Assembly (NCBI GenBank): GCA_015231405.1 | Contig: JADGBR010000001.1 | Coordinates: 155,964 to 219,963 of the forward strand | Reading direction: 5' to 3' | DNA: 64,000 nucleotides | Source of the DNA: Candidatus Omnitrophota bacterium | GTDB lineage: Bacteria; Omnitrophota; Gorgyraeia; Tantalellales; Tantalellaceae | Part shown: positions 1 through 64,000 of the stretch, piece by piece | How positions within the stretch are numbered: the first letter of the stretch is position 1 | Layout of the letters: every line of letters begins with the position of its first letter | Notes under the pieces: model-generated | What the model was told of the DNA's origin: nothing | Databases searched by the model: none | What the model saw: only the letters and a program-made list of their open reading frames with translations | Made by a program: the position numbers and the translations under genes

Positions 1-1048
1 CTCTTTCCTGTTCTGCATATTGCTTTTGATGGTTCTGGGAGTGATAGGGGACATACTTGGCTTTTTGGACGACATATTCAAGAACAATATCCCGCTCTCA
101 AGCATTTTCCAGTTCTATTTGTATTTCACTCCGTTCGCGTTCGTAAATATGGTCCCGTTCGCTTGCCTCATCAGCGCGGTTTTCGTATTCAATACCCTCA
201 GCAAAAATCACGAGATATCCGCGATAATTACCAGCGGGGTAAGCCTATGGGCACCCATCAGGCCGGTCCTGATCGCCACTTTTATAATATGCCTTTTTAC
301 GTTCGTCGTTAACGAGAAACTTGTTCCGCCGACCGTTAAGAAGGCCGGGGACATAAAGCAGGAAAAACTTGAGAATCCCGGCGATGCCGGTCAGAAGGCG
401 ATATCCAATATCGCTATTTACGGAAAGTCTAACCGGATGATATTCGCCAAGGAGTTCCTGCCCAAAGAACAGAAGATCAATGAGCTTATAATACATGAGC
501 AGGATAGGAACAAGTCTGTTGTGAGAAAAATAAACGTGAAGACGGCCGAATGGGATCAAAAAGGTTATTGGATCGGAACGGATATCCTGGTGTTCGACAG
601 GGACAGAAGCGGAGAGTTCTCTCTCGACCCTAAATACTTCAAATCCAAGCAGCTTTCCATCGAAGAAGGACCTGCTGAGTTCATAAACGATCAATCCGAC
701 CCGAAATTCATGAGCTACAAGACGTTGTCCCGATATATCAAGGTGGTTTCACAGAATTCGGCCGTATCTGTCAAAAGGCTGATAGTTGATCTCAATTATA
801 AGATCTCATTTCCCTTTACAGCCATGATAACGGTCATTGTTGGGATCCCTTTCAGCATTTCCACGGGAAGGGTCAATGCCCTTATCGGAATGGCCAGGGG
901 TATAGTGATAGCGATGATGTATATTCCCGTAATGGCTGTTTCTCTCGCTTTCGGCAAGTCAGGAGCCATTGACCCGGCATTGTCAGCCTGGCTCGCGTAC
1001 GCCCTTTTTGCGCTTGTCGGTATCCTTGCGGTTAATTTGCGAAGTTGA
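1..1048 (+). CDS. LptF/LptG-family LPS export permease (YjgP/YjgQ), 5' end truncated by window edge
   Basis: Frame is open from base 2 (ORF track begins at 20 at an internal Met). Translation aligns with LptG from about residue 15 onward: N-terminal TM helices, periplasmic beta-jellyroll region, C-terminal TM bundle. About 15 aa appear to be missing upstream. Confidence 0.7.
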   Translation, partial: SFLFCILLLMVLGVIGDILGFLDDIFKNNIPLSSIFQFYLYFTPFAFVNMVPFACLISAVFVFNTLSKNHEISAIITSGVSLWAPIRPVLIATFIICLFTFVVNEKLVPPTVKKAGDIKQEKLENPGDAGQKAISNIAIYGKSNRMIFAKEFLPKEQKINELIIHEQDRNKSVVRKINVKTAEWDQKGYWIGTDILVFDRDRSGEFSLDPKYFKSKQLSIEEGPAEFINDQSDPKFMSYKTLSRYIKVVSQNSAVSVKRLIVDLNYKISFPFTAMITVIVGIPFSISTGRVNALIGMARGIVIAMMYIPVMAVSLAFGKSGAIDPALSAWLAYALFALVGILAVNLRS

Positions 1049-1138
1049 CCCGGGGTAATCGATAGTACGGCGATAGTTGCGAGTCAGACAGGGAAACTCA
1101 TGAACATCAAAAAGTCATAGCCAGAGAAGGAGAAAGAT

Positions 1139-1270
1139 ATGGATGACAAAGTATTGGAATTTGCTGAAGAAAAAAAACATATAATTAATGAGCTAAAGAG
1201 CGCATATGAGATAATATCTAGACTTCAGAAAGAGAACGATGAATTAAGAAAAAAGTTGCAGCTGAAGTAA
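1139..1270 (+). CDS. small 43-aa coiled-coil protein (hypothetical)
   Basis: ATG at 1139 lies 6 nt after an AAGGAG Shine-Dalgarno. Translation MDDKVLEFAEEKKHIINELKSAYEIISRLQKENDELRKKLQLK, stop TAA at 1268-1270. Not in ORF track (under 60 aa). 3' end overlaps the convergent comF stop. Confidence 0.3.
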   Translation: MDDKVLEFAEEKKHIINELKSAYEIISRLQKENDELRKKLQLK

Positions 1271-1984
1271 TGGAACTATTGCATATAGAGGAAGCATCTT
1301 ACGAGAAGATAAATCACGTAACACTCTCGCCAACGTGAATCCTATCACCTGTTTCGCCCCCTTTGCTAATAACTCTTTCGAACAGGTTTCGATCGTGGCT
1401 CCCGTGGTTATTACATCGTCGGTAAGGAGGACTGTACGGCCGTAAATTTGTTCGCTTGAGGTTACAGTGAACGAGCCCCGGAGGTTCTTAACTCTTTTTT
1501 CGCGCGAGAGTCCCATTTGTGAGGAGGTGTTGACCGTTTTTCTGAGGATGTCAGTGAGTAACGGTTTGCCCAGCGTCCGGGATAGACCATAGGCTAATAT
1601 TGCGCTTTGATTATAGCCTCGCGACCTGAACCTTTCCCGTGAGATAGGCACCGGAACGAGTAAATCGACGCCGTCTAAGATGGACGGATACAGGGCGATG
1701 AACCTTTCAATTATCCACAAAAACTCGCTCATCATATCCCTGCATTTTTTATATTTAAAAAGATGGAGGCATTTCATAATGATCCCGTTGTATTCAACGC
1801 AGGATATAACGTTATCCACGTAGCCGCCTAAACGAGGCGAAAGGAGTTGCTGCCCGGAAAGTTCTTTATGACATCCTGAACATATCGGCATAGGTCCGTT
1901 CCTATTTTCTTTTTTGCACAAAGGACATTTGGGGGGTAGCAAGAGTTTGCTAATATCCGCTAGGAGGGGGATAATATTTAACAT
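1244..1984 (-). CDS. comF: ComF-family protein (phosphoribosyltransferase-like, ComFC)
   Basis: N-terminal C-x2-C...C-x2-C zinc finger (CPLCKK...CSGCHKEL). C-terminal PRTase motif LLTDDVITTGATIE. Confidence 0.7.
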   Translation of the reverse strand: MLNIIPLLADISKLLLPPKCPLCKKENRNGPMPICSGCHKELSGQQLLSPRLGGYVDNVISCVEYNGIIMKCLHLFKYKKCRDMMSEFLWIIERFIALYPSILDGVDLLVPVPISRERFRSRGYNQSAILAYGLSRTLGKPLLTDILRKTVNTSSQMGLSREKRVKNLRGSFTVTSSEQIYGRTVLLTDDVITTGATIETCSKELLAKGAKQVIGFTLARVLRDLSSRKMLPLYAIVPLLQLQLFS

Positions 1985-2064
1985 ATTAATATAGACACAT
2001 TATTGGATCAAAATGTTTCAAAAAATCTTGATTTTAATGTTAGTTCCGTTAAAATACCTAAGTA

Positions 2065-2472
2065 ATGAATAAGGAAAACAAAAGAGATATTTCTATATTA
2101 TTCCTGCGGATCATGTTAGGATCTATTTTTTTCGCGCATGGAGCGCAGAAATTGTTTGGCATGTTCGGAGGTATCGGGATCGAAGGAACGACGCGGATGA
2201 TGGAGGGGCTGGGGTTTTACGCACCTGAAACCTGCGCTGTTGTATGGTCATTTATCGAGTTTTTCGGCGGGATATTTCTCGCTTTCGGGGTCTTGGCCAG
2301 ATATGCCGCCCTTTTACTATCGTTCATTATGGCAATAAGTATATTAAAAATTAATGCCTCTTACGGATTCTTTATTCAGAACGGAGGGTATGAATACAAT
2401 TTGCTGATAATTGTCTCTTGTTTGCCCGTCATTCTACTTGGTGGCGGTAAGTGGTCGTTGTGGGACGTGTAG
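2065..2472 (+). CDS. DoxX-family membrane protein
   Basis: ILFLRIMLGSIFFAHGAQKLFG motif typical of DoxX. 135 aa, about 4 TM helices. Confidence 0.7.
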   Translation: MNKENKRDISILFLRIMLGSIFFAHGAQKLFGMFGGIGIEGTTRMMEGLGFYAPETCAVVWSFIEFFGGIFLAFGVLARYAALLLSFIMAISILKINASYGFFIQNGGYEYNLLIIVSCLPVILLGGGKWSLWDV

Positions 2473-2490
2473 TTGTATGGAGGAGGAAAG

Positions 2491-2676
2491 ATGAAAGTTA
2501 CAATAGATGTAGACACATGTATAGGCTGCGGATTATGCGTTCAGATAGAACCATTGGCCTTTGAGATAGAGCTTGACAAGGCAGTTGTTAAGAGTGATAT
2601 CGGTAACGCCGATCCAGGGGAAGTCCGAAGAGCGTCTGACCAATGTCCCGTCGACGCCATAAGGGTATCGGAATGA
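2491..2676 (+). CDS. small single-cluster 4Fe-4S ferredoxin
   Basis: GGAGGA SD precedes ATG 2491. CIGCGLC ... C-P (DQCPVDAI) pattern of mono-cluster ferredoxins. Stop overlaps next start (ATGA at 2673-2676). Confidence 0.6.
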   Translation: MKVTIDVDTCIGCGLCVQIEPLAFEIELDKAVVKSDIGNADPGEVRRASDQCPVDAIRVSE

Positions 2677-3473
2677 TAAGCCCATTGTTGAAAAAGATCC
2701 TTGTGTCCGTCGTATCGTTGGCGGTCATATTGCTTTTTTTCGCTTTTTTAGATTCCCGGAGGGTAACGCCCGTATTGATGTACCATTCAATAAGCGTCGG
2801 AGGTGATAGCGGCACGCTTCAAGTTTCTCCTGAAAACTTTGACAGGCAAATGCGCTACCTTTCCAGGCGAGGATATAAGGTTATAACTTTGGACGAGCTT
2901 TATTCGTTCATGAAAGAAGGCAAAAAATATCTTCCCCGCACCGTGGCCATAACATTTGACGACGGTTTCGAGGATAATTATGTTAACGCTTTTCCAATTC
3001 TTTCAAAGTATAACATGCCTGCGACGATCTTTCTCGTGACGGGGTATATCGGGAAAAAAGAGAAATATCTGAACTGGGACCAGGTGCGTCTCATGCAAAA
3101 AAACGGTATCGATTTTGGCTGCCATACAATGAATCACGCTTATCTTCCTACGCTAAAGAGCGAGGATGAAGTGCTGGCGGAGATAAACGGGAGTAAGAAC
3201 GACCTTGAAAATAATATCGGCACGGATGCCGGGTTCTTTTGTTATCCTACCGGCGGATATAATCAAAAGGTAAAAGAGCTTGTCAGGAGATCCGGATTTC
3301 TTATGGCGTTCACCACTAAACGCGGGGGTAATGCGGATAACATGGATCTATTCGCACTGAACAGGATCAAAGTAACTAACTCGGATATGGTGAAGCCCTT
3401 GCACTTTAAGGCCAAATTGTCAGGCTTTTATAACATACTCAGGACCGCCAGAGACGGGGAATCGGGGTATTAG
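2673..3473 (+). CDS. polysaccharide deacetylase (NodB-homology, CE4) with N-terminal TM anchor
   Basis: TFDDGFEDNY, FLVTGYIG, HTMNHAYL, CYPTGGY motifs of CE4 deacetylases. An alternative upstream ATG at 2643 overlaps the ferredoxin. Confidence 0.75.
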   Translation: MISPLLKKILVSVVSLAVILLFFAFLDSRRVTPVLMYHSISVGGDSGTLQVSPENFDRQMRYLSRRGYKVITLDELYSFMKEGKKYLPRTVAITFDDGFEDNYVNAFPILSKYNMPATIFLVTGYIGKKEKYLNWDQVRLMQKNGIDFGCHTMNHAYLPTLKSEDEVLAEINGSKNDLENNIGTDAGFFCYPTGGYNQKVKELVRRSGFLMAFTTKRGGNADNMDLFALNRIKVTNSDMVKPLHFKAKLSGFYNILRTARDGESGY

Positions 3474-3487
3474 GTAAAGGAGGCAAC

Positions 3488-4777
3488 ATGAGCGATTCTA
3501 TCAGTTACGACACGAAATATCTTGGCGCTTTTGTGACAAATAAGGACATAGAGAATATTTTGCCTGAACTCGAGACCGCGCATAATTATCTGACACGGAA
3601 GAACGGACCGGGGAAAGATTTTCTGGGTTGGACGGACCTTCCGACGAGTACCGGCAGGGCAATGCTTCTGGATATGGTGAAAACCGCGTCCCGCCTTCGT
3701 AAAAAAGCTGATATTATAATAGTGGTCGGCATCGGAGGGTCCTACCTTGGCGCTAAAGCCGCGATAGAAATGCTCACGCCCGAGTTCGGCGAAAAAAAGG
3801 TCTTTTTTGCCGGGTTCAATATTTGCGATGAATATCTTGACGGTCTTTTAAGGATGGCCAAAGGGAAAGAAATAGCCGTCAACGTTATCTCAAAATCGGG
3901 AACTACAACGGAACCGGCGATAGCTTTCCGGATGATCTTCGACCTTATGAAGAAAAAATATTCACGGAAGGAACTAGCCGGGAGAATAGTCTGCACTACC
4001 GATAATAAGAGAGGGGCGTTAAAAGCGATGGCTGACGCTAACGGGTACAAATGTTATGTCATCCCCGACGATGTAGGAGGGAGATTCTCAGTGCTTTCAC
4101 CTGTAGGTCTTTTTCCGGCCGCCGCCGCCGGGATCGATATAAGCGAGATGATAAAAGGGGCCCAAAAATGCCGCAAGGAGCTGTCTTCTCCCGATATCAA
4201 TAAAAATCAATGCTATAAATACGCCGCCGTAAGGAATATTCTTTACAGAAAAGGGAAACGGATAGAAGTGCTGTCGAATTTCGATAATAAGTTCCATTTT
4301 GTCTCCGAATGGTGGAAACAGCTTTTCGGAGAAAGCGAGGGGAAGGCCTCTAAGGGCATATTCCCGGCGTCCTGCGATTTCAGCGCCGATCTTCATTCTA
4401 TGGGCCAGTTCCTTCAGGACGGCTCCCGGAATATCTTCGAGACTTTTCTTGTTGACTGTGAGGACCGGGACATGTGTGTTATCCCCAAAGAGAAGTCGGA
4501 TACTGACGAGCTGAACTATCTCGCCGGGAAGAGCCTCTCTTTTGTGAACAGAAAAGCGTATATGGCCACCAGCGAAGCCCATTTCGAGGGAGGAGTTCCG
4601 AACTCTTCGATCATGATCCCGGCCAAAACGGCTTTTTATCTGGGACAACTTTTCTACTTTTTCCAGACCGCCGTCGCTATTTCCGGATATATATCGGGAG
4701 TTAATCCCTTCGACCAGCCCGGTGTCGAGGCATATAAGAAGAAGATGTTCAAGCTGTTGGGGAAACCCGGAGCGTGA
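3488..4777 (+). CDS. pgi: glucose-6-phosphate isomerase (short bacterial/B. subtilis-type PGI)
   Basis: IIVVGIGGSYLGAKAAIE nucleotide/sugar-phosphate binding motif; SKSGTTTEP; whole-length collinearity with the ~450-aa PGI family. AGGAGG SD upstream. Confidence 0.9.
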   Translation: MSDSISYDTKYLGAFVTNKDIENILPELETAHNYLTRKNGPGKDFLGWTDLPTSTGRAMLLDMVKTASRLRKKADIIIVVGIGGSYLGAKAAIEMLTPEFGEKKVFFAGFNICDEYLDGLLRMAKGKEIAVNVISKSGTTTEPAIAFRMIFDLMKKKYSRKELAGRIVCTTDNKRGALKAMADANGYKCYVIPDDVGGRFSVLSPVGLFPAAAAGIDISEMIKGAQKCRKELSSPDINKNQCYKYAAVRNILYRKGKRIEVLSNFDNKFHFVSEWWKQLFGESEGKASKGIFPASCDFSADLHSMGQFLQDGSRNIFETFLVDCEDRDMCVIPKEKSDTDELNYLAGKSLSFVNRKAYMATSEAHFEGGVPNSSIMIPAKTAFYLGQLFYFFQTAVAISGYISGVNPFDQPGVEAYKKKMFKLLGKPGA

Positions 4778-4803
4778 GACTAACGTAAATATGTTCGGGA
4801 ATA

Positions 4804-4957
4804 CAGAATCCAGGATCCAGAATACAGAATAGGGAATACGGGATACGGAATTATCGGGTCTATATGAAGTAGTCGAATAAGGGAATATCTTTTAGATATG
4901 TTCCACCTATTCTGGATCCTGACTTCTGGATTCTTCATTCTATATCCTGTTTTTTTA
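4804..4957 (+). terminator. palindromic low-complexity repeat element (CAGAATA/GGATCCAGAATA arms) ending in a T7 run; probable pgi terminator and REP-like element
   Basis: Left arm 4804-4832 (acagaatccaggatccagaatacagaatag). Right arm 4908-4945 (ctattctggatcctgacttctggattcttcattctat). The arms are inverse-complementary with one 5-nt indel. tttttttt at 4950-4957. A second copy of the motif family sits at 12539-12622. Confidence 0.45.
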
Positions 4958-4977
4958 GACTACTTTAGAACTCAATT

Positions 4978-5937
4978 ATGGAGATCCATTTCACATCAAG
5001 CACGATAGCCCTTGCGGTAGTCAAACTGGTTATCCTGATGGCTGCAGGCTATATTCTTTATCTTAGAAAGATCATAAACGACTGTTTTGTAGAGGACCTG
5101 GGTCAGCTTCTTGTCAAGGTCGTCATACCTTGTCTGGTCGCTTCGAGAATAATCATGAATTTCGATTATGCCGGGTACTCCGACTGGTGGCGCTTTCCGC
5201 TTTTCGGTATGGGCTATTCCGTTTTTGGTATGCTGCTCGGCTTCGTCGTGAGCAAGTATCTGGTGAAGAACTCCCCGGTAAAAGAGTTCATGTGTTCTGT
5301 GGGGATAGAGAACTGCGGATATTTGCCGATGAACCTCATTATCTTCGCCTTTTCCGGTGAATTTCAGAACAGGCTTTTGATCTATACTTTTCTTTTTATG
5401 ACAGGATTTGATATGCTCGTATGGTCGGTGATCCCCCTTTTTCTTAAAGGAGATCTTAGGGGTTCTATTAAACCGGGTATATTTGTCACGGCGCCGATGA
5501 TCGCCATAGTATTTTCTTTGTCATGGGTGGCTGTTTTTGGAAAAGGCAATTTTCCGGGACTTTTGATGGACCCCATGAGTATGATAGGAGGAATGGGCTT
5601 TCCGATGGGTATGATCGTTCTCGGGGCGTATCTATGCAAGCACAAAGCCATTGTTCCCCAGAAAAGCACCGCTGTTATCGCCAGTATTTTTCTTAAACTT
5701 TTGGCTTTTCCCATTATTATGATTATACTTTTACACGTGTGCCGTGTACAGACCGATGTCAGGTTCTTTCTTTTTCTGGAAGCAATTGTTCCTACGGCGG
5801 TTTCGCTTGTCATCATAGGGGCTTATACCGGGGCGGATAATGCTTTTTTCGCCAGCGTTATATTTTATTCGCATCTTTTCGCTGTATTCACTATCCCTTT
5901 ATGGCTCGAGTTTTACAGGTTCATTTATAAAATCTAA
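4978..5937 (+). CDS. AEC-family (auxin-efflux-carrier/malate permease-like) membrane transporter
   Basis: 319 aa, about 10 TM helices. The N-terminal pattern (AVVKLVILMAAGY...R, then a hydrophilic break) resembles the AEC/Mleb fold. Confidence 0.45.
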   Translation: MEIHFTSSTIALAVVKLVILMAAGYILYLRKIINDCFVEDLGQLLVKVVIPCLVASRIIMNFDYAGYSDWWRFPLFGMGYSVFGMLLGFVVSKYLVKNSPVKEFMCSVGIENCGYLPMNLIIFAFSGEFQNRLLIYTFLFMTGFDMLVWSVIPLFLKGDLRGSIKPGIFVTAPMIAIVFSLSWVAVFGKGNFPGLLMDPMSMIGGMGFPMGMIVLGAYLCKHKAIVPQKSTAVIASIFLKLLAFPIIMIILLHVCRVQTDVRFFLFLEAIVPTAVSLVIIGAYTGADNAFFASVIFYSHLFAVFTIPLWLEFYRFIYKI

Positions 5938-5946
5938 GGAGGGTTC

Positions 5947-8403
5947 ATGTCGATACGTAAATTAACCCCAAAAGACCTTAAAAGCGTGTGCGACCCCTCA
6001 TCGTTCCCGTTTAAAACAACTGATGATTACGATTTTGAGTACGAGCCCCTTCACCAGGAAAGGGGTGTAAAAGGGATCGAGTTCGCGCTTAACGTGAAGT
6101 CCGAGGGATATAATCTGTTCGTATGCGGGCCTTCCGGAACGGGAAGGAACACGCTTGTCAAGAAGCTGGTATATGAGATCGCCCCCAGACAGAGGACCCC
6201 GGACGACTGGGTTTATGTGTACAATTTCGTGAGAGAGGATGAGCCCGTCGCCATAAGGCTTCCCGCGGGTAAGGGGAAAGTGTTCAAAAGGGATATCGAC
6301 GAGATGGTCGAAGACCTGAAGATAGATATCCCTAAAGCTTTTGAGAGCGAGGACTACGAGAAAAGGAAGCATGAGATACTCAAGGATTACAAAGAAAGAA
6401 GGGATATAACATTCCAGGAAATAGAGGACCAGGCTTACGAGAACGGGTTCGTCCTTAAACAGACCGCTACCGGCATCATTCTTGTCCCGAGAATAGAGGA
6501 CAGGGCGATGAGCACTGAGGAGTTCGAGAAGATACCGCAGGAAGAAAAGGAAGCGATAGAAAAAGAAAAACATAAACTGCACATTAAGATCGACCAGGTA
6601 CTTAACGAAGTCCGTGCGATGGAAAAGGACGCGAAGGCGAGGATAAAACAGCTGGAGAAAGAGGTCATTCTTTACTCGGTGCGCCATACCATAGACGAGC
6701 TCCGGTTCAAGTTCAGGGAATTCGAGGACGTCATCCAGCACCTTAACAGGCTGCAGGATGATATCCTGTCGAACATAGATCTTTTCAAGGCGGAGGAGGA
6801 CGCGCCGCAGCCGATGCCTTTTATGCCGGTCAAAAGCCCCGAACAGCAGAATGTTTTCAAGAAATACCAGGTAAACCTGCTGGTTGACCACGGCGGGTCC
6901 GAAGGCGCTCCGGTCATATTCGAGCCTAACCCGACATATTACAATCTTATCGGGCGGATCGAATACGCGGCGAATTTCGGGGCGATGACCACTGATTTCA
7001 CGATGATCGCTCCCGGGGCAATGCACAAGGCGAACGGTGGATATCTCATTCTTCAGGCTATGGACGTGATGAAAGGGTTCATGGTGTGGGAAACGTTGAA
7101 GAGGGTGATCAAGAACCATGAGATAAAAGTCGAAGACATAAACGAGCAGTACAGGGTGATTTCGACTACCAGTCTCAAGCCGAGCCCGATCCCATCAGAG
7201 ATCAAGATAATAATGGTGGGTCCGACTTGGCTTTACCAGGTTTTGTATCATCATGACGATGAGTTCAAGAAACTATTCAAGGTTAAAGCCGATTTTGATG
7301 TCGAGATGAAGCGCGATGATGAGAAAATAAAGAAATACGCGGCTTTTATCAAGGTGCGGTGCGATGAGGAAAAACTAAGGCACTTGGACAGGAAAGCCGT
7401 CGCACAGATAGTCGAATACGGGGCCCGTATCCTTGGCAAGAAAGACAAACTCTCGGCCAGGTTCGTCAATATAGCCGATATCTTACGCGAGGCTAATTAC
7501 TGGGCCGGGCTGGAGGGTTCCGAGTACATCAACGACATTCATGTTAGAAAAGCCATTGAGGAGAAATCGTACAGGTCAAATCTTATCGAAGATAAGATCG
7601 GTGAGCTTATCGAGAAAGGGATACTGATGGTAGACGTGGATGGCGAGAAGGTCGGTCAGATAAACGGTCTTGCTGTTTACGATATGGGAGATTACATGTT
7701 CGGCAAACCCTCCAGGATCACTGTTAGAACATACATGGGGCAGGCCGGTGTCGTGGATATCGAGCGCCAGGTAAAGATGGGAGGGAACACCCATTCAAAA
7801 GGGGTGCTTATCCTTAACGGCTATATTGGGCAGAAATTCGCCCAGAACCACCCTTTAAGCCTTACCGCGAGTATCTGTTTCGAGCAGTCTTACGACGGTA
7901 TTGACGGGGATTCCGCTTCCTCGACCGAGGCTTATTGCCTGTTGTCGTCGCTTTCCGGAGTGCCGCTTAAACAGGGCATCGCCGTAACGGGATCCATGAA
8001 CCAGCACGGCGAGGTACAGCCCATCGGAGGGGTCAATCAGAAGATCGAGGGCTTTTACCATGTATGTAAGATCAAGGGTCTTACCGGCAAGCAGGGCGTC
8101 ATGATACCTCAAACTAACGTGGAACACCTTATGCTGAAAGATGAGGTCATAGACGCGGTCTCCGCGGGAAGGTTCCATATCTGGGCAGTATCATCCATTG
8201 ATGAGGGGATAGAAGTGCTTACCGGGAAAAAGGCCGGCACAATAGGGAATAAAAACACATATCCAAAAGGGACGATCAATGAGCTCGTCCAGAAAAAACT
8301 TACGGAGTACTCAAAAAAGGGCGCGTCTGGCAAAAAAAATGATCAAAGAAAGTCAGCCAAGAAAAAGAAAAAAAAGATAAAACCCAAAGTCGGGAAAAAA
8401 TGA
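5947..8403 (+). CDS. Lon-like ATP-dependent protease (COG1067/LonB-type: AAA+ module plus Lon_C serine-lysine protease domain) with poly-Lys tail
   Basis: Walker A GPSGTGRNT. C-terminal Lon proteolytic domain with catalytic Ser (IDGDSASSTEAY) and Lys (NQKIEGF). K-rich C-terminal tail (KKKKKKIKPKVGKK). AAGGAGG SD. Confidence 0.75.
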   Translation: MSIRKLTPKDLKSVCDPSSFPFKTTDDYDFEYEPLHQERGVKGIEFALNVKSEGYNLFVCGPSGTGRNTLVKKLVYEIAPRQRTPDDWVYVYNFVREDEPVAIRLPAGKGKVFKRDIDEMVEDLKIDIPKAFESEDYEKRKHEILKDYKERRDITFQEIEDQAYENGFVLKQTATGIILVPRIEDRAMSTEEFEKIPQEEKEAIEKEKHKLHIKIDQVLNEVRAMEKDAKARIKQLEKEVILYSVRHTIDELRFKFREFEDVIQHLNRLQDDILSNIDLFKAEEDAPQPMPFMPVKSPEQQNVFKKYQVNLLVDHGGSEGAPVIFEPNPTYYNLIGRIEYAANFGAMTTDFTMIAPGAMHKANGGYLILQAMDVMKGFMVWETLKRVIKNHEIKVEDINEQYRVISTTSLKPSPIPSEIKIIMVGPTWLYQVLYHHDDEFKKLFKVKADFDVEMKRDDEKIKKYAAFIKVRCDEEKLRHLDRKAVAQIVEYGARILGKKDKLSARFVNIADILREANYWAGLEGSEYINDIHVRKAIEEKSYRSNLIEDKIGELIEKGILMVDVDGEKVGQINGLAVYDMGDYMFGKPSRITVRTYMGQAGVVDIERQVKMGGNTHSKGVLILNGYIGQKFAQNHPLSLTASICFEQSYDGIDGDSASSTEAYCLLSSLSGVPLKQGIAVTGSMNQHGEVQPIGGVNQKIEGFYHVCKIKGLTGKQGVMIPQTNVEHLMLKDEVIDAVSAGRFHIWAVSSIDEGIEVLTGKKAGTIGNKNTYPKGTINELVQKKLTEYSKKGASGKKNDQRKSAKKKKKKIKPKVGKK

Positions 8404-8447
8404 AGTGTCGGGAGAAAACATCGAACAAAAACGGAGGTGGGAGTGTT

Positions 8448-9002
8448 ATGAGGTATTTACTGATATTGGTTGCGGGCGCGATATTGTCGACGGCGGCTCT
8501 TCCGAGTGACTCAATGGCCCGGGAAATGGCAAGCCTGTACGAAAGATTCAGCGCGATGAAGGAAGTGAAAGTGTTCGTATCGGACATAACCGATTCGACA
8601 CAGAATAAAAAAACAGACCTCGCGGCCCTGAAAAAAGAGCTTGAGAACGCGTTCGTCACAAGGAGAAGCTTGAAGTTCAGAGTTGTTAATGCCAGGGAAG
8701 AGGCCGATATAGCCATTGGAATGAATGTAACTGAATTTTATTGGACTTCGGATGATCCCATTGACATGGTCATGGGAGTAGGCGGCGTGGTCATGGATGC
8801 CATGAAAAAAGAGAATTACGGCCGTATCCAGACTATCATTAGTGTCACGGATGTCAAAAAGAACAGGGAGATCTGGAATAGCCAAGAGAAAGCGACTATC
8901 ACGGATAAACAAATGACAGAGCAGGATAGCGTAAAGCTTCTCAATGAGCGCATTGTAAAGATATTCATTAGGGATTGTTTTAGTAAGTCCCGCAGCAAAT
9001 AA
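8448..9002 (+). CDS. hypothetical secreted protein
   Basis: Signal peptide MRYLLILVAGAILSTAALPSDSMA. No recognisable domain. Confidence 0.4.
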   Translation: MRYLLILVAGAILSTAALPSDSMAREMASLYERFSAMKEVKVFVSDITDSTQNKKTDLAALKKELENAFVTRRSLKFRVVNAREEADIAIGMNVTEFYWTSDDPIDMVMGVGGVVMDAMKKENYGRIQTIISVTDVKKNREIWNSQEKATITDKQMTEQDSVKLLNERIVKIFIRDCFSKSRSK

Positions 9003-9087
9003 GATAGAACATGGACCTTGGAATTCAGAGCCGGGGCTTTTGTTGCGTGCTCCCATGATGAAGCTTTATGAATTCCGTGGCGCAAAA

Positions 9088-9182
9088 CCCCGCCGTTAAC
9101 GGCGGGGTCGGGAAATTCGCCTCAATATGAACCCATACCTTGAAACCCCGGGCTTTCGTTCGGGGAGTATGAATGGGTTCAT
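9088..9182 (+). other. nested stem-loop element (perfect 20-nt palindrome plus an outer 12-bp stem enclosing an inner hairpin)
   Basis: ccccgccgttaacggcgggg (9088-9107). atgaacccatac (9127-9138) pairs with gtatgaatgggttcat (9167-9182) and encloses ccccgggctttcgttcgggg. Confidence 0.35.
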
Positions 9183-9213
9183 TCTTCTTCCTTGCGATCC
9201 GGTTAGTTGCCGC

Positions 9214-9242
9214 TTGACAAAACCCGGGCTGGATCGTACAAT
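9214..9242 (+). promoter_or_regulatory. consensus sigma-70-type promoter of clpB (TTGACA-17-TACAAT)
   Basis: TTGACA at 9214-9219, 17-nt spacer, TACAAT at 9237-9242. About 60 nt upstream of the clpB ATG. Confidence 0.6.
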
Positions 9243-9243
9243 A

Positions 9244-9273
9244 CATATAGACGAATGTAAATATGTCTATATG
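9244..9273 (+). promoter_or_regulatory. 9-N12-9 perfect inverted repeat (CATATAGAC-N12-GTCTATATG) immediately downstream of the clpB -10; candidate repressor operator
   Basis: Perfect 9-bp arms. The position overlaps the expected transcription start. It matches neither CIRCE (TTAGCACTC-N9-GAGTGCTAA) nor CtsR heptad repeats. Confidence 0.5.
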
Positions 9274-9303
9274 TGCGTTTGATCATTATTAAAGGAGAAC
9301 GCG

Positions 9304-11898
9304 ATGAAAAGCGACAGGTTGACATTAAAAGCGCAGGAAGCGTTGAACGAAGCCATGAACCTGGCTTTAACGCTCGGGCACCAGGAGGTGGATGTTTTGC
9401 ACCTCCTTGAAGCGCTCCTTAAAGACCATGAGGGAGTCGTTCCGTTAATAGCCGAAAAGATCGGCTCTTCAAGAGAGGCGCTTTCCGGTTCATCTCAAAA
9501 AGAACTTTCCAAACTTCCTAAAGTGTACGGAGCCGGTACCGAAGCTTATTTATCCGGCCGTTTGAAATCCATTATAATGAAAGCCGAGGAAGAGGCCAAT
9601 GCCCTTGGCGATGATTATGTCGGCGTCGAGCATTTACTTATGGCGGCTTCTGACGGCGACAAGTGGCCGGGTCATGACATTTTGGCCAGGAACGGTATAA
9701 AGAAGCCCAACATACTCCGGGTATTAAAGGATATTCGGGGAGATCAAAAGATAAAGGACCAGGATCCCGAGGGTAAATACCAGGCGCTGCAAAGATACGG
9801 AAGGGATCTTGTTGAACTGGCTGACAGGGAAAAGATAGATCCCGTAATAGGCAGGGACGAAGAGATCAGGAGGCTCATACATGTCCTTTCACGGAGGACA
9901 AAGAACAATCCCGTTCTTATAGGAGAACCCGGAACGGGAAAGACGGCCGTTGTGGAAGGATTGGCCAGAAGGATATCTTCGGGCGATGTCCCCGGGAGCC
10001 TTAAGAACAAGAGGCTTATAGCGCTCGACATCGGTAGTCTCGTAGCCGGTACGAAATTCAGGGGTGAGTTCGAGGAAAGGCTGAAAGCCATTCTTAATGA
10101 GGTGCGCCGTAAAGCCGGTGAGGTCATTCTTTTTATTGATGAGCTTCATACTCTCGTCGGGGCGGGTTCGGCCGAAGGGTCCATGGACGCCTCGAATATG
10201 CTTAAACCGGCACTAGCGAGAGGGGAGCTTAAATGCATTGGGGCCACGACCCTGGATGAGTATAGGAAATACATAGAGAAAGATAAAGCTCTTGAAAGAA
10301 GGTTCCAGCAGATATTCGTAGGCGAGCCATCGGTAGAGAACACTATCGCTATACTCCGGGGACTTAAGGAGAGATACGAGGTACACCATGGAGTGAGGAT
10401 ATCCGACGAGGCTTTGATAGAGGCGGCAAAACTTTCCGACAGGTACATAACAGGAAGGTTCCTTCCTGATAAAGCCATAGACCTGATAGACGAGGCGGCT
10501 TCAAAACTTCGTATAGAGATCGATTCAATGCCCACCGAAGTCGACCAGAAGGAGAGAAGGATAAAGCAGCTGGAGATAGAGAAACAGGCGCTTCTCAAAG
10601 AACGGACAAAGCCCGAGATAATGGAGAAGCTCGATTCCCTGGAAAAAGAGCTTTTGGCCGGAAGAAGGGACCTCGAAGTCCTCCAGACACACTGGCAAAG
10701 AGAAAAGGACTTGATACAGAAGATACGCGAAGTGAAGGAAAAGATAGACCGTTCTAAAATAGATGAAGCTAACGCCGAAAAGGAAGGGGACCTGGCCGGG
10801 GTTTCCAGGATAAGGTATGGCATTCTGGTAGAGTTGGGAAAAGAGCTTGAGAAACAGACAGAAGAGCTGCGATCTTTTCAGAAATATAAAAAAATGTTGA
10901 ATGAGGAAGTTGAGGAGGAAGACATTGCAAAAATAGTCGGTGAGTGGACAGGTATCCCGGTGTCCAGACTCCTTGAAACTGAACTTGAAAAACTGGTCAA
11001 TATGGAAAAGATCATCAGGGAAAGGGTGGTAGGTCAGGATAAAGCCGTTGATTCGGTGAGTAACGCCGTAAGGCGAGCTAAAAGCGGTCTCTCGGACCCG
11101 GCAAGGCCGATGGGTTCCTTTCTTTTTCTCGGGCCTACCGGGGTAGGAAAGACCCATCTGGCGAAAACCCTCGCTTGGTTCCTGTTCAACGATGAAGAGG
11201 CCATGGTGAGGATAGATATGTCGGAATATATGGAGAAACACTCGGTGTCGCGCCTGATAGGTGCACCACCCGGTTATGTAGGATACGACGAAGGAGGACA
11301 ATTGACCGAAAAGGTCAGGAGGAGGCCTTATAGCGTGGTCCTCTTGGACGAAATTGAGAAGGCTCATCACGATGTTCTCAATATTCTCTTGCAGATACTG
11401 GAAGACGGCCGGTTGACGGACAATCAGGGGCACATAGTTAATTTCAAAAATACGATAGTGATAATGACCTCTAATATAGGAAGTCATCATTTCATGGACC
11501 CTAGCCAGACCGGTAAAGAGCTGGATGACGCCGTAACCGCCGACCTTAAGAGTGCTTTTCGTCCGGAGCTTCTGAACAGGCTGGATGACATCATCGTCTT
11601 CAACAGACTGGATGAAAAAGATATCGTTAAGGTGGCTAAGATAGAGATAGACCGTGTGAGGAGAAGACTGGCCGCGAAGGATATCGATCTCAAGGTATCG
11701 GCTAAGGCTGAAGAGGTCCTGGCAAGAAGGGGTTATAACGCTGAGCTCGGAGCGCGTCCCATGAAAAGACTTATCCGCAAAGAGGTCGAGGATAAAGCAG
11801 CTATAGCGCTCTTGAACGGAACGATAAAGGAACCCGGCACCGTAACGCTGGGATATGACATAAAAAAAGACGAACTGGTCCTGGAAACAAGGAGTTGA
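9304..11898 (+). CDS. clpB: ATP-dependent chaperone ClpB
   Basis: Clp_N repeats. Two AAA modules (GEPGTGKT; GPTGVGKT). Long coiled-coil M-domain between NBD1 motifs. Signature [25 protein letters not shown]. 864 aa. Confidence 0.95.
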
Positions 11899-11900
11899 AC

Positions 11901-12530
11901 ATGGCGCACGATTATTACAAGGTATTGGGAGTTAAAGAAGACGCGTCCGACGAGGATGTAAAAAAATCCTATCGTAAACTCGCGTTGAAATATCATCCTG
12001 ACAAAAATCCAGGGAATAAAAAAGCCGAAGAAGAGTTCAAGAAGTTATCCGAAGCCTATTTTACTCTTGGAGACCAGAAAAGACGGTCGGAATATGACCA
12101 GTTAAGGCGCCTGGGAGCGCATACGGATAATTATTCTTCCAGCCACGGCTTTGACCCTTCCGATTTCGCCAGGAATTTCTCTTCCGGCAGGGGTTCCGCG
12201 TCAGGATCGATGTTCGCTGATATATTCGGCGACTTATTCGGCGATATGAGCGGTTCGGGAAAAAAAGGCGGAACGTATTTTTATTCAACAGGCGCGGAGC
12301 CCGACAGGGAGGTCGATTCGGATATCGCCGCTGTTCTTCCTCTCCCAACACGTCTGGCTGAAAAGGGTGGAGAGGCGAATTTCAGACTTTCCGACGGAAA
12401 AAATATCAAGTTGAAGATACCAGCAGGCACCGAGGACGGTAAAAAAATGCGTCTCAGGGGACAGGGCAACGAGTGCCCGTGCTGCCGGCATCGCGGGGAC
12501 TTGATATTGACGATACAACTGAAGAAATGA
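11901..12530 (+). CDS. J-domain protein (DnaJ/CbpA-like, no zinc-finger domain)
   Basis: J domain DYYKVLGV...YHPDKNPGN with HPD tripeptide. G/S/F-rich linker. C-terminal DnaJ-CTD-like beta segment ([18 protein letters not shown]...GDLILTIQL). A start at 11895 (overlapping the clpB stop) is also possible. Confidence 0.75.
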
Positions 12531-12538
12531 GAGAATAG

Positions 12539-12644
12539 AGAAGTCAGAATTCAGAATCCAGAAGCCAGAATAATGTTTTCTGGAATTGTCTCTTCTGAAT
12601 TCTGGATACTGACTTCTGGCTTCAAGGTTTTCAGTTATTTTTTT
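12539..12644 (+). terminator. second copy of the CAGAAT/CCAGAAG palindromic repeat family followed by a T-run; probable terminator
   Basis: agaagtcagaattcagaatccagaagccagaa (12539-12570) and ttctggaattgtctcttctgaattctggatactgacttctggcttc (12577-12622). The right arm shares TTCTGGATnCTGACTTCTGGnTTC with 4910-4937. ttttttt at 12637-12644. Confidence 0.45.
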
Positions 12645-12654
12645 GGGAGCATAC

Positions 12655-12954
12655 GTGAATAAGATCGATCTGGTACGGATATTTAAGGCTCTTTCGGACA
12701 GGACAAGGCAGGATATTCTTGAACTTCTTGTCAGCGACGAGATGAACGTAACGGACATATGCGCGTCCTTCAAAACCAGTCAGCCCACGATTTCCCACCA
12801 TCTTCAGATATTGAAGAGCTGCTACCTCGTCGATTCAAGGAAAGACGGGAAAGAGATATATTATTTCGTAAGGGAAGACGTCGTAAGGGACGTTTTCGGC
12901 GCGTTCTTCAAGAAGATGCGGATCGATGTCGTTGCGAAGACAGATCCCATGTAA
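12655..12954 (+). CDS. ArsR/SmtB-family transcriptional regulator
   Basis: HTH: LSDRTRQDILELL...MNVTDICASFKTSQPTISHHLQILK. A GTG start at 12655 is proposed; the ORF track uses TTG at 12643. Confidence 0.7.
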   Translation: MNKIDLVRIFKALSDRTRQDILELLVSDEMNVTDICASFKTSQPTISHHLQILKSCYLVDSRKDGKEIYYFVREDVVRDVFGAFFKKMRIDVVAKTDPM

Positions 12955-12955
12955 A

Positions 12956-13078
12956 AACGTAGGGGCGCCGTTCCACCGCCCTCGTGTCTTTTTCTATATT
13001 GATCCCAATTCAAAATAATATCATTCCCGGATAGATCATATTCTTTTAGGGGCGGGGGGACGGCGCCCCTACGTTTCA
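12956..13078 (+). repeat. long inverted repeat (~28-bp arms) enclosing a ~65-bp AT-rich segment
   Basis: aaaacgtaggggcgccgttccaccgccc (12956-12983) versus ggggcggggggacggcgcccctacgttt (13050-13077). The arms are near-perfect reverse complements. Confidence 0.5.
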
Positions 13079-13144
13079 TTTTAAATTCAACAATGTAATC
13101 ATATCTATTTGACAAGTAAATTTACTTGTTATATACTTGTATTA

Positions 13145-13312
13145 ATGAAGAAGAATCAATTTAAATTCTACGCTACGGTTTCAGATAGGGGGCAGATATT
13201 CATACCTAAAGCTCTGCAGAGGTATTTTGGTATAAAGAACAGGGATAAGGTGTCATTTGTCGTCGAAAAAGACGGGCATGTAGTATTCGGAAAAAGAAAA
13301 AAGGAGAACTAA
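13145..13312 (+). CDS. AbrB/MazE/SpoVT-family swapped-hairpin DNA-binding protein
   Basis: QIFIPKALQRYFGIKNRDKVSFVVEKDGHVVF resembles the AbrB-N looped-hinge helix fold. About 55 aa from the Met at 13145. Confidence 0.5.
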   Translation: MKKNQFKFYATVSDRGQIFIPKALQRYFGIKNRDKVSFVVEKDGHVVFGKRKKEN

Positions 13313-13313
13313 A

Positions 13314-13483
13314 ATGAAAAAAAAGTATATCCAGAAGTGCGTGATGGATAAAGCAGGACCGCCGGAAATGAAGAAAGTTTTCTTCGCTAAGGGGATCGGG
13401 GATAAAAGGGTTACCGAAATATACAGCAAATATTACCGAGACCAGGTAGCCGCGCTCTATAAAGCCGTGATCGTCGGGAAATA
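13314..13483 (+). CDS. small hypothetical protein (56 aa) directly downstream of the AbrB-like gene
   Basis: AAGGAG SD 8 nt before ATG 13314. MKKKYIQKCVMDKAGPPEMKKVFFAKGIGDKRVTEIYSKYYRDQVAALYKAVIVGK. Not in ORF track (under 60 aa). Confidence 0.3.
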
Positions 13484-13513
13484 ATAACCCAGGTCAAAAT
13501 AAAAGGAGGAGAA

Positions 13514-13774
13514 TTGAAATATAGAACTGTTATCGAAATAATATGCGAGGCGGATAATAAAGATGAGGCCTGTTTTCTGGCAGGCGAGTATCTTCGGGGG
13601 AAGTTAGACGAAGGAGAGATAATTACCGCGAAAGCTTTCCCATTGAGAGGTTTTAACGCGTTGAAATATGGTTTCTTTAGCATGGTCCTAATGATAGTGT
13701 TCTCTGCCCTGGTATTATGCGTAACTCCGATCGAGGGTAAAGATAGGAACAATAGGTCAACATTATTGAAATAG
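13514..13774 (+). CDS. hypothetical small membrane protein
   Basis: GGAGGAG SD then a TTG start. C-terminal TM helix FFSMVLMIVFSALVLCV. Confidence 0.3.
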   Translation: MKYRTVIEIICEADNKDEACFLAGEYLRGKLDEGEIITAKAFPLRGFNALKYGFFSMVLMIVFSALVLCVTPIEGKDRNNRSTLLK

Positions 13775-13895
13775 CATTATAGCGGGAAGTTCAGGATATA
13801 TCCCGGCAACAAATTCATTCTCTCCGTAAATCCTTCCAATTATTTAAGAACTATGATAATATTTCGAAAAGCATTTCGTATCCTTTTGAAGCCCT

Positions 13896-14420
13896 TTGAG
13901 CGCTTACAATCCAATGAATATTTTGATAATAGACGGATATAATGCAATTTACGCTATAGCCCCGGCGAGGGAAAAGCTCCGGGTAGGACTTAAGCAGGCG
14001 CGTGATTATATTTTGTCTCTATGCGGGGAATTTGTTCGCTCAAGCGGTTTTATAGATGATTTCAGGGTTGTTTTTGACGGTGATGACAGATACAGGGACA
14101 TCGAAAAGCTGATAGGACGCCTTTCCGAAAAGACAGTTTTTTCCCGTAAAGGCGAAGGCGATAATAAGATAATCCATATGATCCGGGAATGTTCAGGGAA
14201 AAATAAAGTTATAGTGGCGTCAAACGATAATTATGTCAGGAATAACGCGAGGGCATACGGCGCTAAATTAATAGACCCACGGGATATGCTCAAGGTTGCA
14301 AAGGGTGACCATATTTCTTGTGATGGATGTGAAAAGACGTTTGACAGGAACCTCATGGCCAGGATAACCAAAGAGTATATCAAGGAATTAAATGACCATA
14401 ATAATGGAAAAGAAGGATAA
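13896..14420 (+). CDS. YacP-like NYN/PIN-domain RNA-binding protein
   Basis: ILIIDGYNAIY motif and D-rich core typical of NYN_YacP. The true start may be Met 13914. Confidence 0.6.
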   Translation: MSAYNPMNILIIDGYNAIYAIAPAREKLRVGLKQARDYILSLCGEFVRSSGFIDDFRVVFDGDDRYRDIEKLIGRLSEKTVFSRKGEGDNKIIHMIRECSGKNKVIVASNDNYVRNNARAYGAKLIDPRDMLKVAKGDHISCDGCEKTFDRNLMARITKEYIKELNDHNNGKEG

Positions 14421-15420
14421 GGCCATCGGCCCTTTGAAGTCGATTATCGACGCAAAGACCTTCCTGGCGCCTCTGGCTGGCGTTTCAGATTTACCTTTCA
14501 GGATAATGGCGAGGAAATACGGCTGCGTGTTCGCTTTCACGGAGATGATAGACGTGAACGGGGTCTACTACGGCAATATGAAAACGCTTGATATGATAAG
14601 GACAAGGGAAGATCACGAAGGTCTTGGCGTTCAGATAGTCGGAGAGGACGCGGGAAAAATATTGAACGCCGCGGAGATATGCCAGGGTGAGGGTTTTTCC
14701 CTGGTTGATATCAACGCGGGATGTCCGGCCAGGAAGGTCGTTAGCGCTGGTAAAGGATCTGCCCTTCTTAAAGAACCGCTAAAATTGGCTTCGATCCTTA
14801 GATTGCTGAGAAAAAAGATCCATATCACGCTCACTCTTAAGATCAGGAGCGGCTGGGACGAAGCCAACATAAATTGTATAGAGATCTCAAGGATCGCGGA
14901 AGCTGAGGGGGTAAACGCCGTCACAGTGCATCCGCGTACGCAAAAACAGGCGTTCAAAGGCAAGCCCGATCATGACCTGACGAGAATGGTTAAGGAAGCG
15001 GTCGCAATACCGGTATTTGCCAGCGGGAACGTCTTCAGCCCGGAAGACGCGAAAACGATACTAACTCATACGGGATGCGACGCAGTGGCTATCGCCCGCG
15101 GTTCTTTCGGGAGACCGTGGATATTCAGCGATACTAGATCGTTCCTCGAGTCCGGTACTTACGGGTCCGCATTATCCCTTCAAGGACTAAAGAAAGTCAT
15201 TGAGGAACATTTTGAGATAGCCCTCGGATCTTTTGACAGGAAAAGGCTATTTTCCAGGATGTATAAACATATAACGTGGTACCTGAAGGGTTTTAAGGGG
15301 CTCGACCCCGTGATGCGCAGATATACCGGGATAAAAGACCTGGAAGGGTTAAAAATAATGCTTGTAGAATTGGAAGTTGATGAACGGAATAAGCTTTATT
15401 TTAAGGAGCGCAATGGCTGA
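14392..15420 (+). CDS. tRNA-dihydrouridine synthase (Dus family)
   Basis: LAPLAGVSDLPFR, DINAGCPARKV (catalytic Cys), TVHPRT motifs of the Dus TIM barrel. Confidence 0.85.
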   Translation: MTIIMEKKDKAIGPLKSIIDAKTFLAPLAGVSDLPFRIMARKYGCVFAFTEMIDVNGVYYGNMKTLDMIRTREDHEGLGVQIVGEDAGKILNAAEICQGEGFSLVDINAGCPARKVVSAGKGSALLKEPLKLASILRLLRKKIHITLTLKIRSGWDEANINCIEISRIAEAEGVNAVTVHPRTQKQAFKGKPDHDLTRMVKEAVAIPVFASGNVFSPEDAKTILTHTGCDAVAIARGSFGRPWIFSDTRSFLESGTYGSALSLQGLKKVIEEHFEIALGSFDRKRLFSRMYKHITWYLKGFKGLDPVMRRYTGIKDLEGLKIMLVELEVDERNKLYFKERNG

Positions 15421-16003
15421 AATAGTCCTGGCTTCATCTTCGAAACGGCGTTCCGAGATACTCTCGGCATGCGGGATAGCTCACAGAGTTCACCCCAGCG
15501 GGTCAGAAGAGATATCCGGAGAAGCTGGCGATATAACGAGGATAGTAATATGGAACGCCGAAAAAAAAGCCGAAAAAGTGGCCGGGCTCTTTCCTTGTGA
15601 GATCATCATAGGCGCAGACACGCTTGTAGTCGCCGGCGATAACTTGATAGGTAAACCATCTTCGGAAGAAGAGGCGAAGGATATTTTGAGGGGTTTTTCT
15701 GGCGGTTCGATCGAAGTCCATACTGGATTATGCGTTATCGACGCTTCTCTTGGGAAAAAAACACTGGGTTCGGATATCAGCAGGGTCAGGGTTGAAAAGA
15801 TCGGCAAGCATGAGGTCGAGAGATTGTTTTCCCTGTTGGGTCCTTATGATAAGGCAGGCGGGTTCAGCATAGAAGGCGTCGGCTCGATGATATTCGATAA
15901 TATCGAGGGTTCGTATTTTAACGTCCTGGGCCTCCCGATGATAAAATTACGGGAGCTTTTCGCCGTTATAGGTCTGGATATCCTTGATCATGTGAAAATA
16001 TGA
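15413..16003 (+). CDS. maf: Maf-like nucleoside-triphosphate pyrophosphatase
   Basis: IVLASSSKRRSEIL N-terminus. GKP motif. GFSIEG near C-terminus. Overlaps the next gene (ATGA). Confidence 0.8.
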   Translation: MAEIVLASSSKRRSEILSACGIAHRVHPSGSEEISGEAGDITRIVIWNAEKKAEKVAGLFPCEIIIGADTLVVAGDNLIGKPSSEEEAKDILRGFSGGSIEVHTGLCVIDASLGKKTLGSDISRVRVEKIGKHEVERLFSLLGPYDKAGGFSIEGVGSMIFDNIEGSYFNVLGLPMIKLRELFAVIGLDILDHVKI

Positions 16004-17061
16004 AACGCAACTACGTTATCCCTTTCTTTATTCCCCATAAAGGTTGCCCCGAGAGGTGTGTATTTTGCGACCAGGAGAGGATCTCGGGCGCTAGTCCTGA
16101 CGAAGGGCTCGATATCGAAAGCACGGTTGAAAAATATCTTTTAACTATACCCCGGTATGAAACAGACGTGGAGATAGGCTTCTTCGGCGGTACTTTTACA
16201 TCCCTTCCGTTCGAGGAACAGCGGCAATACCTGGAAAAAGCCGAGCCGTTCATAAGGGAGGGAAAGATCGGCGGGATACGGATATCCACCCGTCCGGATT
16301 CGATAGATGATGCCAAGCTGCTTTTTCTGAAAGGATATTCAGTTAAGACGATAGAGCTTGGGGTCCAGTCCATGAGGGACAGGGTCCTTTCCGCGGTAAA
16401 AAGAGGGTACGATGAAAAGGAAGTGGTCCTGGCCTCCGGCCTTGTGATCCGGCATGGATTTGTTCTTGGGCATCAGATGATGGTCGGTCTTCCCCAAAGT
16501 TTGCGGGAGGACGAATATTACACCGCCAGGAAGGCCGTTGAACTCGGCGCGAGCGAGGCGCGGATATATCCGACCGTCGTAATAAGGGGCACGGAGCTCG
16601 CTTCCTGGTGGCAAAAAGGGGAGTACACCCCTTTGACCGAGGATGCCGCTTTATCAGTTTGCGCGGATCTCATACTTTATTTTGAGCTTAATGACGTGAA
16701 GGTCCTCCGGTGCGGGCTGCATCCTTCGGATGGATTGACAAAAGGTAATGAGCTTTTGGCAGGCCCTTTTCATGAGGCTTTCAGACAAAAAGTGGAAAGC
16801 CGGATCTTTGGTAAAGTATTGGACATGCTTTTGCCCGACGGATGCATTGATAAAATCCATATCAACCCCCTTGATGAGGCGGCGTTCTTCGGATTTCGGG
16901 GCGAGAACACCGTAAAATTGACGATAAGGGGTTTGGACGTCAGGAAGTGCGTTGTAAGGGACCTAGGAATTGAGCGCGGCGGGGTGTTTGTCGCGACGCA
17001 CGGGGATAAGATGCTTTTGTCCAGGAAGATGATAGCGAAAAGCATATTCGGAAATATATGA
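16000..17061 (+). CDS. radical SAM protein, ELP3-like radical SAM domain without GNAT domain
   Basis: FFIPHKGCPERCVFCDQ (C-x3-C-x2-C) at N-terminus. 353 aa. Confidence 0.55.
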   Translation: MKRNYVIPFFIPHKGCPERCVFCDQERISGASPDEGLDIESTVEKYLLTIPRYETDVEIGFFGGTFTSLPFEEQRQYLEKAEPFIREGKIGGIRISTRPDSIDDAKLLFLKGYSVKTIELGVQSMRDRVLSAVKRGYDEKEVVLASGLVIRHGFVLGHQMMVGLPQSLREDEYYTARKAVELGASEARIYPTVVIRGTELASWWQKGEYTPLTEDAALSVCADLILYFELNDVKVLRCGLHPSDGLTKGNELLAGPFHEAFRQKVESRIFGKVLDMLLPDGCIDKIHINPLDEAAFFGFRGENTVKLTIRGLDVRKCVVRDLGIERGGVFVATHGDKMLLSRKMIAKSIFGNI

Positions 17062-17789
17062 TCATCATTCATGATTCGCGGCTCCCAGTGAAATATACCG
17101 ACGGTCTATCCGGTCTTTTTCCCGGCAGCCTACTCATCCCGCTGGACATGTCAGGGAAAAGCGGTGTCTACGAGTCAATAATATCGCATCCGGATATATA
17201 TTTTTTTCAGCCGGACGAAAGAACCCTCGTCCACTCCCCGAATATGAGAAAGGATGTTCTGGACAATTTATGCGAACTCGGGATTAAATTGATACCTGGC
17301 GAGGTTTCCCCTTCAGGGAATTATCCCGGGACGGTCTTATACAACGCGGTGAGGATAGGCCGGTTTGTGGTTGGGAATTTTGAATATCTTGATAACGCGG
17401 TAAAAGAAGTTATCCGCGAAATGGGATTATCGCCTGTCGATGTCGCACAGGGATATTCGAGGTGTTCGGTACTTCCGTTGAACGATAATTGCGCGATCAC
17501 CTCGGACAAAGGGATCTCACGTGAACTGGAGAAGAACGGGGTCGATACCCTCCATATTTCTCACGGGCATATAGTGCTTCCCGGGGAGGAGAGAGGGTTC
17601 ATTGGCGGTTCTGGTGGAAGGACTCCGGACGGATCAGTTGCCGTTCTCGGGGATGTCGTTTTTCATCCTGACACGCAGAGAATAAGAGAGTTTACCTTAA
17701 GGAAAAATATTAATTTTCTTGATTTAGCCGGTTGCCCATTGTATGATGCTGGAAGTATCATATTCTTGAAATTCAAGGAGCGGAAATGA
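17058..17789 (+). CDS. hypothetical protein
   Basis: 243-aa ORF translationally coupled to neighbours. No confident family. Confidence 0.35.
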   Translation: MIIIHDSRLPVKYTDGLSGLFPGSLLIPLDMSGKSGVYESIISHPDIYFFQPDERTLVHSPNMRKDVLDNLCELGIKLIPGEVSPSGNYPGTVLYNAVRIGRFVVGNFEYLDNAVKEVIREMGLSPVDVAQGYSRCSVLPLNDNCAITSDKGISRELEKNGVDTLHISHGHIVLPGEERGFIGGSGGRTPDGSVAVLGDVVFHPDTQRIREFTLRKNINFLDLAGCPLYDAGSIIFLKFKERK

Positions 17790-18127
17790 AAGTTACGATA
17801 GATAACAAAGAAAGTGTCGTTATTTGCCATATCGACGGCGAGATCAATATCGGAACTACCGAAGAGTTGAAAAAGCCATTCCAGCAGATAGTAGATTCCA
17901 GACCTAAAAAGGTTATCCTCGATTTTAAGCGCGTAGGGTATATCGACTCTCTGGGGATGGCCACTGTTATAGGTTTTCTCAAAGAACTTCAGAAGATAGG
18001 GGCTCTCCTGGGAGTCACCGAACTTGACCCGAAGATATATTCAATATTCAAAATAACGAAGGTCGACAAAGTCCTTAAGATATTCAATTCCCAGGAAGAT
18101 GCGATAAAGGGCCTCTCTCATGGATAA
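17786..18127 (+). CDS. STAS-domain anti-sigma-factor antagonist (SpoIIAA-like)
   Basis: Typical STAS topology with the phosphorylatable Ser context DSLGMATV. Confidence 0.7.
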   Translation: MKVTIDNKESVVICHIDGEINIGTTEELKKPFQQIVDSRPKKVILDFKRVGYIDSLGMATVIGFLKELQKIGALLGVTELDPKIYSIFKITKVDKVLKIFNSQEDAIKGLSHG

Positions 18128-18836
18128 TAAAAGCAAGTATTTCGAGTACGAGAAGATGATAAAAAAAGCCTACGAAGACCTGAAAAGGGCCTACCAGGAG
18201 GTCAAGGAATCTTATACTGAAATGATTTTCAGGCTTGCTCTTGTGGCGGAGTTCAAGGATGACTCGACCGGTACTCACCTTGTCAGGATCGCGGATTTTT
18301 CCACTGAGATCGCACGCGGGATGGACCTCGGCGAAAAGGATATAGACATGCTTAAATACGCCAGCCCCATGCACGATATAGGGAAACTGGTCGTTCCTGA
18401 CGCTATAATAAAGAAACCCTCCGGGTTAACTCCCGAAGAGCGCGAAGTGATAAAACAGCATACTACTATGGGAGCCGATATCTTCCAGGGCAGCCACTCG
18501 CCGCTTCTGATAGCGGCCAAGGATATTGCCTTGACCCACCATGAAAGGTATGACGGCACAGGTTATCCAAACGGGATGAAGGGGGAAGATATCCCTATAT
18601 ACGGCAGGATAGTGGCACTTGCCGATGTCTTTGACGCCCTGACATCCGTTCGCCCTTATAAAGCCGCTTTTGACTTTGATGAGGCTGTAGCCCTCATTAA
18701 AGATCAGACAGGCAAGCATTTTGATCCAAAAGTTGTCGACGCCTTTATTGCCAGACTGGATAACATCAGAAGGATGTGGCAGGCTTCAAAGGACGTTGAA
18801 GCTTTCATTTCAGAGAAAGAACTGAATACCCCCTAG
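18120..18836 (+). CDS. HD-GYP domain phosphodiesterase
   Basis: HDIGK ... HHERYDGTGYP motifs. Confidence 0.8.
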   Translation: MDNKSKYFEYEKMIKKAYEDLKRAYQEVKESYTEMIFRLALVAEFKDDSTGTHLVRIADFSTEIARGMDLGEKDIDMLKYASPMHDIGKLVVPDAIIKKPSGLTPEEREVIKQHTTMGADIFQGSHSPLLIAAKDIALTHHERYDGTGYPNGMKGEDIPIYGRIVALADVFDALTSVRPYKAAFDFDEAVALIKDQTGKHFDPKVVDAFIARLDNIRRMWQASKDVEAFISEKELNTP

Positions 18837-18907
18837 TCGATATCCTCTGATCTAAAAACAACAGAAATCAATACTTAGCCCTTAAGTTGATAAAAAGCGA
18901 AAAATAG

Positions 18908-18936
18908 TTGACAAAACAGCAAATATTTTTTACAAT
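18908..18936 (+). promoter_or_regulatory. consensus sigma-70-type promoter (TTGACA-17-TACAAT) giving a leaderless ECF-sigma transcript
   Basis: TTGACA 18908-18913, 17-nt spacer, TACAAT 18931-18936. ATG 18943 lies 6 nt after the -10 with no SD. Confidence 0.5.
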
Positions 18937-18942
18937 TAGAGT

Positions 18943-19584
18943 ATGGAAACAGATGAATTAATACGGAAATGTCTGGAAAAAGACAGCGGTGCCTGGGATG
19001 AATTTGTCAGAAAATATCAAAGTCTCGTCCATAGGAGCGTAAATTATAAACTTCGGGCACTAAACGTCAGAACGGGCGCATGTGAATTCAAAGATATCGC
19101 ACAGGATATTTTTCTTAAGATCTGGGAGTCTCAAAAATTGAGGGACATAAAGGATATAAAATGCCTGCCGAGCTGGCTCGCAATAGTTTCCATAAATTTC
19201 ACGGCCAATTATTGCAGGACAAAGAGGTTCGGAATAATTAACAAGGCGGTTTCTTTCGATGATGAGATAGATATTAAAGGGAGTACCGTTCGCCTTAGTT
19301 CGATCATCCCCGATAAGCAGAGGAACATTAATTCGTTTATCGAGAATAAAGAGCTTTTGGAGATAATGAAGAAAGAGATTAACTCTTTTTCGCTAAAAAA
19401 ACAGCTTGTACTAAAGTTCCATCTGTATGAAAATAAAAAACACAAAGAAATATCTCGTGTTATGAATTTACCGAGAAATACGGTCACGACTATGATAAAC
19501 AGGGCTAAGGGCCAGTTGTCGGAAAGGCTTAACGGCTATTTAAAAGAGAGCGGTAAAGACAAAGAGCTACTGGAAAGGATATAG
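18943..19584 (+). CDS. ECF-type RNA polymerase sigma-70 family factor
   Basis: Region 2 (DIAQDIFLKIWES) and region 4 HTH (NLPRNTVTTMINRAKGQL). Confidence 0.75.
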   Translation: METDELIRKCLEKDSGAWDEFVRKYQSLVHRSVNYKLRALNVRTGACEFKDIAQDIFLKIWESQKLRDIKDIKCLPSWLAIVSINFTANYCRTKRFGIINKAVSFDDEIDIKGSTVRLSSIIPDKQRNINSFIENKELLEIMKKEINSFSLKKQLVLKFHLYENKKHKEISRVMNLPRNTVTTMINRAKGQLSERLNGYLKESGKDKELLERI

Positions 19585-19622
19585 GACGAGTTTCGGCTAT
19601 AAGACGCCGGGGAGGGGTTTAA

Positions 19623-20021
19623 ATGGGCGACAGATTATGTCCCAGCGAGGAAGTGCTTTCCGAATATTTGTCGGGATGCCTGCCTGCTGAAAAAATCGAA
19701 GAGACTGAAAAACACCTGGTGTCCTGCGGGGAATGCGGAAAATTGCTGTTTGAGGCCAGGGACGTGCTCAGAACCGAAGAAGCACGCGCGTGGATCTCGT
19801 CTCTTACCGTATGGTTTAGGGCAAGGAAATATGCTTCCGGAGCGCTAATTTCAATAATTCTATCTTTCGTCATACACGGATACTTCTTACAGTTCATTGC
19901 AATTGCCGTTATTTTTGGATACAAATACGTTTCAGATGGCAGGGCTATAAGGTTATCCTCAAGGAAAGAAATGGCCGGAAGAAATTTTAATTCAAGCGAG
20001 AGAATAAAAAAGAAAGCATAG
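19623..20021 (+). CDS. putative zinc-finger (zf-HC2) anti-sigma factor with TM segment
   Basis: C-x...H-x3-C-x2-C (CPSEE...HLVSCGECGKL) followed by a hydrophobic helix. Immediately downstream of the ECF sigma. Confidence 0.5.
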   Translation: MGDRLCPSEEVLSEYLSGCLPAEKIEETEKHLVSCGECGKLLFEARDVLRTEEARAWISSLTVWFRARKYASGALISIILSFVIHGYFLQFIAIAVIFGYKYVSDGRAIRLSSRKEMAGRNFNSSERIKKKA

Positions 20022-20261
20022 CTTATTACCATAGTGACATCTGCCCAAACTAGTCAAGCCGATTTATTCACGCGTTCCCCGATAGCCGGTAAACGCCTGA
20101 GGATCGTGAGAAAGGTTGCTGACTTTCATGTCGCCGATGGCGTGTTGAAAGACAACAAATATCGGTATAATATCCTCCTGATGCTAAGCTTGCATTAATA
20201 ATAATATCGGTGTAAACTTATTTACGAAAAGTTTGATTGCATACAACCGGGACACTTACTA

Positions 20262-21233
20262 ATGAACAAGATCAGCTTAACAATGATATTGCCGGCTTTT
20301 CTGGCGTTCCCTGTGGCTTTATCTCTTTCGGATACTGTCGTAATGAAATCAAATGAGAAGATAAAAGGGGTAGTCCTGGAACAGTATAATGACAGGGTCC
20401 TTGTTTCGACCGCGGATGGTGAAACCGAGATAATGAAAAAAGATATCGGCGATATCGTGTATGATCGGGAGGAGCAGAACTTTGCCAGCATGGGGGATTA
20501 TTATCAGGAAAAGCGGATGTATCAGAAAGCGTATTATTCTTATGAAAAGGCTTTGAAGATCAACCCTGATTTTAAACAAGCAAGGGACGGGATCAATTAT
20601 GTGTCGACTTATCTCCAGCAGGAGGAAAGGATGATAAAGCTTGATCACATAAAGAACATGAAAACAATGACTTACGGGAAGATAAAAAAAGATGAGGGGG
20701 CGTACGGGACCGATCAAAAAGAAAAGGATGTAAAAAAAGACCTGGGTATAGTGATAAAAAGCGGTAAAGAGCTTTATGTTATAAACGAAGTAGTTAAAGG
20801 ATCTCCGGCCTACACCGCGGGAATAAAAAAAGGTGACGTGTTGGAATCACTTTGGGGAAAATCAGTGAAGTATATGGACATATCGGCCGTGACATCGCGA
20901 TTGGAGGATCCCGGGGTCATGGATATTCAGGTCACTGTGCAAAGGACATATCTCTTTGACGTTACGCGTGCAAAAAAATCGTTCGGGAACAGACTTGGCA
21001 TTAAATTCGGATATTCGGAGATGGAGGGGTTGAAGGCCGATGATATACGTAAAGGCAGCCTGGCAGACTCGAAAGGCATGATAAAGGGCGATAAGATAGT
21101 TGAAATTCAGAATACCTCAACGACGTTCATGACAATGGAACAGATCCTCGCTTTGATCAACACCGAGGGGGTTAAGAAGGTGATGGTGAAGATCAAAAGG
21201 GAAATCGTTATGTGGAAAAGTATCAAATCCTGA
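20262..21233 (+). CDS. periplasmic TPR plus tandem PDZ-domain protein
   Basis: Signal peptide. TPR (YYQEKRMYQKAYYSYEKALKINPDF). Two PDZ-like segments (GIVIKSGKELYVINEVVKGSPAYTAGIKKGDVL; GIKFGY...GMIKGDKIVEI). Confidence 0.6.
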   Translation: MNKISLTMILPAFLAFPVALSLSDTVVMKSNEKIKGVVLEQYNDRVLVSTADGETEIMKKDIGDIVYDREEQNFASMGDYYQEKRMYQKAYYSYEKALKINPDFKQARDGINYVSTYLQQEERMIKLDHIKNMKTMTYGKIKKDEGAYGTDQKEKDVKKDLGIVIKSGKELYVINEVVKGSPAYTAGIKKGDVLESLWGKSVKYMDISAVTSRLEDPGVMDIQVTVQRTYLFDVTRAKKSFGNRLGIKFGYSEMEGLKADDIRKGSLADSKGMIKGDKIVEIQNTSTTFMTMEQILALINTEGVKKVMVKIKREIVMWKSIKS

Positions 21234-21237
21234 AACT

Positions 21238-21813
21238 TTGACGAACGAAAGGAACCTGCAAACCACATGGAGGAAAATGGGCGAAGCTAAATTTAGGAGA
21301 AAACAATACGTTGTCCTCTGGAGATTCCAGTTAAAATATGTCATGTATATCCTCTTGTTCCTTTATATCGGCGCGGCCGTGGCAGGATATACCGTTTATT
21401 GGACTACATGGGTTACGCTTGGCGAGAAACTGGCGAACGTTTATCCCCAGGGTAGGCTCGTATATATTTACAAGCAGGCAAATCTTACCCTGCTTTTCAG
21501 GCTGGCCCTAATAACGCCTATATTTATCGTGACCGGCATAATGCTGTCACACAGGATAGCCGGCCCGATATACAGGATCTGTAGCTATGTGAACGAGCTC
21601 ACTACCGGTGATTATTCTAAAGGGATAATCCTCAGAAAAAAAGACGAACTGAAACAGATAGCCGAAAAACTCGTCGCTCTCCGGGACAGCCTGAGAAAGA
21701 GGGATGAGGAGCGTAAAAAGGTAACGGGCGATTTGATCAAGAAACTCGAAGAGTTGAAGATCCCAGATGATACGATTAAAGGTATAAAGCTCGATCTCGA
21801 AAGGATCAGGTAA
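21238..21813 (+). CDS. two-TM membrane protein with HAMP domain and no output domain
   Basis: Two TM helices then HRIAGPIYRICSYVNELTTGDYSKGI...ELKQIAEKL (HAMP-like). Start may be 21280 or 21337. Confidence 0.5.
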   Translation: MTNERNLQTTWRKMGEAKFRRKQYVVLWRFQLKYVMYILLFLYIGAAVAGYTVYWTTWVTLGEKLANVYPQGRLVYIYKQANLTLLFRLALITPIFIVTGIMLSHRIAGPIYRICSYVNELTTGDYSKGIILRKKDELKQIAEKLVALRDSLRKRDEERKKVTGDLIKKLEELKIPDDTIKGIKLDLERIR

Positions 21814-21819
21814 GAGCGG

Positions 21820-23205
21820 ATGAAATATATTTTGATCGTTGAAGACGATCCAGACCACGCCGAACTCGCCTCGTCGGTCATCAAGGTCACCATGCCCGAC
21901 TGTAAACCTCATGTCGTCCATTCCAGAGATGATTGCATGGAGGCAATAAAAGGGACGGATTTTGACGTTATACTTCTGGATTATTATCTTGGCGACGCCG
22001 AGGGAATAAAAATTCTTGAGGAAATAAAGGAAATAAATCGGGATGTGCCGGTTATTATCGTTACGGGGCTCGGGAGCGAAAGGATCGCCGTAAAGATGAT
22101 CAAAATGGGCGCTTATGATTACCTGGTCAAATCGGAAGATTATCTGGAAGCTCTTCCAGTGACGATAAAAAGGGCATTGAACGCACATGAGGATGTGGTC
22201 CTCAGGCGGGAGGCCGAGGAAAAGGCCAGGGAAAGCGACGAGCAGTACAGGAATTTGGTAGACAACATCAATATAGGCATTTACAGGAGCGCGGGAGATA
22301 ATTACGGGACAATCATTCAGGCGAACCAGGCCCTTTCGAGGATATTGGGATACACCCCGAACGAGATAACGTCTAAGATACGCCTTTTCGACCTTTTTGA
22401 CGATGCCGTCGTAAGGAAAGAATTCCTCGGCCTTCTCATAGTTAGGAGCTCGATAATCGGCTACGAATGCCGTCTCGCGAGAAAAGACGGAAAAAAAGTA
22501 TGGGTTTCGGTTACAGCGAAAGTCCAATTTGACGGCGCTAATAATATCAAATGGATCGACGGGACGGTAGAGGATATTACCGAGAGGAAAAAAGCCGAAA
22601 TAGAACTTGCCGAAAGCGTTTCAAGATTACGGGTTATATTCAAGGATATCGTGTCGGCGCTTGCCGCGACCAGCGATCTAAGGGACCCCTTTACCGCCGG
22701 ACATCAGAAAAGGGTCGCTCAGCTTGCCGTGGCGATAGCCGCTGAAATGGGTTACAAAGGAGAAAAACTGGAAGAAATTGAAATGTCGGCTCTTGTGCAT
22801 GATATCGGGAAGATCAATATCCCGATAGAGATATTGAGCAATCCAAGGCGATTAACGACCCTGGAATATGAGATGATAAAGACTCACGCACAGGCCGGCC
22901 ATGACATACTGAAGACCATAGAGCCTCCCTGGATAATAGCCCAGATAATTCATCAGCACCACGAGAGGCTGAACGGCTCAGGTTACCCCAAGTCTCTTCT
23001 TAAGGAAAAGATACTTCTCTCGGCCCAGATCCTGTCCGTCGCGGACGTCGTCGAGGCGATGTCATCGCACCGTCCTTACAGGCCCGCGAGAGGACTGTCC
23101 AAGGCCCTTGAGGAGATCAGCCAGAATAAGGGCAAGCTTTACGGTGATGATGCGGTCGAAGCTTGTCTGAGGATATTCACAAGAGGGTTCGTGTTCAGAG
23201 ACTAA
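21820..23205 (+). CDS. response regulator with REC, PAS and HD-GYP domains
   Basis: REC with phospho-acceptor Asp (VILLDYYLGD). PAS (EQYRNLVDNINIGIY). HD-GYP (HDIGKINIP ... HHERLNGSGYP). Confidence 0.8.
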   Translation: MKYILIVEDDPDHAELASSVIKVTMPDCKPHVVHSRDDCMEAIKGTDFDVILLDYYLGDAEGIKILEEIKEINRDVPVIIVTGLGSERIAVKMIKMGAYDYLVKSEDYLEALPVTIKRALNAHEDVVLRREAEEKARESDEQYRNLVDNINIGIYRSAGDNYGTIIQANQALSRILGYTPNEITSKIRLFDLFDDAVVRKEFLGLLIVRSSIIGYECRLARKDGKKVWVSVTAKVQFDGANNIKWIDGTVEDITERKKAEIELAESVSRLRVIFKDIVSALAATSDLRDPFTAGHQKRVAQLAVAIAAEMGYKGEKLEEIEMSALVHDIGKINIPIEILSNPRRLTTLEYEMIKTHAQAGHDILKTIEPPWIIAQIIHQHHERLNGSGYPKSLLKEKILLSAQILSVADVVEAMSSHRPYRPARGLSKALEEISQNKGKLYGDDAVEACLRIFTRGFVFRD

Positions 23206-23221
23206 TGCGCGCCTTGCCCCG

Positions 23222-23446
23222 ATCCCGTTCTCCTCTTACTTGGCATGATCCCGGTGTACTATTATGGGCCTTATCCCTCTCGCTTTTTCGACAGGTGAAG
23301 GGTCCGAGTCCTGGCGCCCTCTCGGTATGACAATGCTCGGTGGTTTGTCATTTTCGACGCATATAACGCTACTTTATGTGCCGAATATGTATTCTATATT
23401 CGAAGGACTTGGAAAAAGGAACAAAGGAGGAGGCCGATATCAATAA
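23222..23446 (+). pseudogene. remnant of the C-terminus of an RND (AcrB-family) efflux transporter
   Basis: GLIPLAFSTGEGSESWRPLGMTMLGGLSFSTHITLLYVPNMYSIFE matches the last TM/C-terminal consensus of AcrB-type pumps (GliPLa.stGaGse.rrplG....gGl..st.LTL..vP..Y). Only about 60 aa, frame-broken upstream. No pump body. Confidence 0.5.
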
Positions 23447-23447
23447 A

Positions 23448-23603
23448 ATGGTGATGATAACCTACTATGAGGGGCTGGACTCGGATGTGATGGAGCTTCT
23501 TAATAGGACGGGACTTGCCAATTACACTAATATGACAGGAAATTACGGCCGTGGCGATTGGTCAGGTACTCATCTAGGTGACGATATATGGCCGGGTGAT
23601 TAA
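23448..23603 (+). CDS. small hypothetical ORF (51 aa) upstream of the giant gene
   Basis: AGGAGGAGG about 14 nt upstream of ATG 23448. No homology recognised. Confidence 0.2.
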   Translation: MVMITYYEGLDSDVMELLNRTGLANYTNMTGNYGRGDWSGTHLGDDIWPGD

Positions 23604-23842
23604 TAATGTATTGTACGTTTCCTGCCCTCTGGATCAAGCAGTAAAATTATTGTCCGGTGATCAGGACACTTCGAAAAACTTTTGCCGCTGACGGTATTAA
23701 AGCCTTCATGATGCCGGTTGATGATATAACCTGAACGGTTCTTCAGCCATCATAGTTAGCCACATAAAAAGTTGCAAAAGAGATTTTATTCAGCCATAGT
23801 TAAGGTAATAAACAGATTAAAAATATTAACTACCATCTTACT

Positions 23843-26800
23843 ATGAAAAAATTCAACACGCTAATATTGTTGATTTCTTTTACCATCAATCAGATGGTGA
23901 TCCCCGTAAAAGCGGACGTCGCAAAGCTGATAGATCCCGGTACTTTCTACATACCCGGAAAGATCGGTGAAATAATGACTTTGGTCAAAGGGAATTCAGG
24001 AAAGACCATAATTAATATAACTGACGCGCACTGCAATTATTCTGCCCAGGACAATATCTGCAAGATACTTCAATATTTGACATCAAACGAAACCCCTGAG
24101 ATCGTCTTTCTTGAGGGGGGATCGGGCAAATATGATTTCAGCGTTTTCGATAAAATTAATGACACAGAAATTAAAGAGAGGATCGTCGAAATATTACTTA
24201 AAGAAGGAAGGCTCTCGGGCGCGGAGAAATATGGTATAGGATCCAATAACAGCATAAGGCTCGAGGGGCTTGAAGAAAAGGATCTTTATGACAAAAATCT
24301 CGGGTATTACAGAGGATCCCTGACAATGAAGGATACAGTCCAGCCTTATCTGGATAAATTAAGAGGGATCCTCGCGAAAATCAAAAAGAACCTGTATTCC
24401 GAAGAGATGATCAAGATCGATGATATGTTCGACAGGTATGAGTCAGGGGAACTTAACATAAAAGACCTTATTGTTTTGATCTCAGGTCTTTTGGCGCAAA
24501 AGAGCGCGGATCTCCTGGCGTATAAGAACATAGTCGGCCTCGCTGGGATAGTGAACGATGAGAAGAGGATTGATTTCGAAAGGGCAGAGAAAGAGATGGA
24601 AAATGTGATGGACCTTTTGACCAAAACACTTCCAGGGAACGAGAGAACAAAACTCCTTGAGCAGCTGACGGGATTTAAGGACGGCGATATCGATAAGGAA
24701 ATGTTTTACGGATATCTTTTTAAACAGCTCCGGCTGTCTTCGGCTGACATGTCCAATTACGAGAACCTAAGGAAATATTCGGAATATATATCAGGGTATG
24801 AAAACATCGATAAAGGCGAGCTTGCCAGAGAGATCCGAAGAGCCCGTACTGACCTTTTTGAAAAGTCATTTACTGGAGACGATCAGAAAGAATTATTCGC
24901 GCTAGTGAATTATCTGGTCGCCGTCGATAAGCTCATTAACGCAAAGCTCGTTAAGGAAGAATTCAATGATTATATAAAAATGGCATCAAGAGTTGACCTT
25001 GACGGGGTCAAAGCGTTCATAGCCAAAAACTATCCCATTGACGGGGATCATCTTAATATGAGCGAAGCCCAAAATGAATACCCAATGATCGTGGATCTGA
25101 TGGAAAAATTTTACAAATGCTCTTTTGAAAGGGATGTTGTATTCCTCGGCAAGATCGACAAGTATATGACCGTTAATAAAATGAAGAGCGCGGTCATGGT
25201 TACCGGAGGTTTTCATAAAGATAATCTGAAAGGCCTGTTCGAAAAAGCGGGTTTTAATTACATAGAAGTGATGCCGGTAATTAAAAAGACCGATGTGGCG
25301 AATAATTATTTTAAACTGCTTTCAGGTGAACGGTCCGATCTCGAGGGATTCATTGATACTGCCGTGTCACTCCTTCCCGGGAATTCATTCCTGGCTTTAA
25401 GGAGCGTTTTCTCCGAGATGGGGATATCCGACATAAAGGCAGGGAACGAAACTGTCCTTAAGATCGCGATGCTTGAAAAACTCCTGAACGGTGAGGAGTT
25501 CACGATAAGGACGAAGCAAGGCTGGTGGATAGTGATTTCGCCCGAAGGAGTGAAAAGCGTTAACGCAAACGTATTTAAGAGCGATACCGGAACGATAGGG
25601 GGCCAAAAGATCACCGCGGAAGTATTCAGGCCCGAAGCCAGATTCGACGCAAATGTCAGCGAGGCGGATATCGTTCTTGTGGACGGGGACGAGCTCAATC
25701 ATATTCAGCAGGAGTTGTGGATAGACGGGCTAGGAAAGGAAATGGGGTATAAGGCATTGAGAGATGTCATCGACACGGAGCCATTTATCGACAAGCTTTA
25801 TGAATTCGGCCTTGAAGAGCAGCATGTCGAATATCTTAAGCTGAATTATATTAATACCGATAAGCTAAGGGTGTGGAACGATAAGGACATGCGTATGCCT
25901 GTCGACGGTCATCCCGGAGCGGAGGGCGTTGTCTATTTGACAAGCCATCTTTTCAACGCGAATGACACCAGAGGAGCCGTACTCGCTTTCCTTCACGAAC
26001 TTGGAGGGGCTTATAAGAACGGCGAATTGAAGCGTACCCATGCAGATAATAGACAGCTTGACGACGCTTACGCCTCCGGTGACAGGGACCTCATAAAAAA
26101 GAAGGCTATTGAAATAGTCGAATTCGCTTCCGGCGGGACAGGCATGGCTCGTGGTGAAAAAAGGGATTATGCCGATAAAGTCGATATGGAGGCGGCGAAG
26201 CCGGTAACGATAGAGGACTTTGAGACCCTGACGAGCGATCACCAGAAAGAAAATGTCATAAGGGAGCTGAAAACCATACACGCTGAAATCATGTCGATGG
26301 CCGAGGAATACAAAGAGAGAACGGGTGATCCTAAATACCTGACGATAACGATGAGGGAACAGAAACGGTTCCTTAAAACATTTGAAAGCGTTTATTATAA
26401 ACGCATAAAAGAAACCGGAGACGAAAGTCTTTCGTACGCACATGCGCTTAATACGGCTAAACAGGGCTACTACGATATTTTTCCTGAAAGTTTCGTTCGA
26501 GAGGAGATCGGGGACGTTAATGTACATGACGCCCCGTTGCCTGAAGAACTGGACGCCTTGCATTCCGAGGTCTACCGAAAGCTGTCGAGGGCCATAGACA
26601 CCGATTTTCCGTCGCTTTTCAACTGTCCGGTAGACACTCTTGGAGAGCTGGACGACGCGCTCGATATCTATGTCAGGAACCACAGCGGGATAGGCAAGGT
26701 CGAAAAGGTCGTGTGCACGCCGGATACCGACAGCACGCAGTTGATAGGTTGCCTTCTGCCCGTCGATCCGAAAGACAGGAAGGGAGCGGAAAAGGTGCGG

Positions 26801-29800
26801 TTTGAGATGGGGGTTATTTACCGGATGGTGGAACATGCCAGAGACGATCCGGAACATACGCATATATTAAGATTGGACCAACTGGAGGCTTTATCCCCCA
26901 AAGTATGGGTCATATTGAACCAGTTCCTGTTAACGGACGAAATGACGGTGCCTGAAGCCGACCCGACCAAAGGAAAAGCCGTAAGGAAACTGAAACGGCC
27001 GAAAAATCTGAAGATCATAACGTCTATAAATAAGGGTCTGGATGACAGCGCGTTCTATGACAGGTTTTTAAGAAAGACCATTGACTCCCCGAGCGATGAG
27101 GTGCTGGGGGCATATATAATGAGCCATTATGGTCTTCCGGAATGGGCCGCGAAAGATATGGTCAGCCTGAAAAACAATAATGAAGCGGTAAATAACGGTC
27201 AGTTGTTCATTATCCTGGATTATATCAAAGGCAGGCTGTCGGAATCTGAAAGTAAAGGTGAAAAGGCCTTGAAGGATATCATTGACCAGGAAGTCGGCCT
27301 TTATTTAGGGAACCTTAAACCGCTTAAGCCGGGGGACGGATATGAGACCAAAGTCGAATTCAAGGACGATAAGCTCATGTTTGACGGCGTCGAGCTCGCA
27401 ATTAATGACGGGCTTAGAGCTAAGATAAAACAGGCGGTAAAAAGCCAGGACGACATCGAAGCCATTAAAAAAGCCATAAAAGAAACTGTCTCTATCAGCA
27501 TGACGAGGGACGTGGCGAGGGCCTTGAGCGCTATCGCGAGGAATTACCGCTATGGGAATAAGGTTATCCAGCTCGAGGGCCCTACCGGGTCCGGAAAGAC
27601 CTTCCTCGCGGAATCATTGGCTAAAATGCTGAATATCCCGTTTTATGGGGAACCTTTCCATGCCTCCAGTAAGCAGACAAAGCTTCTTGGGTCTTTTGTC
27701 CCGGATCCGACAGGGGAGTTCTACCTTGATACGGACACGCAGTTCCTCCGGCATATACAAGACGGTGGGGTAATAGCCTTATCCGAACTTAACGCCTGCG
27801 AAAAGGACGGGTACGCGCGATTCGGCTGGTTGATGGTCCCGTTCGCTAGCGGTGAAGATACGCTCGAACTAAACCAGTATCCTTTACCCGGAGAGGGCGG
27901 GGAAATGTTCAGGTCGGTAAAAAGGCATAAGGATTCGATGATCATCATAGACACCAACCCTTCGGACGCTTATAAGTCCAGAGCGGCCCTCCCGCCGATG
28001 CTGAACGCCTATACCCCGAAAGTATGGGTGGAGGGAAAGTATACCATGGAGGAGCTTAAAGAGATATCAGCCGACTTCATCGAAAGTAAAGAGGTAAGCG
28101 GCGATGAAAAGGGTTTCTTTACGGATGTCCTTTCCGAACTCCATTTTAAGGTCCAGGAGGAGCTCGAGAGAACAGATCCGAAGTTATCCAGAGGCCGTGA
28201 GCATATAGTAACGATGAGGGAGCTTACGCGTACGAGTAAAATGATAAGGAGCGAAAATAAGAATAAAGATAAAGGCCAGAACTATTATGACGCGGCCATG
28301 CTTTATTACGGATCGGCGTTCAAGAATGAGGCCGATAGAGAGCTGGTAAAGGGTTATATTAAAGAAATATTATCCGGGCAAGGTATAGCTGTTTCCTGCC
28401 TTAAAGAGAGGGATGACAATTATTTTCTTAGAACGTCGATCCTTAACACTAAAAACTCGACAATGCTCTCGCTTCCGGCGATGGATAACCCCTTTGATGT
28501 AATACAGGAAGCGCTCGGTGAAGAAAAGAATGTCGAGGTCGAAAAGTATAACGCCAATTATTTTACCGACGATTTCGGTCTTTTAGGAGGTTATGTGCCT
28601 AATGAAGGGAGCAAATATAACGAGGAAATGGCCTTCCGCATGGTCGACGGTATCATACTGAAGAACATAAAAAAAGCGTTGAAAGAAAAGGATAAGACTT
28701 TTATCCTGGCTTTCGAGAATTTCCATTATCTGAGGCCCAAGATGGCGGTAGCGCTTAATTCAATACTCCAGGACAGGGTATATTATTCGATAGCTAAAGA
28801 AGGCGGCGTGAAAACAAAAGAAAGGATAGAAATACCCGACAACCTGAAGTTCGTCTCCACCGCTTCTAACGAGGTCGAGTTCCAGATGTCTCTGGCGGAA
28901 CAGTCCAGGTGGGTAAGGATATTCGGTTCCGGAGATAAGTCCAGGGCTCCGCCCGAAGAAAGACAAGCGAAAGTATACGCCGACGCCGATGAATTAAGAA
29001 AAGCTTACAAAAAAGATCGTTCTCAGCTAGACCCGAATATACATCCGGAGCCGGTCACTGACGGGAAAGGGCTTCTCGTCCCGACCAAAGAAATGATGGA
29101 AGCTGAAAGCCGGATGGTTGATGCGATGGACGATGATAAAGTCATTCTCCTGGAAGGCCCCCCTGGAGGCGGAAAAACGGAATACGCTTTGGATATAGCG
29201 AACAGGCTTGGCCTAAAATCCTATCTGTATTCGGCCCACGCGAATTCCCATCTCAGGGACCTTATCGGCAGTTATGTGCAGGATAAGGACGGGAAATATG
29301 TTCTTACGGCCCGTGAAAAAGACGGCCATTTTATGGCTCCGTTCCTTGAATGTCTTAAGAACGGCGGTGTGTTCATTATAGACGAGGGCGCTATAGGAGT
29401 TAACGCCCAGGCCATTATTAGCTGGCTTACGGGTATTGCAAGAGGCGATAAAGAGATAGCCATAAACGAACATCTCGGAATGGATGAGCCGTTAAGGATC
29501 AAAAGGCATGAGAACTTTCATCTTGTCATCACCACAAATCCCGTCGAAGAAACCCCTGACAGGATGAAAATACCCATAGAGGTCCTTGAACGTTCGGAAC
29601 GCATTTGGGTGACGGATGACATTTGCAGGAAATCATATGATAGTATCACGGAATTCTTTTACGATCTTTACGCCGGAAATGACCCGAAAATGGCGGAGCA
29701 TAAGAAGAACTATACCGTTGCCGCTCTTTCAAGCCTCCATATAAAGATGAAAGAAATACTTTCCGCGCAGGGGTTCGTTAATGACCCGGACAGGCATCTT

Positions 29801-32800
29801 ATGACATTGCGCGACCTTAAGGCCTTGATCGCCGCTTTCAGTTATTATGTAAAGGCCGGAATGGATAGTAAACCCGCATTCAACGCCGCCTTTGAGCTTG
29901 TGTATCTGGCTCAATTCAGTGACTTGGTCAAAATCCAGATACTAAAGAAGCTTGAAGAAGTATTGGATGGCAACGCGAAAGACAGGATAGACTTCAATGC
30001 CGGACGCTTCGAGGACAAGCCGATGGATATGGCTGGCATGATAAAGAGAGGCCCAATGGCCCAGTCCGAACAAAAAGTTATAAAACAGATAAAAGACCTG
30101 ATCGGGATAAATAAAAATCCGCTTCTTCTACTCGAACCGGGATCAAGGGAAAAAGAGATCATATCCGCTTTTTCCGAAAAAGAAGGATATGAGCTATTCC
30201 ACTGCGATAGCCACCCGGAGATGACCAGTTTGGACCTTATCGGAGGCACGTTCCCGTTCTTTGAGGAAAAGGGCATGGAGGCGGAAAGGTTAAGTGAATT
30301 GCCTGGTTTTATCGGGAGGCATCTTGTCCGGAAAGAAGATATAGATAAACCGGGTGAAAAAAAGCTTCTTGTTATACACAATATTGACGCCCTTCATGAA
30401 AAAGTCAGGACAGTCCTAAATAATTTTCTGCTTAAAGGTTCCATCGATATCCAGGATCAAATGGGAAGGACCAGGACGATGTATCTGCCGAAAAATGTCA
30501 GGATAATGGCGGCCTGCTCGGAAAAGACGGGTGAGGAAATATCCGGGGCGTTCTGGAACAGGTTCCAGAAAATAGATGTGCCGCCGATAAGTTATATGGA
30601 GAACGGTAATTCGGAGCTGCTCGAGCTCCTTTTGTATGATTCGGGCCTGTCGGAATACGGCGCGATGGGGGAAATGGTATCCAGATATATCCAGTATCTG
30701 CACTCTTTCACTGACCGGTTGGACGCGGAGAGCGAGTGGCCTTCGGGGAAAAAGTACGCATTCACGGTAAAAGAGGCTTTGCTTCTCGGGAAATACGTGA
30801 AGATAGCGATAGACGACGCGAAAAAAGACCCAGAGGAAATAGACGTAGCTAAGGCGAAAGAGATGGTCATCAGGGAAGCTTATAACCTGTACGGGGGTAA
30901 GATAAAAGAACATCAAAGCGACCTGGATTTCTTCGAGCAGAACGTTCTTAAGATCATATTCGATCACAGGCTGGTAAAGAATTTATCGGGTACTGTCGTG
31001 AAGGAAAAAGGCGTCGTTACGGAACTGGCCGGGGTTAAATTGCCGCACGGGACAAAAGGTAAAAGGCTTGAGGATATAGATCCCGAATACAGGCTTATTC
31101 TCGTAAAAGAAATAGTCAATACGATGGCTGGCATCGTCAGGGCCTGGAGATCCGGGAAAGTGGTCTCCATGACCGGTGAAACGGGAACCGCGAAAACCAC
31201 GATGGGGGTTTTTCTTTCTCAGCTTATGTTCGGGGAAGAGGCCGGAGAGGACAGCTACTACATATTTTCGACCCACGGCGCGTCGAAAGCAAGAGACCTT
31301 GAATATCAGCTGAGGATGACCGAGGAAGGCAAGTACCGGCTGGAAATACAGGAATTCATTAAGAAGATAGAGGAAGGGAATAAGGTCATCATAATCGACG
31401 AGGCGAACATGAGGCCGGAGATGCTCTGGGCAATTAACGCCATAGCGAGGGGCGAGAAGGAGATAACGCTTCAGATCCCGGGCGAAAAACAATACAAGGT
31501 AAGGGTAGGCGACAACGTCAATATCATAATGACTATGAACCCCACAAGCTATAAAGACAGGAAAGATGTTCCCGGGATACTTAAGGAGAATGTCGTGAAC
31601 CTGTGGTCCAGCCTCAATTACTCGGAAGCCGAGATGGACATGATACTTAAGGGGATGATGGGAGCGATGGAGCGAAAACTGCTGGGTAAGAAAGGGAAAG
31701 TGTCACAGGAAGCGGAAACAAGCGAGGAGGATAAGGCAATCCCGGCAAAAGACGGCGTTTTTGAGGATTTCAGGGGGTCGATCGATCTTGAGAAATTCCT
31801 GGAAAGGGTATACGAGTTCGGACATGACGAGGCTCTCGAAAAAACGCCGCAGGAAGTGATCTCAAATTTGGAAAAAGAACTGCTTGAAAGAGATGACGTC
31901 AAGAAGCGCATGGCGAGGATCGAAACGACGGTCAAGAACCTTACACGGGGCATATCTGTCGAATATTCAACATATTATCCGTGGGGGCAGTCGAACGAGG
32001 CTGGGAAGTTACTTATTCCTCTCGATCAGCTGGTCAATCCTCTTCTTACGGACGACATGATAATCTCCTTCATAATGCACGAAATAAGGCATTGGAGATA
32101 TTCGCCGACCCCTAAAGATATTATGGGGGATATCGCGGAGGATCTTGTGAAAACTATCCCTAAAGCGAGGGAGATCCTGTCTTCGAGCGATTTTAATTAT
32201 TATTGGAATGTCCTTGAAGATCACAGGATAAACGCGGTGCGAACTCGTTTTGACGGCGAGAATTCATATATAGATACCTTTATAGGAACGAACTTTACTG
32301 ATCCCGAACAATCTCTAAAAATACAGGAAAAGCTGGAGACTTTCATAGATGGAGGAGAATACATAAGGGCTTTCTGGGAATATATACTATACTACGGATA
32401 TGCGCGGGAACATACACCCGGATTTCCAAGGTATCCGAAGGCCTTAAGGGACGCGATCAATAAAATAACGGACGGCGGGGATAATTCGGTCTTGTACAGA
32501 GCGGTATTGTCGGGCGATGTCCATCCGGACTACGATGCGCTGGTAATTGATAAGAACGCCCCTGAGAACAGGGCGAAGATGATAAAAGCCGCCATTAACA
32601 GTTTGAAGGTCATAATAGGCGAAATACATCCGGTATTTCTTGAAGTCGTTGAATATGAAAGAAAAGAGCGGGAGAAAAAGCATAAAGACAAGGATAAAGG
32701 CGAAAAAACGAAAAAAGAGGCGAAAGCACCGAAAGAAGCTAAAGAAGCGAAACAACGGCCCATAGAGGATCTTTCCGAAGGACCTCTTACCCAGGCTCCT

Positions 32801-35800
32801 TTAAGCCCGCCGCCGGGTGCGATGCCAAATAATGATAAGGGTGTTGAGACGCCCGTTGATATGCCTAAGCCCTGGGATGAAAGGCCACAAACGGATATAC
32901 CGTTAACAGGCACCTCCGGTTCCGGAGCTTCCGATGAGAAAGGCCGGGGGGAACAAGGTGAAAGTGCTCCGGGTGACGATATGTCAGGGGAAGAATATCC
33001 TTCGGGAATGGATAAGGGAGCCGGACCGGTGATGCCAGGTTCTGATGCTTTTTCCGGAAAAACCATTAACTATGATCCCGTACAATGGAAAGAGATGACT
33101 AAAGAGGAGCTCGAGAGATTGATAGAGAAAAGTAAAAGGATAAGAGGTGCTACGGAGTTACCGGAGGAATCATCTAATGATTTTCTGGCCGAGATAAGGA
33201 GGATAGTCGAAAATCCGCCTGAAACACCTCATGAGTTTGAAGGGTACAGGAAATTCTACAGGGAATTTGTAGAACAGGTTAAATATTCGCACAATATGGC
33301 TATTACGGATGAATTATTCGAATACTATGGGCATCTCATTAAAAACGCCAAGACACTCCGGGATGTTATCGACCGGCTGCCGGAAGAGATCAAAAAGCTG
33401 ATGGACGAAACACGGGAACTGTTCGAGGAGATCGAGGAGGACATCGAGCAGGAAAACAGCGAAACGGGTATGCAAATCGATATTGAGGCGAAATGGAGCA
33501 GAAAAAAAGAACAATTCATAGAAAATATTATAAAGGATAGGAAAAGATCGGATATAGCTGTAGGGGTTACGCTCGTCCCTGATATGTGGGCGAGCGGGGC
33601 ATATGAAGAGATACTTGCCGTGTTCCTTCAGACTTTCAATAAGCTGGAGAGAAGGAAGGTCGAGTACAGCGTGAGTTTTAGCGATGTCTCATATTCTTTG
33701 CGGGAAGGCATAGCGTTCAACGAAAAGGTAAAGAAAATGGAACAGCTCGAGCAAAGGTACAGAGAAATGCTTCTGTACTTGGCTTTGACCAATCACGGTA
33801 ATAATCAACAGTCTTCAAAGGTGGGTATCGGTAGATTCACGCCGCTTAAGCTGGTCCTAAGCATAATGCAGAAATATTCCGGAGTTAAAAAAACGAATAA
33901 GATCGAGTTTATCGTTACGGATGGGTCGATCGAGGAAACGTCCTGTTATATGTTCTTCCCGTCGGAAACCGGGAAAGGGTATCTGGGGAGCGACGATATC
34001 TTTCTAAGACCGAGCGGCGTTATCGGCCCGTATTACGATATGCCGGGTTGTACCAAAGACCTGGTAATGGAAGCGACAGAGGCGCTCAATTATCTGGCGA
34101 ATTATGAGCATAATTTAAGGATATGGAAGGCGTGCATACAAAGGGCGAAAGATGGCGGCATGACAGACGCGGAATTAAAAAGAAAAGGGCTGACCGAAGA
34201 TGAGTTCCCGGGATTGCACGTACTTAAAAATGATCCGGACCCAAGAAGCATGGGAGCTCGATTGGCGAAGGAATATGGCTTCAGATTCGACCAATGGGGT
34301 TATAACTGGCCCAGCGTGACGGAAAAAGTGAGCATGAGTGACAGGATAAAGGCCATAATAAGAGCCAGCGACCTTGTCACGCGCCTAAGAATGAAAGCCG
34401 GTATAATATTGCCGGCATCCGAGGAATATCTTGAAAGAGCGAGACAGGCTCCGGGCGGGGATAAGGCTAAATTCGGTATGCCTGTTCCGACCCGGAAATT
34501 AGCCGACGCTTTAAGTGACGCGAAGTCGAAAGGGATAGATATTATAGGGGTGGGAACTAAAAAGGAATACAAGGGAGTTCAGCTATTCGATTCATGGATC
34601 TATATCGACGGATATTCACCGCATGTGGTCACTTTCCTCATGCTGGAGCTGTCCAACTATAAAAAGAAACACCCGGGAGATTTTCCGAAAGGTGATCTTT
34701 TTGAGAACTTGCCGGGGTTAAGGGAAAAAGCCGATAAAATGCAAAAAGAGACGGCCAGTGCCGCTAAGATGCCCGGCATGAAAGCTCCCTCGGAAAATAG
34801 CATAGAAATGAACCTTCTTGATCTTGAGAATAACTCTGCGCCGGTACAGCATGAGGAAATACTGATCAAACGAAAGATCGAATTAGGAGGCGACGGGCGC
34901 GAGTTAAAAGTCGCATTCAGGGTGCTTGACGAAAATGTCGCTGACAAAGTCAAGAGTGTAGCTATGAGCCCGAGCAAGGCTTTCTTCGATATTGGCGGAG
35001 ATACCTTTTTTGCCGTGAGGAGAGAAATGCCGGACGGTTCCATAAATATATTTCTGACTAAAAAGTCGATGGCCAGGCTTATCGTCGACGAAAAGGCTCT
35101 CATGGCCCTTGCTATGCACGAAGTTTACGATACCGGCGAGAAGGAAGGGCCCGGTTCGCATAAATGGGCGTGGGATAAAGTCAAAAAGGAGAACCCCGAA
35201 GGTATGAGCTCTCTCCTTAGATTCATGATCGACAATATGGATGAGGCCCAAGTTAAAGCTCTTGCATCCGAATATGAAGAAGACCTTTCGGGAAGAAAAG
35301 CGTCGGGAGAGTGGGGGCCATTCGAGGAAGATATTCACTCATATTGCCTGGGAAGGCTCGATGCGATCAGGACTTCAACGGAAACGGATAAAAATTCGAT
35401 ACTTAAATATGAATTATCAGGAACATCGGAAGGCCGCCTGGAAAAAATAAGGTGTGAGTCCGGCATTGCTCCTGAAACGAATTCAACGGAGAAGGCGAGA
35501 TCCGAGATGCTGGACGTTTACGGTAAACTCCTGTCCGGAGTTTACAAGAATACGCATAATAAGGAGAAATGTTATGATTTCATATTGAGCGCTGTCCCCA
35601 CGGCAAAGGACGATGAAGGGCAACCGGTCGATTACGCCGAAAGCGTCCTATCAGGGCTCATGGGTAAATTAAGGAGCCAGGGAGACGCCGCGGTAGCAAA
35701 AGCTCAGATAGGGAATATAACGTCCAGGTATACGATGGGAGCTTTAGCGGCAAAGAGCATGGTCGAGAGTATTGTCGAGCTTTCAAAAAGCGTTCCCGAT

Positions 35801-36277
35801 GGGAGGATACACTGTTCGATCAGCGCAAAAATACTTAAGGAGCTCGAAGAGCTGAACGCAGGTGAACAATTCATTGTAGGAACTGTAAAAGACTTTTTGA
35901 CGGGACATGTGATGCTCGACATTATAACCGATACCGCTACGACGGAGAAGGAAGAGACCGTATACCCGCTTTCCTTCGCCAAGTGCAAGGCATTAGGCCT
36001 CGCCAGGTTCAACATGGCGCATGTGGGGGCGATGGTGGATAAGAACGACGACCTGTATAAAAGTTCATTAAGGCTTGTAGGCCTCGCGATCGCGTATTTG
36101 ACCAATAACACGGACAACGCGGATAATATCGTCAAATCGCTGGAGGAGGCTTCGGGAAAAGATAAAGAATTCTATAAAAGGGTTTTCGAGCTTGTGCTGC
36201 CCGAAGTGGCTAAAATAAACATAAACGAGATTAACAATATATTTCAGGCCGAAGCGGAGGTATTCGCGTCTCTCTAA
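23843..36277 (+). CDS. giant midasin-like AAA+ protein (4144 aa): signal/anchor peptide, TraB/GumN-like domain, six tandem AAA_5 modules (alternating degenerate/intact), helical HExxH region, acidic/Pro-rich disordered linker, VWA-like segment, ~700 aa unknown
   Basis: Single uninterrupted ORF. Signal-like N-terminus MKKFNTLILLISFTINQMVIPVKA. TraB/GumN motifs (IINITDAHCN about aa 57; MVTGGFHKDNLKGLFEKAGFNYIEV about aa 452). Walker A boxes GPTGSGKT (nt 27578), GPPGGGKT (nt 29168), GETGTAKT (nt 31175), each with an hhhhDE Walker B and a TNP/MNP sensor-1 (AAA_5 hallmark). Three interleaved AAA-like modules lacking Walker A (about nt 26700, 28500, 30120). HEIRH at nt 32078. K/E- then P/G/D/E-rich low-complexity at 32660-33070. 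FIVTDGSIEE (VWA TDG motif) at nt 33907. Confidence 0.85.
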   Translation: MKKFNTLILLISFTINQMVIPVKADVAKLIDPGTFYIPGKIGEIMTLVKGNSGKTIINITDAHCNYSAQDNICKILQYLTSNETPEIVFLEGGSGKYDFSVFDKINDTEIKERIVEILLKEGRLSGAEKYGIGSNNSIRLEGLEEKDLYDKNLGYYRGSLTMKDTVQPYLDKLRGILAKIKKNLYSEEMIKIDDMFDRYESGELNIKDLIVLISGLLAQKSADLLAYKNIVGLAGIVNDEKRIDFERAEKEMENVMDLLTKTLPGNERTKLLEQLTGFKDGDIDKEMFYGYLFKQLRLSSADMSNYENLRKYSEYISGYENIDKGELAREIRRARTDLFEKSFTGDDQKELFALVNYLVAVDKLINAKLVKEEFNDYIKMASRVDLDGVKAFIAKNYPIDGDHLNMSEAQNEYPMIVDLMEKFYKCSFERDVVFLGKIDKYMTVNKMKSAVMVTGGFHKDNLKGLFEKAGFNYIEVMPVIKKTDVANNYFKLLSGERSDLEGFIDTAVSLLPGNSFLALRSVFSEMGISDIKAGNETVLKIAMLEKLLNGEEFTIRTKQGWWIVISPEGVKSVNANVFKSDTGTIGGQKITAEVFRPEARFDANVSEADIVLVDGDELNHIQQELWIDGLGKEMGYKALRDVIDTEPFIDKLYEFGLEEQHVEYLKLNYINTDKLRVWNDKDMRMPVDGHPGAEGVVYLTSHLFNANDTRGAVLAFLHELGGAYKNGELKRTHADNRQLDDAYASGDRDLIKKKAIEIVEFASGGTGMARGEKRDYADKVDMEAAKPVTIEDFETLTSDHQKENVIRELKTIHAEIMSMAEEYKERTGDPKYLTITMREQKRFLKTFESVYYKRIKETGDESLSYAHALNTAKQGYYDIFPESFVREEIGDVNVHDAPLPEELDALHSEVYRKLSRAIDTDFPSLFNCPVDTLGELDDALDIYVRNHSGIGKVEKVVCTPDTDSTQLIGCLLPVDPKDRKGAEKVRFEMGVIYRMVEHARDDPEHTHILRLDQLEALSPKVWVILNQFLLTDEMTVPEADPTKGKAVRKLKRPKNLKIITSINKGLDDSAFYDRFLRKTIDSPSDEVLGAYIMSHYGLPEWAAKDMVSLKNNNEAVNNGQLFIILDYIKGRLSESESKGEKALKDIIDQEVGLYLGNLKPLKPGDGYETKVEFKDDKLMFDGVELAINDGLRAKIKQAVKSQDDIEAIKKAIKETVSISMTRDVARALSAIARNYRYGNKVIQLEGPTGSGKTFLAESLAKMLNIPFYGEPFHASSKQTKLLGSFVPDPTGEFYLDTDTQFLRHIQDGGVIALSELNACEKDGYARFGWLMVPFASGEDTLELNQYPLPGEGGEMFRSVKRHKDSMIIIDTNPSDAYKSRAALPPMLNAYTPKVWVEGKYTMEELKEISADFIESKEVSGDEKGFFTDVLSELHFKVQEELERTDPKLSRGREHIVTMRELTRTSKMIRSENKNKDKGQNYYDAAMLYYGSAFKNEADRELVKGYIKEILSGQGIAVSCLKERDDNYFLRTSILNTKNSTMLSLPAMDNPFDVIQEALGEEKNVEVEKYNANYFTDDFGLLGGYVPNEGSKYNEEMAFRMVDGIILKNIKKALKEKDKTFILAFENFHYLRPKMAVALNSILQDRVYYSIAKEGGVKTKERIEIPDNLKFVSTASNEVEFQMSLAEQSRWVRIFGSGDKSRAPPEERQAKVYADADELRKAYKKDRSQLDPNIHPEPVTDGKGLLVPTKEMMEAESRMVDAMDDDKVILLEGPPGGGKTEYALDIANRLGLKSYLYSAHANSHLRDLIGSYVQDKDGKYVLTAREKDGHFMAPFLECLKNGGVFIIDEGAIGVNAQAIISWLTGIARGDKEIAINEHLGMDEPLRIKRHENFHLVITTNPVEETPDRMKIPIEVLERSERIWVTDDICRKSYDSITEFFYDLYAGNDPKMAEHKKNYTVAALSSLHIKMKEILSAQGFVNDPDRHLMTLRDLKALIAAFSYYVKAGMDSKPAFNAAFELVYLAQFSDLVKIQILKKLEEVLDGNAKDRIDFNAGRFEDKPMDMAGMIKRGPMAQSEQKVIKQIKDLIGINKNPLLLLEPGSREKEIISAFSEKEGYELFHCDSHPEMTSLDLIGGTFPFFEEKGMEAERLSELPGFIGRHLVRKEDIDKPGEKKLLVIHNIDALHEKVRTVLNNFLLKGSIDIQDQMGRTRTMYLPKNVRIMAACSEKTGEEISGAFWNRFQKIDVPPISYMENGNSELLELLLYDSGLSEYGAMGEMVSRYIQYLHSFTDRLDAESEWPSGKKYAFTVKEALLLGKYVKIAIDDAKKDPEEIDVAKAKEMVIREAYNLYGGKIKEHQSDLDFFEQNVLKIIFDHRLVKNLSGTVVKEKGVVTELAGVKLPHGTKGKRLEDIDPEYRLILVKEIVNTMAGIVRAWRSGKVVSMTGETGTAKTTMGVFLSQLMFGEEAGEDSYYIFSTHGASKARDLEYQLRMTEEGKYRLEIQEFIKKIEEGNKVIIIDEANMRPEMLWAINAIARGEKEITLQIPGEKQYKVRVGDNVNIIMTMNPTSYKDRKDVPGILKENVVNLWSSLNYSEAEMDMILKGMMGAMERKLLGKKGKVSQEAETSEEDKAIPAKDGVFEDFRGSIDLEKFLERVYEFGHDEALEKTPQEVISNLEKELLERDDVKKRMARIETTVKNLTRGISVEYSTYYPWGQSNEAGKLLIPLDQLVNPLLTDDMIISFIMHEIRHWRYSPTPKDIMGDIAEDLVKTIPKAREILSSSDFNYYWNVLEDHRINAVRTRFDGENSYIDTFIGTNFTDPEQSLKIQEKLETFIDGGEYIRAFWEYILYYGYAREHTPGFPRYPKALRDAINKITDGGDNSVLYRAVLSGDVHPDYDALVIDKNAPENRAKMIKAAINSLKVIIGEIHPVFLEVVEYERKEREKKHKDKDKGEKTKKEAKAPKEAKEAKQRPIEDLSEGPLTQAPLSPPPGAMPNNDKGVETPVDMPKPWDERPQTDIPLTGTSGSGASDEKGRGEQGESAPGDDMSGEEYPSGMDKGAGPVMPGSDAFSGKTINYDPVQWKEMTKEELERLIEKSKRIRGATELPEESSNDFLAEIRRIVENPPETPHEFEGYRKFYREFVEQVKYSHNMAITDELFEYYGHLIKNAKTLRDVIDRLPEEIKKLMDETRELFEEIEEDIEQENSETGMQIDIEAKWSRKKEQFIENIIKDRKRSDIAVGVTLVPDMWASGAYEEILAVFLQTFNKLERRKVEYSVSFSDVSYSLREGIAFNEKVKKMEQLEQRYREMLLYLALTNHGNNQQSSKVGIGRFTPLKLVLSIMQKYSGVKKTNKIEFIVTDGSIEETSCYMFFPSETGKGYLGSDDIFLRPSGVIGPYYDMPGCTKDLVMEATEALNYLANYEHNLRIWKACIQRAKDGGMTDAELKRKGLTEDEFPGLHVLKNDPDPRSMGARLAKEYGFRFDQWGYNWPSVTEKVSMSDRIKAIIRASDLVTRLRMKAGIILPASEEYLERARQAPGGDKAKFGMPVPTRKLADALSDAKSKGIDIIGVGTKKEYKGVQLFDSWIYIDGYSPHVVTFLMLELSNYKKKHPGDFPKGDLFENLPGLREKADKMQKETASAAKMPGMKAPSENSIEMNLLDLENNSAPVQHEEILIKRKIELGGDGRELKVAFRVLDENVADKVKSVAMSPSKAFFDIGGDTFFAVRREMPDGSINIFLTKKSMARLIVDEKALMALAMHEVYDTGEKEGPGSHKWAWDKVKKENPEGMSSLLRFMIDNMDEAQVKALASEYEEDLSGRKASGEWGPFEEDIHSYCLGRLDAIRTSTETDKNSILKYELSGTSEGRLEKIRCESGIAPETNSTEKARSEMLDVYGKLLSGVYKNTHNKEKCYDFILSAVPTAKDDEGQPVDYAESVLSGLMGKLRSQGDAAVAKAQIGNITSRYTMGALAAKSMVESIVELSKSVPDGRIHCSISAKILKELEELNAGEQFIVGTVKDFLTGHVMLDIITDTATTEKEETVYPLSFAKCKALGLARFNMAHVGAMVDKNDDLYKSSLRLVGLAIAYLTNNTDNADNIVKSLEEASGKDKEFYKRVFELVLPEVAKININEINNIFQAEAEVFASL

Positions 36278-37809
36278 CCCCAGAGGTTGCGGTCCAGGCA
36301 CCTGTATCCTATCGCTTCGGAAACGTTATGCGTGTTGATGACCTCCGAGCCTTCCATGTCGGCTATCGTTCGTGATAATTTCAGTATCTTGTCGTAAGCC
36401 CTGGCCGAAAGACCCATTTCAAGTATTACCGTTTTCAGGATATATTCCGCTTCTTTTGAGAGAACCGAGTGCTTGTCGAGCTCTTTCGGTGACATGTAAG
36501 CGTTGATAGCGAGGTGGCAGCTTTTTTCCGCGAACCGCTCTCGTTGTATAGCCCTCGCCTTAAGCACTCTTTGTTTAACTCGTGAAGTCGTTTCGCCCGA
36601 GCGTTTTCCTGAAAGTTGTTCGTAGTTGAGCCTTGGGACTTCCAGGTGTATATCAATGCGGTCAAGTAATGGGCCGGATATTTTAGACAGATATTTCTGT
36701 ATCTGTCCGGGATTACACCTGCACTCCTTTTTCGGGTCAGTTAGGTTCCCGCACGGGCAGGGGTTCATAGCGGCAATTAGTATGAACCTGGAGGGGTATT
36801 TGATCGAGCGTTCGGCCCGTGATATGGAGATCTCGCCTGATTCAAGGGGTTGTCTTAGCGTTTCGATGACGTCGCGCCTGTATTCCGGAAATTCGTCAAG
36901 GAATAGGACTCCGTTGTGGGCGAGGCTTATCTCCCCGGGGCGTGTATGAACCCCTCCTCCGGCCATGGCGGCATAAGAGATCGTGTGATGCGGGGCCCTA
37001 AAGGGGCGTTCGTCGACGAGGTCCTCATTCTTGAGTTCGCCCGCGATACTGTATATCTTCGTCGTTTCAAGCGACTCTTCATATGAGAGGTCCGGAAGCA
37101 GATAAGGGAACCTTTTCGCTAGCATGCTTTTACCAGAACCCGGCGGGCCAATTAAAAGGATGTTGTGGTTGCCCGAGGCGGCAATCTCAAGCCCTCTTTT
37201 TACGTGTTCCTGTCCTTTAACGTCTGAAAGGTCCCACAAATCTGACGGATTCTTCAGGGATGATATATTTTGGCGGGGTTTGACGGGTTCCATCGGTTCC
37301 GCGCCTGTCACATGCCTGATTATCTCATCAAGGGAACGGGCGCCGAAGATGATCATCCCATCGACATGTGAAGCTTCCCGGGAGTTAGAGACCGGCAGAA
37401 TAAAAGTAGGGAACCGGTTTTTTAGGGATATTGCCAGCGGAAGAGCGCCTTTAAAGGAACAAAGTTTACCCGTGAGCGACAGTTCCCCGCAAAAAAGGAT
37501 GTTATCCATTAGAGTCCCGTCGATCTGTTCCGAAGCGGCCAGTATTCCCAGAGCTATTGGGAGATCGAAACCGGAGCCTTCTTTTTTCATTCCTGCAGGA
37601 GCAAGATTGATAGTTATTTTTTTAGCCGGAAAAGAAAAACCCGAATTTCTGATAGCGGATCTTATCCTGGCGCGGCTTTCCTTAATAGAGCTGTCAGGGA
37701 GCCCAATTATTGAAAAGGAGGGAAGCCCCGAAGCCGTTACATCCGTTTCGACTGTTACCTGCTGTGATTCCATTCCTATCATGCAACCCGAATTGACTTT
37801 AGATATCAT
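36274..37809 (-). CDS. comM: Mg-chelatase-like AAA+ ATPase ComM/YifB family
   Basis: N-terminal Lon-protease-like/ChlI domain (GLPDSSIKESRARIRSAI, GSGFDLPIALGILAAS). AAA+ with Walker A GPPGSGKS. C-terminal Mg_chelatase_C. Convergent 4-bp overlap with the giant gene. Confidence 0.85.
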   Translation of the reverse strand: MISKVNSGCMIGMESQQVTVETDVTASGLPSFSIIGLPDSSIKESRARIRSAIRNSGFSFPAKKITINLAPAGMKKEGSGFDLPIALGILAASEQIDGTLMDNILFCGELSLTGKLCSFKGALPLAISLKNRFPTFILPVSNSREASHVDGMIIFGARSLDEIIRHVTGAEPMEPVKPRQNISSLKNPSDLWDLSDVKGQEHVKRGLEIAASGNHNILLIGPPGSGKSMLAKRFPYLLPDLSYEESLETTKIYSIAGELKNEDLVDERPFRAPHHTISYAAMAGGGVHTRPGEISLAHNGVLFLDEFPEYRRDVIETLRQPLESGEISISRAERSIKYPSRFILIAAMNPCPCGNLTDPKKECRCNPGQIQKYLSKISGPLLDRIDIHLEVPRLNYEQLSGKRSGETTSRVKQRVLKARAIQRERFAEKSCHLAINAYMSPKELDKHSVLSKEAEYILKTVILEMGLSARAYDKILKLSRTIADMEGSEVINTHNVSEAIGYRCLDRNLWG

Positions 37810-37935
37810 TATAGCCTCCTTATTTTTAGCTTTAAGCTTTCAGCCTTAAGTCTTCAGCTTGAATGTTTGTTAAGAAGCTGACAGCTGATAGCTGATAGCC
37901 CTATATTAGAGACACAGTTTTCAGCGAAAATGTTT

Positions 37936-38060
37936 CAAAAAAAATGAAAAAATCTTTAATATTGAAGAAATGAGGCCGGTGTGCGAAAATTACGAACGAG
38001 TTGGAATTTATTGTTTTCAAGCTTAATTTGGGTAAAAGGGTCTTGTATGTCAAAAGGGAA
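37936..38060 (+). repeat. degenerate duplicate of the upstream/5' segment of gene 40925 (copy A)
   Basis: 37936-37998 is about 90% identical to 40852-40913. A weaker, indel-containing match continues into 41040 (ttggatctatgttttcatattgg versus ttggaatttattgttttcaagcttaatttgg; tgtggatatcaaaaagga versus tgtatgtcaaaaggga). Confidence 0.6.
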
Positions 38061-38110
38061 TTTATCAGTCCTGGTCTTAATTATCCGAAAGCTGGGGGCG
38101 TAATAGAAAA

Positions 38111-40834
38111 ATGTTAATACGAGACAAAGTGACCATGCTTTTTCTAGGCTTATTTTTGGGCTGTGCCGATCTTCACTCTGCGGAAATGGCAGACGATACG
38201 AAGATGGATATGGGACAGGTATCGAGGTCCATTTATGAAGATGTCAAAAAAGAGATAGAAAAAGAATCGGCACAAGGATATAGCGATATCTCCTCTTATA
38301 TCGATGCCGGACTACTATACAGGGAAGAAGGTGAGATCGGGAAAGCCGCTGAAGCCTTTGATAAAGCAAAAAGCGTTAACCCTTTAGATCCGAGGTCATA
38401 TTACTTCAAGATGGTCGTTTCCGGGGAAAAGGAAAAATATAATAATATGATCGAGGGCTTATCCGATAGAATAGATAAAGAGCCTGTTAATGCTGACCTA
38501 TATGTTGAGAGGGGTGTCTTATATGGATTGAACGGGTTAAAGGGGAATGCACTGGAGGATTTTAAAAAGGCGATCGAGATAGATAACACCCATGCCGATG
38601 CGTTTATGCAAAGGGGTATATGTCATGCCCGGCTGGGTGACTATAAACAAGCGCTTAAAGACCTCGATATGAGCATTAACTTGGACCCGGGTAAAACGGC
38701 CTATTATTTGTATCGTGGTTTTACAAAGGAAGAATTAGGGGATCATGACGGGGCTATCGGTGATTATTCCAGGGGCATAGAGATCGATCCGGATCTGCCT
38801 TATATATATGTGGATAGGGCGATTGTATACGGGAAGAAAGGTCAATATCAGGAATCCCTGAGAGATCTCGCGATAAGCAGGAAGCTTGATCCGGAAAATG
38901 TCTTTACATTGCTAACTTACGGCGTGATTCTGCTTGTTAAAAAAGACTATGCGGACGCACTCCCTGTTTTTAATGAAATTCTTGAAAAGGCTCCGGGATA
39001 TGATCTGGCTTACTATCATCGGGGGGCGGTTTATTCCTTCCTCGGTGAATACGGTAAGGCAATGGATGATTTCAGCAGATCATTGGAACTAGTACCCATG
39101 ATCGATGATACAAAAAAGTTCCGTTCAATTGTCCGCAATGCGAGAGGTTCCCTGTATGAATTGCAAGGTGAAATTGACAAGGCGGTTATTGACTATACAG
39201 AAGCCGAAGAGTTATGGCCTCGAGCCCCAAAACGAATGTTGACCATAGGGATAATAAACGACAATACATACAAATTTGAACTTGCCTTATCTGAAGTCAA
39301 CAACAGAATATATGAGGATCCCCAGAATCCGGCGCATTATATTTTTAAAGCGATATTGTATCTTGATACGGGCAATGCCGAAGAGGCCTTGACGCAGCTT
39401 GGCAATGCGGCGCAATTAATTTCGAAAGACCCTGTCCTTTATTATCTGCGATCGCGCGCATATGCAATGATGAACGATATGGGTAACGCCATTTCAGTTT
39501 TACAGGAAGCTGTCGGGTTTTTTCCGAAACACCCGTTACTACGAACAACGCTGGGCGCCGCTTATGCAGTAGCGAGGCAACCTAAAAAGGCATTAGCGGA
39601 ATTCGGCAAGGCGATTGAACTGGACGCTGAACTTGTTTGGGCATATTTTGAGAGAGGGACATTATATCTTGAGTTGAGCAGGCATGATGAAGGTATGGAT
39701 GATTTTACCGAGGCGTTGAGGATCGATCCTGATTGCGCTGAAGCGCTGCTCAATAGGGGCTGTTTGTACAACAGGGTGAAGAAATACAAACTGGCCATAC
39801 AGGATCTGACACGGTATATAAGGTTGCGCCCGAAATCCGCTTATGGAGCCTACTTTAACAGAGGCAACTCCTACTGGCATCTGGGCGAAAAAGAACAGGC
39901 CCTCCGGGACTATACAAAGGCGCTTGAGTTCGATATATCCGCCGGACCTGACGATACATATGTTAAAACCCTCCAAAATAGAGGTGTGTTATACAATGAG
40001 ATCGGGCAGCCGGAAAAAGGACTAGCGGACCTGAATAAGGCTATCAGCGCGTCGCCGGGCAACAAGCATCTATATCTCAATAGGGGGAATAGTTTTCAAG
40101 GTTTGGGCCGAATGGAAGAGGCATTGAAAGATCTTACAAAAGCTATTGAGTTGGATCCGGAGTTCGGCGAGGCGTATGGGAATAGGGGTATTGTTTATGA
40201 TCATTTGGGGCAGGCGAAAAAAGCTTTGGCTGATTACGAAAAGGCGTTAGGGTTTACTCCTGATAAAGGGAAAGTCTACTATAATGTCGCGTTAGTATAT
40301 GCTAATTCAGGGGATAATCAAAAAGCGATCGATCTTTATACGAAAGCTCTCGAGGCGGACCCCCCTTTCATCGACGCCTATATCAACAGGGGTGTCGGAT
40401 ACAGGATGATAGGGCAAATAGATAAGGCATTCGATGATTTTAATAAAGCGATACTATTGTCACCTGAAAGGCCGGAGTACTATTATAGCCGAGGGTCAGA
40501 ATACTGTGGTATCGGGGAGATAGACAAAGGGATGCGGGACCTTGCCAAAGCAATCGAGCTCAAACCCGACTATTTTGAGGCCTATTATAACCGGGCAAGT
40601 TACTGTTTTGATCTAGGTGAATATGGGCAAGCGATCCGGGACACCGATAAAGCGATCAGTATAGCCCCTCAATTGGGTGTCGCGTATGATCTGAAAGGAA
40701 AAGCTTTGGAAAAGCTGGGGAAGGACAAAGAGGCTCTCTCAGTTTACAAGTCGTTCCTGAATAATGTGAAAGACCTGGATGAAGAGGACAAGCGGAATAT
40801 CAGAGCATGGATCAAACGTCTTGAGAATAAGTGA
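38111..40834 (+). CDS. large TPR-repeat lipoprotein
   Basis: Lipobox-like LFLGLFLGCADL. At least 15 canonical TPR units (W-LG-Y-A-F-A-P pattern) across 907 aa. Confidence 0.8.
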   Translation: MLIRDKVTMLFLGLFLGCADLHSAEMADDTKMDMGQVSRSIYEDVKKEIEKESAQGYSDISSYIDAGLLYREEGEIGKAAEAFDKAKSVNPLDPRSYYFKMVVSGEKEKYNNMIEGLSDRIDKEPVNADLYVERGVLYGLNGLKGNALEDFKKAIEIDNTHADAFMQRGICHARLGDYKQALKDLDMSINLDPGKTAYYLYRGFTKEELGDHDGAIGDYSRGIEIDPDLPYIYVDRAIVYGKKGQYQESLRDLAISRKLDPENVFTLLTYGVILLVKKDYADALPVFNEILEKAPGYDLAYYHRGAVYSFLGEYGKAMDDFSRSLELVPMIDDTKKFRSIVRNARGSLYELQGEIDKAVIDYTEAEELWPRAPKRMLTIGIINDNTYKFELALSEVNNRIYEDPQNPAHYIFKAILYLDTGNAEEALTQLGNAAQLISKDPVLYYLRSRAYAMMNDMGNAISVLQEAVGFFPKHPLLRTTLGAAYAVARQPKKALAEFGKAIELDAELVWAYFERGTLYLELSRHDEGMDDFTEALRIDPDCAEALLNRGCLYNRVKKYKLAIQDLTRYIRLRPKSAYGAYFNRGNSYWHLGEKEQALRDYTKALEFDISAGPDDTYVKTLQNRGVLYNEIGQPEKGLADLNKAISASPGNKHLYLNRGNSFQGLGRMEEALKDLTKAIELDPEFGEAYGNRGIVYDHLGQAKKALADYEKALGFTPDKGKVYYNVALVYANSGDNQKAIDLYTKALEADPPFIDAYINRGVGYRMIGQIDKAFDDFNKAILLSPERPEYYYSRGSEYCGIGEIDKGMRDLAKAIELKPDYFEAYYNRASYCFDLGEYGQAIRDTDKAISIAPQLGVAYDLKGKALEKLGKDKEALSVYKSFLNNVKDLDEEDKRNIRAWIKRLENK

Positions 40835-40851
40835 TGGAGTGCGGCCGAGCG

Positions 40852-40913
40852 TAAATATTCCCAAAAAAATGAAAGATCTTTCATATTGAAGAAATGAATC
40901 CGGTGTGCGAAAA
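40852..40913 (+). repeat. conserved ~62-bp upstream element (copy B), 12 nt before the ATG of gene 40925
   Basis: ccaaaaaaatgaaagatctttcatattgaagaaatgaatccggtgtgcgaaaattacgaacga; see copy A. Confidence 0.6.
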
Positions 40914-40924
40914 TTACGAACGAT

Positions 40925-41326
40925 ATGATACCGTTAAAGGAAAAAAATATTTGGATCTATGTTTTCATATTGGTCTGGGCCTCAATATGGGGGCGTAACC
41001 TTTTTGTGGATATCAAAAAGGATTGGCCGGATACGAAAAAACTTTTCGGACGTCCAGTCGAGGACAAGTGGGAATATGTTTTCGGCGGTGACTTATATCT
41101 CTTCCTGCAAAACGTAAAAAAGAACGTTCCAGAGGATTCATCCTTCACTCTGATAGACGGGCTCGAACATTTTAAACGGGTAAGGGCCGAGTATTACCTT
41201 TATCCGAGAACGGTAAGTCCCGTTGCCGGATATATATGCGTTTACGGCAGGGAATATACAGTAGAAGAGGGGTGGAAAACTCTTTATAACCGCGACCGAA
41301 AGATGATATTAAGGAAAATGACGTGA
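40925..41326 (+). CDS. hypothetical membrane-anchored protein
   Basis: N-terminal TM IWIYVFILVWASIWG. Stop overlaps the next start. Confidence 0.4.
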   Translation: MIPLKEKNIWIYVFILVWASIWGRNLFVDIKKDWPDTKKLFGRPVEDKWEYVFGGDLYLFLQNVKKNVPEDSSFTLIDGLEHFKRVRAEYYLYPRTVSPVAGYICVYGREYTVEEGWKTLYNRDRKMILRKMT

Positions 41327-42726
41327 CTCTGATAAAAGTCCTGTTGGCTTTGTATCTGGCCCTGGTATCCGGTTACAGTATTCTGGCGATCTTCAGGAAA
41401 AGGCGGATATTTTCTTCGATATCGGGGGCCGCGTTAGCGTTCGGTCTCGGTATAGGGGCAGTTTCCGTCATACAGGTCATGTTTCTCTCCTTGTCCATTA
41501 AGATCACTCCGCTAACCATGATAGCGGCTTTTTTTGTTGTTTCGTTATCTACATTGCCGATCACGTTGAAAGAAAGAAAGCTCCCGGGGGAGAAGGAGAG
41601 ATCCCGAAAACCCGGAATTTTGCCTTTGATCATCGCACTCTTACTCGCCGTACAATTGGTTTGGATAATAATAAAGACATTTAATTATCCGATAATCGAT
41701 GATGACGGGGTATGGCAATGGGGATTGAAAGCAAAAATAATATACTATTCGAACGAGAGGGGCGAAAGCCTTAAAGAGATAGCGCCGAAAATGAGCTTAA
41801 CTTCTAATGGTAACCATCCATTGCTTATACCCCTCGCCGAACATTACGTCAATGTGTTCGCGGGGGAGTGGAACGACCTCTATTTTAAGGCCATCTTCCC
41901 TCTGTTCTATTTAGCCCTTCTCGGGATATTTTACGGTTATTTGAGGAGGTTTACAGGGGTTAATTACGCGTCAGTATGCGCTTTTCTTCTTGCCTCATTG
42001 CCGTTCATGGCGAAACTCGCTACATGGGGAGTTCCGGACATAGCTCTTGCTTATTACCATTTTGCGGGTTTTGTTCTCATTCTTCTATGGATGAAGGACA
42101 GGGATACGGGGCTTTTAGTTTTATCCGCTATATTTTCTGCCCTTTCAGTATGGACGAAGAACGAAGGATACCCTTCAGCTGTTATAAACGCGGCGGTTGT
42201 CATTTTGTTCCTTTTTACCGGGGGGAGGGACGTCGGAGCGGTGAAAATGAAAAAAACGGCGGTTGTATTTTTGTACACAGCGGCGGTCATGGCCGCTATA
42301 CTACTTGTATGGTGTTACCAGAAGTCCACCGGAGTGTCGGACCTCATAGTCAATGGCCGTACATTCATCCTCGAAAGGGTGAATGAAAATACAGGGAGGA
42401 TACCGTATATCTTTAATCAGTTCCAGAAACAGATGTTTGGCGCTGTGAATAAATGGGACCTAGTGGGCTACTTATTTGTGTTTTCTATCTTCTATCAACT
42501 TATAAAGAGGCAGAAGGGGCCCGAAGGATACATTTTATTCGTCATCATTTTTAAGATCGCGGTATATGCCGGCGTATATTATATTTCGCCGCTTGATGTG
42601 AAAGACCATATCGACACATCACTATACAGAATATATCTGCATATAGTTCCGTTCATCCTCTTGTATTCGGCCCTTGCTTTAAAGGATATAGCGGCCGGAC
42701 TTACTGATATTCCTCATCCTCGATAG
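41323..42726 (+). CDS. polytopic membrane protein, possibly ArnT/PMT-like (GT39/GT83-type) glycosyltransferase
   Basis: 467 aa, about 11-12 predicted TM helices with periplasmic loops. Architecture is reminiscent of GT-C glycosyltransferases; no catalytic motif verified. Confidence 0.4.
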   Translation: MTLIKVLLALYLALVSGYSILAIFRKRRIFSSISGAALAFGLGIGAVSVIQVMFLSLSIKITPLTMIAAFFVVSLSTLPITLKERKLPGEKERSRKPGILPLIIALLLAVQLVWIIIKTFNYPIIDDDGVWQWGLKAKIIYYSNERGESLKEIAPKMSLTSNGNHPLLIPLAEHYVNVFAGEWNDLYFKAIFPLFYLALLGIFYGYLRRFTGVNYASVCAFLLASLPFMAKLATWGVPDIALAYYHFAGFVLILLWMKDRDTGLLVLSAIFSALSVWTKNEGYPSAVINAAVVILFLFTGGRDVGAVKMKKTAVVFLYTAAVMAAILLVWCYQKSTGVSDLIVNGRTFILERVNENTGRIPYIFNQFQKQMFGAVNKWDLVGYLFVFSIFYQLIKRQKGPEGYILFVIIFKIAVYAGVYYISPLDVKDHIDTSLYRIYLHIVPFILLYSALALKDIAAGLTDIPHPR

Positions 42727-43084
42727 CGTTCCTGATATATTTAAGAATTTTGGGTTTTCCTTTTGCATCTATCAATATTCCGATAGCGTCTATCCGGCAT
42801 TGCGAATCGAACAGCTCCTTTTCGGACATGTAATATTTACAGCTGTTAATAATATGACGTTCTTTTCTTTTGTCGATAGAATGGAACGGGTCGCCATATA
42901 TGTCTGTGATCCGGGTCTTGACCTCGATAAAGACAGTGGTGTTATTCTTAGCCGCGATTATGTCTAACTCCCCATAGGGGGTCCGGAAATTTGTATCAAT
43001 TATCCGGAACCCCCTGGAGACGAGGTAGTCGCGCGCAAGCGATTCTCCGATCGCTCCTGTTTCGCAATTAGCGCGGCTGTCTAT
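42701..43084 (-). CDS. YraN-family (UPF0102) endonuclease-like protein; no canonical start codon
   Basis: Translation ...GESLARDYLVSRGFRIIDTNFRTPYGELDIIAAKNNTTVFIEVKTR... matches the YraN core. The frame opens immediately after the spoVG TGA and has no in-frame ATG/GTG/TTG before the conserved N-terminus. Confidence 0.5.
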   Translation of the reverse strand: MDSRANCETGAIGESLARDYLVSRGFRIIDTNFRTPYGELDIIAAKNNTTVFIEVKTRITDIYGDPFHSIDKRKERHIINSCKYYMSEKELFDSQCRIDAIGILIDAKGKPKILKYIRNAIEDEEYQ

Positions 43085-43345
43085 TCAATTTTCGGACCCT
43101 TTGAATTCTTCCAGTACAAAAGACTGAAGCTCCTTACGCGCTTCCTGTGACAATGGGTGAAAGGTATCGTACCATTTACCGTCTTTGCCTTTTGCCTGAG
43201 GCATGGAGAGGAATAAGCCATCTTTCCCTTCAACTATCCTGAGACCCTTTACGACGTATTCGTCCATGAGCTTGATGTCGCAAAAAGCCTTGGTGCTAGC
43301 GTTGCCGTTCAATTTGTGCATCCTTTCGACCGAAACATTTTTCAT
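43085..43345 (-). CDS. spoVG: septation protein SpoVG
   Basis: Strong collinear similarity to SpoVG (KAFCDIKLMDEYVVKGLRIVEGKDGLFLSMPQ...WYDTFHPLSQEARKELQSFVLEEF). AGGAGGAGA SD upstream on the minus strand. Confidence 0.85.
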   Translation of the reverse strand: MKNVSVERMHKLNGNASTKAFCDIKLMDEYVVKGLRIVEGKDGLFLSMPQAKGKDGKWYDTFHPLSQEARKELQSFVLEEFKGSEN

Positions 43346-43467
43346 TTCTCCTCCTTTTTTTTGAAATATTTTTCAAAACATCCTACACGTATATAGACAC
43401 AGGTAACGGGAAAAATATTTCAAAAAAAGAAAAAATAATTAAAAAAGAGATAAAAAAGCGAGATGTG

Positions 43468-44181
43468 TTATCTTGCAGTAAAAGAGGCTATGGCGTCTTT
43501 TTGGGTGAGTAGGGTTATGCCGCTATTCTGGATATGATCGAGATGTGCCATAAAAATATCGATGTGAGTGAAAAAACCGTAAGGGGCGTCTCGATGGGCG
43601 CTTTTGGTGTTCTTGGCGGAAACAAGGTGAAATACCTCGATTAACCAGACATTTTTATCCAGGATCGAGTCAATATACCCATTCAATGTCGGTAGGTCAG
43701 TGGAGGTGGTTATGGCTGTACCTGTTATCGAGAACGGGTCATTCACAGGTAAAGGATTTACCGAAAAAGTATCAGAAGTGATCCTTGAGGATCGATAATG
43801 CTCCGAAGCCAGCCCCCTCAGTTCGGCGTTATTATTTCGCTCGATAAAAGGGAACACGAAAGATACCGGGGTTATCCCGAGACTATTTTGGAATACTACC
43901 TTAGGCGAGCTGAGCTGGTCAAGGACGGCCTGTTTCCCGCCAGTATTAAAAAGGCTTAGAAGATTTACATGCGAACCGGTATGAGCCGCAATTTCGTGTC
44001 CGTTAGATTGAAGATACAGGATATCATTTTTATCCATGACCGGACGGTTTTCAAGAATGCCGGATATGTGATCGGAAGGTATAGCGAAAGTGGCTTTGAC
44101 GCCTCTATTAATGAGATGTTCGGCTGTGTTTGAATAAGTATCTTTATACCCGTCATCAAAAGTTATGGTTAATATCGACAC
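43468..44181 (-). CDS. polysaccharide deacetylase (NodB/CE4)
   Basis: ITFDDGYKDTY, HEIAAHTGSHVNL motifs. Confidence 0.7.
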   Translation of the reverse strand: MSILTITFDDGYKDTYSNTAEHLINRGVKATFAIPSDHISGILENRPVMDKNDILYLQSNGHEIAAHTGSHVNLLSLFNTGGKQAVLDQLSSPKVVFQNSLGITPVSFVFPFIERNNNAELRGLASEHYRSSRITSDTFSVNPLPVNDPFSITGTAITTSTDLPTLNGYIDSILDKNVWLIEVFHLVSAKNTKSAHRDAPYGFFTHIDIFMAHLDHIQNSGITLLTQKDAIASFTAR

Positions 44182-44354
44182 GCCAGCATTATAGCAGAAG
44201 ATTTAAACAATAAAGTTAATTATTTATTGGTTATTAATTCCGTAGGTGTGAGGCCGTAAATACGGTTTTTAAAACGCCACTTTTATACTATAATACCATT
44301 CGACCTTCGACCATCCGCCTTCAACCTTTAAACGATCGAAGGGCAGTTGATTTT

Positions 44355-46097
44355 ATGACAAATAAACAGATATCTGATATATTCGTACAGATCGCCGATA
44401 TTCTCGAGATCAAGGGGGAGAATATATTCAGGGTTCGCGCTTATCGGCAGGCGGCGGCCAATATCCTTACTTATGCGAGGCAGGCTTCGGATATTTGCAG
44501 GGAAGATCCTGAACTTTTGCTTTTGGTCCCAGGGATAGGGAAGGACCTCAAAGAAAAAATAGTTGAGATGGTGACGACCGGCAAACTTAAAAAACTGGAC
44601 GAGCTTTCAAAGGAATTCTCACCCGGGTTCCTGGAACTTCTGAACCTGTCGGGGCTGGGGCCGAAGACGCTCAAGAAGCTGAAAGACGAACTTGGTATAG
44701 CTGACATAAATGATCTTAAAAAAGCCTGCGAGGAGGGGAAGATAGCGTCTCTGGCGGGCATGGGTGAGAAGACGGAGGAAAAGCTCCTCGAGGCTATCGA
44801 ATATCACAAAAAGACGGAAGGGAGGATGCTTTTTCAGGAGGCGTATTCTCTGTCAGGAGATGTTTTGGCTTATCTGAAAAGATCGGGATATTTCAAAAAG
44901 CTTGAGGCCGCTGGAAGTCTCCGTAGAGGCAAGGAAACCGTGGGTGATATAGATATCCTGGCCGTCTCATCGGAGAGCCAGAAAGCCATGCAATTTTTTA
45001 CCCTGTATCCGGGGATCAGGAATGTTATCTCCAAAGGGAAGAAGAAGACCAGTATAGCTCTGGAGAACGGCGTACAGATCGACCTCCGGATGATCGAAGA
45101 TAAATGTTTCGGGTCGGCACTGGTCTATTTTACGGGATCCCAGGCGCATAATATCAAACTCCGGAAAATAGCGAAGAAGGACGGCAAAAAGGTCAGCGAA
45201 TACGGAGTATTCAGGATAAACCCGGGCTCCGGGAAAGGAACGGCGATCGCTTACCGTACCGAAGAGGATGTTTATAAAAGCCTGGGTATGGCATGGATCC
45301 CGCCGGAGCTGCGTGAGGACTCCGGGGAGGTCGAGACGGCGCTGGAAGGGAAGCTGCCCGGTTCTCTTATAAAATTGACCGACATCAAAGGGGATCTCCA
45401 TGTTCACACCAACGAGACAGACGGACGGAATACCATCGAAGAAATGGCCTTAGCCGCGAAGAATAAGGGATATGAGTATATCGCTATAACCGATCATTCA
45501 AAACTTGTGGCGGTCGCTAAAGGGATGGATGAAACGCGTTTATTAAAACATATTGACCGGATAAGGGACGCGGATAATAGGATAAAAGGAATAAAGATAC
45601 TTGTTGGGGTTGAAGTTGATATCCTTAAGAACGGAGAACTTGATTTTAGCGATAGTTTCCTCAAGGAACTGGATATCGTTATCGCGGCCGTTCATTCCAA
45701 TTTCTCAATGGACATAAATACCCAGACGGACAGGATCCTTAGAGCCCTCGATAATAAATTTGTCAATATACTCGCCCATCCTTCGGGTCGGCTCATAACG
45801 AAGAGGAGCCCGCTGGAACTGGATATGGATACGGTTTTCAGGAGGGCTAAAGAGAACGGCGTTATTCTCGAGGTTAACACGCACGGGGAGCGGGTAGACC
45901 TTTCCGATGTCAACTCGAGGCGGGCTGCTGGGATCGGCGTGAAACTTGCTATAAATACCGATTCACACGGGGTTGAACAACTGGACCAGATGATGTTCGG
46001 CGTGATATCCGCCCGAAGGGGCTGGATCAAGAGGGAAGATGTCGTCAATACTCTCCCATTGCCTCGGATGCTCGCCATTTTAAGGAAAAAGGGTTAA
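44355..46097 (+). CDS. polX: DNA polymerase X family protein with C-terminal PHP domain
   Basis: Pol-beta-like N-terminus (ISDIFVQIADILEIKGENIFRVRAYRQAA, HhH motifs, GSLRRGKETVGDIDIL nucleotidyltransferase). PHP domain (GDLHVHTNETDG ... HS). Confidence 0.85.
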   Translation: MTNKQISDIFVQIADILEIKGENIFRVRAYRQAAANILTYARQASDICREDPELLLLVPGIGKDLKEKIVEMVTTGKLKKLDELSKEFSPGFLELLNLSGLGPKTLKKLKDELGIADINDLKKACEEGKIASLAGMGEKTEEKLLEAIEYHKKTEGRMLFQEAYSLSGDVLAYLKRSGYFKKLEAAGSLRRGKETVGDIDILAVSSESQKAMQFFTLYPGIRNVISKGKKKTSIALENGVQIDLRMIEDKCFGSALVYFTGSQAHNIKLRKIAKKDGKKVSEYGVFRINPGSGKGTAIAYRTEEDVYKSLGMAWIPPELREDSGEVETALEGKLPGSLIKLTDIKGDLHVHTNETDGRNTIEEMALAAKNKGYEYIAITDHSKLVAVAKGMDETRLLKHIDRIRDADNRIKGIKILVGVEVDILKNGELDFSDSFLKELDIVIAAVHSNFSMDINTQTDRILRALDNKFVNILAHPSGRLITKRSPLELDMDTVFRRAKENGVILEVNTHGERVDLSDVNSRRAAGIGVKLAINTDSHGVEQLDQMMFGVISARRGWIKREDVVNTLPLPRMLAILRKKG

Positions 46098-46109
46098 AAA
46101 GGGTCATAG

Positions 46110-48092
46110 ATGGTCAATATTGCGAAACGAATAGCGGAATTGCGGAAAGAGATAAAAAAACACAACGATCTATATTACGCGAAAGGAAAACCGGTCGTTT
46201 CAGATAGCGAATATGACCTGATGGTGCGGGAGCTGAGAGAATTGGAGAAGGCACATCCCGAGTTCCTGACAGCTGATTCTCCCACACAAAAAGTCGGGGC
46301 ACCTCTACGCTCCACCTTTGCCAAGATAGAACACGCATCTCCTATGCTCAGCCTCGAAAGCATCTATACCGATGAGGAATTACTTAAGTTCGATAAGACC
46401 TCAAGTGAAGACCTTGAGGTTCAACATATAGAGTACGTCGCCGAACCAAAACTTGACGGTTTCAGCGTGGAACTTGTCTACGAGAAAGGAACATTCGTCC
46501 GCGGATCGACCAGGGGCGACGGCTATATGGGCGAGGATGTCACGAATAACCTTAAAGCGATAAAGAACGTTCCGGCGGAATTAAAAGGGGCTAAACCACC
46601 GGCGTTATTGGCTGTCCGGGGAGAGGTCCTCATGCATATCGGCGATTTTCAGGAGCTGAATAAGGTCCAGTCGGCTGCCGGACGGGATGTATTCGCTAAC
46701 CCGCGTAACGCGGCGGCCGGAGCCGTACGGAACCTCGATCCGGGTGTGACACAGTCCCGGAACCTGGATATCTATTGTTACGGCCTTCTGGCGTATAGCG
46801 GCAAGATGCCTTCCACTCATCTTGAGACGATAGAGCTTCTGGAAAGATCCGGACTCAAAACTGCCCCCGGCGCAAGGCTTTGCCGTACAGCGGACGAAGC
46901 GATCAAATATCACCATGATCTCGAGAAAAAAAGGGACGATCTTGACTATGAACTGGACGGCGTAGTGATCAAAATTAACAGTCTCGAATACCAGGACAGG
47001 CTCGGGATGAGGACCACTAATCCGCGTTGGGCTGTCGCTTACAAATTTGAGGCCAGGAAAGAAGTGACGAGGGTAGAAGATATAGTGGTCCAGGTAGGAA
47101 GGACGGGGGTCCTTACTCCAGTGGCGCTACTTCAACCGGTCGAGGTGGGGGGCGTAACCATATCCAGGGCGACGCTGCACAATATGGATGAGATCGAGCG
47201 GCTTGGGGTCCAGGTGGGTGACCATGTCAAGGTCGAGAGGGCCGGCGACGTTATACCTAAAGTTGTGGAAGTTATCCGCGATAAACGCTCCGGATCGGAA
47301 CGGTCTTTCAGCATGCCGTTAAAATGTCCCAGCTGCGGGACGCAGGTAGAGAAAGAGGACGTCCATTACAGGTGCCCGGCCGGACTAGGTTGCCCGGCGC
47401 AGGTGAAAGAATCAATGACCCATTACGCTGCCAAGGACGCCGTGGACATCGACGGGTTTTCCGATAGGACCGTCGAGCAGCTTTTCGCGGAAGGCCTTAT
47501 ATCGGGCATATCGGATATATACGGGCTGAAAAGGGATGACCTCTTAAAGCTTGACGGGTGGAAAGATAAAAAAACGGATAATATCCTTTCGGCAATAGAG
47601 AGGTCAAGGGAAGTAACGCTCGACCGTTTTATTTTCGGGCTTGGGATAAGAAAGGTGGGAAAACATATAGCGGCGATACTAATGAAAAAATTCGGTACTC
47701 TGGATAAATTGAGGAAAGCCTCCGTCGATGATCTTTTGGGAGTGAACGAGGTCGGGCCGGAGATAGCCGGAAGCATATCTGATTTTTTCAGGAATCCCGT
47801 GAATGCGACGGAGATAGATAAACTTATGTCGATGGGCGTTCGCGTTATCGAGAAGGAGATAAAGGGCGAACTTCTCGGCAAGAAGATAGTATTCACCGGT
47901 TCTTTAAATAAATTATCACGATCAGAAGCCAAGAAACTGGTAGAGGATAACGGCGGGGAGCCTATTTCCACCGTTACTTCAGATACTGACTTCGTGGTTG
48001 CCGGCGATAAAGCCGGATCCAAGCTGGAAAAGGCCCGAAAAGCAGGGATACAGGTCATATCAGAGGAAGAATTCTTAAGGTTGCTGGCGTAG
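46110..48092 (+). CDS. ligA: NAD-dependent DNA ligase LigA
   Basis: KxDG adenylation motif (EPKLDGFSV). OB fold. Zn finger (CPSCGTQVEKEDVHYRCPAGLGCPAQ). HhH. C-terminal BRCT (KIVFTGSL). Confidence 0.95.
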   Translation: MVNIAKRIAELRKEIKKHNDLYYAKGKPVVSDSEYDLMVRELRELEKAHPEFLTADSPTQKVGAPLRSTFAKIEHASPMLSLESIYTDEELLKFDKTSSEDLEVQHIEYVAEPKLDGFSVELVYEKGTFVRGSTRGDGYMGEDVTNNLKAIKNVPAELKGAKPPALLAVRGEVLMHIGDFQELNKVQSAAGRDVFANPRNAAAGAVRNLDPGVTQSRNLDIYCYGLLAYSGKMPSTHLETIELLERSGLKTAPGARLCRTADEAIKYHHDLEKKRDDLDYELDGVVIKINSLEYQDRLGMRTTNPRWAVAYKFEARKEVTRVEDIVVQVGRTGVLTPVALLQPVEVGGVTISRATLHNMDEIERLGVQVGDHVKVERAGDVIPKVVEVIRDKRSGSERSFSMPLKCPSCGTQVEKEDVHYRCPAGLGCPAQVKESMTHYAAKDAVDIDGFSDRTVEQLFAEGLISGISDIYGLKRDDLLKLDGWKDKKTDNILSAIERSREVTLDRFIFGLGIRKVGKHIAAILMKKFGTLDKLRKASVDDLLGVNEVGPEIAGSISDFFRNPVNATEIDKLMSMGVRVIEKEIKGELLGKKIVFTGSLNKLSRSEAKKLVEDNGGEPISTVTSDTDFVVAGDKAGSKLEKARKAGIQVISEEEFLRLLA

Positions 48093-48129
48093 GGCATGGG
48101 GTAGGGGGAAAGAGGGATCATAGCTTATT

Positions 48130-49281
48130 ATGGCAGGAAGGTACCCGATGGATCAAAGGGATAAAAAACTTCTTCTGGATATTTCTTTACAGGCCGGGAT
48201 ATTCGTTGCACTGATACTTGCCGCCGAGATCTTTCTCAGGGTGGCAGCGGGCGAGCCCAGGGGTTTTTTTAATTTCCTGCTGCCGGCCGATAAAGGACTT
48301 TATCCCTCAAATGCCGTCATCTATAACAATTGGGGCAAGGTGCCGTATGTCGTCCGGACGAATTCTCTCGGCTTCAGGGGGCCGGAGATGACTCTCAAAA
48401 AATCCGGCGGCGTCAGAAGGATAGTCGCTATCGGCGATTCCATGACGGACGGATTCTTTGTCGATAATGAAGGAACGTATCCGCATTTTCTGAAGGAGTA
48501 CCTCGACGAGAAATATCCCGCGAAATACGACGTTGTCAATGCCGCCAGAGCCGGAGGCTCCATAGACAAGGAACTGGCGATATTGAAATACAAGGCCCTT
48601 CCGCTGGAGCCGGACATCGTTCTTCTGATGTTCTGCACAAACGATATTTCCGATCTCAAAGGGAAAAATAAGGATGGGCTTCTTGCCCGGGGCGTAAAAT
48701 CCAATAAGCCAGGGGATCACCCTGACAATGAGCTTTTCCTCGCGTTGGCCACTAAAACCGCGATAGGTGAAACTTTGTTCAAAAATTTATTCTGGAGCGG
48801 ATACGCCAGGCGAAATACGGATCTGGATAAGAAAATGGGTGTTTCGAGGTATGAAGTGGAAGGGGCGAAGAGCTACCTGGCCAACGCGGTGAGCTATAAT
48901 ACCCGTTTCAAAAATACCGACGGCATGGTCCTTGAAAATGTTTTTTCGAAGGAAGCCGAAGGATTGACAGGGAATTATTTATATGTCCTCGGGGAATTCA
49001 ATGAAGTTTGCGCTAGAAATAGTTCAAAATTGTATTTTGTTTATATGCCGGCATATTCCCAGATATACGACAAAAAAACATCTATGAGAATAAGGGATAT
49101 ACTGAACGACGCATGCAAAAAGATGTCCATATCGTTCATAGACCTCACGGAAACCATGAGAAGAGAGGGCCAGGACAAAGTTCTTTTTTTAGCACCCTTG
49201 GATTATCATCTAAATCCCGAGGGAAATAAAGTAATTGCCCGGGGCATTTGCGAATATCTGGTAAAAGATAAAATTTCTTAA
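48130..49281 (+). CDS. SGNH/GDSL-family hydrolase with N-terminal TM anchor
   Basis: Block I IVAIGDSMTDGFF. Block V DYHLN (D-x-x-H) near the C-terminus. Confidence 0.6.
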   Translation: MAGRYPMDQRDKKLLLDISLQAGIFVALILAAEIFLRVAAGEPRGFFNFLLPADKGLYPSNAVIYNNWGKVPYVVRTNSLGFRGPEMTLKKSGGVRRIVAIGDSMTDGFFVDNEGTYPHFLKEYLDEKYPAKYDVVNAARAGGSIDKELAILKYKALPLEPDIVLLMFCTNDISDLKGKNKDGLLARGVKSNKPGDHPDNELFLALATKTAIGETLFKNLFWSGYARRNTDLDKKMGVSRYEVEGAKSYLANAVSYNTRFKNTDGMVLENVFSKEAEGLTGNYLYVLGEFNEVCARNSSKLYFVYMPAYSQIYDKKTSMRIRDILNDACKKMSISFIDLTETMRREGQDKVLFLAPLDYHLNPEGNKVIARGICEYLVKDKIS

Positions 49282-49463
49282 TAAACCGTAAAAGTTAATT
49301 ATACCAAACTGCCGCCAATCTGAAATTCCATAGAAAACGCCAAGCTGTAACGGTTAACTTATCCCTTTAAATTTGACTTCTATATAATGACAATATATAA
49401 TAATTAAAATTTTTATATAAACAACTATATATTCCCGGTAGACTGACCGATGGAGGTAAAGTC

Positions 49464-50915
49464 GTGGATGAGTTAACACAAAACCCAAAAGATAGTAATG
49501 ACCTTATTGAGCAGAGATATAAAAATCTTGAAAAGCTGAGAGAATTGGGTGTTGACCCCTGGGGGGAAGGTTTCCGAGACGCGATCAGCGTATCCGTCAT
49601 AAAGGAAAATTTCGCCGAAGGGAAGGATGTCCGCGCGGCCGGACGAATTATGTCCCAGAGGGTCATGGGTAAAAGCATATTCCTTGACCTGAAGGACGGC
49701 TCCGGAAAGATCCAATTGTATGTAAAAAAAGACATGGTCGGCGACGAAGCCTTTAAGGTCTTTAAGATACTGGACATCGGGGATATTATCGGGGTCGACG
49801 GAGCGCTTTTTAAAACGCATTCCGGAGAGGACACCATCCAGGTCAAAAACTTTAAATTATTATCGAAATCCCTAAGGCCCTTACCCGAAAAATGGCACGG
49901 TCTTAAGGATATCGAGACCCGATACAGGCAGAGATACGTTGATCTTATCGTCAACGACGATTCGAGAAAGGTATTCAGGTCCAGGGTCGAGATAACCAAG
50001 GCTATTCGCGATCATTTGGTAGCGAAAGGTTTTTTTGAGGTGGAAACTCCGATGATGCATCCGATAGCAGGTGGCGCCGCCGGAAAACCTTTTAAAACTC
50101 ATCATGAGACACTTGATATGGACCTCTTTTTGAGGATTGCGCCGGAGATATACCTGAAAAAGCTCTTAGTAGGAGGATTTGAGAAGATATTCGAGATAAA
50201 CAGGTCGTTCAGGAACGAGGGAATATCCGTGAGGCATAATCCCGAATTCACAATGATAGAAGTTTACGAGGCTTATTCCGACTGTCGGGGGATGATGAAG
50301 CTGACCGAGGAAATGGTGAGATATGTGGCGAGGACCGTCCTTGGGACCGAAGTGTTCAGCTATCAGGGGCGCCAGATCGATCTCACGAAATGGAAAACAG
50401 TTTCATTTGCCGAGCTTATGAAGGATAATTTCGGGATTAAAGTTGAAGATCCTCTCTCGGAATGGGTTCAAAAACTTAAGGCCAAAGGTATTGCAGTCGA
50501 AGGAGATAAAGTTTCGAAGACACAGCTCCTCAACATTATCGGCGATCTTGTCGAGCCCAAGGGTGAAACGAACCCCGTTTTCGTCGTGGATATATTCAAG
50601 GAGCTTAGTCCTCTGGCGAAAGAGAAGAAAGATTCACCGGGAGTTACGGACAGGTTCGAGCTTTTCATGGGTGGGATGGAAATAGCCAACGCATATTCTG
50701 AACTTAACGATCCGATTGACCAGAAGAAGAGGTTCCTTGACCAGATAAAAGAGGACAAGGACGCCCGGATGGACGAGGACTTTGTCAGAGCCCTCGAGTA
50801 CGGCATGCCTCCGGCGGGCGGTTTGGGGATCGGGGTCGACAGGCTTACGATGATACTTACCGATTCGGCGAGTATACGTGACGTGATATTGTTCCCGCAG
50901 ATGCGGAAGGAGTGA
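49464..50915 (+). CDS. lysS: lysine--tRNA ligase (class II)
   Basis: GTG start after GGAGG. Anticodon-binding OB N-terminus. Class II motifs (FRNEGISVRHNPEFTMIEVYEAY; GGLGIGVDRLTMILT). Confidence 0.95.
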   Translation: MDELTQNPKDSNDLIEQRYKNLEKLRELGVDPWGEGFRDAISVSVIKENFAEGKDVRAAGRIMSQRVMGKSIFLDLKDGSGKIQLYVKKDMVGDEAFKVFKILDIGDIIGVDGALFKTHSGEDTIQVKNFKLLSKSLRPLPEKWHGLKDIETRYRQRYVDLIVNDDSRKVFRSRVEITKAIRDHLVAKGFFEVETPMMHPIAGGAAGKPFKTHHETLDMDLFLRIAPEIYLKKLLVGGFEKIFEINRSFRNEGISVRHNPEFTMIEVYEAYSDCRGMMKLTEEMVRYVARTVLGTEVFSYQGRQIDLTKWKTVSFAELMKDNFGIKVEDPLSEWVQKLKAKGIAVEGDKVSKTQLLNIIGDLVEPKGETNPVFVVDIFKELSPLAKEKKDSPGVTDRFELFMGGMEIANAYSELNDPIDQKKRFLDQIKEDKDARMDEDFVRALEYGMPPAGGLGIGVDRLTMILTDSASIRDVILFPQMRKE

Positions 50916-50928
50916 GGAGATAGTAGTT

Positions 50929-52146
50929 ATGTGGGCACTATTCTTAAGCATCAGATTCTTTTTGGCGCGCCGGAAGGTAGGGTTGATACCCTTCATTAAC
51001 TTAGCTTCTGTCCTGGGGATAGCCGTTGGCGTTGCCGCGCTCATCATCGTCTTATCCGTAATGAACGGGTTCGACAGCGAGATACAGGAAAAGATAATCG
51101 GGACTTACGCCCATATCCTCCTTTCCAGCGAAGAAAGCATAACTGACGCGGACGCGATCAGCAAGGAACTTTGCAATATATCCGGGATCGAAAGCGCGGC
51201 GGAATATGTTTCAGGCCAGGCGATATTGCATAAAGGCAAAACGGTCGTGGGGGTCCTGCTTAAAGGAATAAATGTCCCGAAGGAGATAAGGGTATCGAGA
51301 GTTCTTTCATATATCACAATGGCCGGAAAAGACCCGAAACTTAGCGAAAAAGGGATAGTCCTCGGCAGCGAGCTCATGAAGAACATAGGTGTTCATCCGG
51401 GTGACAAGATCGAGTTGATAGTGCCATATTCGTTCATAGATATGAAGAAAGTCGAACTCACCGTAGAAGGCGGGTTCACTTCAGGAAGATACGATTATGA
51501 CGCGAATCTGGCCGTCGTTAATATAAAAGTGGCACAGGACCTGTACAAGTTGGGCACGGAAGTGACGGGGATAGGCATAAAGACGACGGATGGGGCGGAC
51601 ATCACGGCGATAAAACGGGAGCTCGAGGATTATTTCGGTTATCCGTACGTAGTAAGGAGCTGGATGGACCTTGACAGGAACCTCGTTTCAGCACTGGCAC
51701 TCGAGAAAAAGATGATGTTCATAATGCTGGGCATAATAATAGTCGTGGCATGTTTTAATATTTGCAGTTCTCTAATAATGATGATAATGGAAAAAACCCG
51801 CGATATTGGGATATTGAAGGCACTTGGCGCGACAAGTTTCGGAGTCAGCACTATATTCCTCTGGGAAGGTTTTTTTATAGGGGCGCTGGGCGTCTCTATA
51901 GGTTCGGTGCTCGGGGTATTCCTGGCTGAAAGGGTCAATTATTTTGTCGAATTTGTAAAGAACCTCACGGGTTATGAGATATTCCCCAACGATGTCTATT
52001 ATTTCAGCCAGATCCCTGTTTTGATAAACCATATGGAAGTTTTCCAGATAATGATGTCCACGGTTATCCTGGCGGTTCTGTCGGGAGCTTATCCCGCCTG
52101 GAAAGCGTCAAAGGCGGATCCTGTGGAGGCGATTAGATATGAGTGA
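50929..52146 (+). CDS. lipoprotein-release ABC permease, LolC/LolE (FtsX/MacB-like) family
   Basis: N-terminal TM, large periplasmic domain, FtsX-like 3-TM C-terminus. Followed by the ATPase gene. Confidence 0.8.
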   Translation: MWALFLSIRFFLARRKVGLIPFINLASVLGIAVGVAALIIVLSVMNGFDSEIQEKIIGTYAHILLSSEESITDADAISKELCNISGIESAAEYVSGQAILHKGKTVVGVLLKGINVPKEIRVSRVLSYITMAGKDPKLSEKGIVLGSELMKNIGVHPGDKIELIVPYSFIDMKKVELTVEGGFTSGRYDYDANLAVVNIKVAQDLYKLGTEVTGIGIKTTDGADITAIKRELEDYFGYPYVVRSWMDLDRNLVSALALEKKMMFIMLGIIIVVACFNICSSLIMMIMEKTRDIGILKALGATSFGVSTIFLWEGFFIGALGVSIGSVLGVFLAERVNYFVEFVKNLTGYEIFPNDVYYFSQIPVLINHMEVFQIMMSTVILAVLSGAYPAWKASKADPVEAIRYE

Positions 52147-52822
52147 CGTTAAACTGATAAGAGCAGAAAAGGTAAATAAAAAATTCAAACAGGGGCCCTC
52201 GATGGTCCATGCTGTAAAGGATGTCGATTTTGAGATGTCACCGGGCGAGAAAGTTTATCTTTATGGCCCTTCCGGCGCGGGTAAATCGACTCTTCTCGAT
52301 ATTCTTGGCAACTTGACAAGGGCGTCATCGGGAAAGATCTTTTTCCGCGATAAGGATGTTTGTAAAATGTCGGATAAAAAAAGGAGCCTGATGCGGAACC
52401 TGTGTTTCGGGTTCGTTTTCCAGTTCTATTATCTCCTCCCTGAGCTGACAGTCCTGGAGAATGTGATGCTGCCGTCGCGGATAATAGGAAAAAACACCCG
52501 GGGCATAAAGGATAAGGCTATGGGGCTTCTTAAAAGAGTAAAAATGGATCACAGGATAAAACATAAGCCGCTTGAATTATCAGGCGGGGAGGCTCAGAGG
52601 GTATCGATCGCCCGGGCTCTAATAAATTCGCCTGAGATACTTTTTTGCGATGAGCCGACTGGTAACCTGGATTCAGCTATGGCAAGCTCGATCTACGAAA
52701 TAGTTAACGATATCAGCAGGGAAGAAAAAATGAGCCTTTTGATCGTTACCCACCATGAACTCGACAAAACTTACTACGACACTAAATATTTAATGAAGGA
52801 TGGTGTTTTAAATAGGCAATAG
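52139..52822 (+). CDS. lolD: lipoprotein-release ABC transporter ATP-binding protein LolD
   Basis: Walker A GPSGAGKST. ABC signature LSGGEAQRVSIARAL. Walker B ILFCDEPTGNLD. Overlaps the permease gene. Confidence 0.85.
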   Translation: MSDVKLIRAEKVNKKFKQGPSMVHAVKDVDFEMSPGEKVYLYGPSGAGKSTLLDILGNLTRASSGKIFFRDKDVCKMSDKKRSLMRNLCFGFVFQFYYLLPELTVLENVMLPSRIIGKNTRGIKDKAMGLLKRVKMDHRIKHKPLELSGGEAQRVSIARALINSPEILFCDEPTGNLDSAMASSIYEIVNDISREEKMSLLIVTHHELDKTYYDTKYLMKDGVLNRQ

Positions 52823-52894
52823 TTAGTGTATCATATCCGTGATGAACGTGAGTATAAGTGTTTGCAATCGTTAAACCAATGAGCAGGAGATGGA

Positions 52895-53767
52895 ATGGAA
52901 AGAAAGATATATTTGAACGGCGTATTTGTGGAAAAGAAAGACGCTAAGATATCGGTTTTTGATCATGGGCTTCTCTATGGAGACGGTGTTTTCGAGGGAA
53001 TACGGTCTTATTCGAGGAAAGTGTTCAGACTTCATAAGCATATGGAAAGACTCTATGCGGGAGCGGCCGCGATAAAGCTTAACGTCAATATGTCGATTGA
53101 TGAGTTTGAGTCTAAGATAATCGAGACATTACGGATCAATGGGCTGGATGACGCGTATATACGTGTTGTCGTAACACGCGGCGTGGGTGACCTGGGATTG
53201 GATCCCCGAAAATGTTCTTTGCCTACGATTTTTATTATTGCCGATAAGATCGTACTGTACCCTGAGGAGTTTTATGAAAAAGGGTTACCGATAATCATCG
53301 CAAAAACACGCAGGATCTCTCCTCAATCCATAAGCCCTGCGATAAAATCGCTTAATTATTTAAACAACATCCTCGGTAAGATAGAGGCTACTGCCGCAGG
53401 TTGTAATGAAGCGTTAATGTTAACGATAGACGGGTATGTCGCGGAATGCACTGGTGATAACATTTTTCTTATAAAAAAAGGTAAATTGATAACCCCGCCT
53501 TCGGAGATCGGTGCCCTGAACGGGATAACGCAGCAAGCCGTTATTGACATCGCCTTGAAAAGAGGAATGAAATTCGGGTATGAAATGTTGAAGCCAAACG
53601 ATATTTTTGATGCCGATGAGTGTTTTTTGACCGGGACCGCAGCCGAGGTCATACCGGTCAACAAAGTCGACGGTAAGGTGATAGGATCAGGCGTTCCAGG
53701 GTCCGTTACTAAGGACATAATACTGGCGTTCAGGGAGCTGACGCGGGTTGATGGGACAGCGTATTGA
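52895..53767 (+). CDS. class IV aminotransferase (branched-chain amino acid or D-amino acid aminotransferase)
   Basis: Fold-type IV PLP motifs (DHGLLYGDGVFEGIRSY, EATAAGCNEALMLT). 290 aa. Confidence 0.7.
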   Translation: MERKIYLNGVFVEKKDAKISVFDHGLLYGDGVFEGIRSYSRKVFRLHKHMERLYAGAAAIKLNVNMSIDEFESKIIETLRINGLDDAYIRVVVTRGVGDLGLDPRKCSLPTIFIIADKIVLYPEEFYEKGLPIIIAKTRRISPQSISPAIKSLNYLNNILGKIEATAAGCNEALMLTIDGYVAECTGDNIFLIKKGKLITPPSEIGALNGITQQAVIDIALKRGMKFGYEMLKPNDIFDADECFLTGTAAEVIPVNKVDGKVIGSGVPGSVTKDIILAFRELTRVDGTAY

Positions 53768-53774
53768 GTTGGGT

Positions 53775-53856
53775 TATAGTTGCTATGTTTAGGTGTTAGG
53801 TGTTGTGTTCAGATAATATTAACATAACCTAACATCTAAACATAGCAACTATAACC
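53775..53856 (+). repeat. near-perfect 30-bp-arm inverted repeat (very stable hairpin) between the aminotransferase gene and mcsA
   Basis: gttatagttgctatgtttaggtgttaggtg (53775-53804) versus cataacctaacatctaaacatagcaactataac (53824-53856). The reverse complement differs at 2 positions. 19-nt AT-rich loop containing ataatat. Confidence 0.6.
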
Positions 53857-53886
53857 TATATATTCCGAACAAGATAGGAGACGAAC

Positions 53887-54399
53887 ATGATGAATTGCGA
53901 CGTCTGCAAGATCCGTGAAGCGACTGTGCATCTGACCGAAGTTATCAATAGCAAGGTCACGAAGCTCCACCTTTGCGAGCATTGCGCAAAAGATAAAAGC
54001 GAGGAGATGCAGTCCCATTTCGGCCTGACGGACCTTATCTCCGGCCTCATGGATATCGGGCCGCAGGTCGCTTCCGACGACCTTGGCGAACAGACGACAT
54101 TGAAATGCCAGGCTTGCGGTATGACTTACGGAGATTTCCAGAATACGAGCAAACTGGGATGCGGTAACTGTTATGAGACCTTCAAGGACAGGCTCAGCGA
54201 TCTTCTCACAAAGATACACGGTTCCGACAGGCATATCGGCAAAATGCCTTTCAAAGGTAAAACGGTAGTCGAGGAGCAGGAAAAGCTAAAGCAGCTTAAA
54301 TCTGAACTGAATGACCTTATCAGGGGCGAGCAGTTCGAAAAGGCGGCCATAACCAGGGACAGGATAAAGGACCTTGAGGACAAACTATTGAAGAAGTGA
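53887..54399 (+). CDS. mcsA: McsA (protein-arginine kinase activator; zinc fingers plus UVR motif)
   Basis: Two C-x2-C...C-x2-C pairs (CDVCK...CEHCAKD; CQACG...CGNCYETF). C-terminal UVR-like helix (LNDLIRGEQFEKAAITRDRIKDLE). Directly upstream of mcsB-clpC. Confidence 0.7.
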   Translation: MMNCDVCKIREATVHLTEVINSKVTKLHLCEHCAKDKSEEMQSHFGLTDLISGLMDIGPQVASDDLGEQTTLKCQACGMTYGDFQNTSKLGCGNCYETFKDRLSDLLTKIHGSDRHIGKMPFKGKTVVEEQEKLKQLKSELNDLIRGEQFEKAAITRDRIKDLEDKLLKK

Positions 54400-55451
54400 G
54401 GGCCATGGAGATCAAGGATTTTCTGAAACGTAAAAGCGAGTGGGTGAAGGGCGAGGGGCCTCGGTCGGACATTGTCATGTCCACGAGGATACGGATAGCC
54501 AGGAATGTGAACGGACATCCTTTCTACAACTGGGCTGACAAGACAAAACGAAAAGAAGTCTTCGAGAAAATGATGGCCGCTATGAAAGGAGCTGTCACTT
54601 TCAAGGACGCTCAGCTCATCAAGATGAAGGATACGACGCCCATTGAACGGACTTTTCTCGTTGAGAGGCATTTAATAAGCAATGAGCATACGCATGACGT
54701 CGATTCGAAAGGCCTGGTGATAGCTAACGAGGAAACCCTGAGCATAATGCTGAACGAGGAGGACCATCTGAGGCTGCAGGTCATAAAGTCGGGTTTCAAT
54801 CTGATGGAAGCGTGGAAGATCATCGATGAGATCGACACGAATCTTGGTACGCATCTGCCTTACGCGTATTCATCAAAGTTCGGCTATCTGACGGCTTGTC
54901 CGACAAATACCGGCACGGGGCTACGGAGTTCGGTAATGCTCCACATGCCGGCGCTGGAGTTGACAAATCAGATGGAAAGGGTTTACGAGGCCATATCGAA
55001 GCTTGGCCTTACGATAAGGGGTTTTTACGGGGAAGGATCCGAGGCTTCGGGGAATTTCTTCCAGATATCCAACCAGGTGTCGCTGGGTCACTCCGAAATG
55101 GATATACTCGATAATTTCGGCAGGGTGGTCGATAAGATCATCGAGCGGGAGAAGGATACCCGGGATTACCTCATGGAAAATAAAAAAAGGGAAGTTACGG
55201 ACAATATATTCAGATCGTTCGGCACGCTTAAAAGCGCAAGGATAATAACTTCCAGCGAAACAATAAGGCTTTTATCTGCTGTCAGGCTTGGGGTGGACCT
55301 TGGCCTCATTAAAGAGGTCACGGTAACGGCGCTTAACGAGATACTCCTTTTAATGCAGCCGGGACATCTCCAGGTACTGAACAACGAAGGCCTAGGGCAG
55401 TCAGAGAGGGATATCAGGCGCGCCGATATGATAAGGGATAAATTGGTGTAG
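54396..55451 (+). CDS. mcsB: protein arginine kinase McsB (ATP:guanido phosphotransferase)
   Basis: Phosphagen-kinase active-site Cys motif CPTNTGTGLR. EEDHLRLQ. Confidence 0.85.
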   Translation: MRAMEIKDFLKRKSEWVKGEGPRSDIVMSTRIRIARNVNGHPFYNWADKTKRKEVFEKMMAAMKGAVTFKDAQLIKMKDTTPIERTFLVERHLISNEHTHDVDSKGLVIANEETLSIMLNEEDHLRLQVIKSGFNLMEAWKIIDEIDTNLGTHLPYAYSSKFGYLTACPTNTGTGLRSSVMLHMPALELTNQMERVYEAISKLGLTIRGFYGEGSEASGNFFQISNQVSLGHSEMDILDNFGRVVDKIIEREKDTRDYLMENKKREVTDNIFRSFGTLKSARIITSSETIRLLSAVRLGVDLGLIKEVTVTALNEILLLMQPGHLQVLNNEGLGQSERDIRRADMIRDKLV

Positions 55452-55516
55452 CTTCAGGTTCCAGGTTAAAGGTGTTTGTTCATAGTGTGCTTGTGATCAT
55501 CAAACAGGAGGGATAG

Positions 55517-57961
55517 ATGGCTTCTTTCAGTAAATTCACGGAAAGGGCGAGAAAGGTTATTTTGATAGCTAAGGACGAGGCGAAAAAGCTCAACCACGAT
55601 TATATCGGAACAGAGCATATACTTTTGGGCCTCGTTAAGGAAGGAGAGGGGGTCGCCGCTGCTGTTCTCAACAGTCTCGGGCTTGAGCCCGATAATATCC
55701 GGGAGGAAGTCGAAAAGCTCGTGAAGCAGGGGCCTCATCCGATAATGACAGGGGATATCCCGTTCACTCCGAGAGCTAAAAAGGTCATAGAGCTGGCCAT
55801 GGACGAGGCCAGGAACCTCGGGCACAATTACATAGGGACCGAGCATCTCTTACTTGGGCTTATAAGGGAGGGCGAGGGCATCGCCGCCCAGGTCCTTCTG
55901 AACCTTGGGCTTGACGTAAGGAGCGTAAGGGACGAGGTGCTCAATCTCCTTGGTTCGTCCGTTCCGGGATTTTCACCTAACCAGGACGCTAAACGCAAAA
56001 AGAAGACCAAGACACCCGCCCTTGATTCGTTCGGCAGGGATCTCACAGCCATGGCAAAGGAAGAAAAGCTTGATCCGGTCATAGGCCGGGAGAACGAGAT
56101 ACAGCGTGTGATACAGATACTCGGGAGGCGTAAAAAGAACAACCCCGTTCTTATCGGTGAGGCTGGCGTCGGTAAAACCGCAATAGTCGAGGGCCTGGCG
56201 CAGAAGATAATTACCGGCGATGTTCCGGATATCCTCAGGAACAAAAGGCTCCTGATCCTTGACCTGGCTTCCATGATAGCCGGGACAAAGTACCGCGGCC
56301 AGTTCGAGGAAAGGATAAAGGCCGTGATGAAGGAGATAAAGGATTCTTCCGAGGTGATAGTTTTTATTGACGAGATACACACTCTCGTCGGCGCCGGAGG
56401 GGCGGAAGGTGCTATAGACGCTTCGAATATACTTAAACCGTCGCTTCAGCGGGGTGAGATACAGTGCATAGGTGCTACGACGTTCGACGAATATAGGAAG
56501 AACATAGAAAAAGATCCGGCCCTCGAAAGAAGGTTCCAACCCGTGATCGTGGAGGCTCCGTCGGTGGAAGATACTATACAGATACTAATGGGCCTCAGGG
56601 ATAACTATGAGGCCCATCATAAAGTGAAATTTACCGATAAGGCCCTGGAAGCGGCGGCGAAACTTTCGGACAGATATATAACGGCCCGTTTCCAACCCGA
56701 TAAATCCATCGACCTTATCGACGAGGCCGGTTCTAAGGCGCGGCTTTCCACTATGACCATGCCGCCGAATCTTCAGGACGAAGAGAGGAAAATAGAAGAG
56801 TACAAAAGGGAAAAGGAAGAGGCCGTGAAACAGCAGGATTTTGAGAAGGCCGCCCGTTTCAGGGACTTCGAGAGAAAAGCGAAAGAAGAGCTTGAGCAGA
56901 AGCGCCAGGAGTGGAAAAAAGACCAGACTCAGGGCGAGATCCTTGTGGACGAGGAGAATATCGCGACCATAGTTTCTGAATGGACGGGTATCCCTCTTGT
57001 GAAAGTCGAGGAAAAAGAATCGGCGAAATATCTTAAACTGGAAGAGAACCTTAGGGAGAGGGTAGTCGGACAGACGGAGCCGATATCCGCGATAGCCCAT
57101 GCGGTGAGGCGTTCGAGGGCCGGGATAAAGGACCCGAACCGTCCGATAGGGACTTTCATATTCCTGGGACCGACCGGCGTAGGTAAGACGCTTCTGGCGA
57201 AAAAGCTGGCTGAGGTAATATTCGGCGACGAGGACGCTATCATACAGGTCGACATGTCCGAGTATATGGAAAAGTTCAATGTGTCAAAACTTGTTGGTTC
57301 GCCCCCTGGATATGTCGGGTATGAGGAAGGCGGACAGCTTACCGAAAAGGTCAGGCGGAAGCCCTACGCTGTGGTCTTGCTTGATGAAATAGAGAAAGCT
57401 CATCCGGACGTATTTAACATACTCCTACAGCTTCTTGACGAAGGCAGGCTCACGGATTCTTTCGGTCGTAAGGTCAGTTTTAAGCACACTATCCTTATCA
57501 TGACATCTAATATCGGTGCCGATCTAATTAAGAAAGCCGGAGCGATGGGTTTTTCGACCGATAAAAAAGAAGAAGCTAATTACGACACTATGAAGGGGAA
57601 ACTTCTTAACGAGATAAAACAGCATTTCAAACCGGAGTTCCTTAACAGGGTGGATGACGTGATAGTGTTCAGGAGCCTGAACGAGGACGATCTTAAGCAG
57701 ATAGTCGGAATAGAGGTAAGGGAGGTTACTGCTCGGCTGAAAGAGCAGAATATCATTATCGAGCTCGACGCTTCGGCGAAAGATTTCATCATTGAGAAAG
57801 GTTTTGACAGGACTTTCGGGGCGAGGCCGCTAAAAAGAGCCATACAGAGATACCTTGAGAACCCGCTCGCCGAGGAGATATTGGCGGGCGATTTCGGTAA
57901 CGGAGACGTTATCAAGGTCACTTGTTCCAAGAACAAAGATTGCCTGATCTTCAAAAAATAA
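55517..57961 (+). CDS. clpC: ATP-dependent Clp protease ATP-binding subunit ClpC
   Basis: Two Clp_N repeats. NBD1 GEAGVGKT. Short UVR-type middle domain (QQDFEKAARFRDFERK). NBD2 GPTGVGKT. ClpP-binding loop region. 814 aa. Confidence 0.95.
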   Translation: MASFSKFTERARKVILIAKDEAKKLNHDYIGTEHILLGLVKEGEGVAAAVLNSLGLEPDNIREEVEKLVKQGPHPIMTGDIPFTPRAKKVIELAMDEARNLGHNYIGTEHLLLGLIREGEGIAAQVLLNLGLDVRSVRDEVLNLLGSSVPGFSPNQDAKRKKKTKTPALDSFGRDLTAMAKEEKLDPVIGRENEIQRVIQILGRRKKNNPVLIGEAGVGKTAIVEGLAQKIITGDVPDILRNKRLLILDLASMIAGTKYRGQFEERIKAVMKEIKDSSEVIVFIDEIHTLVGAGGAEGAIDASNILKPSLQRGEIQCIGATTFDEYRKNIEKDPALERRFQPVIVEAPSVEDTIQILMGLRDNYEAHHKVKFTDKALEAAAKLSDRYITARFQPDKSIDLIDEAGSKARLSTMTMPPNLQDEERKIEEYKREKEEAVKQQDFEKAARFRDFERKAKEELEQKRQEWKKDQTQGEILVDEENIATIVSEWTGIPLVKVEEKESAKYLKLEENLRERVVGQTEPISAIAHAVRRSRAGIKDPNRPIGTFIFLGPTGVGKTLLAKKLAEVIFGDEDAIIQVDMSEYMEKFNVSKLVGSPPGYVGYEEGGQLTEKVRRKPYAVVLLDEIEKAHPDVFNILLQLLDEGRLTDSFGRKVSFKHTILIMTSNIGADLIKKAGAMGFSTDKKEEANYDTMKGKLLNEIKQHFKPEFLNRVDDVIVFRSLNEDDLKQIVGIEVREVTARLKEQNIIIELDASAKDFIIEKGFDRTFGARPLKRAIQRYLENPLAEEILAGDFGNGDVIKVTCSKNKDCLIFKK

Positions 57962-57975
57962 AAAGCAGCGGCTGG

Positions 57976-58779
57976 ATGAGGTTTAAACCGTATATATTCT
58001 TATTGAAACTCTTCGCCCGGTGGCGCAGGGCGGTCAGGAGGGCGTTCCTTCACATAGGGGGCCTCATCCTATTGTTCTCGGGCACCCTGTACTGGATGGT
58101 GCGGCCTCCTTTCAGGAAGTTCCACGTCCTTGAACAGATGAGGGACATGGGGGTAGCCTCGTTCCCGATAGTGTTCCTTATCAGCCTTTTCACCGGAATA
58201 GTTCTGGCGCTCCAGAGCGCTTACCAGATGCAGAAACTGTCGGCCGAGATGTACATAGCCTCTCTGGTAAGCCTATCGCTTGTCAGGGAGCTGGGGCCGG
58301 TGCTTACAGCGCTCATTGTGGCCGGTAGATGCGGGGCGGCGATAACAGCCGAGCTCGGGACCATGAAGGTCACCGAGCAGATAGACGCGCTTGAGACGCT
58401 TTCGACCAATCCGATAAATTATCTTGTGGTACCGAGGTTCGTTGCGCTTATCGTGATGCTGCCGATCCTTACCATTTACGCCGATTTCTTCGGAATTATC
58501 GGCGGATATCTGATAGGTGTCGGCAAGCTTGACATATCGCATTCTATGTATCTTAAGATGACATTCGATCCCATGCAGGTCAAGGACGTCATCACCGGGT
58601 GCATTAAAAGTATCTCTTTCGCGACGGTGATATGCATGATCTCCTGTTTCGAAGGGATGAATTCCGAAGGAGGCGCGGAAGGGGTCGGTAAAGCTACCAC
58701 GTCGAGTGTTGTCAGGAGCTTTATAATGATCATAGTCGTTGATTGTTTCTTCACGGCCCTTTTCTATTTCATGAAATGA
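57976..58779 (+). CDS. mlaE: MlaE (phospholipid ABC transporter permease)
   Basis: MlaE/YrbE fold (LGPVLTALIVAGRCGAAITAELGTMKVTEQIDALETL). ATG 57976 chosen just after the clpC stop; the ORF track's 57922 overlaps clpC. Confidence 0.8.
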   Translation: MRFKPYIFLLKLFARWRRAVRRAFLHIGGLILLFSGTLYWMVRPPFRKFHVLEQMRDMGVASFPIVFLISLFTGIVLALQSAYQMQKLSAEMYIASLVSLSLVRELGPVLTALIVAGRCGAAITAELGTMKVTEQIDALETLSTNPINYLVVPRFVALIVMLPILTIYADFFGIIGGYLIGVGKLDISHSMYLKMTFDPMQVKDVITGCIKSISFATVICMISCFEGMNSEGGAEGVGKATTSSVVRSFIMIIVVDCFFTALFYFMK

Positions 58780-59531
58780 TAGAGCTTAAGAACGTAAATA
58801 AGTCATATAACGGCATCGCGATCCTGAAGGATCTTTCCATGGAGATAAAAGAGGGAGAGTCCCTTGTCATAATCGGCAGATCGGGCTGCGGTAAGAGCGT
58901 TCTGCTTAAACATATCATAGGCCTTTTGAGGCCCGATTCGGGCAGCGTTATCATAGACGGTACGGATATAACAAAATGCTCCTCGCAGGAGCTCAGCGAG
59001 GTCAGGAAAGATTTTGGAATGCTGTTCCAGGGTGCGGCCCTGTTCGACTCGCTGACCGTTCTCGAGAACGTGGGATTCCAGCTTATGGAACATACCGACA
59101 TGGATTTCAGGGACATTGAAAAAAGGGTTGAAGAGTGTCTTGCCCTCGTGGGCTTAAAAGGCATAGAAAGGCTAAAGCCCGCCGAACTTTCCGGTGGCAT
59201 GCGGAAAAGGGTAGGGCTCGCCAGGGCCATTTGCATGAACCCGAAAATAGTCCTGTTTGACGAACCGACCACCGGTATAGATCCGATCATGGGTGATATC
59301 ATAAATAACCTTATAAGACACCTTCACCACGAGCTTAAAGTGACCTTTATAACGGTCACCCACGATATGAAAAGCGCCTATAAGATCGCTGACAGGATAT
59401 GCATGTTCTATGATAAAAAACTTATTTCGGTAGGAACCCCCGCTGAAACGATGGATTCAAGTAATGAGATAGTCAGGCAGTTCGTAAGGGGCGAGGCGGA
59501 CGGACCGTTGACTATCGGCCAGGAGAAATAA
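58776..59531 (+). CDS. mlaF: MlaF (ABC transporter ATP-binding protein)
   Basis: Walker A GRSGCGKS. Signature LSGGMRKRVGLARA. Walker B VLFDEPTTGIDP. ATGA overlap with mlaE. Confidence 0.85.
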   Translation: MIELKNVNKSYNGIAILKDLSMEIKEGESLVIIGRSGCGKSVLLKHIIGLLRPDSGSVIIDGTDITKCSSQELSEVRKDFGMLFQGAALFDSLTVLENVGFQLMEHTDMDFRDIEKRVEECLALVGLKGIERLKPAELSGGMRKRVGLARAICMNPKIVLFDEPTTGIDPIMGDIINNLIRHLHHELKVTFITVTHDMKSAYKIADRICMFYDKKLISVGTPAETMDSSNEIVRQFVRGEADGPLTIGQEK

Positions 59532-59588
59532 TTTTCGATTTATGAAAGACCGCAGCGCGTGCATCGCATAGCGGAAAAGGAGATGAAG

Positions 59589-60416
59589 ATGTATAGGGAC
59601 GAAAAACTCGAGATGAAGGTCGGGCTATTTATGGGTCTGGGGCTTTTTGTGATGTTCCTGATAGTGTTCTCCATAAAGGATATCTCTTTTATGGGTGACG
59701 GGTACGAGTTTGATCTCGTTTTCAGTTTTATTAATGGGATAAAAACAAGTTCTCCGGTAAGGCTTGCCGGCGTTGATGTCGGGGAGGTAAAAAAGACCGA
59801 TCTGTACTACGATGAGGCAAAAGGCAAAACACAGGTCAAACTCAGGTTGTGGATAAGGAACGGGACAAAGATAGAGAAAGACGCGGATTTCAGGGTCAAC
59901 ACCCTGGGACTTCTTGGAGAGCGCTATGTCGAGGTCTCACCGGGCGCATCGAAAGATTTCTTGGGAGCCGGCGATATAGTGAGCGGTAAAGATCCGCTCA
60001 ATATCGGAGAGCAGATGGAAAAGATGAACGGGGTTATCATATCGATGTCGGAAATAATTTCACATATCCAGAAGGGAGAAGGTTCCCTCGGAAAGATGAT
60101 AATGGACGATTCATTTTACGGGAAAATGGACGCCATTGCGGACAGACTCGAAAAAGGGGAGGGGACGATAGGGAAACTCCTGAAAGACGACGGGCTGTAC
60201 AACGATCTAAGGACTATTGTCGGTAAGATAAAAGGGGGTGAAGGGACTATTGGCAAATTATTGACCGACGACAAGTTGTACAACGACGCCGACGCCATGA
60301 TACAGGAGATAAAGGCTAATCCCTGGAAGCTTCTTCATAAGACCAAGGAGCCGGATAAGGCAAAACCTGAGGCGGCAGATAAATCAGCCTCCCGGGGGCG
60401 GAACTTCGTGAAATGA
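59589..60416 (+). CDS. mlaD: MlaD (MCE-domain protein)
   Basis: N-terminal TM then MCE domain (VRLAGVDVGEV). C-terminal repeated GEG(S/T)(L/I)GK(L/M) motifs. Confidence 0.75.
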   Translation: MYRDEKLEMKVGLFMGLGLFVMFLIVFSIKDISFMGDGYEFDLVFSFINGIKTSSPVRLAGVDVGEVKKTDLYYDEAKGKTQVKLRLWIRNGTKIEKDADFRVNTLGLLGERYVEVSPGASKDFLGAGDIVSGKDPLNIGEQMEKMNGVIISMSEIISHIQKGEGSLGKMIMDDSFYGKMDAIADRLEKGEGTIGKLLKDDGLYNDLRTIVGKIKGGEGTIGKLLTDDKLYNDADAMIQEIKANPWKLLHKTKEPDKAKPEAADKSASRGRNFVK

Positions 60417-60493
60417 TATCCGCGCGGCCGCTCCGGGCTTGAATCCCCGGCATATGGTCCATTTATCAAATTTATAAAAAAAAGGAGACTAAG

Positions 60494-61921
60494 GTGCTTA
60501 CTATAAGATATATAAGAGCGTTTTTCTTCATGTTATCGATAGTGTGCGGGTACTATGTCGGTACCTATTTCCAGCATTATAGCGATATCGCTTCTCTCTT
60601 CGGGCTGGGGATCGGCGCTATATTCGCCGTGAGCCTTATGTTCGTCGAGGCAAAAATGCGGAACGTATCGCTCCGGAACCTTTCGGCAGGGGTTTTCGGC
60701 CTTATTTTCGGGTTTTTCATAGCATGGATGCTGACCTTGATCGTCAAGATCGTGCCCATGAACGATCTATATTACAACATCGCTCAGATAGTCTTCACGC
60801 TGGTTTTCTGCTATCTCGGGATGGTCATAGCGATCAAGGGGAAGGATGAGTTCAACCTGATAATCCCTTATGTCCGTTTTTCACCTCAGGACCAGGGATC
60901 ACAGATCTTTCTCATCGATACCAGCGTCATTATAGACGGGCGTATCAACGGGATTTGCGAATCCGGTTTCTTGAGCGGCAAACTGCTGGTCCCTCGTTTT
61001 GTTCTTCAGGAACTCCAGAATATAGCAGATCATACCGACGAGACCAAGAGGATAAGGGGACGTCGTGGGCTTGATGTGCTGAACCAGATGAGGAAGATAA
61101 CGGGTGTGGAAGTGATAGTGCATGACGAGAATTTTCCTGATACTCCGGAAGTTGACGCTAAGCTGCTCAAACTGGCAAGGGTCATAGGTTGTAAAGTGCT
61201 CACGAATGATTACAACCTCAACAAGATAGCCAAGCTCGAAGGCGTGACAGTGCTTAACATTAACGAGCTGGCGAACGCTATGCGCATCGTTATCTCGCCC
61301 GGAGACAAAATGCTCGCCGCGATACGTAAAGAAGGAAAGGAGAGGAACCAGGGCGTTGCGTTCCTTGACGACGGAACAATGATAGTGGTGGACAACGCCA
61401 GAAAATTCATAGGTAAGGACGTTCCAGTTAACGTAACAAGCGTCCTCCAGACATCGGCGGGACGGATGATATTCGCGGAATTGTCCGACAGGAACGGTAG
61501 GACCGAACAGCCGGTCAAAGGTCCCGAGGAGCAAAGGCGAGAGTCAACCCAGCCGCGTGAGAGGAGGTTCGAGGAAAAGCGACCAAAAGAAGAAGGCCAA
61601 AGGCCCAGGGAAGAAGGCCAAAGGCCCAGGGAAGAAGGCCAAAGGCCGAGGACGGACGACGGACAGAAAAGGTCAGAAGAACACAGACAGAGGTCTGAGG
61701 AGAACAGGCAGAGGTCTGAGGAGAACAGGCGCCGCCACGAAGAGCATAGGCGCAGGCAGGAAGAGCATCGTAGACGAATAGAGGAACAGAGAATGAAAGC
61801 CCAGGAGCATCAACCGAAGACCGATGAAGTGCCGAGTGATGTTCTACCGGGAGAAATTGTCGAGGGCCCGGACGTAAAGAGTGAGAACCTGCGGGGTGAT
61901 GAGGCCAAGAACGAAGGGTAA
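60494..61921 (+). CDS. YacL-like membrane-anchored PIN plus TRAM domain protein with repetitive R/E-rich C-terminal tail
   Basis: GTG start after AAGGAG. About 4 N-terminal TM helices. PIN core (IFLIDTSVIIDGRI). TRAM-like beta segment (KDVPVNVTSVLQTSAGRMIFAEL). C-terminal EEGQRPR x3 and QRSEENR x2 heptad repeats. Confidence 0.6.
   Translation: MLTIRYIRAFFFMLSIVCGYYVGTYFQHYSDIASLFGLGIGAIFAVSLMFVEAKMRNVSLRNLSAGVFGLIFGFFIAWMLTLIVKIVPMNDLYYNIAQIVFTLVFCYLGMVIAIKGKDEFNLIIPYVRFSPQDQGSQIFLIDTSVIIDGRINGICESGFLSGKLLVPRFVLQELQNIADHTDETKRIRGRRGLDVLNQMRKITGVEVIVHDENFPDTPEVDAKLLKLARVIGCKVLTNDYNLNKIAKLEGVTVLNINELANAMRIVISPGDKMLAAIRKEGKERNQGVAFLDDGTMIVVDNARKFIGKDVPVNVTSVLQTSAGRMIFAELSDRNGRTEQPVKGPEEQRRESTQPRERRFEEKRPKEEGQRPREEGQRPREEGQRPRTDDGQKRSEEHRQRSEENRQRSEENRRRHEEHRRRQEEHRRRIEEQRMKAQEHQPKTDEVPSDVLPGEIVEGPDVKSENLRGDEAKNEG
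61589..61729 (+). repeat. in-frame 21-bp tandem repeats (3 x gaagaaggccaaaggcccagg at 61589-61651; 2 x cagaggtctgaggagaacagg at 61688-61729) in the yacL-like 3' end
   Basis: Direct reading of the sequence. Units are perfect except one substitution in copy 3 of the first block. Confidence 0.85.
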
Positions 61922-61977
61922 CTTGTGTGGTTCGTGATTCGTGGTTCGGTTGAATAGGCCAAGAGGGGAAAAAGAGG

Positions 61978-62490
61978 ATGGACATACGAGTAGGAATGGG
62001 GTACGACATTCACCGGCTCGTCGAAGGGCGAAAGTTTATCCTTGGCGGTGTTGATATCCCTTATCATATGGGTCTTCTCGGCCATTCGGATGCGGATGTT
62101 CTACTGCACGCGGTAATAGACGCTATACTTGGAGCCATGGGTGAACCGGATATCGGCACGAATTTCCCGGATAAAGATCCCGCGTATAAAGGGATATCAA
62201 GCAAAGTCCTATTGGATGAGGTAAAAAAGATAATGCACGCCAAGGGTTTTAAAGTTAATAATCTGGATTGTATCATCGTGACCGAAGAGCCCAAGATAGG
62301 CCCGTACAGGGGAGAGATAATCGGGACAATAAGTTCTATCCTGGAGATCCCGTCATCTTCGGTCAACGTCAAATCAAAAACTAACGAGGAGCTTGGCCCG
62401 GTCGGTCAAAAAGAAGCGGTCGTTTCTTACGCGGTCGTTACGATCGTAAAAAATACTATGACCCGTCCCAGATCCGGAGGTAAGAAATGA
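61978..62490 (+). CDS. ispF: 2-C-methyl-D-erythritol 2,4-cyclodiphosphate synthase
   Basis: IRVGMGYDIHRL ... GHSDADVLLHAVIDA ... GEPDIG signature motifs. Confidence 0.9.
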   Translation: MDIRVGMGYDIHRLVEGRKFILGGVDIPYHMGLLGHSDADVLLHAVIDAILGAMGEPDIGTNFPDKDPAYKGISSKVLLDEVKKIMHAKGFKVNNLDCIIVTEEPKIGPYRGEIIGTISSILEIPSSSVNVKSKTNEELGPVGQKEAVVSYAVVTIVKNTMTRPRSGGKK

Positions 62491-63185
62491 GTTTATTAAC
62501 GGGGCTTATATTCCTTGCGGCGGTATTCTTTGCCGCCATTTTATTGCTTTTCAAGGACGATATTAAAGCCATCAGGGAGCGTGACCCGGCGGCGACAAGC
62601 CACGCCGAGATCGTGATCACATATTCCGGTCTTCATGCGATGGTCTTTTACCGGATCGCGCATGTTCTCCTTGATATGAAAATACCGTTTTTTCCCAGGT
62701 ATCTTTCTCAGTTCGCGAGATGGCTTACCGGCATAGAGATCCACCCGGGAGCAAGTATCGGTAAGGGTTTTTTTATAGACCACGGTATGGGTGTGGTGAT
62801 AGGTGAAACCGCCGTAATAGGCGATAACGTGACATTGTTCCAGGGCGTCACCCTTGGCGGCACGGGAAAGGAACGCGGTAAGCGTCATCCCACTTTAGGT
62901 AACGACGTCGTAGTCGGAGCGGGTGCGAAGGTCCTCGGGAACATAGTGATCGGGAATAACGTTATTATCGGGGCTAACGCGGTCGTTATCCGCGAGGTGC
63001 CGGATAATTCCACAGTCGTTGGAGTTCCGGGGAGGATCGCAAGGAAAGAAGGGAAACGAATGCCGACCGGGATAAATCTGGACCATACATCATTGCCGGA
63101 CCCTTTGCAGCAGGCGCTTGAGAAACTTCAGAAAGAGATAGACCATATCGAGGGTGAGCTTAAGGAATATCATGATAAGAAGTGA
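62487..63185 (+). CDS. cysE: serine O-acetyltransferase
   Basis: SATase N-terminal helical domain then left-handed beta-helix hexapeptide repeats (GIEIHPGASIGKGFFIDHGMGVVIGETAVIGDNV). Confidence 0.85.
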   Translation: MSLLTGLIFLAAVFFAAILLLFKDDIKAIRERDPAATSHAEIVITYSGLHAMVFYRIAHVLLDMKIPFFPRYLSQFARWLTGIEIHPGASIGKGFFIDHGMGVVIGETAVIGDNVTLFQGVTLGGTGKERGKRHPTLGNDVVVGAGAKVLGNIVIGNNVIIGANAVVIREVPDNSTVVGVPGRIARKEGKRMPTGINLDHTSLPDPLQQALEKLQKEIDHIEGELKEYHDKK

Positions 63186-63266
63186 GGGGGCTCCCAGGGA
63201 ACGTTGGACGTAGGACGTTAAAGAGCCACAGCTAACGTCCTGAGTTTATTAACGGTTAACCGGATA

Positions 63267-64000
63267 TGTTAAAAATATACAATACACTGACGCGTAAGAA
63301 AGAAGAATTCATACCACTTAACAAGGGCAGGGTCTCGATATACCTTTGCGGGCCTACCGTTTATGATCTTCCCCATATCGGGCATGCCCGCAGCGCTTTT
63401 GTTTTCGAACTGTTGAGGAGATATTTCGCATACTCGGGTTATAAAGTCCATTTCGTTCGGAATGTGACCGACGTGGATGATAAGATCATAAAGAGGGCTA
63501 AGGATGACCTTATATCCGAAGGAGCCCGGCCCGACGGTGACGTCCTGAAGAAGAAAGTAGCGGATGTGTCTTCCCGTTACCTTGAGGAATATCATAAAGC
63601 CATGGATATGCTTGGAGTGGCCAAGCCGGACGACGAGCCCAGGGCCACTCTGAACATACCACAGATGATAAAGTTCATAGAAGAACTTGTCGGGAAAGGC
63701 AGCGCTTATGTGGCGGACGGGAGCGTATACTTCGACGTAGACAGCTATAACGGATACGGGGAGCTTTCCGGCCAGGACAAAAAAGAGATGCTCAGCAATG
63801 TCAGGATAGAGCCCGATAAGAATAAGAAGGCCCCGCTTGATTTTGCGCTCTGGAAGAAGGTGAAAGAGTCCGAGCCCTACTGGCAGAGCCCGTGGGGAAA
63901 CGGAAGGCCGGGATGGCATATCGAATGTTCCGTTATGAGTACCGGGATATTCGGAACGGAATTCGACATCCATGGAGGAGGGCTGGACCTGATCTTTCCG
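63267..64000 (+). CDS. cysS: cysteine--tRNA ligase, 3' end beyond window
   Basis: Class I HIGH motif (CGPTVYDLPHIGHARSAFVFE). Open to the window end. Not in the ORF track because no stop is reached. Confidence 0.85.

Follow-up and report, generated by a model that had tools for sequence, protein, structure and literature searches.

The window analysed here, a stretch of 64,000 nt from a metagenome-assembled Candidatus Omnitrophota genome, carries a giant ORF whose product is identical to MBF0215528.1, labelled 'AAA family ATPase'. Its neighbours are housekeeping genes (Lon, ClpB, LigA, PolX, LysS, and similar), and a scan of 20 neighbouring ORFs turned up neither CobN nor any cobalamin gene. 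All three observations of the original prediction are real. The part of the ORF flagged in it is probably the adaptor tail of this 4,144-residue bacterial ATPase and consists of a domain like that of a protease, then a flexible linker, then a VWA domain for ligand binding. The elements delineated are:

23843-36277, + strand: giant ORF, 4144 aa
26660-31762, + strand: six AAA_5/MoxR-type modules, forming three pairs of a degenerate and a P-loop module
~aa 952-1108, 1565-1673, and 2125-2280: degenerate AAA modules
aa 1239-1461: P-loop AAA module, GPTGSGKT, Walker B SE
aa 1765-1992: P-loop AAA module, GPPGGGKT, Walker B DE
aa 2420-2601: P-loop AAA module, GETGTAKT, Walker B DE
31781-32680, + strand: HExxH domain, aa 2647-2946 (from the AF2 model, Foldseek searches, and family alignment)
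32078-32092, + strand: HEIRH motif, aa 2746-2750; H, E, and H invariant in 14/14 family sequences
32204-32233, + strand: WNVLEDHRIN, on the third helix after the HExxH helix; family consensus WN..ED.RID
32636-33049, + strand: low-complexity linker, aa 2932-3069 (from a composition scan)
33056-33427, + strand: helical N-terminal extension of the VWA domain, aa 3072-3195 (from the AF2 model, helices 2-47, and family alignment)
33428-33553, + strand: segment of ~42 aa before beta1, aa 3196-3237 (from family conservation)
33554-33925, + strand: N-terminal half of the VWA domain, strands beta1-beta4, aa 3238-3361, ending in FIVTDG
33581-33595, + strand: degenerate MIDAS loop, D3247-M-W3249-A-S3251; D-x-[ST]-x-S in orthologues
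33926-34483, + strand: 186-aa insertion in the beta4-alpha5 loop, aa 3362-3547
34484-34762, + strand: C-terminal half of the VWA domain, aa 3548-3640, with a helix, GIDIIGVG (beta5), beta6, and the last helix, ending in FPKGDL
34910-36274, + strand: C-terminal module, aa 3690-4144, common to other giant proteins from the homologue search

The family of this giant protein is very small, with roughly twelve singleton clusters found in a set of 1.8 billion representative proteins. Its members come from uncultured bacteria throughout and are labelled solely 'AAA family ATPase' or 'MoxR-like ATPase'. No other member diverges as far as the window protein, which matches ~40-50% of the consensus positions. 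We found no description in the literature of an architecture combining six AAA+ modules, an HExxH domain, a linker, and a VWA domain in one chain. The N-terminus of the giant protein resembles a secretion signal or anchor; export, if real, would be hard to square with an ATP-dependent machine.

For the AAA region, the best sequence matches in the PDB are midasin (3.3e-12) and NorQ. Since the layout also agrees (a single chain with six AAA modules, followed by a linker and a C-terminal VWA domain), the tail might be genuinely homologous to that of midasin (Rea1/MDN1) and the protein a bacterial midasin. However, no single stretch of the midasin match is individually significant, the threefold repeat of a degenerate-plus-active pair suggests an independent triplication with an origin separate from midasin, and a 2012 analysis concluded that six tandem AAA+ domains arose within the eukaryotes (PMC3495828). 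Furthermore, no Pfam or Foldseek match points to a midasin-type linker domain in the tail. Together with the properties of the linker and the VWA domain discussed below, this makes homology with midasin quite improbable.

HEIRH occurs at exactly the position predicted for it and, as was also predicted, in a helical region, i.e., on a helix of a confident AF2 model. By chance ~0.11 HExxH motifs would be expected in a protein of such composition, and two are observed. The second, HENFH at aa 1889, is replaced by HKHFH, NPHFH, or HPDFH in orthologues, and HEIRH is the only HExxH of the giant protein that is conserved in relatives. Its H, E, and H account for three of the six invariant columns in an alignment of 11 sequences with 21-29% identity and are also kept in three further loci outside this alignment; no part of the tail is better conserved than the 40 residues around the motif. 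In the model of the domain (pLDDT 91.4, pTM 0.85), connector helices are followed by a backing helix (model residues 38-54), three short strands (59-62, 69-70, and 76-79), the HExxH helix (91-107, with H100-E101-x-x-H104), and an all-helical bundle with a final long helix, at least eight helices coming after the HExxH helix. A backing helix and a small beta-sheet preceding the HExxH helix is the zincin layout.

The zincin-like fold, which was to be checked by structure prediction, was thus recovered at the level of the fold, although statistically it is weak. In Foldseek searches of the PDB minigluzincins take the first seven places, ahead of BlaR1, ZMPSTE24, ERAP2, and ArdC, with E-values of 0.46-4 for every match and TM-scores, normalised by query, of 0.16-0.19. 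Against BFVD, phage entries of 517-699 aa annotated as 'VWFA domain containing' or 'Cobalamin biosynthesis protein' are matched with a probability of 1.0 over 268-310 columns, with modest TM-scores of 0.34-0.41. The predicted structure thus bears a weak likeness to minimal zinc peptidases, and the N-domains of phage CobT-like VWA proteins appear the more convincing relatives. The domain has no family match in Pfam, NCBIfam, or PHROGs, and no link at the sequence level to CobT, M48, or any other curated family was found.

A candidate for the third metal ligand is D2793 (nt 32219-32221), which is conserved in every family member but one. Within WN..ED.RID, the E, the D, and the final D are each missing in at least one member, so that no third ligand is invariant. 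This is consistent with another explanation, in which the HExxH domain would be a non-catalytic docking domain like CobT_N that binds the AAA+ lid and the client, its HExxH having been retained solely to hold a structural metal or to stabilise the fold. On this view the tail would serve purely as an adaptor, and the machine would be no protease but a remodeller. CobT_N has indeed been reported as an M48C-like fold that touches the small domain of CobS as well as CobN, with no mention of zinc or HExxH in the published text, and the MoxR-VWA systems of known function are chaperone-like or metal-insertion machines. However, the invariance of H, E, and H at such low identity and the near-complete conservation of D2793 argue against mere docking, an invariant Glu being a requirement of catalysis rather than of simple docking. 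We regard a purely docking role as possible but rather doubtful.

Behind the HExxH domain, a linker of ~140 aa had been predicted to be acidic and Pro-rich, with a KEKK-rich part preceding a P/G/D/E/S-rich part. The linker, including the peptide quoted for it, is present, and it is the only tract of the protein with at most 12.5% hydrophobic residues per 40 aa. It is clearly rich in Pro (12.3% vs. 3.8% protein-wide), and the order of its parts holds by composition, the first half being K/E-rich (net charge +1) and the second half G/P/D/E/S-rich (net charge -10). Its acidity was overstated, as D+E amount to 21.7% vs. 16.6% protein-wide and 30 acidic residues face 22 basic ones. In its DNA, repeats are limited to a short 9-nt AAAGAAGCG. 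A similar low-complexity tract occurs in the same place and with the same general make-up in all eight orthologues carrying both domains. Of the outcomes that would have refuted the original prediction (no VWA or zincin fold, or a linker composition not conserved in orthologues), none occurred. The likeness drawn to the linker of midasin did not hold up: midasin has a strongly D/E-rich region, whereas the tract examined here is Pro/Gly-rich, hydrophobic-poor, and only mildly acidic, which is a further argument against a bacterial midasin.

For the VWA-like fold that was predicted next, several lines of evidence agree. The Pfam VWA model matches six of the ten family members (best E-value 2e-11), and the family profile matches the integrin alpha-M I-domain at 2e-3 with DxSGS and TDG aligned; the window's own VWA sequence gives no match to Pfam VWA (PF00092) at E<=0.01. 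The AF2 model (mean pLDDT 63.7, with confident core elements) has the Rossmann-like alternating beta-alpha fold, and its best matches in the PDB are NorD (9qhe_G, 7.9e-5), complement factor B/C2, and the MIDAS domains of Rea1/MDN1 (6qt8, 5.4e-3; 8ql1), with further Foldseek matches to vWF A1 and integrin I-domains. The matches to Rea1 and MDN1 could be read in favour of midasin homology, but NorD fits better than Rea1. FIVTDG (aa 3356-3361, nt 33908-33925) lies within the span predicted for the domain (nt 33550-33950), the end of which was placed ~800 nt too early: an insertion of 186 aa behind TDG extends the domain to ~nt 34762, with the GIDIIGVG strand and the last helix at aa 3564-3640, beyond the insertion. 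The segment before beta1 has the family consensus PEEPD.EES.TG..IN..RY..R..EPFD.EV..LGK.

The MIDAS was rightly recognised as non-canonical. In PDMWAS (aa 3246-3251, nt 33578-33595) a Trp takes the place of the first Ser/Thr, a replacement particular to the window protein, since the loop reads D-x-[ST]-x-S in 10/10 orthologues. Because both other reading frames contain stops in this region, it is not a frameshift artefact. TDG is invariant across the family, including the window protein (D3360), and at the Thr position of the alpha3-alpha4 loop the family has I or T, the assignment in the window protein (VGIGRFT) being uncertain. Judged from this exchange of Ser for Trp, the metal site of the window's VWA domain is disabled. 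The insertion is missing from all ten orthologues and is present in the related ORF of L004, to which it is 31% identical (E=1e-43) and conserved at both ends. With the metal site disabled and 186 residues inserted nearby, client binding is probably metal-independent and made by the insertion.

The same replacement, the strong divergence of the window protein, and the pLDDT of <50 for most of the insertion could alternatively indicate that the VWA domain is a decaying relic without ligand-binding function and the insertion neutral filler. However, the frame is open across 4,144 codons, the protein still has D3247, S3251, TDG, and the core strands, and the insertion is conserved in an independent sequence, which leaves decay a very unlikely explanation.

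We consider it probable that aa 2647-3640 form an adaptor of ~1,000 residues with the order of CobT, fused C-terminally to a single-chain six-module MoxR-class AAA+ ring and working along the lines set out here. Its first part would be a zincin-like (M48/minigluzincin-type) domain that, unlike CobT as reported, keeps an invariant HExxH; a flexible, hydrophobic-poor linker of ~140 residues and a VWA domain behind helices and a conserved segment of ~40 residues would be the second and third parts. By analogy with the structures of CobST, NorQD, and Rea1, the linker would let the VWA domain fold back onto the AAA+ ring, the conserved segment before beta1 would go into the central pore, and ATP-driven steps would rotate the VWA domain relative to the zincin domain, itself held beside AAA6. 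A client clamped between the ligand face of the VWA domain and the zincin domain would then be strained and possibly cut at the HExxH site. The peptidase activity of the tail, like its docking in the pore, is inferred.

MoxR-class ATPases normally pair with a separate VWA adaptor (CobS-CobT, NorQ-NorD, CbbQ-CbbO), and six AAA+ modules per chain have been regarded as a eukaryotic invention, found in dynein and midasin (PMC3495828). Here, one bacterial lineage combines a six-module single chain with an adaptor in the same chain and a zincin-like domain with an intact catalytic motif. Tentatively, and with less confidence than for the adaptor itself, we propose that Omnitrophota and Auribacterota possess rare, undescribed single-chain hexa-AAA+ machines with a motor-fused CobT-type adaptor and a working HExxH peptidase site. 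If so, these would constitute a novel type of tethered protease or remodeller driven by ATP as well as a structural counterpart of midasin in bacteria, and would suggest that the N-domain of CobT descended from an active peptidase. The fused protein offers a natural single-polypeptide model for how MoxR-class motors act on adaptors, it hints that the M48C-like domain of CobT-type adaptors once functioned, or in certain cases still functions, as a peptidase, and the window protein is a natural variant with an inserted domain in place of the VWA metal site.

With the minigluzincins (selecase, projannalysin, and proabylysin) and M48/M56 peptidases (ZMPSTE24, BlaR1), the HExxH domain shares the backing helix, small sheet, HExxH helix, and later helices; it differs in an extra helical bundle of ~150 aa and in lacking sequence similarity, the structural matches being non-significant. 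With midasin the window protein shares six AAA modules per chain, an extended flexible tract of low complexity, and a C-terminal domain of the MIDAS/VWA type, which in midasin docks on the ring. According to PMC11603028, midasin has a structured linker of ~1,700 aa. Midasin is eukaryotic and has a functional MIDAS site, whereas the window protein is bacterial with a degenerate one.

In architecture the tail comes closest to the CobT adaptor, in which a zincin-like domain is followed by a disordered linker and then by a shaft and VWA domain, and not to the midasin tail, which has no zincin domain; midasin is not known to carry an HExxH domain. CobT is the adaptor subunit of the motor CobS in the aerobic cobaltochelatase CobNST. 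Its M48C-like N-domain consists of one helix, a three-stranded sheet, and eight helices and is followed by a disordered linker of ~90 aa and a shaft (Q373-D414) directly before the VWA domain, the MIDAS of which starts at D422. The window tail has the same three parts in the same order and of matching size, with a linker of ~140 aa and then helices, a segment of ~40 aa, and the VWA domain; the C-terminal module (aa 3690-4144), with its motif HE.[LF]D...G[ST]H..AW (HEVYD at nt 35117-35131), lies outside this CobT-like unit. In both cases the motor is a clade-7 (MoxR/CobS-type) AAA+ hexamer, and the HExxH domain finds its best structural matches in phage CobT-like 'VWFA domain' proteins. However, CobT is a separate subunit, whereas the window adaptor shares a chain with six AAA modules; the HExxH is invariant in the window family and none is reported for CobT_N; and the window protein has a degenerate MIDAS and the 186-aa insertion and lacks a CobN or cobalamin context. 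No CobT match came out of Pfam and NCBIfam scans of family members.

NorD/NorQ, like CbbO/CbbQ, likewise consists of a MoxR-class ATPase and a VWA partner, and NorD is the best structural match of the window's VWA domain. NorD is a separate protein, and the text examined on it reports no zincin fold for its N-terminal domain. In position and length, the segment before beta1 seems equivalent to the 'shaft' of CobT and the 'finger' of NorD and may, like these, enter the AAA+ pore. According to the NorD report (PMC13036017), the finger lies in the NorQ pore and the linker is stretched by ATP-driven rotation, and this is the concept borrowed here for the window protein.

The product of the giant ORF contains an HExxH domain, a low-complexity linker and a VWA domain (aa 2647-3640), which follow six AAA+ modules in that order. 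It is identical to GenBank MBF0215528.1, annotated "AAA family ATPase," of a metagenome-assembled Candidatus Omnitrophota genome; that protein is encoded on a contig of 491 kb and is alone in its cluster at 90% identity. The features of the protein and its surroundings (window coordinates, unless residues are given) are:

23843..36277, + strand: giant ORF, 4144 aa
about aa 952-1108, 1565-1673 and 2125-2280: three AAA modules without P-loop
three P-loop AAA modules: Walker A GPTGSGKT, GPPGGGKT and GETGTAKT, with Walker B SE, DE and DE
34910-36274 (aa 3690-4144): C-terminal module, motif HE.[LF]D.G...G[ST]H..AW..VK, here HEVYD
36274-37809, - strand: YifB/ComM-like gene
5947-8403, 9304-11898 and 55517-57961: three more AAA+ genes, of protein quality control

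Among the 20 neighboring ORFs scanned are ordinary chromosomal genes (LonC-like, ClpB, PGI, Dus, LigA, PolX, LysS and HD-GYP regulators). A PADLOC scan returned generic P-loop matches only. The YifB/ComM-like gene is convergent with the giant ORF, overlaps its stop codon by 4 nt and belongs to the Mg-chelatase family (ChlI, Mg_chelatase and Mg_chelatase_C domains), i.e., to the same broad AAA+ clade. The three quality-control genes, for a LonC-like protease, ClpB and a ClpC-like protein, all lie within the 64 kb. A single hydrophobic segment at the N-terminus of the giant protein (23852-23908; aa 4-22) resembles a Sec signal peptide or anchor and occurs likewise in both other full-length members of the family, P0007 and P0009, with no further transmembrane segments. 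A signal-peptide-like N-terminus is unexpected in an ATP-dependent machine and is one of the main caveats here.

Comparison of the giant protein with itself resolved the six AAA modules into two alternating classes, and Pfam recognized AAA_5, the dynein/MoxR-related subfamily, several times. The best matches in a sequence search of the PDB were midasin (3.3e-12, a sum of weak stretches) and NorQ (6.9e-5). The first P-loop module (27578-27793) pairs a canonical Walker A with SE in place of DE in Walker B and, therefore, probably binds ATP without hydrolyzing it, as judged from these motifs. The last P-loop (31175-31198) has Ala where Gly is usual before Lys, a substitution kept in the orthologues.

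Relatives of this protein were retrieved by exhaustive phmmer alone; a word-indexed homologue search with the tail, the HExxH-domain alignment or AAA module 4 gave no match for any query. The phmmer search of 1.84 billion representative proteins yielded 21 proteins, ten of which have the HExxH domain in common, and scans of metagenomes with the family alignment and of genomes added two and three loci, respectively. No close relatives of the window VWA were found in a metagenome scan, and phage genomes searched by tblastn with the tail of an orthologue yielded no match. Very large insertions are tolerated in the family; the window protein has none of those seen in P0002, P0007, P0010, P0009 and P0016. 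P0002, which is partial, starts with stretches of WD40-like repeats at its N-terminus, and P0007 and P0010 have such stretches, apparently between AAA modules; P0009 carries a helical-repeat insert of about 1,400 aa, and in P0016 the HExxH motif and the VWA are about 1,500 aa apart.

The HEIRH motif is located at aa 2746-2750 (nt 32078-32092), where the original prediction had placed it. At the composition of the giant protein approximately 0.11 HExxH motifs are expected and two were observed; the second, HENFH (aa 1889), is not conserved in orthologues and was rejected as a chance motif. An alignment of 11 sequences (21-29% identity to the window protein) contains six invariant columns, three of which are the H, E and H of HEIRH, and the 40 residues around the motif form the most conserved part of the entire tail. 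The motif also occurs in three more loci, which come from genomes of Omnitrophota and Auribacterota and from metagenomes. D2793, in a conserved WN..ED.RID helix, is the best candidate for a third metal ligand.

The AlphaFold2 model of the HExxH domain, with the family alignment as input, reached a pLDDT of 91.4 and a pTM of 0.85, and consists of connector helices, a helix (38-54), three short strands, the HExxH helix (91-107) and then at least eight helices. A structure search of the PDB with this model gave no significant match; the best seven hits, none of them significant (probability 0.54-0.92), were all minigluzincins (selecase, projannalysin and proabylysin), and BlaR1, ZMPSTE24, ERAP2 and ArdC, all HExxH zincins, were also within the top 26. 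Minigluzincins are reportedly minimal models of M48/M56 catalytic domains. Predicted viral structures matched over much longer stretches (268-310 columns, probability 1.0, E from 5e-3); these were phage entries of 517-699 aa named "VWFA domain containing protein" and "Cobalamin biosynthesis protein," together with one "Metallopeptidase domain containing protein." Searching PDB sequences with the tail or the HExxH profile returned nothing relevant. Since no family in Pfam, NCBIfam or PHROGs matched the HExxH domain or the whole tail, the proposed link of this domain to CobT and the zincins is based on fold and architecture rather than on sequence, and the weak statistics of the zincin core are a main caveat.

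The linker that follows was originally described as an acidic, Pro-rich tract analogous to the D/E-rich linker of midasin. The peptide quoted for it is indeed present, and aa 2932-3069 is the only stretch of the giant protein with at most 12.5% hydrophobic residues per 40 aa in a composition scan. Proline is approximately threefold enriched, while the comparison with midasin proved too strong as far as acidity is concerned, D+E amounting to 21.7% vs. 16.6% overall. The first half, rich in Lys and Glu, continues the last long helix of the HExxH domain; the second is rich in Gly, Pro, Ser, Asp and Glu, with a net charge of -10. Its low-complexity composition is kept in the orthologues: in each of the eight with both flanking domains, a tract of ca. 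50-175 residues that is poor in hydrophobic ones occupies the same position. These tracts are rich in G, P, E, Q, S and K, unrelated in sequence (one is a PGEPK repeat) and of net charges from +3 to about -23. In another orthologue the distance between HExxH motif and MIDAS site is 1,516 residues. An origin of the linker from a tandem DNA repeat is not supported, as only a 39-nt AAAGAAGCG array was found, in the Lys/Glu-rich part. The otherwise unrelated linkers of P0002, P0003, P0004, P0006, P0007 and P0009 share a motif, [VI]P.F..L[ST].E[EQ][LM]Q.[LI][LI]..[LI], weak or absent in the window protein, which may be a docking motif.

The presence of a VWA domain after the linker was borne out by its relatives. 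Orthologues possess a textbook VWA (VTVD[x][ST]GSM ... ELVLTDG ... GIEIIGIGF), and Pfam VWA matched six out of ten family members (best E-value 2e-11), with no such match for the window's own sequence. The DxSGS and TDG of the family profile align to the D-G-S-G-S and TDGE of the integrin alpha-M I-domain. The core strands and helices of the AlphaFold2 model are confident, the mean pLDDT being only 63.7 because of an insertion, and the best PDB matches were NorD in the NorQD complex (7.9e-5), complement factor B/C2, and the MIDAS domains of Rea1 (5.4e-3) and MDN1. PDMWAS (aa 3246-3251) and FIVTDG (aa 3356-3361) lie at the predicted positions, and the suspected degeneracy of the MIDAS loop is real: the window protein has D-M-W-A-S vs. 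D-x-[ST]-x-S in all ten distinct orthologues, so by sequence its VWA does not conform to the MIDAS consensus. A frameshift at this loop was rejected, since the other reading frames contain stops.

The end of the domain, initially set at nt 33950, had to be revised to near aa 3640 (nt about 34762), because 186 aa are inserted directly after the TDG. This insertion is poorly modeled and belongs to no family detected in Pfam or by PDB sequence search. It recurs with conserved ends in L004, a short ORF on an unrelated metagenome contig (E = 1e-43). As the beta4-alpha5 loop of VWA domains, the site of the insertion, lies on the MIDAS face, the ligand face appears to have been rebuilt, not simply lost. 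L004 (ENA ERZ4223863 NODE_18914, 1-1942) is a free-standing ORF of 290-375 aa adjoining an ABC-2 permease gene; its match to the window VWA covers only strand beta4, the insertion and the C-terminal half, it has TPSHNG in place of TDG, ends in a tail GGIDL...PVI.N..P, and may represent a gene fragment, a relic or a module in its own right.

A conserved C-terminal tail of ~60 aa, GGIDL[TN]...F.P.I.NI.P, follows the VWA in P0002, P0003, P0004, P0009 and L004; the window protein has the HE..D module in its place. Other large proteins from the phmmer search (P0008, P0011-14, P0018 and P0020) share this module, internally or terminally, at 25-43% identity, and a degenerate look-alike, LHELGG...THADN, occurs near the N-terminus of the window protein (aa 717-740; nt 25991-26062). 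A relationship between the module and the HExxH domain was rejected, as hhalign aligned only 11 columns (probability 0.6).

Our literature search revealed no account of such a bacterial protein, midasin-like or hexa-AAA, in Omnitrophota, nor of a bacterial single-chain hexa-AAA MoxR-type protein with a fused adaptor. According to a 2012 analysis, six tandem AAA+ domains originated within the eukaryotes (PMC3495828). The closest parallels are adaptors of separate ATPases. According to a preprint on the cobaltochelatase CobSTN (July 2026), the N-terminal domain of CobT comprises one helix, a three-stranded sheet and eight helices and resembles an M48C peptidase domain; a disordered linker of ~90 residues follows. 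Ahead of the VWA lie two helices and a "shaft" (Q373-D414), which enters the CobS ring, and CobN is held between both CobT domains. ATP-driven steps of the subunits turn the CobT shaft and the NorD finger, both of which are lodged in the AAA+ pore, and so stretch the linker of the adaptor (for NorD, PMC13036017). The ~40 residues before beta1 of the window VWA, strongly conserved in the family, hold the same position as the shaft and the finger.

By this analogy the tail may work like a CobT or NorD adaptor, but inside one chain. The zincin-like domain would be fixed beside AAA6, the VWA would fold back onto the ring via the flexible linker, and the ~40-residue segment would dock in the AAA+ pore, so that a client clamped between VWA and zincin-like domain would be strained and, if the tail has peptidase activity, possibly cleaved. 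Neither sequence nor genomic context makes the tail a member of CobT. The order of its elements is the same, and as a whole it looks like the tail of midasin on a small scale.

Follow-up and report, generated by a model that had tools for sequence, protein, structure and literature searches.

A 77-nt segment upstream of a TPR lipoprotein gene recurs in the same orientation directly before the start codon of the next gene on the same strand, and on balance we favour reading its two copies (A and B) as paralogous sigma-70-type promoters that arose by a short, promoter-only DNA duplication. As read from the sequence, the duplication is small and fairly ordinary: a putative promoter was copied, and neither coding sequence nor a gene fragment was. 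The repeat does not found a new class of element. The features concerned are as follows.

37923..37999, plus strand: 77-nt repeat copy A, intergenic between the divergently oriented comM/yifB (minus strand) and TPR lipoprotein gene (plus strand)
38000..38110, plus strand: unique 111-nt leader from copy A to the TPR start codon, with no canonical Shine-Dalgarno sequence
38111..40834, plus strand: TPR-repeat lipoprotein gene, 907 aa, bracketed by copies A and B
40848..40923, plus strand: repeat copy B, 76 nt, starting 14 nt past the TPR stop codon (40832-40834)
40925..41326, plus strand: gene encoding a 133-aa protein with an N-terminal anchor, from an uncharacterised family, true start ATG 40925
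41323..42726, plus strand: gene encoding a 467-aa multi-pass membrane protein distantly related to PMT_2/ArnT-like GT-C glycosyltransferases

Extent and significance of the repeat

The best local alignment (37923-37999 versus 40848-40923) had 68 identical columns out of 77 with one 1-nt gap, a divergence of ~12%, and a repeat search of the window (the whole 64-kb stretch analysed) returned a gapless direct repeat of 66 nt with 86% identity (37934-37999 versus 40858-40923). The start-to-start distance from copy A to copy B was 2924 nt. In a blastn search within the window, A matched B with an E-value of 1.8e-16, and the 22-mers GGTGTGCGAAAATTACGAACGA and ATCTTTMATATTGAAGAAATGA occurred exactly twice each, against a shuffle expectation of 0.00 to 0.01. 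The repeat that a preliminary description had placed near 37936-37998 is therefore real, present in two copies and far beyond chance. The interval given there for copy B (40852-40913) was shifted by ~9 nt, the true end being 40923, and the distance to ATG 40925 is 1 nt instead of 12 nt. Copy A ends 111 nt before the TPR start ATG 38111.

The similarity breaks off abruptly, 1 nt short of the 133-aa gene's start codon, so the duplicated segment does not extend into the 5' part of that gene as had been proposed. Weaker, indel-rich similarity was thought to continue ~120 bp into the coding region; comparison of the part downstream of the repeat with shuffled controls did not support this. Semi-global DNA alignment of the flanks (38000-38120 versus 40924-41044) was no better than dinucleotide shuffles (p = 0.40), and translating the flank of copy A in three frames for comparison with the N-terminus of the 133-aa protein gave p = 0.09. 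The sole feature common to both downstream flanks was the 11-mer TGGGGGCGTAA at 38093-38103 and 40988-40998 (local-alignment shuffle p of ~0.03). Upstream of the repeat, the A and B flanks likewise had no similarity (p = 0.87). A decayed N-terminal coding copy next to copy A is rejected, as neither DNA nor protein similarity to the 133-aa gene was significant there.

It is very unlikely that A and B belong to a family dispersed through the genome, whether REP- or MITE-like or a reused promoter cassette. In favour of such a family, the copy count covers just 64 kb from a contig at least 491 kb long, and another intergenic motif is used three times in the window. However, only two copies were present in the 64 kb, adjacent and in the same orientation, and terminal inverted repeats and a significant hairpin were not found. 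Furthermore, the 20-mer GGTGTGCGAAAATTACGAAC was absent from an exact scan of 185,579 reference genomes and the JGI metagenome collection, neither of which holds the source MAG; its only matches in these scans were unrelated chance matches of Pasteurellaceae type with no flanking similarity. An integron attC or gene cassette site was also considered and rejected, with no fold-back structure and no integrase among the neighbouring genes.

A candidate promoter in each copy

Each copy contains an arrangement that we read as a core promoter.

37962..37990, plus strand: candidate sigma-70 core promoter of copy A, read from sequence
40886..40914, plus strand: candidate sigma-70 core promoter of copy B, with the same architecture

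In copy A, the -35 hexamer TTGAAG (37962-37967) is followed by a 17-bp spacer, TG at 37982-37983 and the -10 hexamer GAAAAT (37985-37990), with a predicted transcription start at about 37996-37999. In copy B, TTGAAG (40886-40891), 17 bp and TGc precede GAAAAT (40909-40914), and the predicted start at about 40920-40923 gives a predicted 5' UTR of 2-5 nt. The layout TTGAAG-N17-TGcGAAAAT with an A-rich upstream tract resembles bacterial sigma-70 promoters with an extended -10 and an A-tract or UP-like upstream region: the 17-bp spacer of both copies lies within 17 ± 1 bp, the TG stands one base upstream of the -10, and A2 and T6 of the -10 are present. It differs from them in that the hexamers match weakly (4/6 each, 8/12 together) and that the starts here are predicted. 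Other promoters in the window are of the canonical form TTGACA-N17-TAYAAT. About 350 sites in the window, counting both strands, match sigma-70 as well as the A/B core, so the motif alone is weak evidence, and a consensus promoter scan of the window did not report this core. To our knowledge, no promoter consensus has yet been established by experiment for Omnitrophota. When compared by eye only, the core fitted neither a sigma-54 nor an ECF-type consensus.

The pattern of differences between the copies is in line with a promoter. Seven of the nine lay in the upstream A-rich half, and the two in the core half were both in the spacer (GG versus AT); no difference fell in the -35, in the -10 or between the -10 and the predicted start, and the alignment contained perfectly identical blocks of 15 nt and 24 nt. 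Because the crowding of differences outside the core was not statistically significant (Fisher p = 0.07), a neutral recent duplication could also have left this pattern. What had been called a promoter-plus-leader cassette keeps its first half: a promoter-like segment was duplicated, the leader was not included, and copy B would have essentially no leader. From the sequence we infer that both copies act as promoters, where they start transcription, that translation is leaderless, that the genes are co-regulated and that copying ran from A to B.

Upstream of copy A, at 37878-37907, CTGACA-18-TATATT scores better as a sigma-70 match and could be the real TPR promoter. With transcription from this stronger match, copy A would fall within a 5' UTR, and in both copies the same ATG-initiated 10-codon stretch opens a short ORF, M(R/N)PVCENYER..., at 37970 and 40894. 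On these grounds the element might act as RNA, as a cis-regulatory leader, a ribosome standby site, a small RNA or a short ORF, which we regard as highly improbable. The two ORF versions diverge past codon 10 (18 versus 34 codons), and the short ORF would share 74 nt with the verified 133-aa ORF in a different reading frame. The downstream start codon lies 111 nt away in A and 1 nt away in B. No Rfam family matched at the gathering threshold and none of relevance at E ≤ 5, the fold z-scores were +0.57 and +0.90, and the consensus structure reached -3 kcal/mol with 0 covarying pairs; these results disfavour the regulatory RNA motif that had been offered as an alternative. A separate candidate, a hairpin sequestering the Shine-Dalgarno site or a FourU-like thermometer in which UAUGUUUUCA would pair with UGGGGGCGUA downstream of each copy, was rejected: the copy B region is coding (the N-terminal helix), and the fold energies were no better than those of shuffles (z = +0.39 and -0.87).

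The conserved blocks could also be mainly an operator for a dedicated transcription factor, through which the TPR gene would be regulated jointly with the 133-aa/GT-C pair. An operator could coexist with the promoter and would be layered on top of it; taken as the main role of the blocks, we judge it improbable.

40870..40883: perfect 14-bp palindrome TGAAAGATCTTTCA in copy B, upstream of the -35, a possible regulator site

The candidate operators are this palindrome and the perfectly conserved 24-mer CCGGTGTGCGAAAATTACGAACGA, which overlaps the -10 and the start. The identical 15-nt and 24-nt blocks and the perfect palindrome in copy B speak for an operator, as do the TGAAA-N4-TTTCA-like sequences, of which 14 were observed in the window versus 5 expected, clustered near the spoVG promoter. 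However, the copy A counterpart TGAAAAAATCTTTAA is an imperfect palindrome shifted by 1 nt, the internal symmetry of CCGGTGTGCGAAAATTACGAACGA is weak, and no regulator gene adjoins the block; with two copies, constraint and recency are inseparable.

The start of the 133-aa gene and its probable leaderless layout

The 133-aa protein had 86 remote homologues of ~130-145 aa, which aligned from query residue ~5-14 and in which W18 and W22 of the N-terminal helix were nearly invariant. In addition, its AF2 model (pLDDT 89.7) places a helix at residues 4-40. Judged by the homologue N-terminal alignment and this model, ATG 40925 is the real start of the gene, and consequently the NCBI call of 106 aa for HQL30_00905 is too short. 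The fold search with the model gave no PDB match at E < 0.1, and neither the 133-aa nor the 467-aa protein itself had a match in Pfam or NCBIfam. The GTG start of the 467-aa gene overlaps the stop codon of the 133-aa gene.

No Shine-Dalgarno sequence precedes ATG 40925, the 20 nt upstream containing no GGAG, GAGG or AGGA; AGGAGG-type sites precede many other genes in the window. The gene thus has the verified AUG start with no upstream Shine-Dalgarno sequence that marks leaderless genes. Because this start codon adjoins copy B, the mRNA from copy B is most likely leaderless or nearly so. Clustered genes that are leaderless and have a promoter of their own occur in Actinobacteria, Deinococcus and archaea, and the 133-aa gene is like them in having an ATG with no Shine-Dalgarno sequence and a -10-like hexamer a few bases upstream. 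The same layout recurs at several other genes in the window: TTGACA-17-TACAAT-6-ATG at 18908-18945, TTGATT-16-TAAAAT-9-ATG at 2028-2067 and TATAAT-6-GTG before the minus-strand start 44181 (ORF 43468-44181). Copy B itself reads TTGAAG-17-GAAAAT-10-ATG plus the TG extension. Its -10-like hexamer ends 10 nt before ATG 40925, instead of ~6-7 nt as in the known leaderless cluster genes, which is long for a strictly leaderless start; as read from the sequence, the predicted leader of 2-5 nt is more likely than an AUG at exactly +1.

Locus context and direction of copying

Both copies lie within a block that is specific to this lineage.

37810..42700: lineage-specific block of ~4.9 kb between yraN/UPF0102 and comM, holding both repeat copies and three plus-strand genes
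37907..37950, minus strand: one of the three members of a 44-nt motif family, of promoter type and lying upstream of comM

In related Omnitrophota, yraN/UPF0102 and comM are adjacent, and the ~4.9-kb insertion splits a spoVG-yraN-comM operon that is conserved among them. Relatives ~65% identical in ComM do not have the TPR/133-aa/GT-C block and so offer no orthologous promoter for comparison. For the one close relative (ComM 92% identical), the 2.4-kb contig ends inside comM, short of the intergenic region.

An alternative is that the repeat was left as a neutral scar when a rearrangement introduced the TPR gene, and that it has no regulatory role of its own or only one copy that works as a promoter. 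Such a scar could form by Campbell-type (single-crossover) integration of circular DNA through a short common sequence, or by tandem duplication followed by deletion. Like the direct repeats left by these routes, A and B are a same-orientation pair around exactly one inserted gene within a lineage-specific block, and the spread of their differences was not significantly non-uniform (p = 0.07, above). However, A and B differ from such repeats in being only 77 nt long, 12% diverged and unaccompanied by recombinase genes, with no integrase or transposase gene found in the 4.9-kb block, and their boundaries coincide with the promoter and the start codon. The right boundary falls within a base of the start codon, exactly where the 133-aa gene, with no Shine-Dalgarno sequence, needs a promoter. 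Furthermore, A and B are 100% identical across the -35, the -10 and the start region, whereas the flanks have diverged to random levels. We therefore hold a neutral scar to be unlikely, and return to the duplicated promoter.

The direction of copying was considered from the 44-nt family, whose other members lie at 1990-2033 and 43392-43435. On the minus strand at 37907..37950 it reads TGAAAY-N17-TGTGTCTMTA. The motif (TGAAAY-N21-TMTAWT) stands upstream of spoVG, comM and comFC and occurs also in a related genome, where the motif at the left end of copy A is found in the spoVG upstream region. It overlaps the left 28 nt of copy A, which belong to this family. The motif differs from the A/B repeat in lying on the minus strand and serving other genes, whereas the repeat reaches 50 nt further right and precedes plus-strand genes. 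Copy B keeps a degenerate trace of the motif, with GGGAAT for TGAAAC. Because the left end of copy A is integral to the three-copy motif and copy B has only a vestige, copy A appears to be older than copy B. The direction implied earlier, with B as the original and A as its decayed copy, is thus probably reversed.

A more elaborate history is a chain of promoter copying, in which the conserved spoVG-type promoter was copied to restart comM once the 4.9-kb insertion had split the operon, and the rightward half of the resulting divergent control region was copied in turn, leaving the start codon of the leaderless glycosylation pair at a transcript 5' end; we find this improbable. If it were true, short "portable promoter" duplications would be a general means by which leaderless-rich genomes accommodate inserted genes. 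In addition, the shared palindromic box GAAAATGTTTC might tie competence-type genes (comFC, comM) and the envelope glycosylation genes to one regulator.

Proposed scenario and its meaning

Under the duplicated-promoter reading, the A-rich tract, TTGAAG, 17-bp spacer and TGcGAAAAT of each copy would direct transcription to begin in the last few bases of the repeat. Copy A would then yield a TPR lipoprotein transcript with a leader of ~112 nt. From copy B would come an mRNA with little or no leader, encoding both the 133-aa membrane-anchored protein and, translationally coupled to it, the GT-C-like glycosyltransferase. A gene translated with no Shine-Dalgarno sequence would require its start codon at the 5' end of the transcript; once the TPR gene had come between the promoter and the 133-aa gene, a second promoter copy would have been required for continued expression. 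No terminator-like site was found between the TPR stop codon and copy B. As a side effect, three envelope/glycosylation genes would share one promoter sequence.

The N-terminus of the TPR protein, MLIRDKVTMLFLGLFLGC, contains a lipobox-like LGC. Because duplicated promoter-like DNA precedes two consecutive same-strand genes, it is reasonable to infer, as the preliminary description suggested, that the TPR lipoprotein and the 133-aa/GT-C pair are co-regulated. If the scenario is true, the locus would be a tidy natural case of the leaderless-translation constraint: a gene with no ribosome-binding site could not simply move downstream in an operon, and the promoter would have to be copied along with it. 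The predicted joint expression of a TPR lipoprotein, a small anchored protein and a GT-C-like glycosyltransferase would also point to a possible module for envelope glycosylation in an uncultured phylum.

Direct repeat upstream of the TPR and 133-aa genes

A direct repeat with one copy in front of the TPR gene (copy A) and one in front of the 133-aa gene (copy B) was compared in the following gene context.

36274-37809, minus strand: YifB/ComM Mg-chelatase-like ATPase (comM)
37923-37999, plus strand: repeat copy A
37962-37990, plus strand: TTGAAG-17-TGcGAAAAT of copy A, by sequence reading
38111-40834, plus strand: TPR protein, 907 aa, lipoprotein-like N-terminus
40848-40923, plus strand: repeat copy B
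40886-40914, plus strand: TTGAAG-17-TGcGAAAAT of copy B, by sequence reading
40925-41326, plus strand: 133-aa protein without Pfam or NCBIfam match
41323-42726, plus strand: multi-pass membrane protein, 467 aa; GTG start overlaps the stop codon of the 133-aa gene
42701-43081, minus strand: UPF0102/yraN
43085-43345, minus strand: spoVG

The repeat search of the window gave a gapless 66-nt direct repeat with 86% identity (37934-37999 and 40858-40923), and the best local alignment (37923-37999 and 40848-40923) had 68 of 77 columns identical with one 1-nt gap. With a blastn E-value of 1.8e-16 within the window, the direct repeat proposed in the preliminary description is genuine. Copy B was placed there 12 nt before the ATG, with coordinates ~9 nt off; its last base is 40923, and a single nucleotide separates it from the ATG at 40925. 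As regards the rival reading of a genome-wide repeat, each core half occurred exactly twice in the 64 kb (~0 expected from shuffles), and an exact 20-mer of the element gave only chance matches in two large DNA collections.

Start of the 133-aa gene and flanks of the repeat

The NCBI annotation of the 133-aa gene (HQL30_00905) comprises 106 aa only, from GTG 41006. In a full HMMER scan, 86 remote homologues were retrieved, most of them 130-145 aa long, and their alignments opened at query residues 5-14; M1 was aligned in the multiple alignment, and W18 and W22 of the N-terminal hydrophobic helix were nearly invariant. The AlphaFold model (pLDDT 89.7) showed a long helix at residues 4-40, predicted to be a membrane helix. 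The homologue alignments, the conserved tryptophans and the modeled helix indicate that ATG 40925 is the start and that the public annotation is truncated. No Shine-Dalgarno sequence was found upstream of this ATG, though the window has many sites of the AGGAGG type.

The preliminary description also has weak similarity reaching ~120 bp beyond the start codon, and a decayed coding portion in copy A. This did not hold: semi-global DNA alignment of the downstream flanks was at shuffle level (p=0.40), and comparison of the N-terminus of the 133-aa protein with the copy A flank translated in three frames gave p=0.09. The sole feature common to both downstream flanks was the 11-mer TGGGGGCGTAA (shuffle p ~0.03), which in copy B encodes IWGRN and, since ATG 40925 is the start, is coding sequence. 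The upstream flanks were without similarity (p=0.87).

As in Pfam and NCBIfam, the 133-aa family had no match in the PDB. Detectable relatives of the 467-aa protein bear PMT_2/PMT domains, as ArnT-like GT-C glycosyltransferases do, and this protein and ComM are 100% identical to MAG proteins of 'Candidatus Omnitrophica bacterium' (HQL30_00910 and neighbours). The 133-aa/GT-C pair looks like a glycosylation module, because one 133-aa homologue is fused to a GT2 glycosyltransferase. The TPR protein scored 293 bits against the NCBIfam magnetosome protein MamA (cut-off 200) over 8 separate stretches; this score probably arises from adding up TPR repeats and is not evidence of a magnetosome gene. 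A single ORF of 4144 aa (23843-36277) converges on comM, with an overlap at the comM 3' end; Omnitrophota are known for giant genes.

Nature of the element

An RNA or short-ORF element is disfavoured. Rfam gave zero matches for the whole window at the gathering threshold and nothing relevant for 37700-41400 at E<=5, the fold z-scores of the copies were +0.57 and +0.90, and the two-sequence consensus structure reached -3 kcal/mol without covariation; these results rule out a known or structured RNA. Each copy contains, in order, an A-rich tract, TTGAAG, 17 bp and TGcGAAAAT, and transcription is predicted to start in the final 3-4 bases of the repeat. Of nine differences between the two copies, seven fell in the upstream half and only two in the core half, both in the spacer. 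This skew is promoter-like but not significant (Fisher p=0.07), and a functionless recombination scar is a rival reading; the repeat is best read, from its sequence, as a promoter duplication. No terminator-like site was found between the TPR stop codon and copy B, and therefore read-through transcripts from copy A are likely; they would carry ATG 40925 internally, without a ribosome-binding site.

Second repeat family and direction of copying

The whole-window repeat search also revealed a three-copy 44-nt family (1990-2033, 37907-37950 and 43392-43435), located upstream of a ComFC-like gene (1244-1984, minus strand), comM and spoVG. Its minus-strand sequence is TGAAAY-N17-TGTGTCTMTA and includes a GAAAATGTTTC-type palindrome; this pattern, defined from the same three sites, had 3 matches versus 0.02 expected. 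Upstream of spoVG in L008, a relative ~65% identical in ComM, the same layout was observed (1125-1175), with TGAAAG, a GAAAATGTTTG palindrome and GTCTCTATTA spaced in the same way, which argues that the family is a conserved promoter-type element pointing leftward. The motif may represent a shared promoter or a regulon joining competence-type genes with spoVG. The spoVG -10 region lies between the arms of a 37-nt inverted repeat (43338-43446; 78% complementary, 35-nt gap), and the GAAAAATATTTCAAAAAAA box is present there in both orientations.

Another rival reading adds to the promoter an operator for a regulator. The left 28 nt of copy A are common to the 44-nt family, intact TGAAAC box included, whereas copy B has GGGAAT in its place and the TGTGTCT box is absent. 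The simplest reading, we infer, is that comM and the TPR gene share a composite divergent control region in the intergenic stretch between them, comparable to the 80-nt comFC/doxX region (1985-2064). Copy B would then derive from the rightward half of this control region by partial copying, a direction opposite to that from B to A implied at first.

Insertion between yraN and comM

In two related Omnitrophota lineages (ComM ~65-66% identical; loci L006-L009), the genes spoVG, UPF0102/yraN and comM follow one another on a single strand, 40-70 nt apart. In the window, spoVG and yraN are parted from comM by 37810-42700, which holds both repeat copies and the three plus-strand genes (TPR, 133-aa and GT-C) and no integrase or transposase genes. 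Comparison of the two gene orders thus indicates a lineage-specific insertion of ~4.9 kb splitting the operon. The YraN frame is intact (Pfam E=5e-24) and directly follows the spoVG stop codon, and none of its first ~84 codons is an ATG, GTG or TTG; translation may begin at a non-canonical ATA or ATT codon, or the gene may be a recent pseudogene. Many long, low-complexity imperfect hairpins lie in intergenic regions (4778-4977, 12531-12642, 12955-13108, 37825-37900 and 53768-53886); one of them, GGTTATAGTTGCTATGTTTAGGTGTTAGGTG..., has 35-nt arms with 91% complementarity, and units of the AGCTGATAGCTGATAGC type lie upstream of comM. The hairpins could act as terminators or form a class of hairpin repeat specific to this genome.

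Sigma-70 promoters and leaderless starts

Canonical sigma-70 matches were found at 9213 and 18908 (TTGACA-17-TACAAT) and near 49380 (TTGACT-17-TATAAT), and such promoters are clearly in use in this genome, judging from these matches. Candidate start-proximal -10 elements were as follows.

18908-18945: TACAAT-6-ATG, ECF sigma gene, start 18943
2028-2067: TAAAAT-9-ATG, DoxX, start 2065
44182-44195, minus strand: TATAAT-6-GTG, polysaccharide deacetylase gene (ORF 43468-44181), start 44181
23809-23845: possibly TACCAT-6-ATG, 4144-aa gene

Leaderless genes seem common in this genome, because in these four the -10 ends 6-9 nt before a start codon without a Shine-Dalgarno sequence. Copy B (GAAAAT-10-ATG) follows the same pattern, but its hexamers are weaker and the gap is longer. 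At 9213-9285, the inverted repeat CATATAGAC-N11-GTCTATATG, immediately after TTGACA-17-TACAAT and upstream of an 864-aa gene at 9304 (a paralogue of 55517-57961), looks like an operator; its half-site is similar to the box TATAGACAC in the three-copy motif.

Proposed role of the duplication

The proposed duplication of a promoter with a 5'-gene segment is retained for the promoter and dropped for the gene segment, given the flank comparisons. We lean slightly toward a duplicated promoter in which the 133-aa/GT-C pair would be transcribed from copy B, leaderless or nearly so, and the TPR gene from copy A with a ~112-nt leader. Through the duplication, the 133-aa gene, which has no Shine-Dalgarno sequence, would stay at the 5' end of a transcript although the TPR gene lies upstream, and all three genes would share one promoter sequence. 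It would be a fresh instance of an already known kind of event.

Follow-up and report, generated by a model that had tools for sequence, protein, structure and literature searches.

A long palindrome between ilvE and mcsA in an Omnitrophota genome, and the heptamer-repeat hairpins of Omnitrophota intergenic gaps

The ctsR-less mcsA-mcsB-clpC cluster and its upstream palindrome

The 64-kb stretch of Omnitrophota DNA analyzed here (the window) carries on its + strand a string of genes consisting of lysS, lolC, lolD, ilvE, mcsA, mcsB, clpC, mlaE, mlaF, mlaD, a PIN-domain gene and ispF, and a long palindrome occupies the 119 nt that separate ilvE from mcsA (Table 1). The ilvE product scores 430 bits against NCBIfam NF006185 (cut-off 363) and 304 bits against TIGR01122 (cut-off 245). 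The McsA-like protein matches its family model with 164.8 bits, below the 210-bit cut-off, and its homologues carry the name protein arginine kinase activator. The mcsA and mcsB reading frames share 4 nt.

The CtsR family has no match among 40 window proteins scanned against Pfam, the scan of the cluster proteins revealed no regulator gene inside the mcsA cluster, and no ctsR adjoining mcsA was found in the 80 Omnitrophota loci around mcsA that form our comparative set. A search allowing up to three mismatches found no CIRCE (TTAGCACTC-N9-GAGTGCTAA) in the window, and CtsR-box-like sites occur there at the level of chance (8 observed versus 6.8 expected), with none close to mcsA. The best CtsR-like double match, which we discarded, is flanked by a PolX-type polymerase gene and ligA (46092-46118). 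The first-pass annotation, which had described a ctsR-less mcsA-mcsB-clpC cluster with neither CtsR heptad repeats nor CIRCE, is thus confirmed on both counts, the former by the Pfam and NCBIfam matches together with the missing CtsR family. Because 74 of the 80 loci have a co-oriented ilvE directly 5′ of mcsA, usually with lysS-lolC-lolD further 5′, the ctsR-less ilvE-mcsA-mcsB-clpC order is typical of the phylum as a whole and nothing particular to this locus. Chlamydia, with its McsAB orthologues, offers a precedent for a diderm whose McsAB genes have no ctsR beside them (PMC10128030). The conserved linkage of ilvE to the protein-arginine-kinase/ClpC module is itself a testable lead to the way in which a diderm phylum expresses this proteolysis system.

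Table 1. Coordinates of genes, palindrome parts and heptamer arrays in the window
Feature	Position	Strand	Remarks
Inverted heptamer arrays (GAATACA x 7.6, then ATTCTGG...)	4799..4949	+	Between pgi and a transporter gene
Inverted heptamer-array hairpin (AGAAGTC/AGAATTC...)	12532..12617	+	Directly 3′ of the stop codon of a DnaJ-domain gene; lag-7 identity 0.84
Weaker heptamer arrays (TTTAAGC..., then AGCTGAT...)	37824..37899	+	Divergent gap
Direct heptamer array (TTCGACC x 4.3)	44299..44328	+	Divergent gap
ilvE (branched-chain/class IV aminotransferase)	52895..53767	+	Pfam Aminotran_4, 9e-58; stop codon adjoins the hairpin
Left palindrome arm	53772..53806	+	G/T-rich; predicted RNA stem reaches 53770
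Heptamer core of left arm	53789..53804	+	TTAGGTG x 2.3 perfect copies; Tandem Repeats Finder: period 7, 100% matches, score 32
Palindrome loop	53807..53821	+	15 nt, or 25 nt without the weak inner pairs; holds TTCAGATAATATTA at 53808-53821
Right palindrome arm	53822..53856	+	A/C-rich; predicted RNA stem reaches 53858
Candidate weak sigma-70-like site, TAAACA-16-TATATT	53837..53864	+	9/12 consensus positions; -35 in right arm, -10 just 3′ of the stem
mcsA Shine-Dalgarno sequence, AGGAG	53877..53881	+	18 nt 3′ of the stem; unsequestered in the predicted fold
mcsA (protein-arginine kinase activator)	53887..54399	+	NCBIfam NF053706, full-length, 1.7e-48
mcsB (protein arginine kinase)	54396..55451	+	NCBIfam NF002194, 436 bits (cut-off 385); Pfam ATP-gua_Ptrans
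Direct heptamer array TTCAGGT TCCAGGT TAAAGGT, then GTTTGTTCA	55454..55482	+	mcsB-clpC gap; NNNAGGT family, like the inner left arm
clpC-type Clp ATPase gene	55517..57961	+	Pfam Clp_N, two AAA modules, ClpB_D2-small; UVR motif in the middle domain
Direct heptamer array (GTGGTTC x 3.1)	61927..61948	+	Between the PIN-domain gene and ispF

The palindrome consists of two 35-nt arms that are 91% complementary and separated by a 15-nt spacer, with two mismatched positions in the outer 31 nt; the 30-bp palindrome with two mismatches that had been annotated is therefore present, with slightly wider coordinates. No other short-range inverted repeat in the window is as strong, and its arm sequence is single-copy there, the sole other match being its own reverse complement at 53826-53856. 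The surrounding 100-nt windows have a G+C content of 33-36%. In the predicted fold of the sense RNA, 32 consecutive pairs (G:U pairs counted) join 53770-53801 to 53827-53858 and are followed inwardly by a 2x2 internal loop and three further pairs. The foot of this stem is 2-4 nt past the ilvE stop codon (TGA) on one side and 28-30 nt before the mcsA ATG on the other.

The predicted folding energy of the sense RNA is -55.5 kcal/mol, compared with a shuffle mean of -23.7 ± 3.3 (z = -9.66; none of 200 shuffles equaled it), and that of the single-stranded DNA is -30.1 kcal/mol (z = -11.5). The antisense RNA folds at -43.4 kcal/mol, such that the sense strand is ~10 kcal/mol more stable, a difference that hangs on one or two positions. 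At 32 bp, the predicted stem is longer than the minimum of ~20 bp of near-perfect double-stranded RNA that serves as a length criterion for RNase III, and it would qualify as a substrate in this respect. No Rfam family matches the window at its gathering score, and a search by E-value returned generic hairpins resembling miRNA precursors, far below the cut-off. An RNA thermometer was considered and rejected: the AGGAG and the ATG are both outside of the stem, a stem of ~-55 kcal/mol is far too stable for melting, and the sole match to an Rfam thermometer scores 10.9 bits against a threshold of 290.

The ilvE-mcsA gap across Omnitrophota

Apart from the window's own record (P0001, 100%), the nearest McsA in a collection of 5.8 billion proteins is 69% identical, and the conservation comparison is therefore confined to relatives at or below 69% McsA identity. 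With gene boundaries set by a greedy ORF heuristic rather than a gene finder, ilvE and mcsA overlap by 11 nt in seven of the 74 loci, the lower extreme, and are at most 258 nt apart; in 34 loci the spacing is no more than 30 nt, leaving no space for a promoter or operator. The contents of the longer gaps are unrelated to one another and to the window palindrome, and none of 249 intergenic segments from 661 kb of Omnitrophota DNA contains a similar sequence. The mcsB-clpC gap is likewise variable across the phylum, with lengths of 1 to 314 nt and, again, heptamer arrays. A check for conservation upstream of mcsA and clpC, which the first-pass annotation had proposed, thus finds the palindrome in no relative examined, and unrelated hairpins in the longer gaps. 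Its absence from close relatives had been named as an observation that would count against a role; the palindrome is absent from all relatives compared, and with the nearest at only 69% McsA identity this bears on the question indirectly.

A closer view of turnover is provided by two loci, L018 and L019, which are 95.4% identical over 8.4 kb and differ by a 49-nt indel in the ilvE-mcsA gap. The indel holds a 36-nt perfect palindrome and a duplicated 14-nt target, and represents an insertion in L019 relative to L018. Hairpins in this gap are, as judged from this pair of sequences, evidently gained or lost over short evolutionary times.

An insertion of this type raises the question of whether the window palindrome is itself a mobile miniature element of the MITE or REP type. 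MITEs have terminal inverted repeats, a target-site duplication and multiple copies. The window palindrome has the inverted arms, which flank a short core, and GTAG-headed REP-like palindromes recur among the loci; together with the target duplication of ~14 nt in the same gap of L019, these give the proposal its basis. Its flanks, however, show no target-site duplication, the GTAG head is missing, and it is single-copy in the window, with no further copy among the loci or in JGI metagenome contigs, where a 26-nt arm pattern has zero exact matches. We regard this as the least probable of the explanations considered.

The 14-15 loci of one subclade have a sigma-70-type promoter of high conservation (TTGACATAATATT..TTATTATATATACT) 38-92 nt before ilvE, often together with the 11-nt ilvE/mcsA overlap, and ilvE-mcsA-mcsB-clpC therefore constitutes a single operon in this subclade. 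The conserved element had also been considered as a tRNA, but zero tRNAs were found and the promoter reading was adopted instead. Two subclade members, L053 and L068, have hairpins in the ilvE-mcsA, mcsA-mcsB and mcsB-clpC gaps that end ~20-25 nt before the next start codon; because these lie inside an operon, such hairpins must allow read-through. The full subclade promoter is absent from the window, with its -10 half unmatched. The palindrome loop (TTCAGATAATATTA) is the window's only match, at up to two mismatches, to the first 14 nt of the promoter (TTGACATAATATTA, the -35/spacer part), and ~0.52 such half-matches are expected per window by chance.

These operon arrangements bear on the proposal that the hairpin ends a lysS-lolCD-ilvE transcript and that mcsA-mcsB-clpC start separately from their own promoter, with a leader of ~15 nt. 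The hairpin does adjoin the ilvE stop codon, the candidate site in its right arm matches 9 of 12 consensus positions, and the subclade promoters show that the phylum employs short leaders or none at all. The match is not significant, however, because sigma-70-like sites number three per 1 kb where 1.8 are expected from shuffles; the hairpin lacks terminator features, many relatives have no promoter space between ilvE and mcsA, and the comparable L053 and L068 hairpins are situated within an operon. We consider a terminator paired with a separate promoter rather unlikely.

Heptamer arrays and their associated hairpins

Many of the gap fillers in the comparative set are hairpins with a tandem heptamer array in one arm and an inverted copy in the other, with units such as TAGCGTA (L053), GAAGATA (L036), AGCTGTA (L023, in arrays of this type in two gaps), GACCACA (L066) and GCTGAAA (L068). 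Other fillers consist of direct heptamer arrays lacking a fold (L010, L047), or of palindromes that are GTAG-headed and REP-like or of a GTCATCC type. GTAG-headed palindromes are also present in the window, at 12955-13076, as well as in the loci of relatives. Intergenic DNA of the loci has lag-7/14/21 identities of 0.315/0.297/0.292 against a background of ~0.265, that of the window has identities of 0.305/0.298/0.290, and coding DNA shows a period of 3 only. Among 143 intergenic tandem arrays in the 81 sequences, 94 have a period of 7 and five a period of 14 (99 in all), and these are present in 33 of the sequences; one locus, L042, contains TAACTGA x 14. The window has six period-7 sites, all of them intergenic, and its inverted arrays at 4799-4949 and 12532-12617 are further members of the hairpin class. 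There is no genome-wide consensus heptamer, the unit changing from gap to gap, and within the window only the ilvE-mcsA and mcsB-clpC gaps have a unit (NNNAGGT) in common. No significant fold was found in the lolD-ilvE, mcsB-clpC, mlaD-PIN or PIN-ispF gaps of the window cluster. A limited literature search found no earlier report of heptamer arrays, or of this period-7 signature and its hairpins, in Omnitrophota.

The palindrome can be interpreted as a partly degenerate member of the heptamer class because of the 2.3 copies of TTAGGTG in its left arm and an arm lag-7 identity of 0.49, where other lags give ~0.3 (p = 0.03 by mononucleotide shuffling). Its lag-7 excess of 0.14 is below the value of at least 0.3 in clear heptamer hairpins; its periodicity is partial only, and its membership of the heptamer-array class is weak to partial.

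With hairpins counted at a score of at least 12 in gaps of at least 30 nt, those preceding mcsA are not significantly enriched (9/35 gaps, versus 36/214 other gaps; p = 0.24). Over the 81 sequences, hairpins occupy 41 of the 214 co-directional gaps and four of the 14 convergent ones, whereas the 21 divergent gaps have none (0/21 versus 45/228 for the others; Fisher p = 0.018). In co-directional gaps they begin at a median of 12 nt past the upstream stop codon, and at no more than 10 nt in 26 of 55 cases; their 3′ ends come that close to the next start codon in only six of the 55. Classical termination is unlikely, because the hairpins are not followed by an enriched U-tract (T 27% versus 25% background). 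Their stems and loops also greatly exceed those of intrinsic terminators in length. The arms of the class are ~93% complementary (985 Watson-Crick pairs at 1056 positions). The stem mismatches show no sense-strand G:U bias across the class (17 sense versus 16 antisense), and so give no signal of selection on the sense RNA.

These statistics are relevant to the main rival account, namely that the palindrome is a neutral by-product without a function: replication slippage would make heptamer arrays, template switching would make their inverted copies, and both would persist where non-coding DNA tolerates insertions, in the interval from a stop codon to the ribosome-binding site that follows. Heptamer over-representation has been ascribed to polymerase slippage elsewhere (PMC4679880; PMC4692102). 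A neutral origin would accommodate the lineage-specific sequences and their fast turnover, the balanced G:U counts, the missing U-tracts, and the existence of direct-only arrays without folds, including that in the mcsB-clpC gap of the window; the absence of hairpins from divergent gaps could be explained by constraint on promoter regions. Yet arm complementarity of ~93% should decay unless it is under selection or of very recent origin, and clustering immediately after stop codons suggests a 3′-end role. We judge a purely neutral origin to be unlikely, while according it an appreciable chance.

The unit common to the two operon gaps extends into a longer motif, AGGTGTT(N)TGTTCA with an N of 0-1 nt, which has just two sites in the window, at 53798-53811 (inner left arm and loop) and 55470-55482, both on the same strand. 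AGGT-N3-AGGT matches the window four times, and three of these matches also fall in the two gaps, with 1.1 expected. The statistic is post hoc, because the pattern was defined after both sites had been seen. A common origin of neighboring arrays would be sufficient to explain the pair, which a purely generic hairpin reading leaves unaccounted for.

Either the palindrome or this motif could in principle be an operator, or a cruciform switch, bound by a stress regulator that substitutes for CtsR. The restriction of the motif to the two operon gaps, the half-match between the loop and a promoter conserved in a distant subclade, and the lack of a ctsR gene and of CIRCE in the window are all in keeping with such a role. 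Against it, the 35-nt arms far exceed any operator half-site, the sequence is conserved in no relative, half of the relatives have no gap, no regulator gene lies nearby, and the motif statistics are post hoc; adjacent gaps can also have a common heptamer family for non-regulatory reasons, as do the two AGCTGTA-type gaps of L023. An operator of this kind is highly improbable.

Interpretation and comparison with known elements

The explanation that we favor, with modest confidence, is that the palindrome is a generic intercistronic or 3′-end stem-loop of a heptamer-repeat-derived class, and not an operator that replaces CtsR. The palindrome itself is lineage-specific and non-conserved, and the class is widespread between Omnitrophota genes, alongside unique and REP-like palindromes. 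We propose that ilvE and mcsA were ancestrally, or at least commonly, near-contiguous and co-transcribed in a lysS-lolC-lolD-ilvE-mcsA-mcsB-clpC string, and that transcription from an upstream promoter would place a stem of ~32 bp 2-4 nt past the ilvE stop codon. Such a stem-loop would be expected to block 3′-exonucleases, could be a site for RNase III, and might act as a leaky terminator that lacks a U-tract; the net effect would be to uncouple the level of ilvE mRNA from that of mcsAB-clpC. It would not be a sequence-specific operator, and would leave the mcsA ribosome-binding site free.

The first-pass annotation had offered three roles for the palindrome: a terminator for the upstream gene, an mRNA processing or stability hairpin, and the operator of a regulator replacing CtsR. 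The first two are plausible given a stem that begins so close to the ilvE stop codon, and the third is unsupported. A terminator is consistent with the stop-adjoining position and with the absence of such hairpins from divergent gaps, although the classical intrinsic features are missing; the operator reading is disfavored by the 34 of 74 loci with gaps of no more than 30 nt, by presence and absence between L018 and L019, and by the lack of enrichment before mcsA. The palindrome therefore provides no evidence for a new heat-shock regulator, and in this sense the result is deflationary.

A more ambitious version of the stem-loop reading is that inverted heptamer arrays serve throughout the phylum to mark transcript ends or to provide insulation independently of U-tracts, with a dedicated factor recognizing nucleic acid of 7-nt periodicity, and that within this system the NNNAGGT + GTT(G)TGTTCA motif of both gaps tunes the ctsR-less McsAB-ClpC module. 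We consider this very unlikely; if true, the elements would be a genuine regulatory device and not filler. For the generic stem-loops that we favor, the period-7 signature and the stop-codon-adjoining hairpins without U-tracts bear on terminator and operon prediction in the uncultured, ultra-small Omnitrophota.

CtsR operators of the Firmicutes class III heat-shock operons contain the CtsR box, a direct heptad repeat of the form RGTCAAA-NAN-RGTCAAA (RGTCAAANANRGTCAAA) in the promoter region. The palindrome resembles them in its position 5′ of mcsA-mcsB-clpC, and CtsR boxes are likewise heptad repeats; it differs in that its region contains no CtsR box, and no ctsR gene was found among the scanned window proteins or beside mcsA in the 80 loci. 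Intrinsic terminators have a GC-rich stem of 5-14 bp and a loop of 3-8 nt, followed by a U-tract. The palindrome has the terminator's location immediately 3′ of a stop codon, but with a stem of ~32 bp, a loop of 15-25 nt, an AT-rich setting of 33-36% G+C, and no U-run in its 3′ flank (TATATATT) or tail (TATATATTCC); a terminator scan made no call at this position.

REP elements belong to families of many copies, share a conserved GTAG head, have stems rich in G+C, are moved by RAYT transposases, and include intercistronic stem-loops, such as the malE-malF REP of Escherichia coli, that stabilize the upstream mRNA. Like REP and BIME elements, the palindrome is imperfect, intercistronic between co-directional genes, directly 3′ of a stop codon and without a U-tract, and it could accommodate both read-through and differential stability of the mRNA; unlike them, it is AT-rich, single-copy in the window and without the GTAG head.

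The closest counterparts to the wider class are the heptameric intergenic repeats described as STRR-type in cyanobacteria (Nostoc, Calothrix), as GGGAATC in Xanthomonas, and as TAACTGA in Beggiatoaceae and cyanobacteria, for which no settled function has been established (PMC4692102, PMC4679880, bioRxiv 10.1101/2022.06.06.494920). The Omnitrophota elements differ from the STRR, GGGAATC and TAACTGA families in that nearly every gap has its own unit, and from the Beggiatoaceae arrays – which are mostly direct and located just before start codons – in that many have an inverted copy and extend from the upstream stop codon; the window palindrome differs further in being only partly heptamer-periodic. 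With the known heptamer repeats they share 7-nt tandem units that are exclusively intergenic and that vary in length and sequence at one gene pair between relatives, and with those of Xanthomonas an inverted arrangement with the potential to form stem-loops.

A conserved promoter-like sequence upstream of ilvE in a distant subclade

Among the Omnitrophota loci around mcsA that were compared with the window (designated by L-numbers), one subclade distant from the window's clade carries a sequence of ~30 nt, TTGACATAATATT-NN-TTATTATATATACT, that is near-invariant between species and lies 38-92 nt upstream of ilvE (L046, L049, L053-L055, L057-L060, L065, L067-L069, L071, and L072). It reads as a promoter, with TTGACA as the -35 and TATACT as the -10 hexamer; the 17-nt spacer between them is rich in A and T and forms a partial palindrome (ATAATA...TATTAT). 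Because this promoter is frequently just 7-10 nt from the ilvE ATG, the layout suggests a transcript with a very short leader or none, i.e. leaderless, and the conservation of the spacer hints that it is a putative operator of the subclade's ilvE-mcsAB-clpC operon. The window's clade lacks this conserved sequence.

Possible hairpin mobility and hairpins within the operon

The genomes of L018 and L019 are 95.4% identical, and their ilvE-mcsA gaps differ by a 49-nt indel. It consists of GCCAAGTAGGGCACCCTTAAGGGTGCCCTACTTGGC – a perfect GTAG-type palindrome of 36 nt – together with an extra copy of the 14-nt target GGRGYTMCACAAAG, and looks like the insertion of a REP-like element. GTAG-headed GC-rich palindromes (GTAGGGG...TTTAAA...CCCCTAC) recur in several genomes, and those of the window and loci resemble REP elements; the window's copy occupies a convergent gap, 3′ of an ArsR-type regulator gene.

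The window's mcsA and mcsB genes share 4 nt; the mcsA-mcsB gap holds a hairpin in L068, where it is 200 nt long, and in L053, where it is 49 nt. Hairpins of this type are therefore tolerated between genes that need co-expression. When bases were counted in every co-directional-gap hairpin with a score of at least 11, in the window and the loci, and each hairpin was read in sense orientation, the 5′ arm was G-rich (G 270, C 189) and the 3′ arm C-rich (C 267, G 194). This strand asymmetry relative to transcription may simply reflect the general G>C skew of coding strands.

Positions of features in the window and in the compared loci
Feature	Sequence	Position
GTAG-headed palindrome	window	12955-13076
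GTAG-headed palindrome	L036	1992
GTAG-headed palindrome	L039	1964
GTAG-headed palindrome	L053	658, 4514
GTAG-headed palindrome	L072	2895
GTAG-headed palindrome	L078	2293
4144-aa ORF	window	23843-36277 (+)
Direct repeat, ~75 nt	window	37930-38005, 40855-40925
AT-rich inverted repeat	window	43338-43446
AGGTGTT(N0-1)TGTTCA	window	53798-53811, 55470-55482
PIN-domain gene, ispF	window	60494-62490
21-nt repeats, PIN gene	window	61589-61768
Conserved ilvE promoter (example)	L057	3100-3131
ilvE-mcsA gap indel	L018	3965-4000
ilvE-mcsA gap indel	L019	3916-4000
mcsA-mcsB gap	L068	2536-2736
mcsA-mcsB gap	L053	4514-4562
TAACTGA arrays	L042	658-753, 1128-1225

Other repeats and comparison with known systems

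The motif AGGTGTT(N0-1)TGTTCA matches the window at two sites only, each within a gap of the mcsA-mcsB-clpC cluster and each preceded by NNNAGGT heptamers. Elsewhere, the two copies of a ~75-nt direct repeat (90% identical) lie, respectively, upstream of the gene for a 907-aa TPR protein and of the next gene, whose 133-aa product has no Pfam match; the repeat possibly represents a promoter or leader sequence that was duplicated. An AT-rich inverted repeat (37 nt, 78% complementary) adjoins an A-rich tandem repeat of period 11/20, 3′ of a minus-strand polysaccharide deacetylase gene.

Beyond clpC and the mla genes come a PIN-domain gene and then ispF, an arrangement that resembles the yacL-ispD-ispF neighborhood of the Bacillus clpC operon. 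The 3′ portion of the PIN gene contains in-frame 21-nt repeats encoding a charged tail (PREEGQR three times, RQRSEEN twice). The 4144-aa ORF, a single reading frame, is of the giant-gene type reported for Omnitrophota (bioRxiv 10.1101/2023.11.21.568195). L042 has two long TAACTGA arrays of ~14 copies each, in opposite orientations; PMC4679880 describes this same heptamer as abundant in Beggiatoaceae of marine origin, in cyanobacteria, and in some Bacteroidetes.
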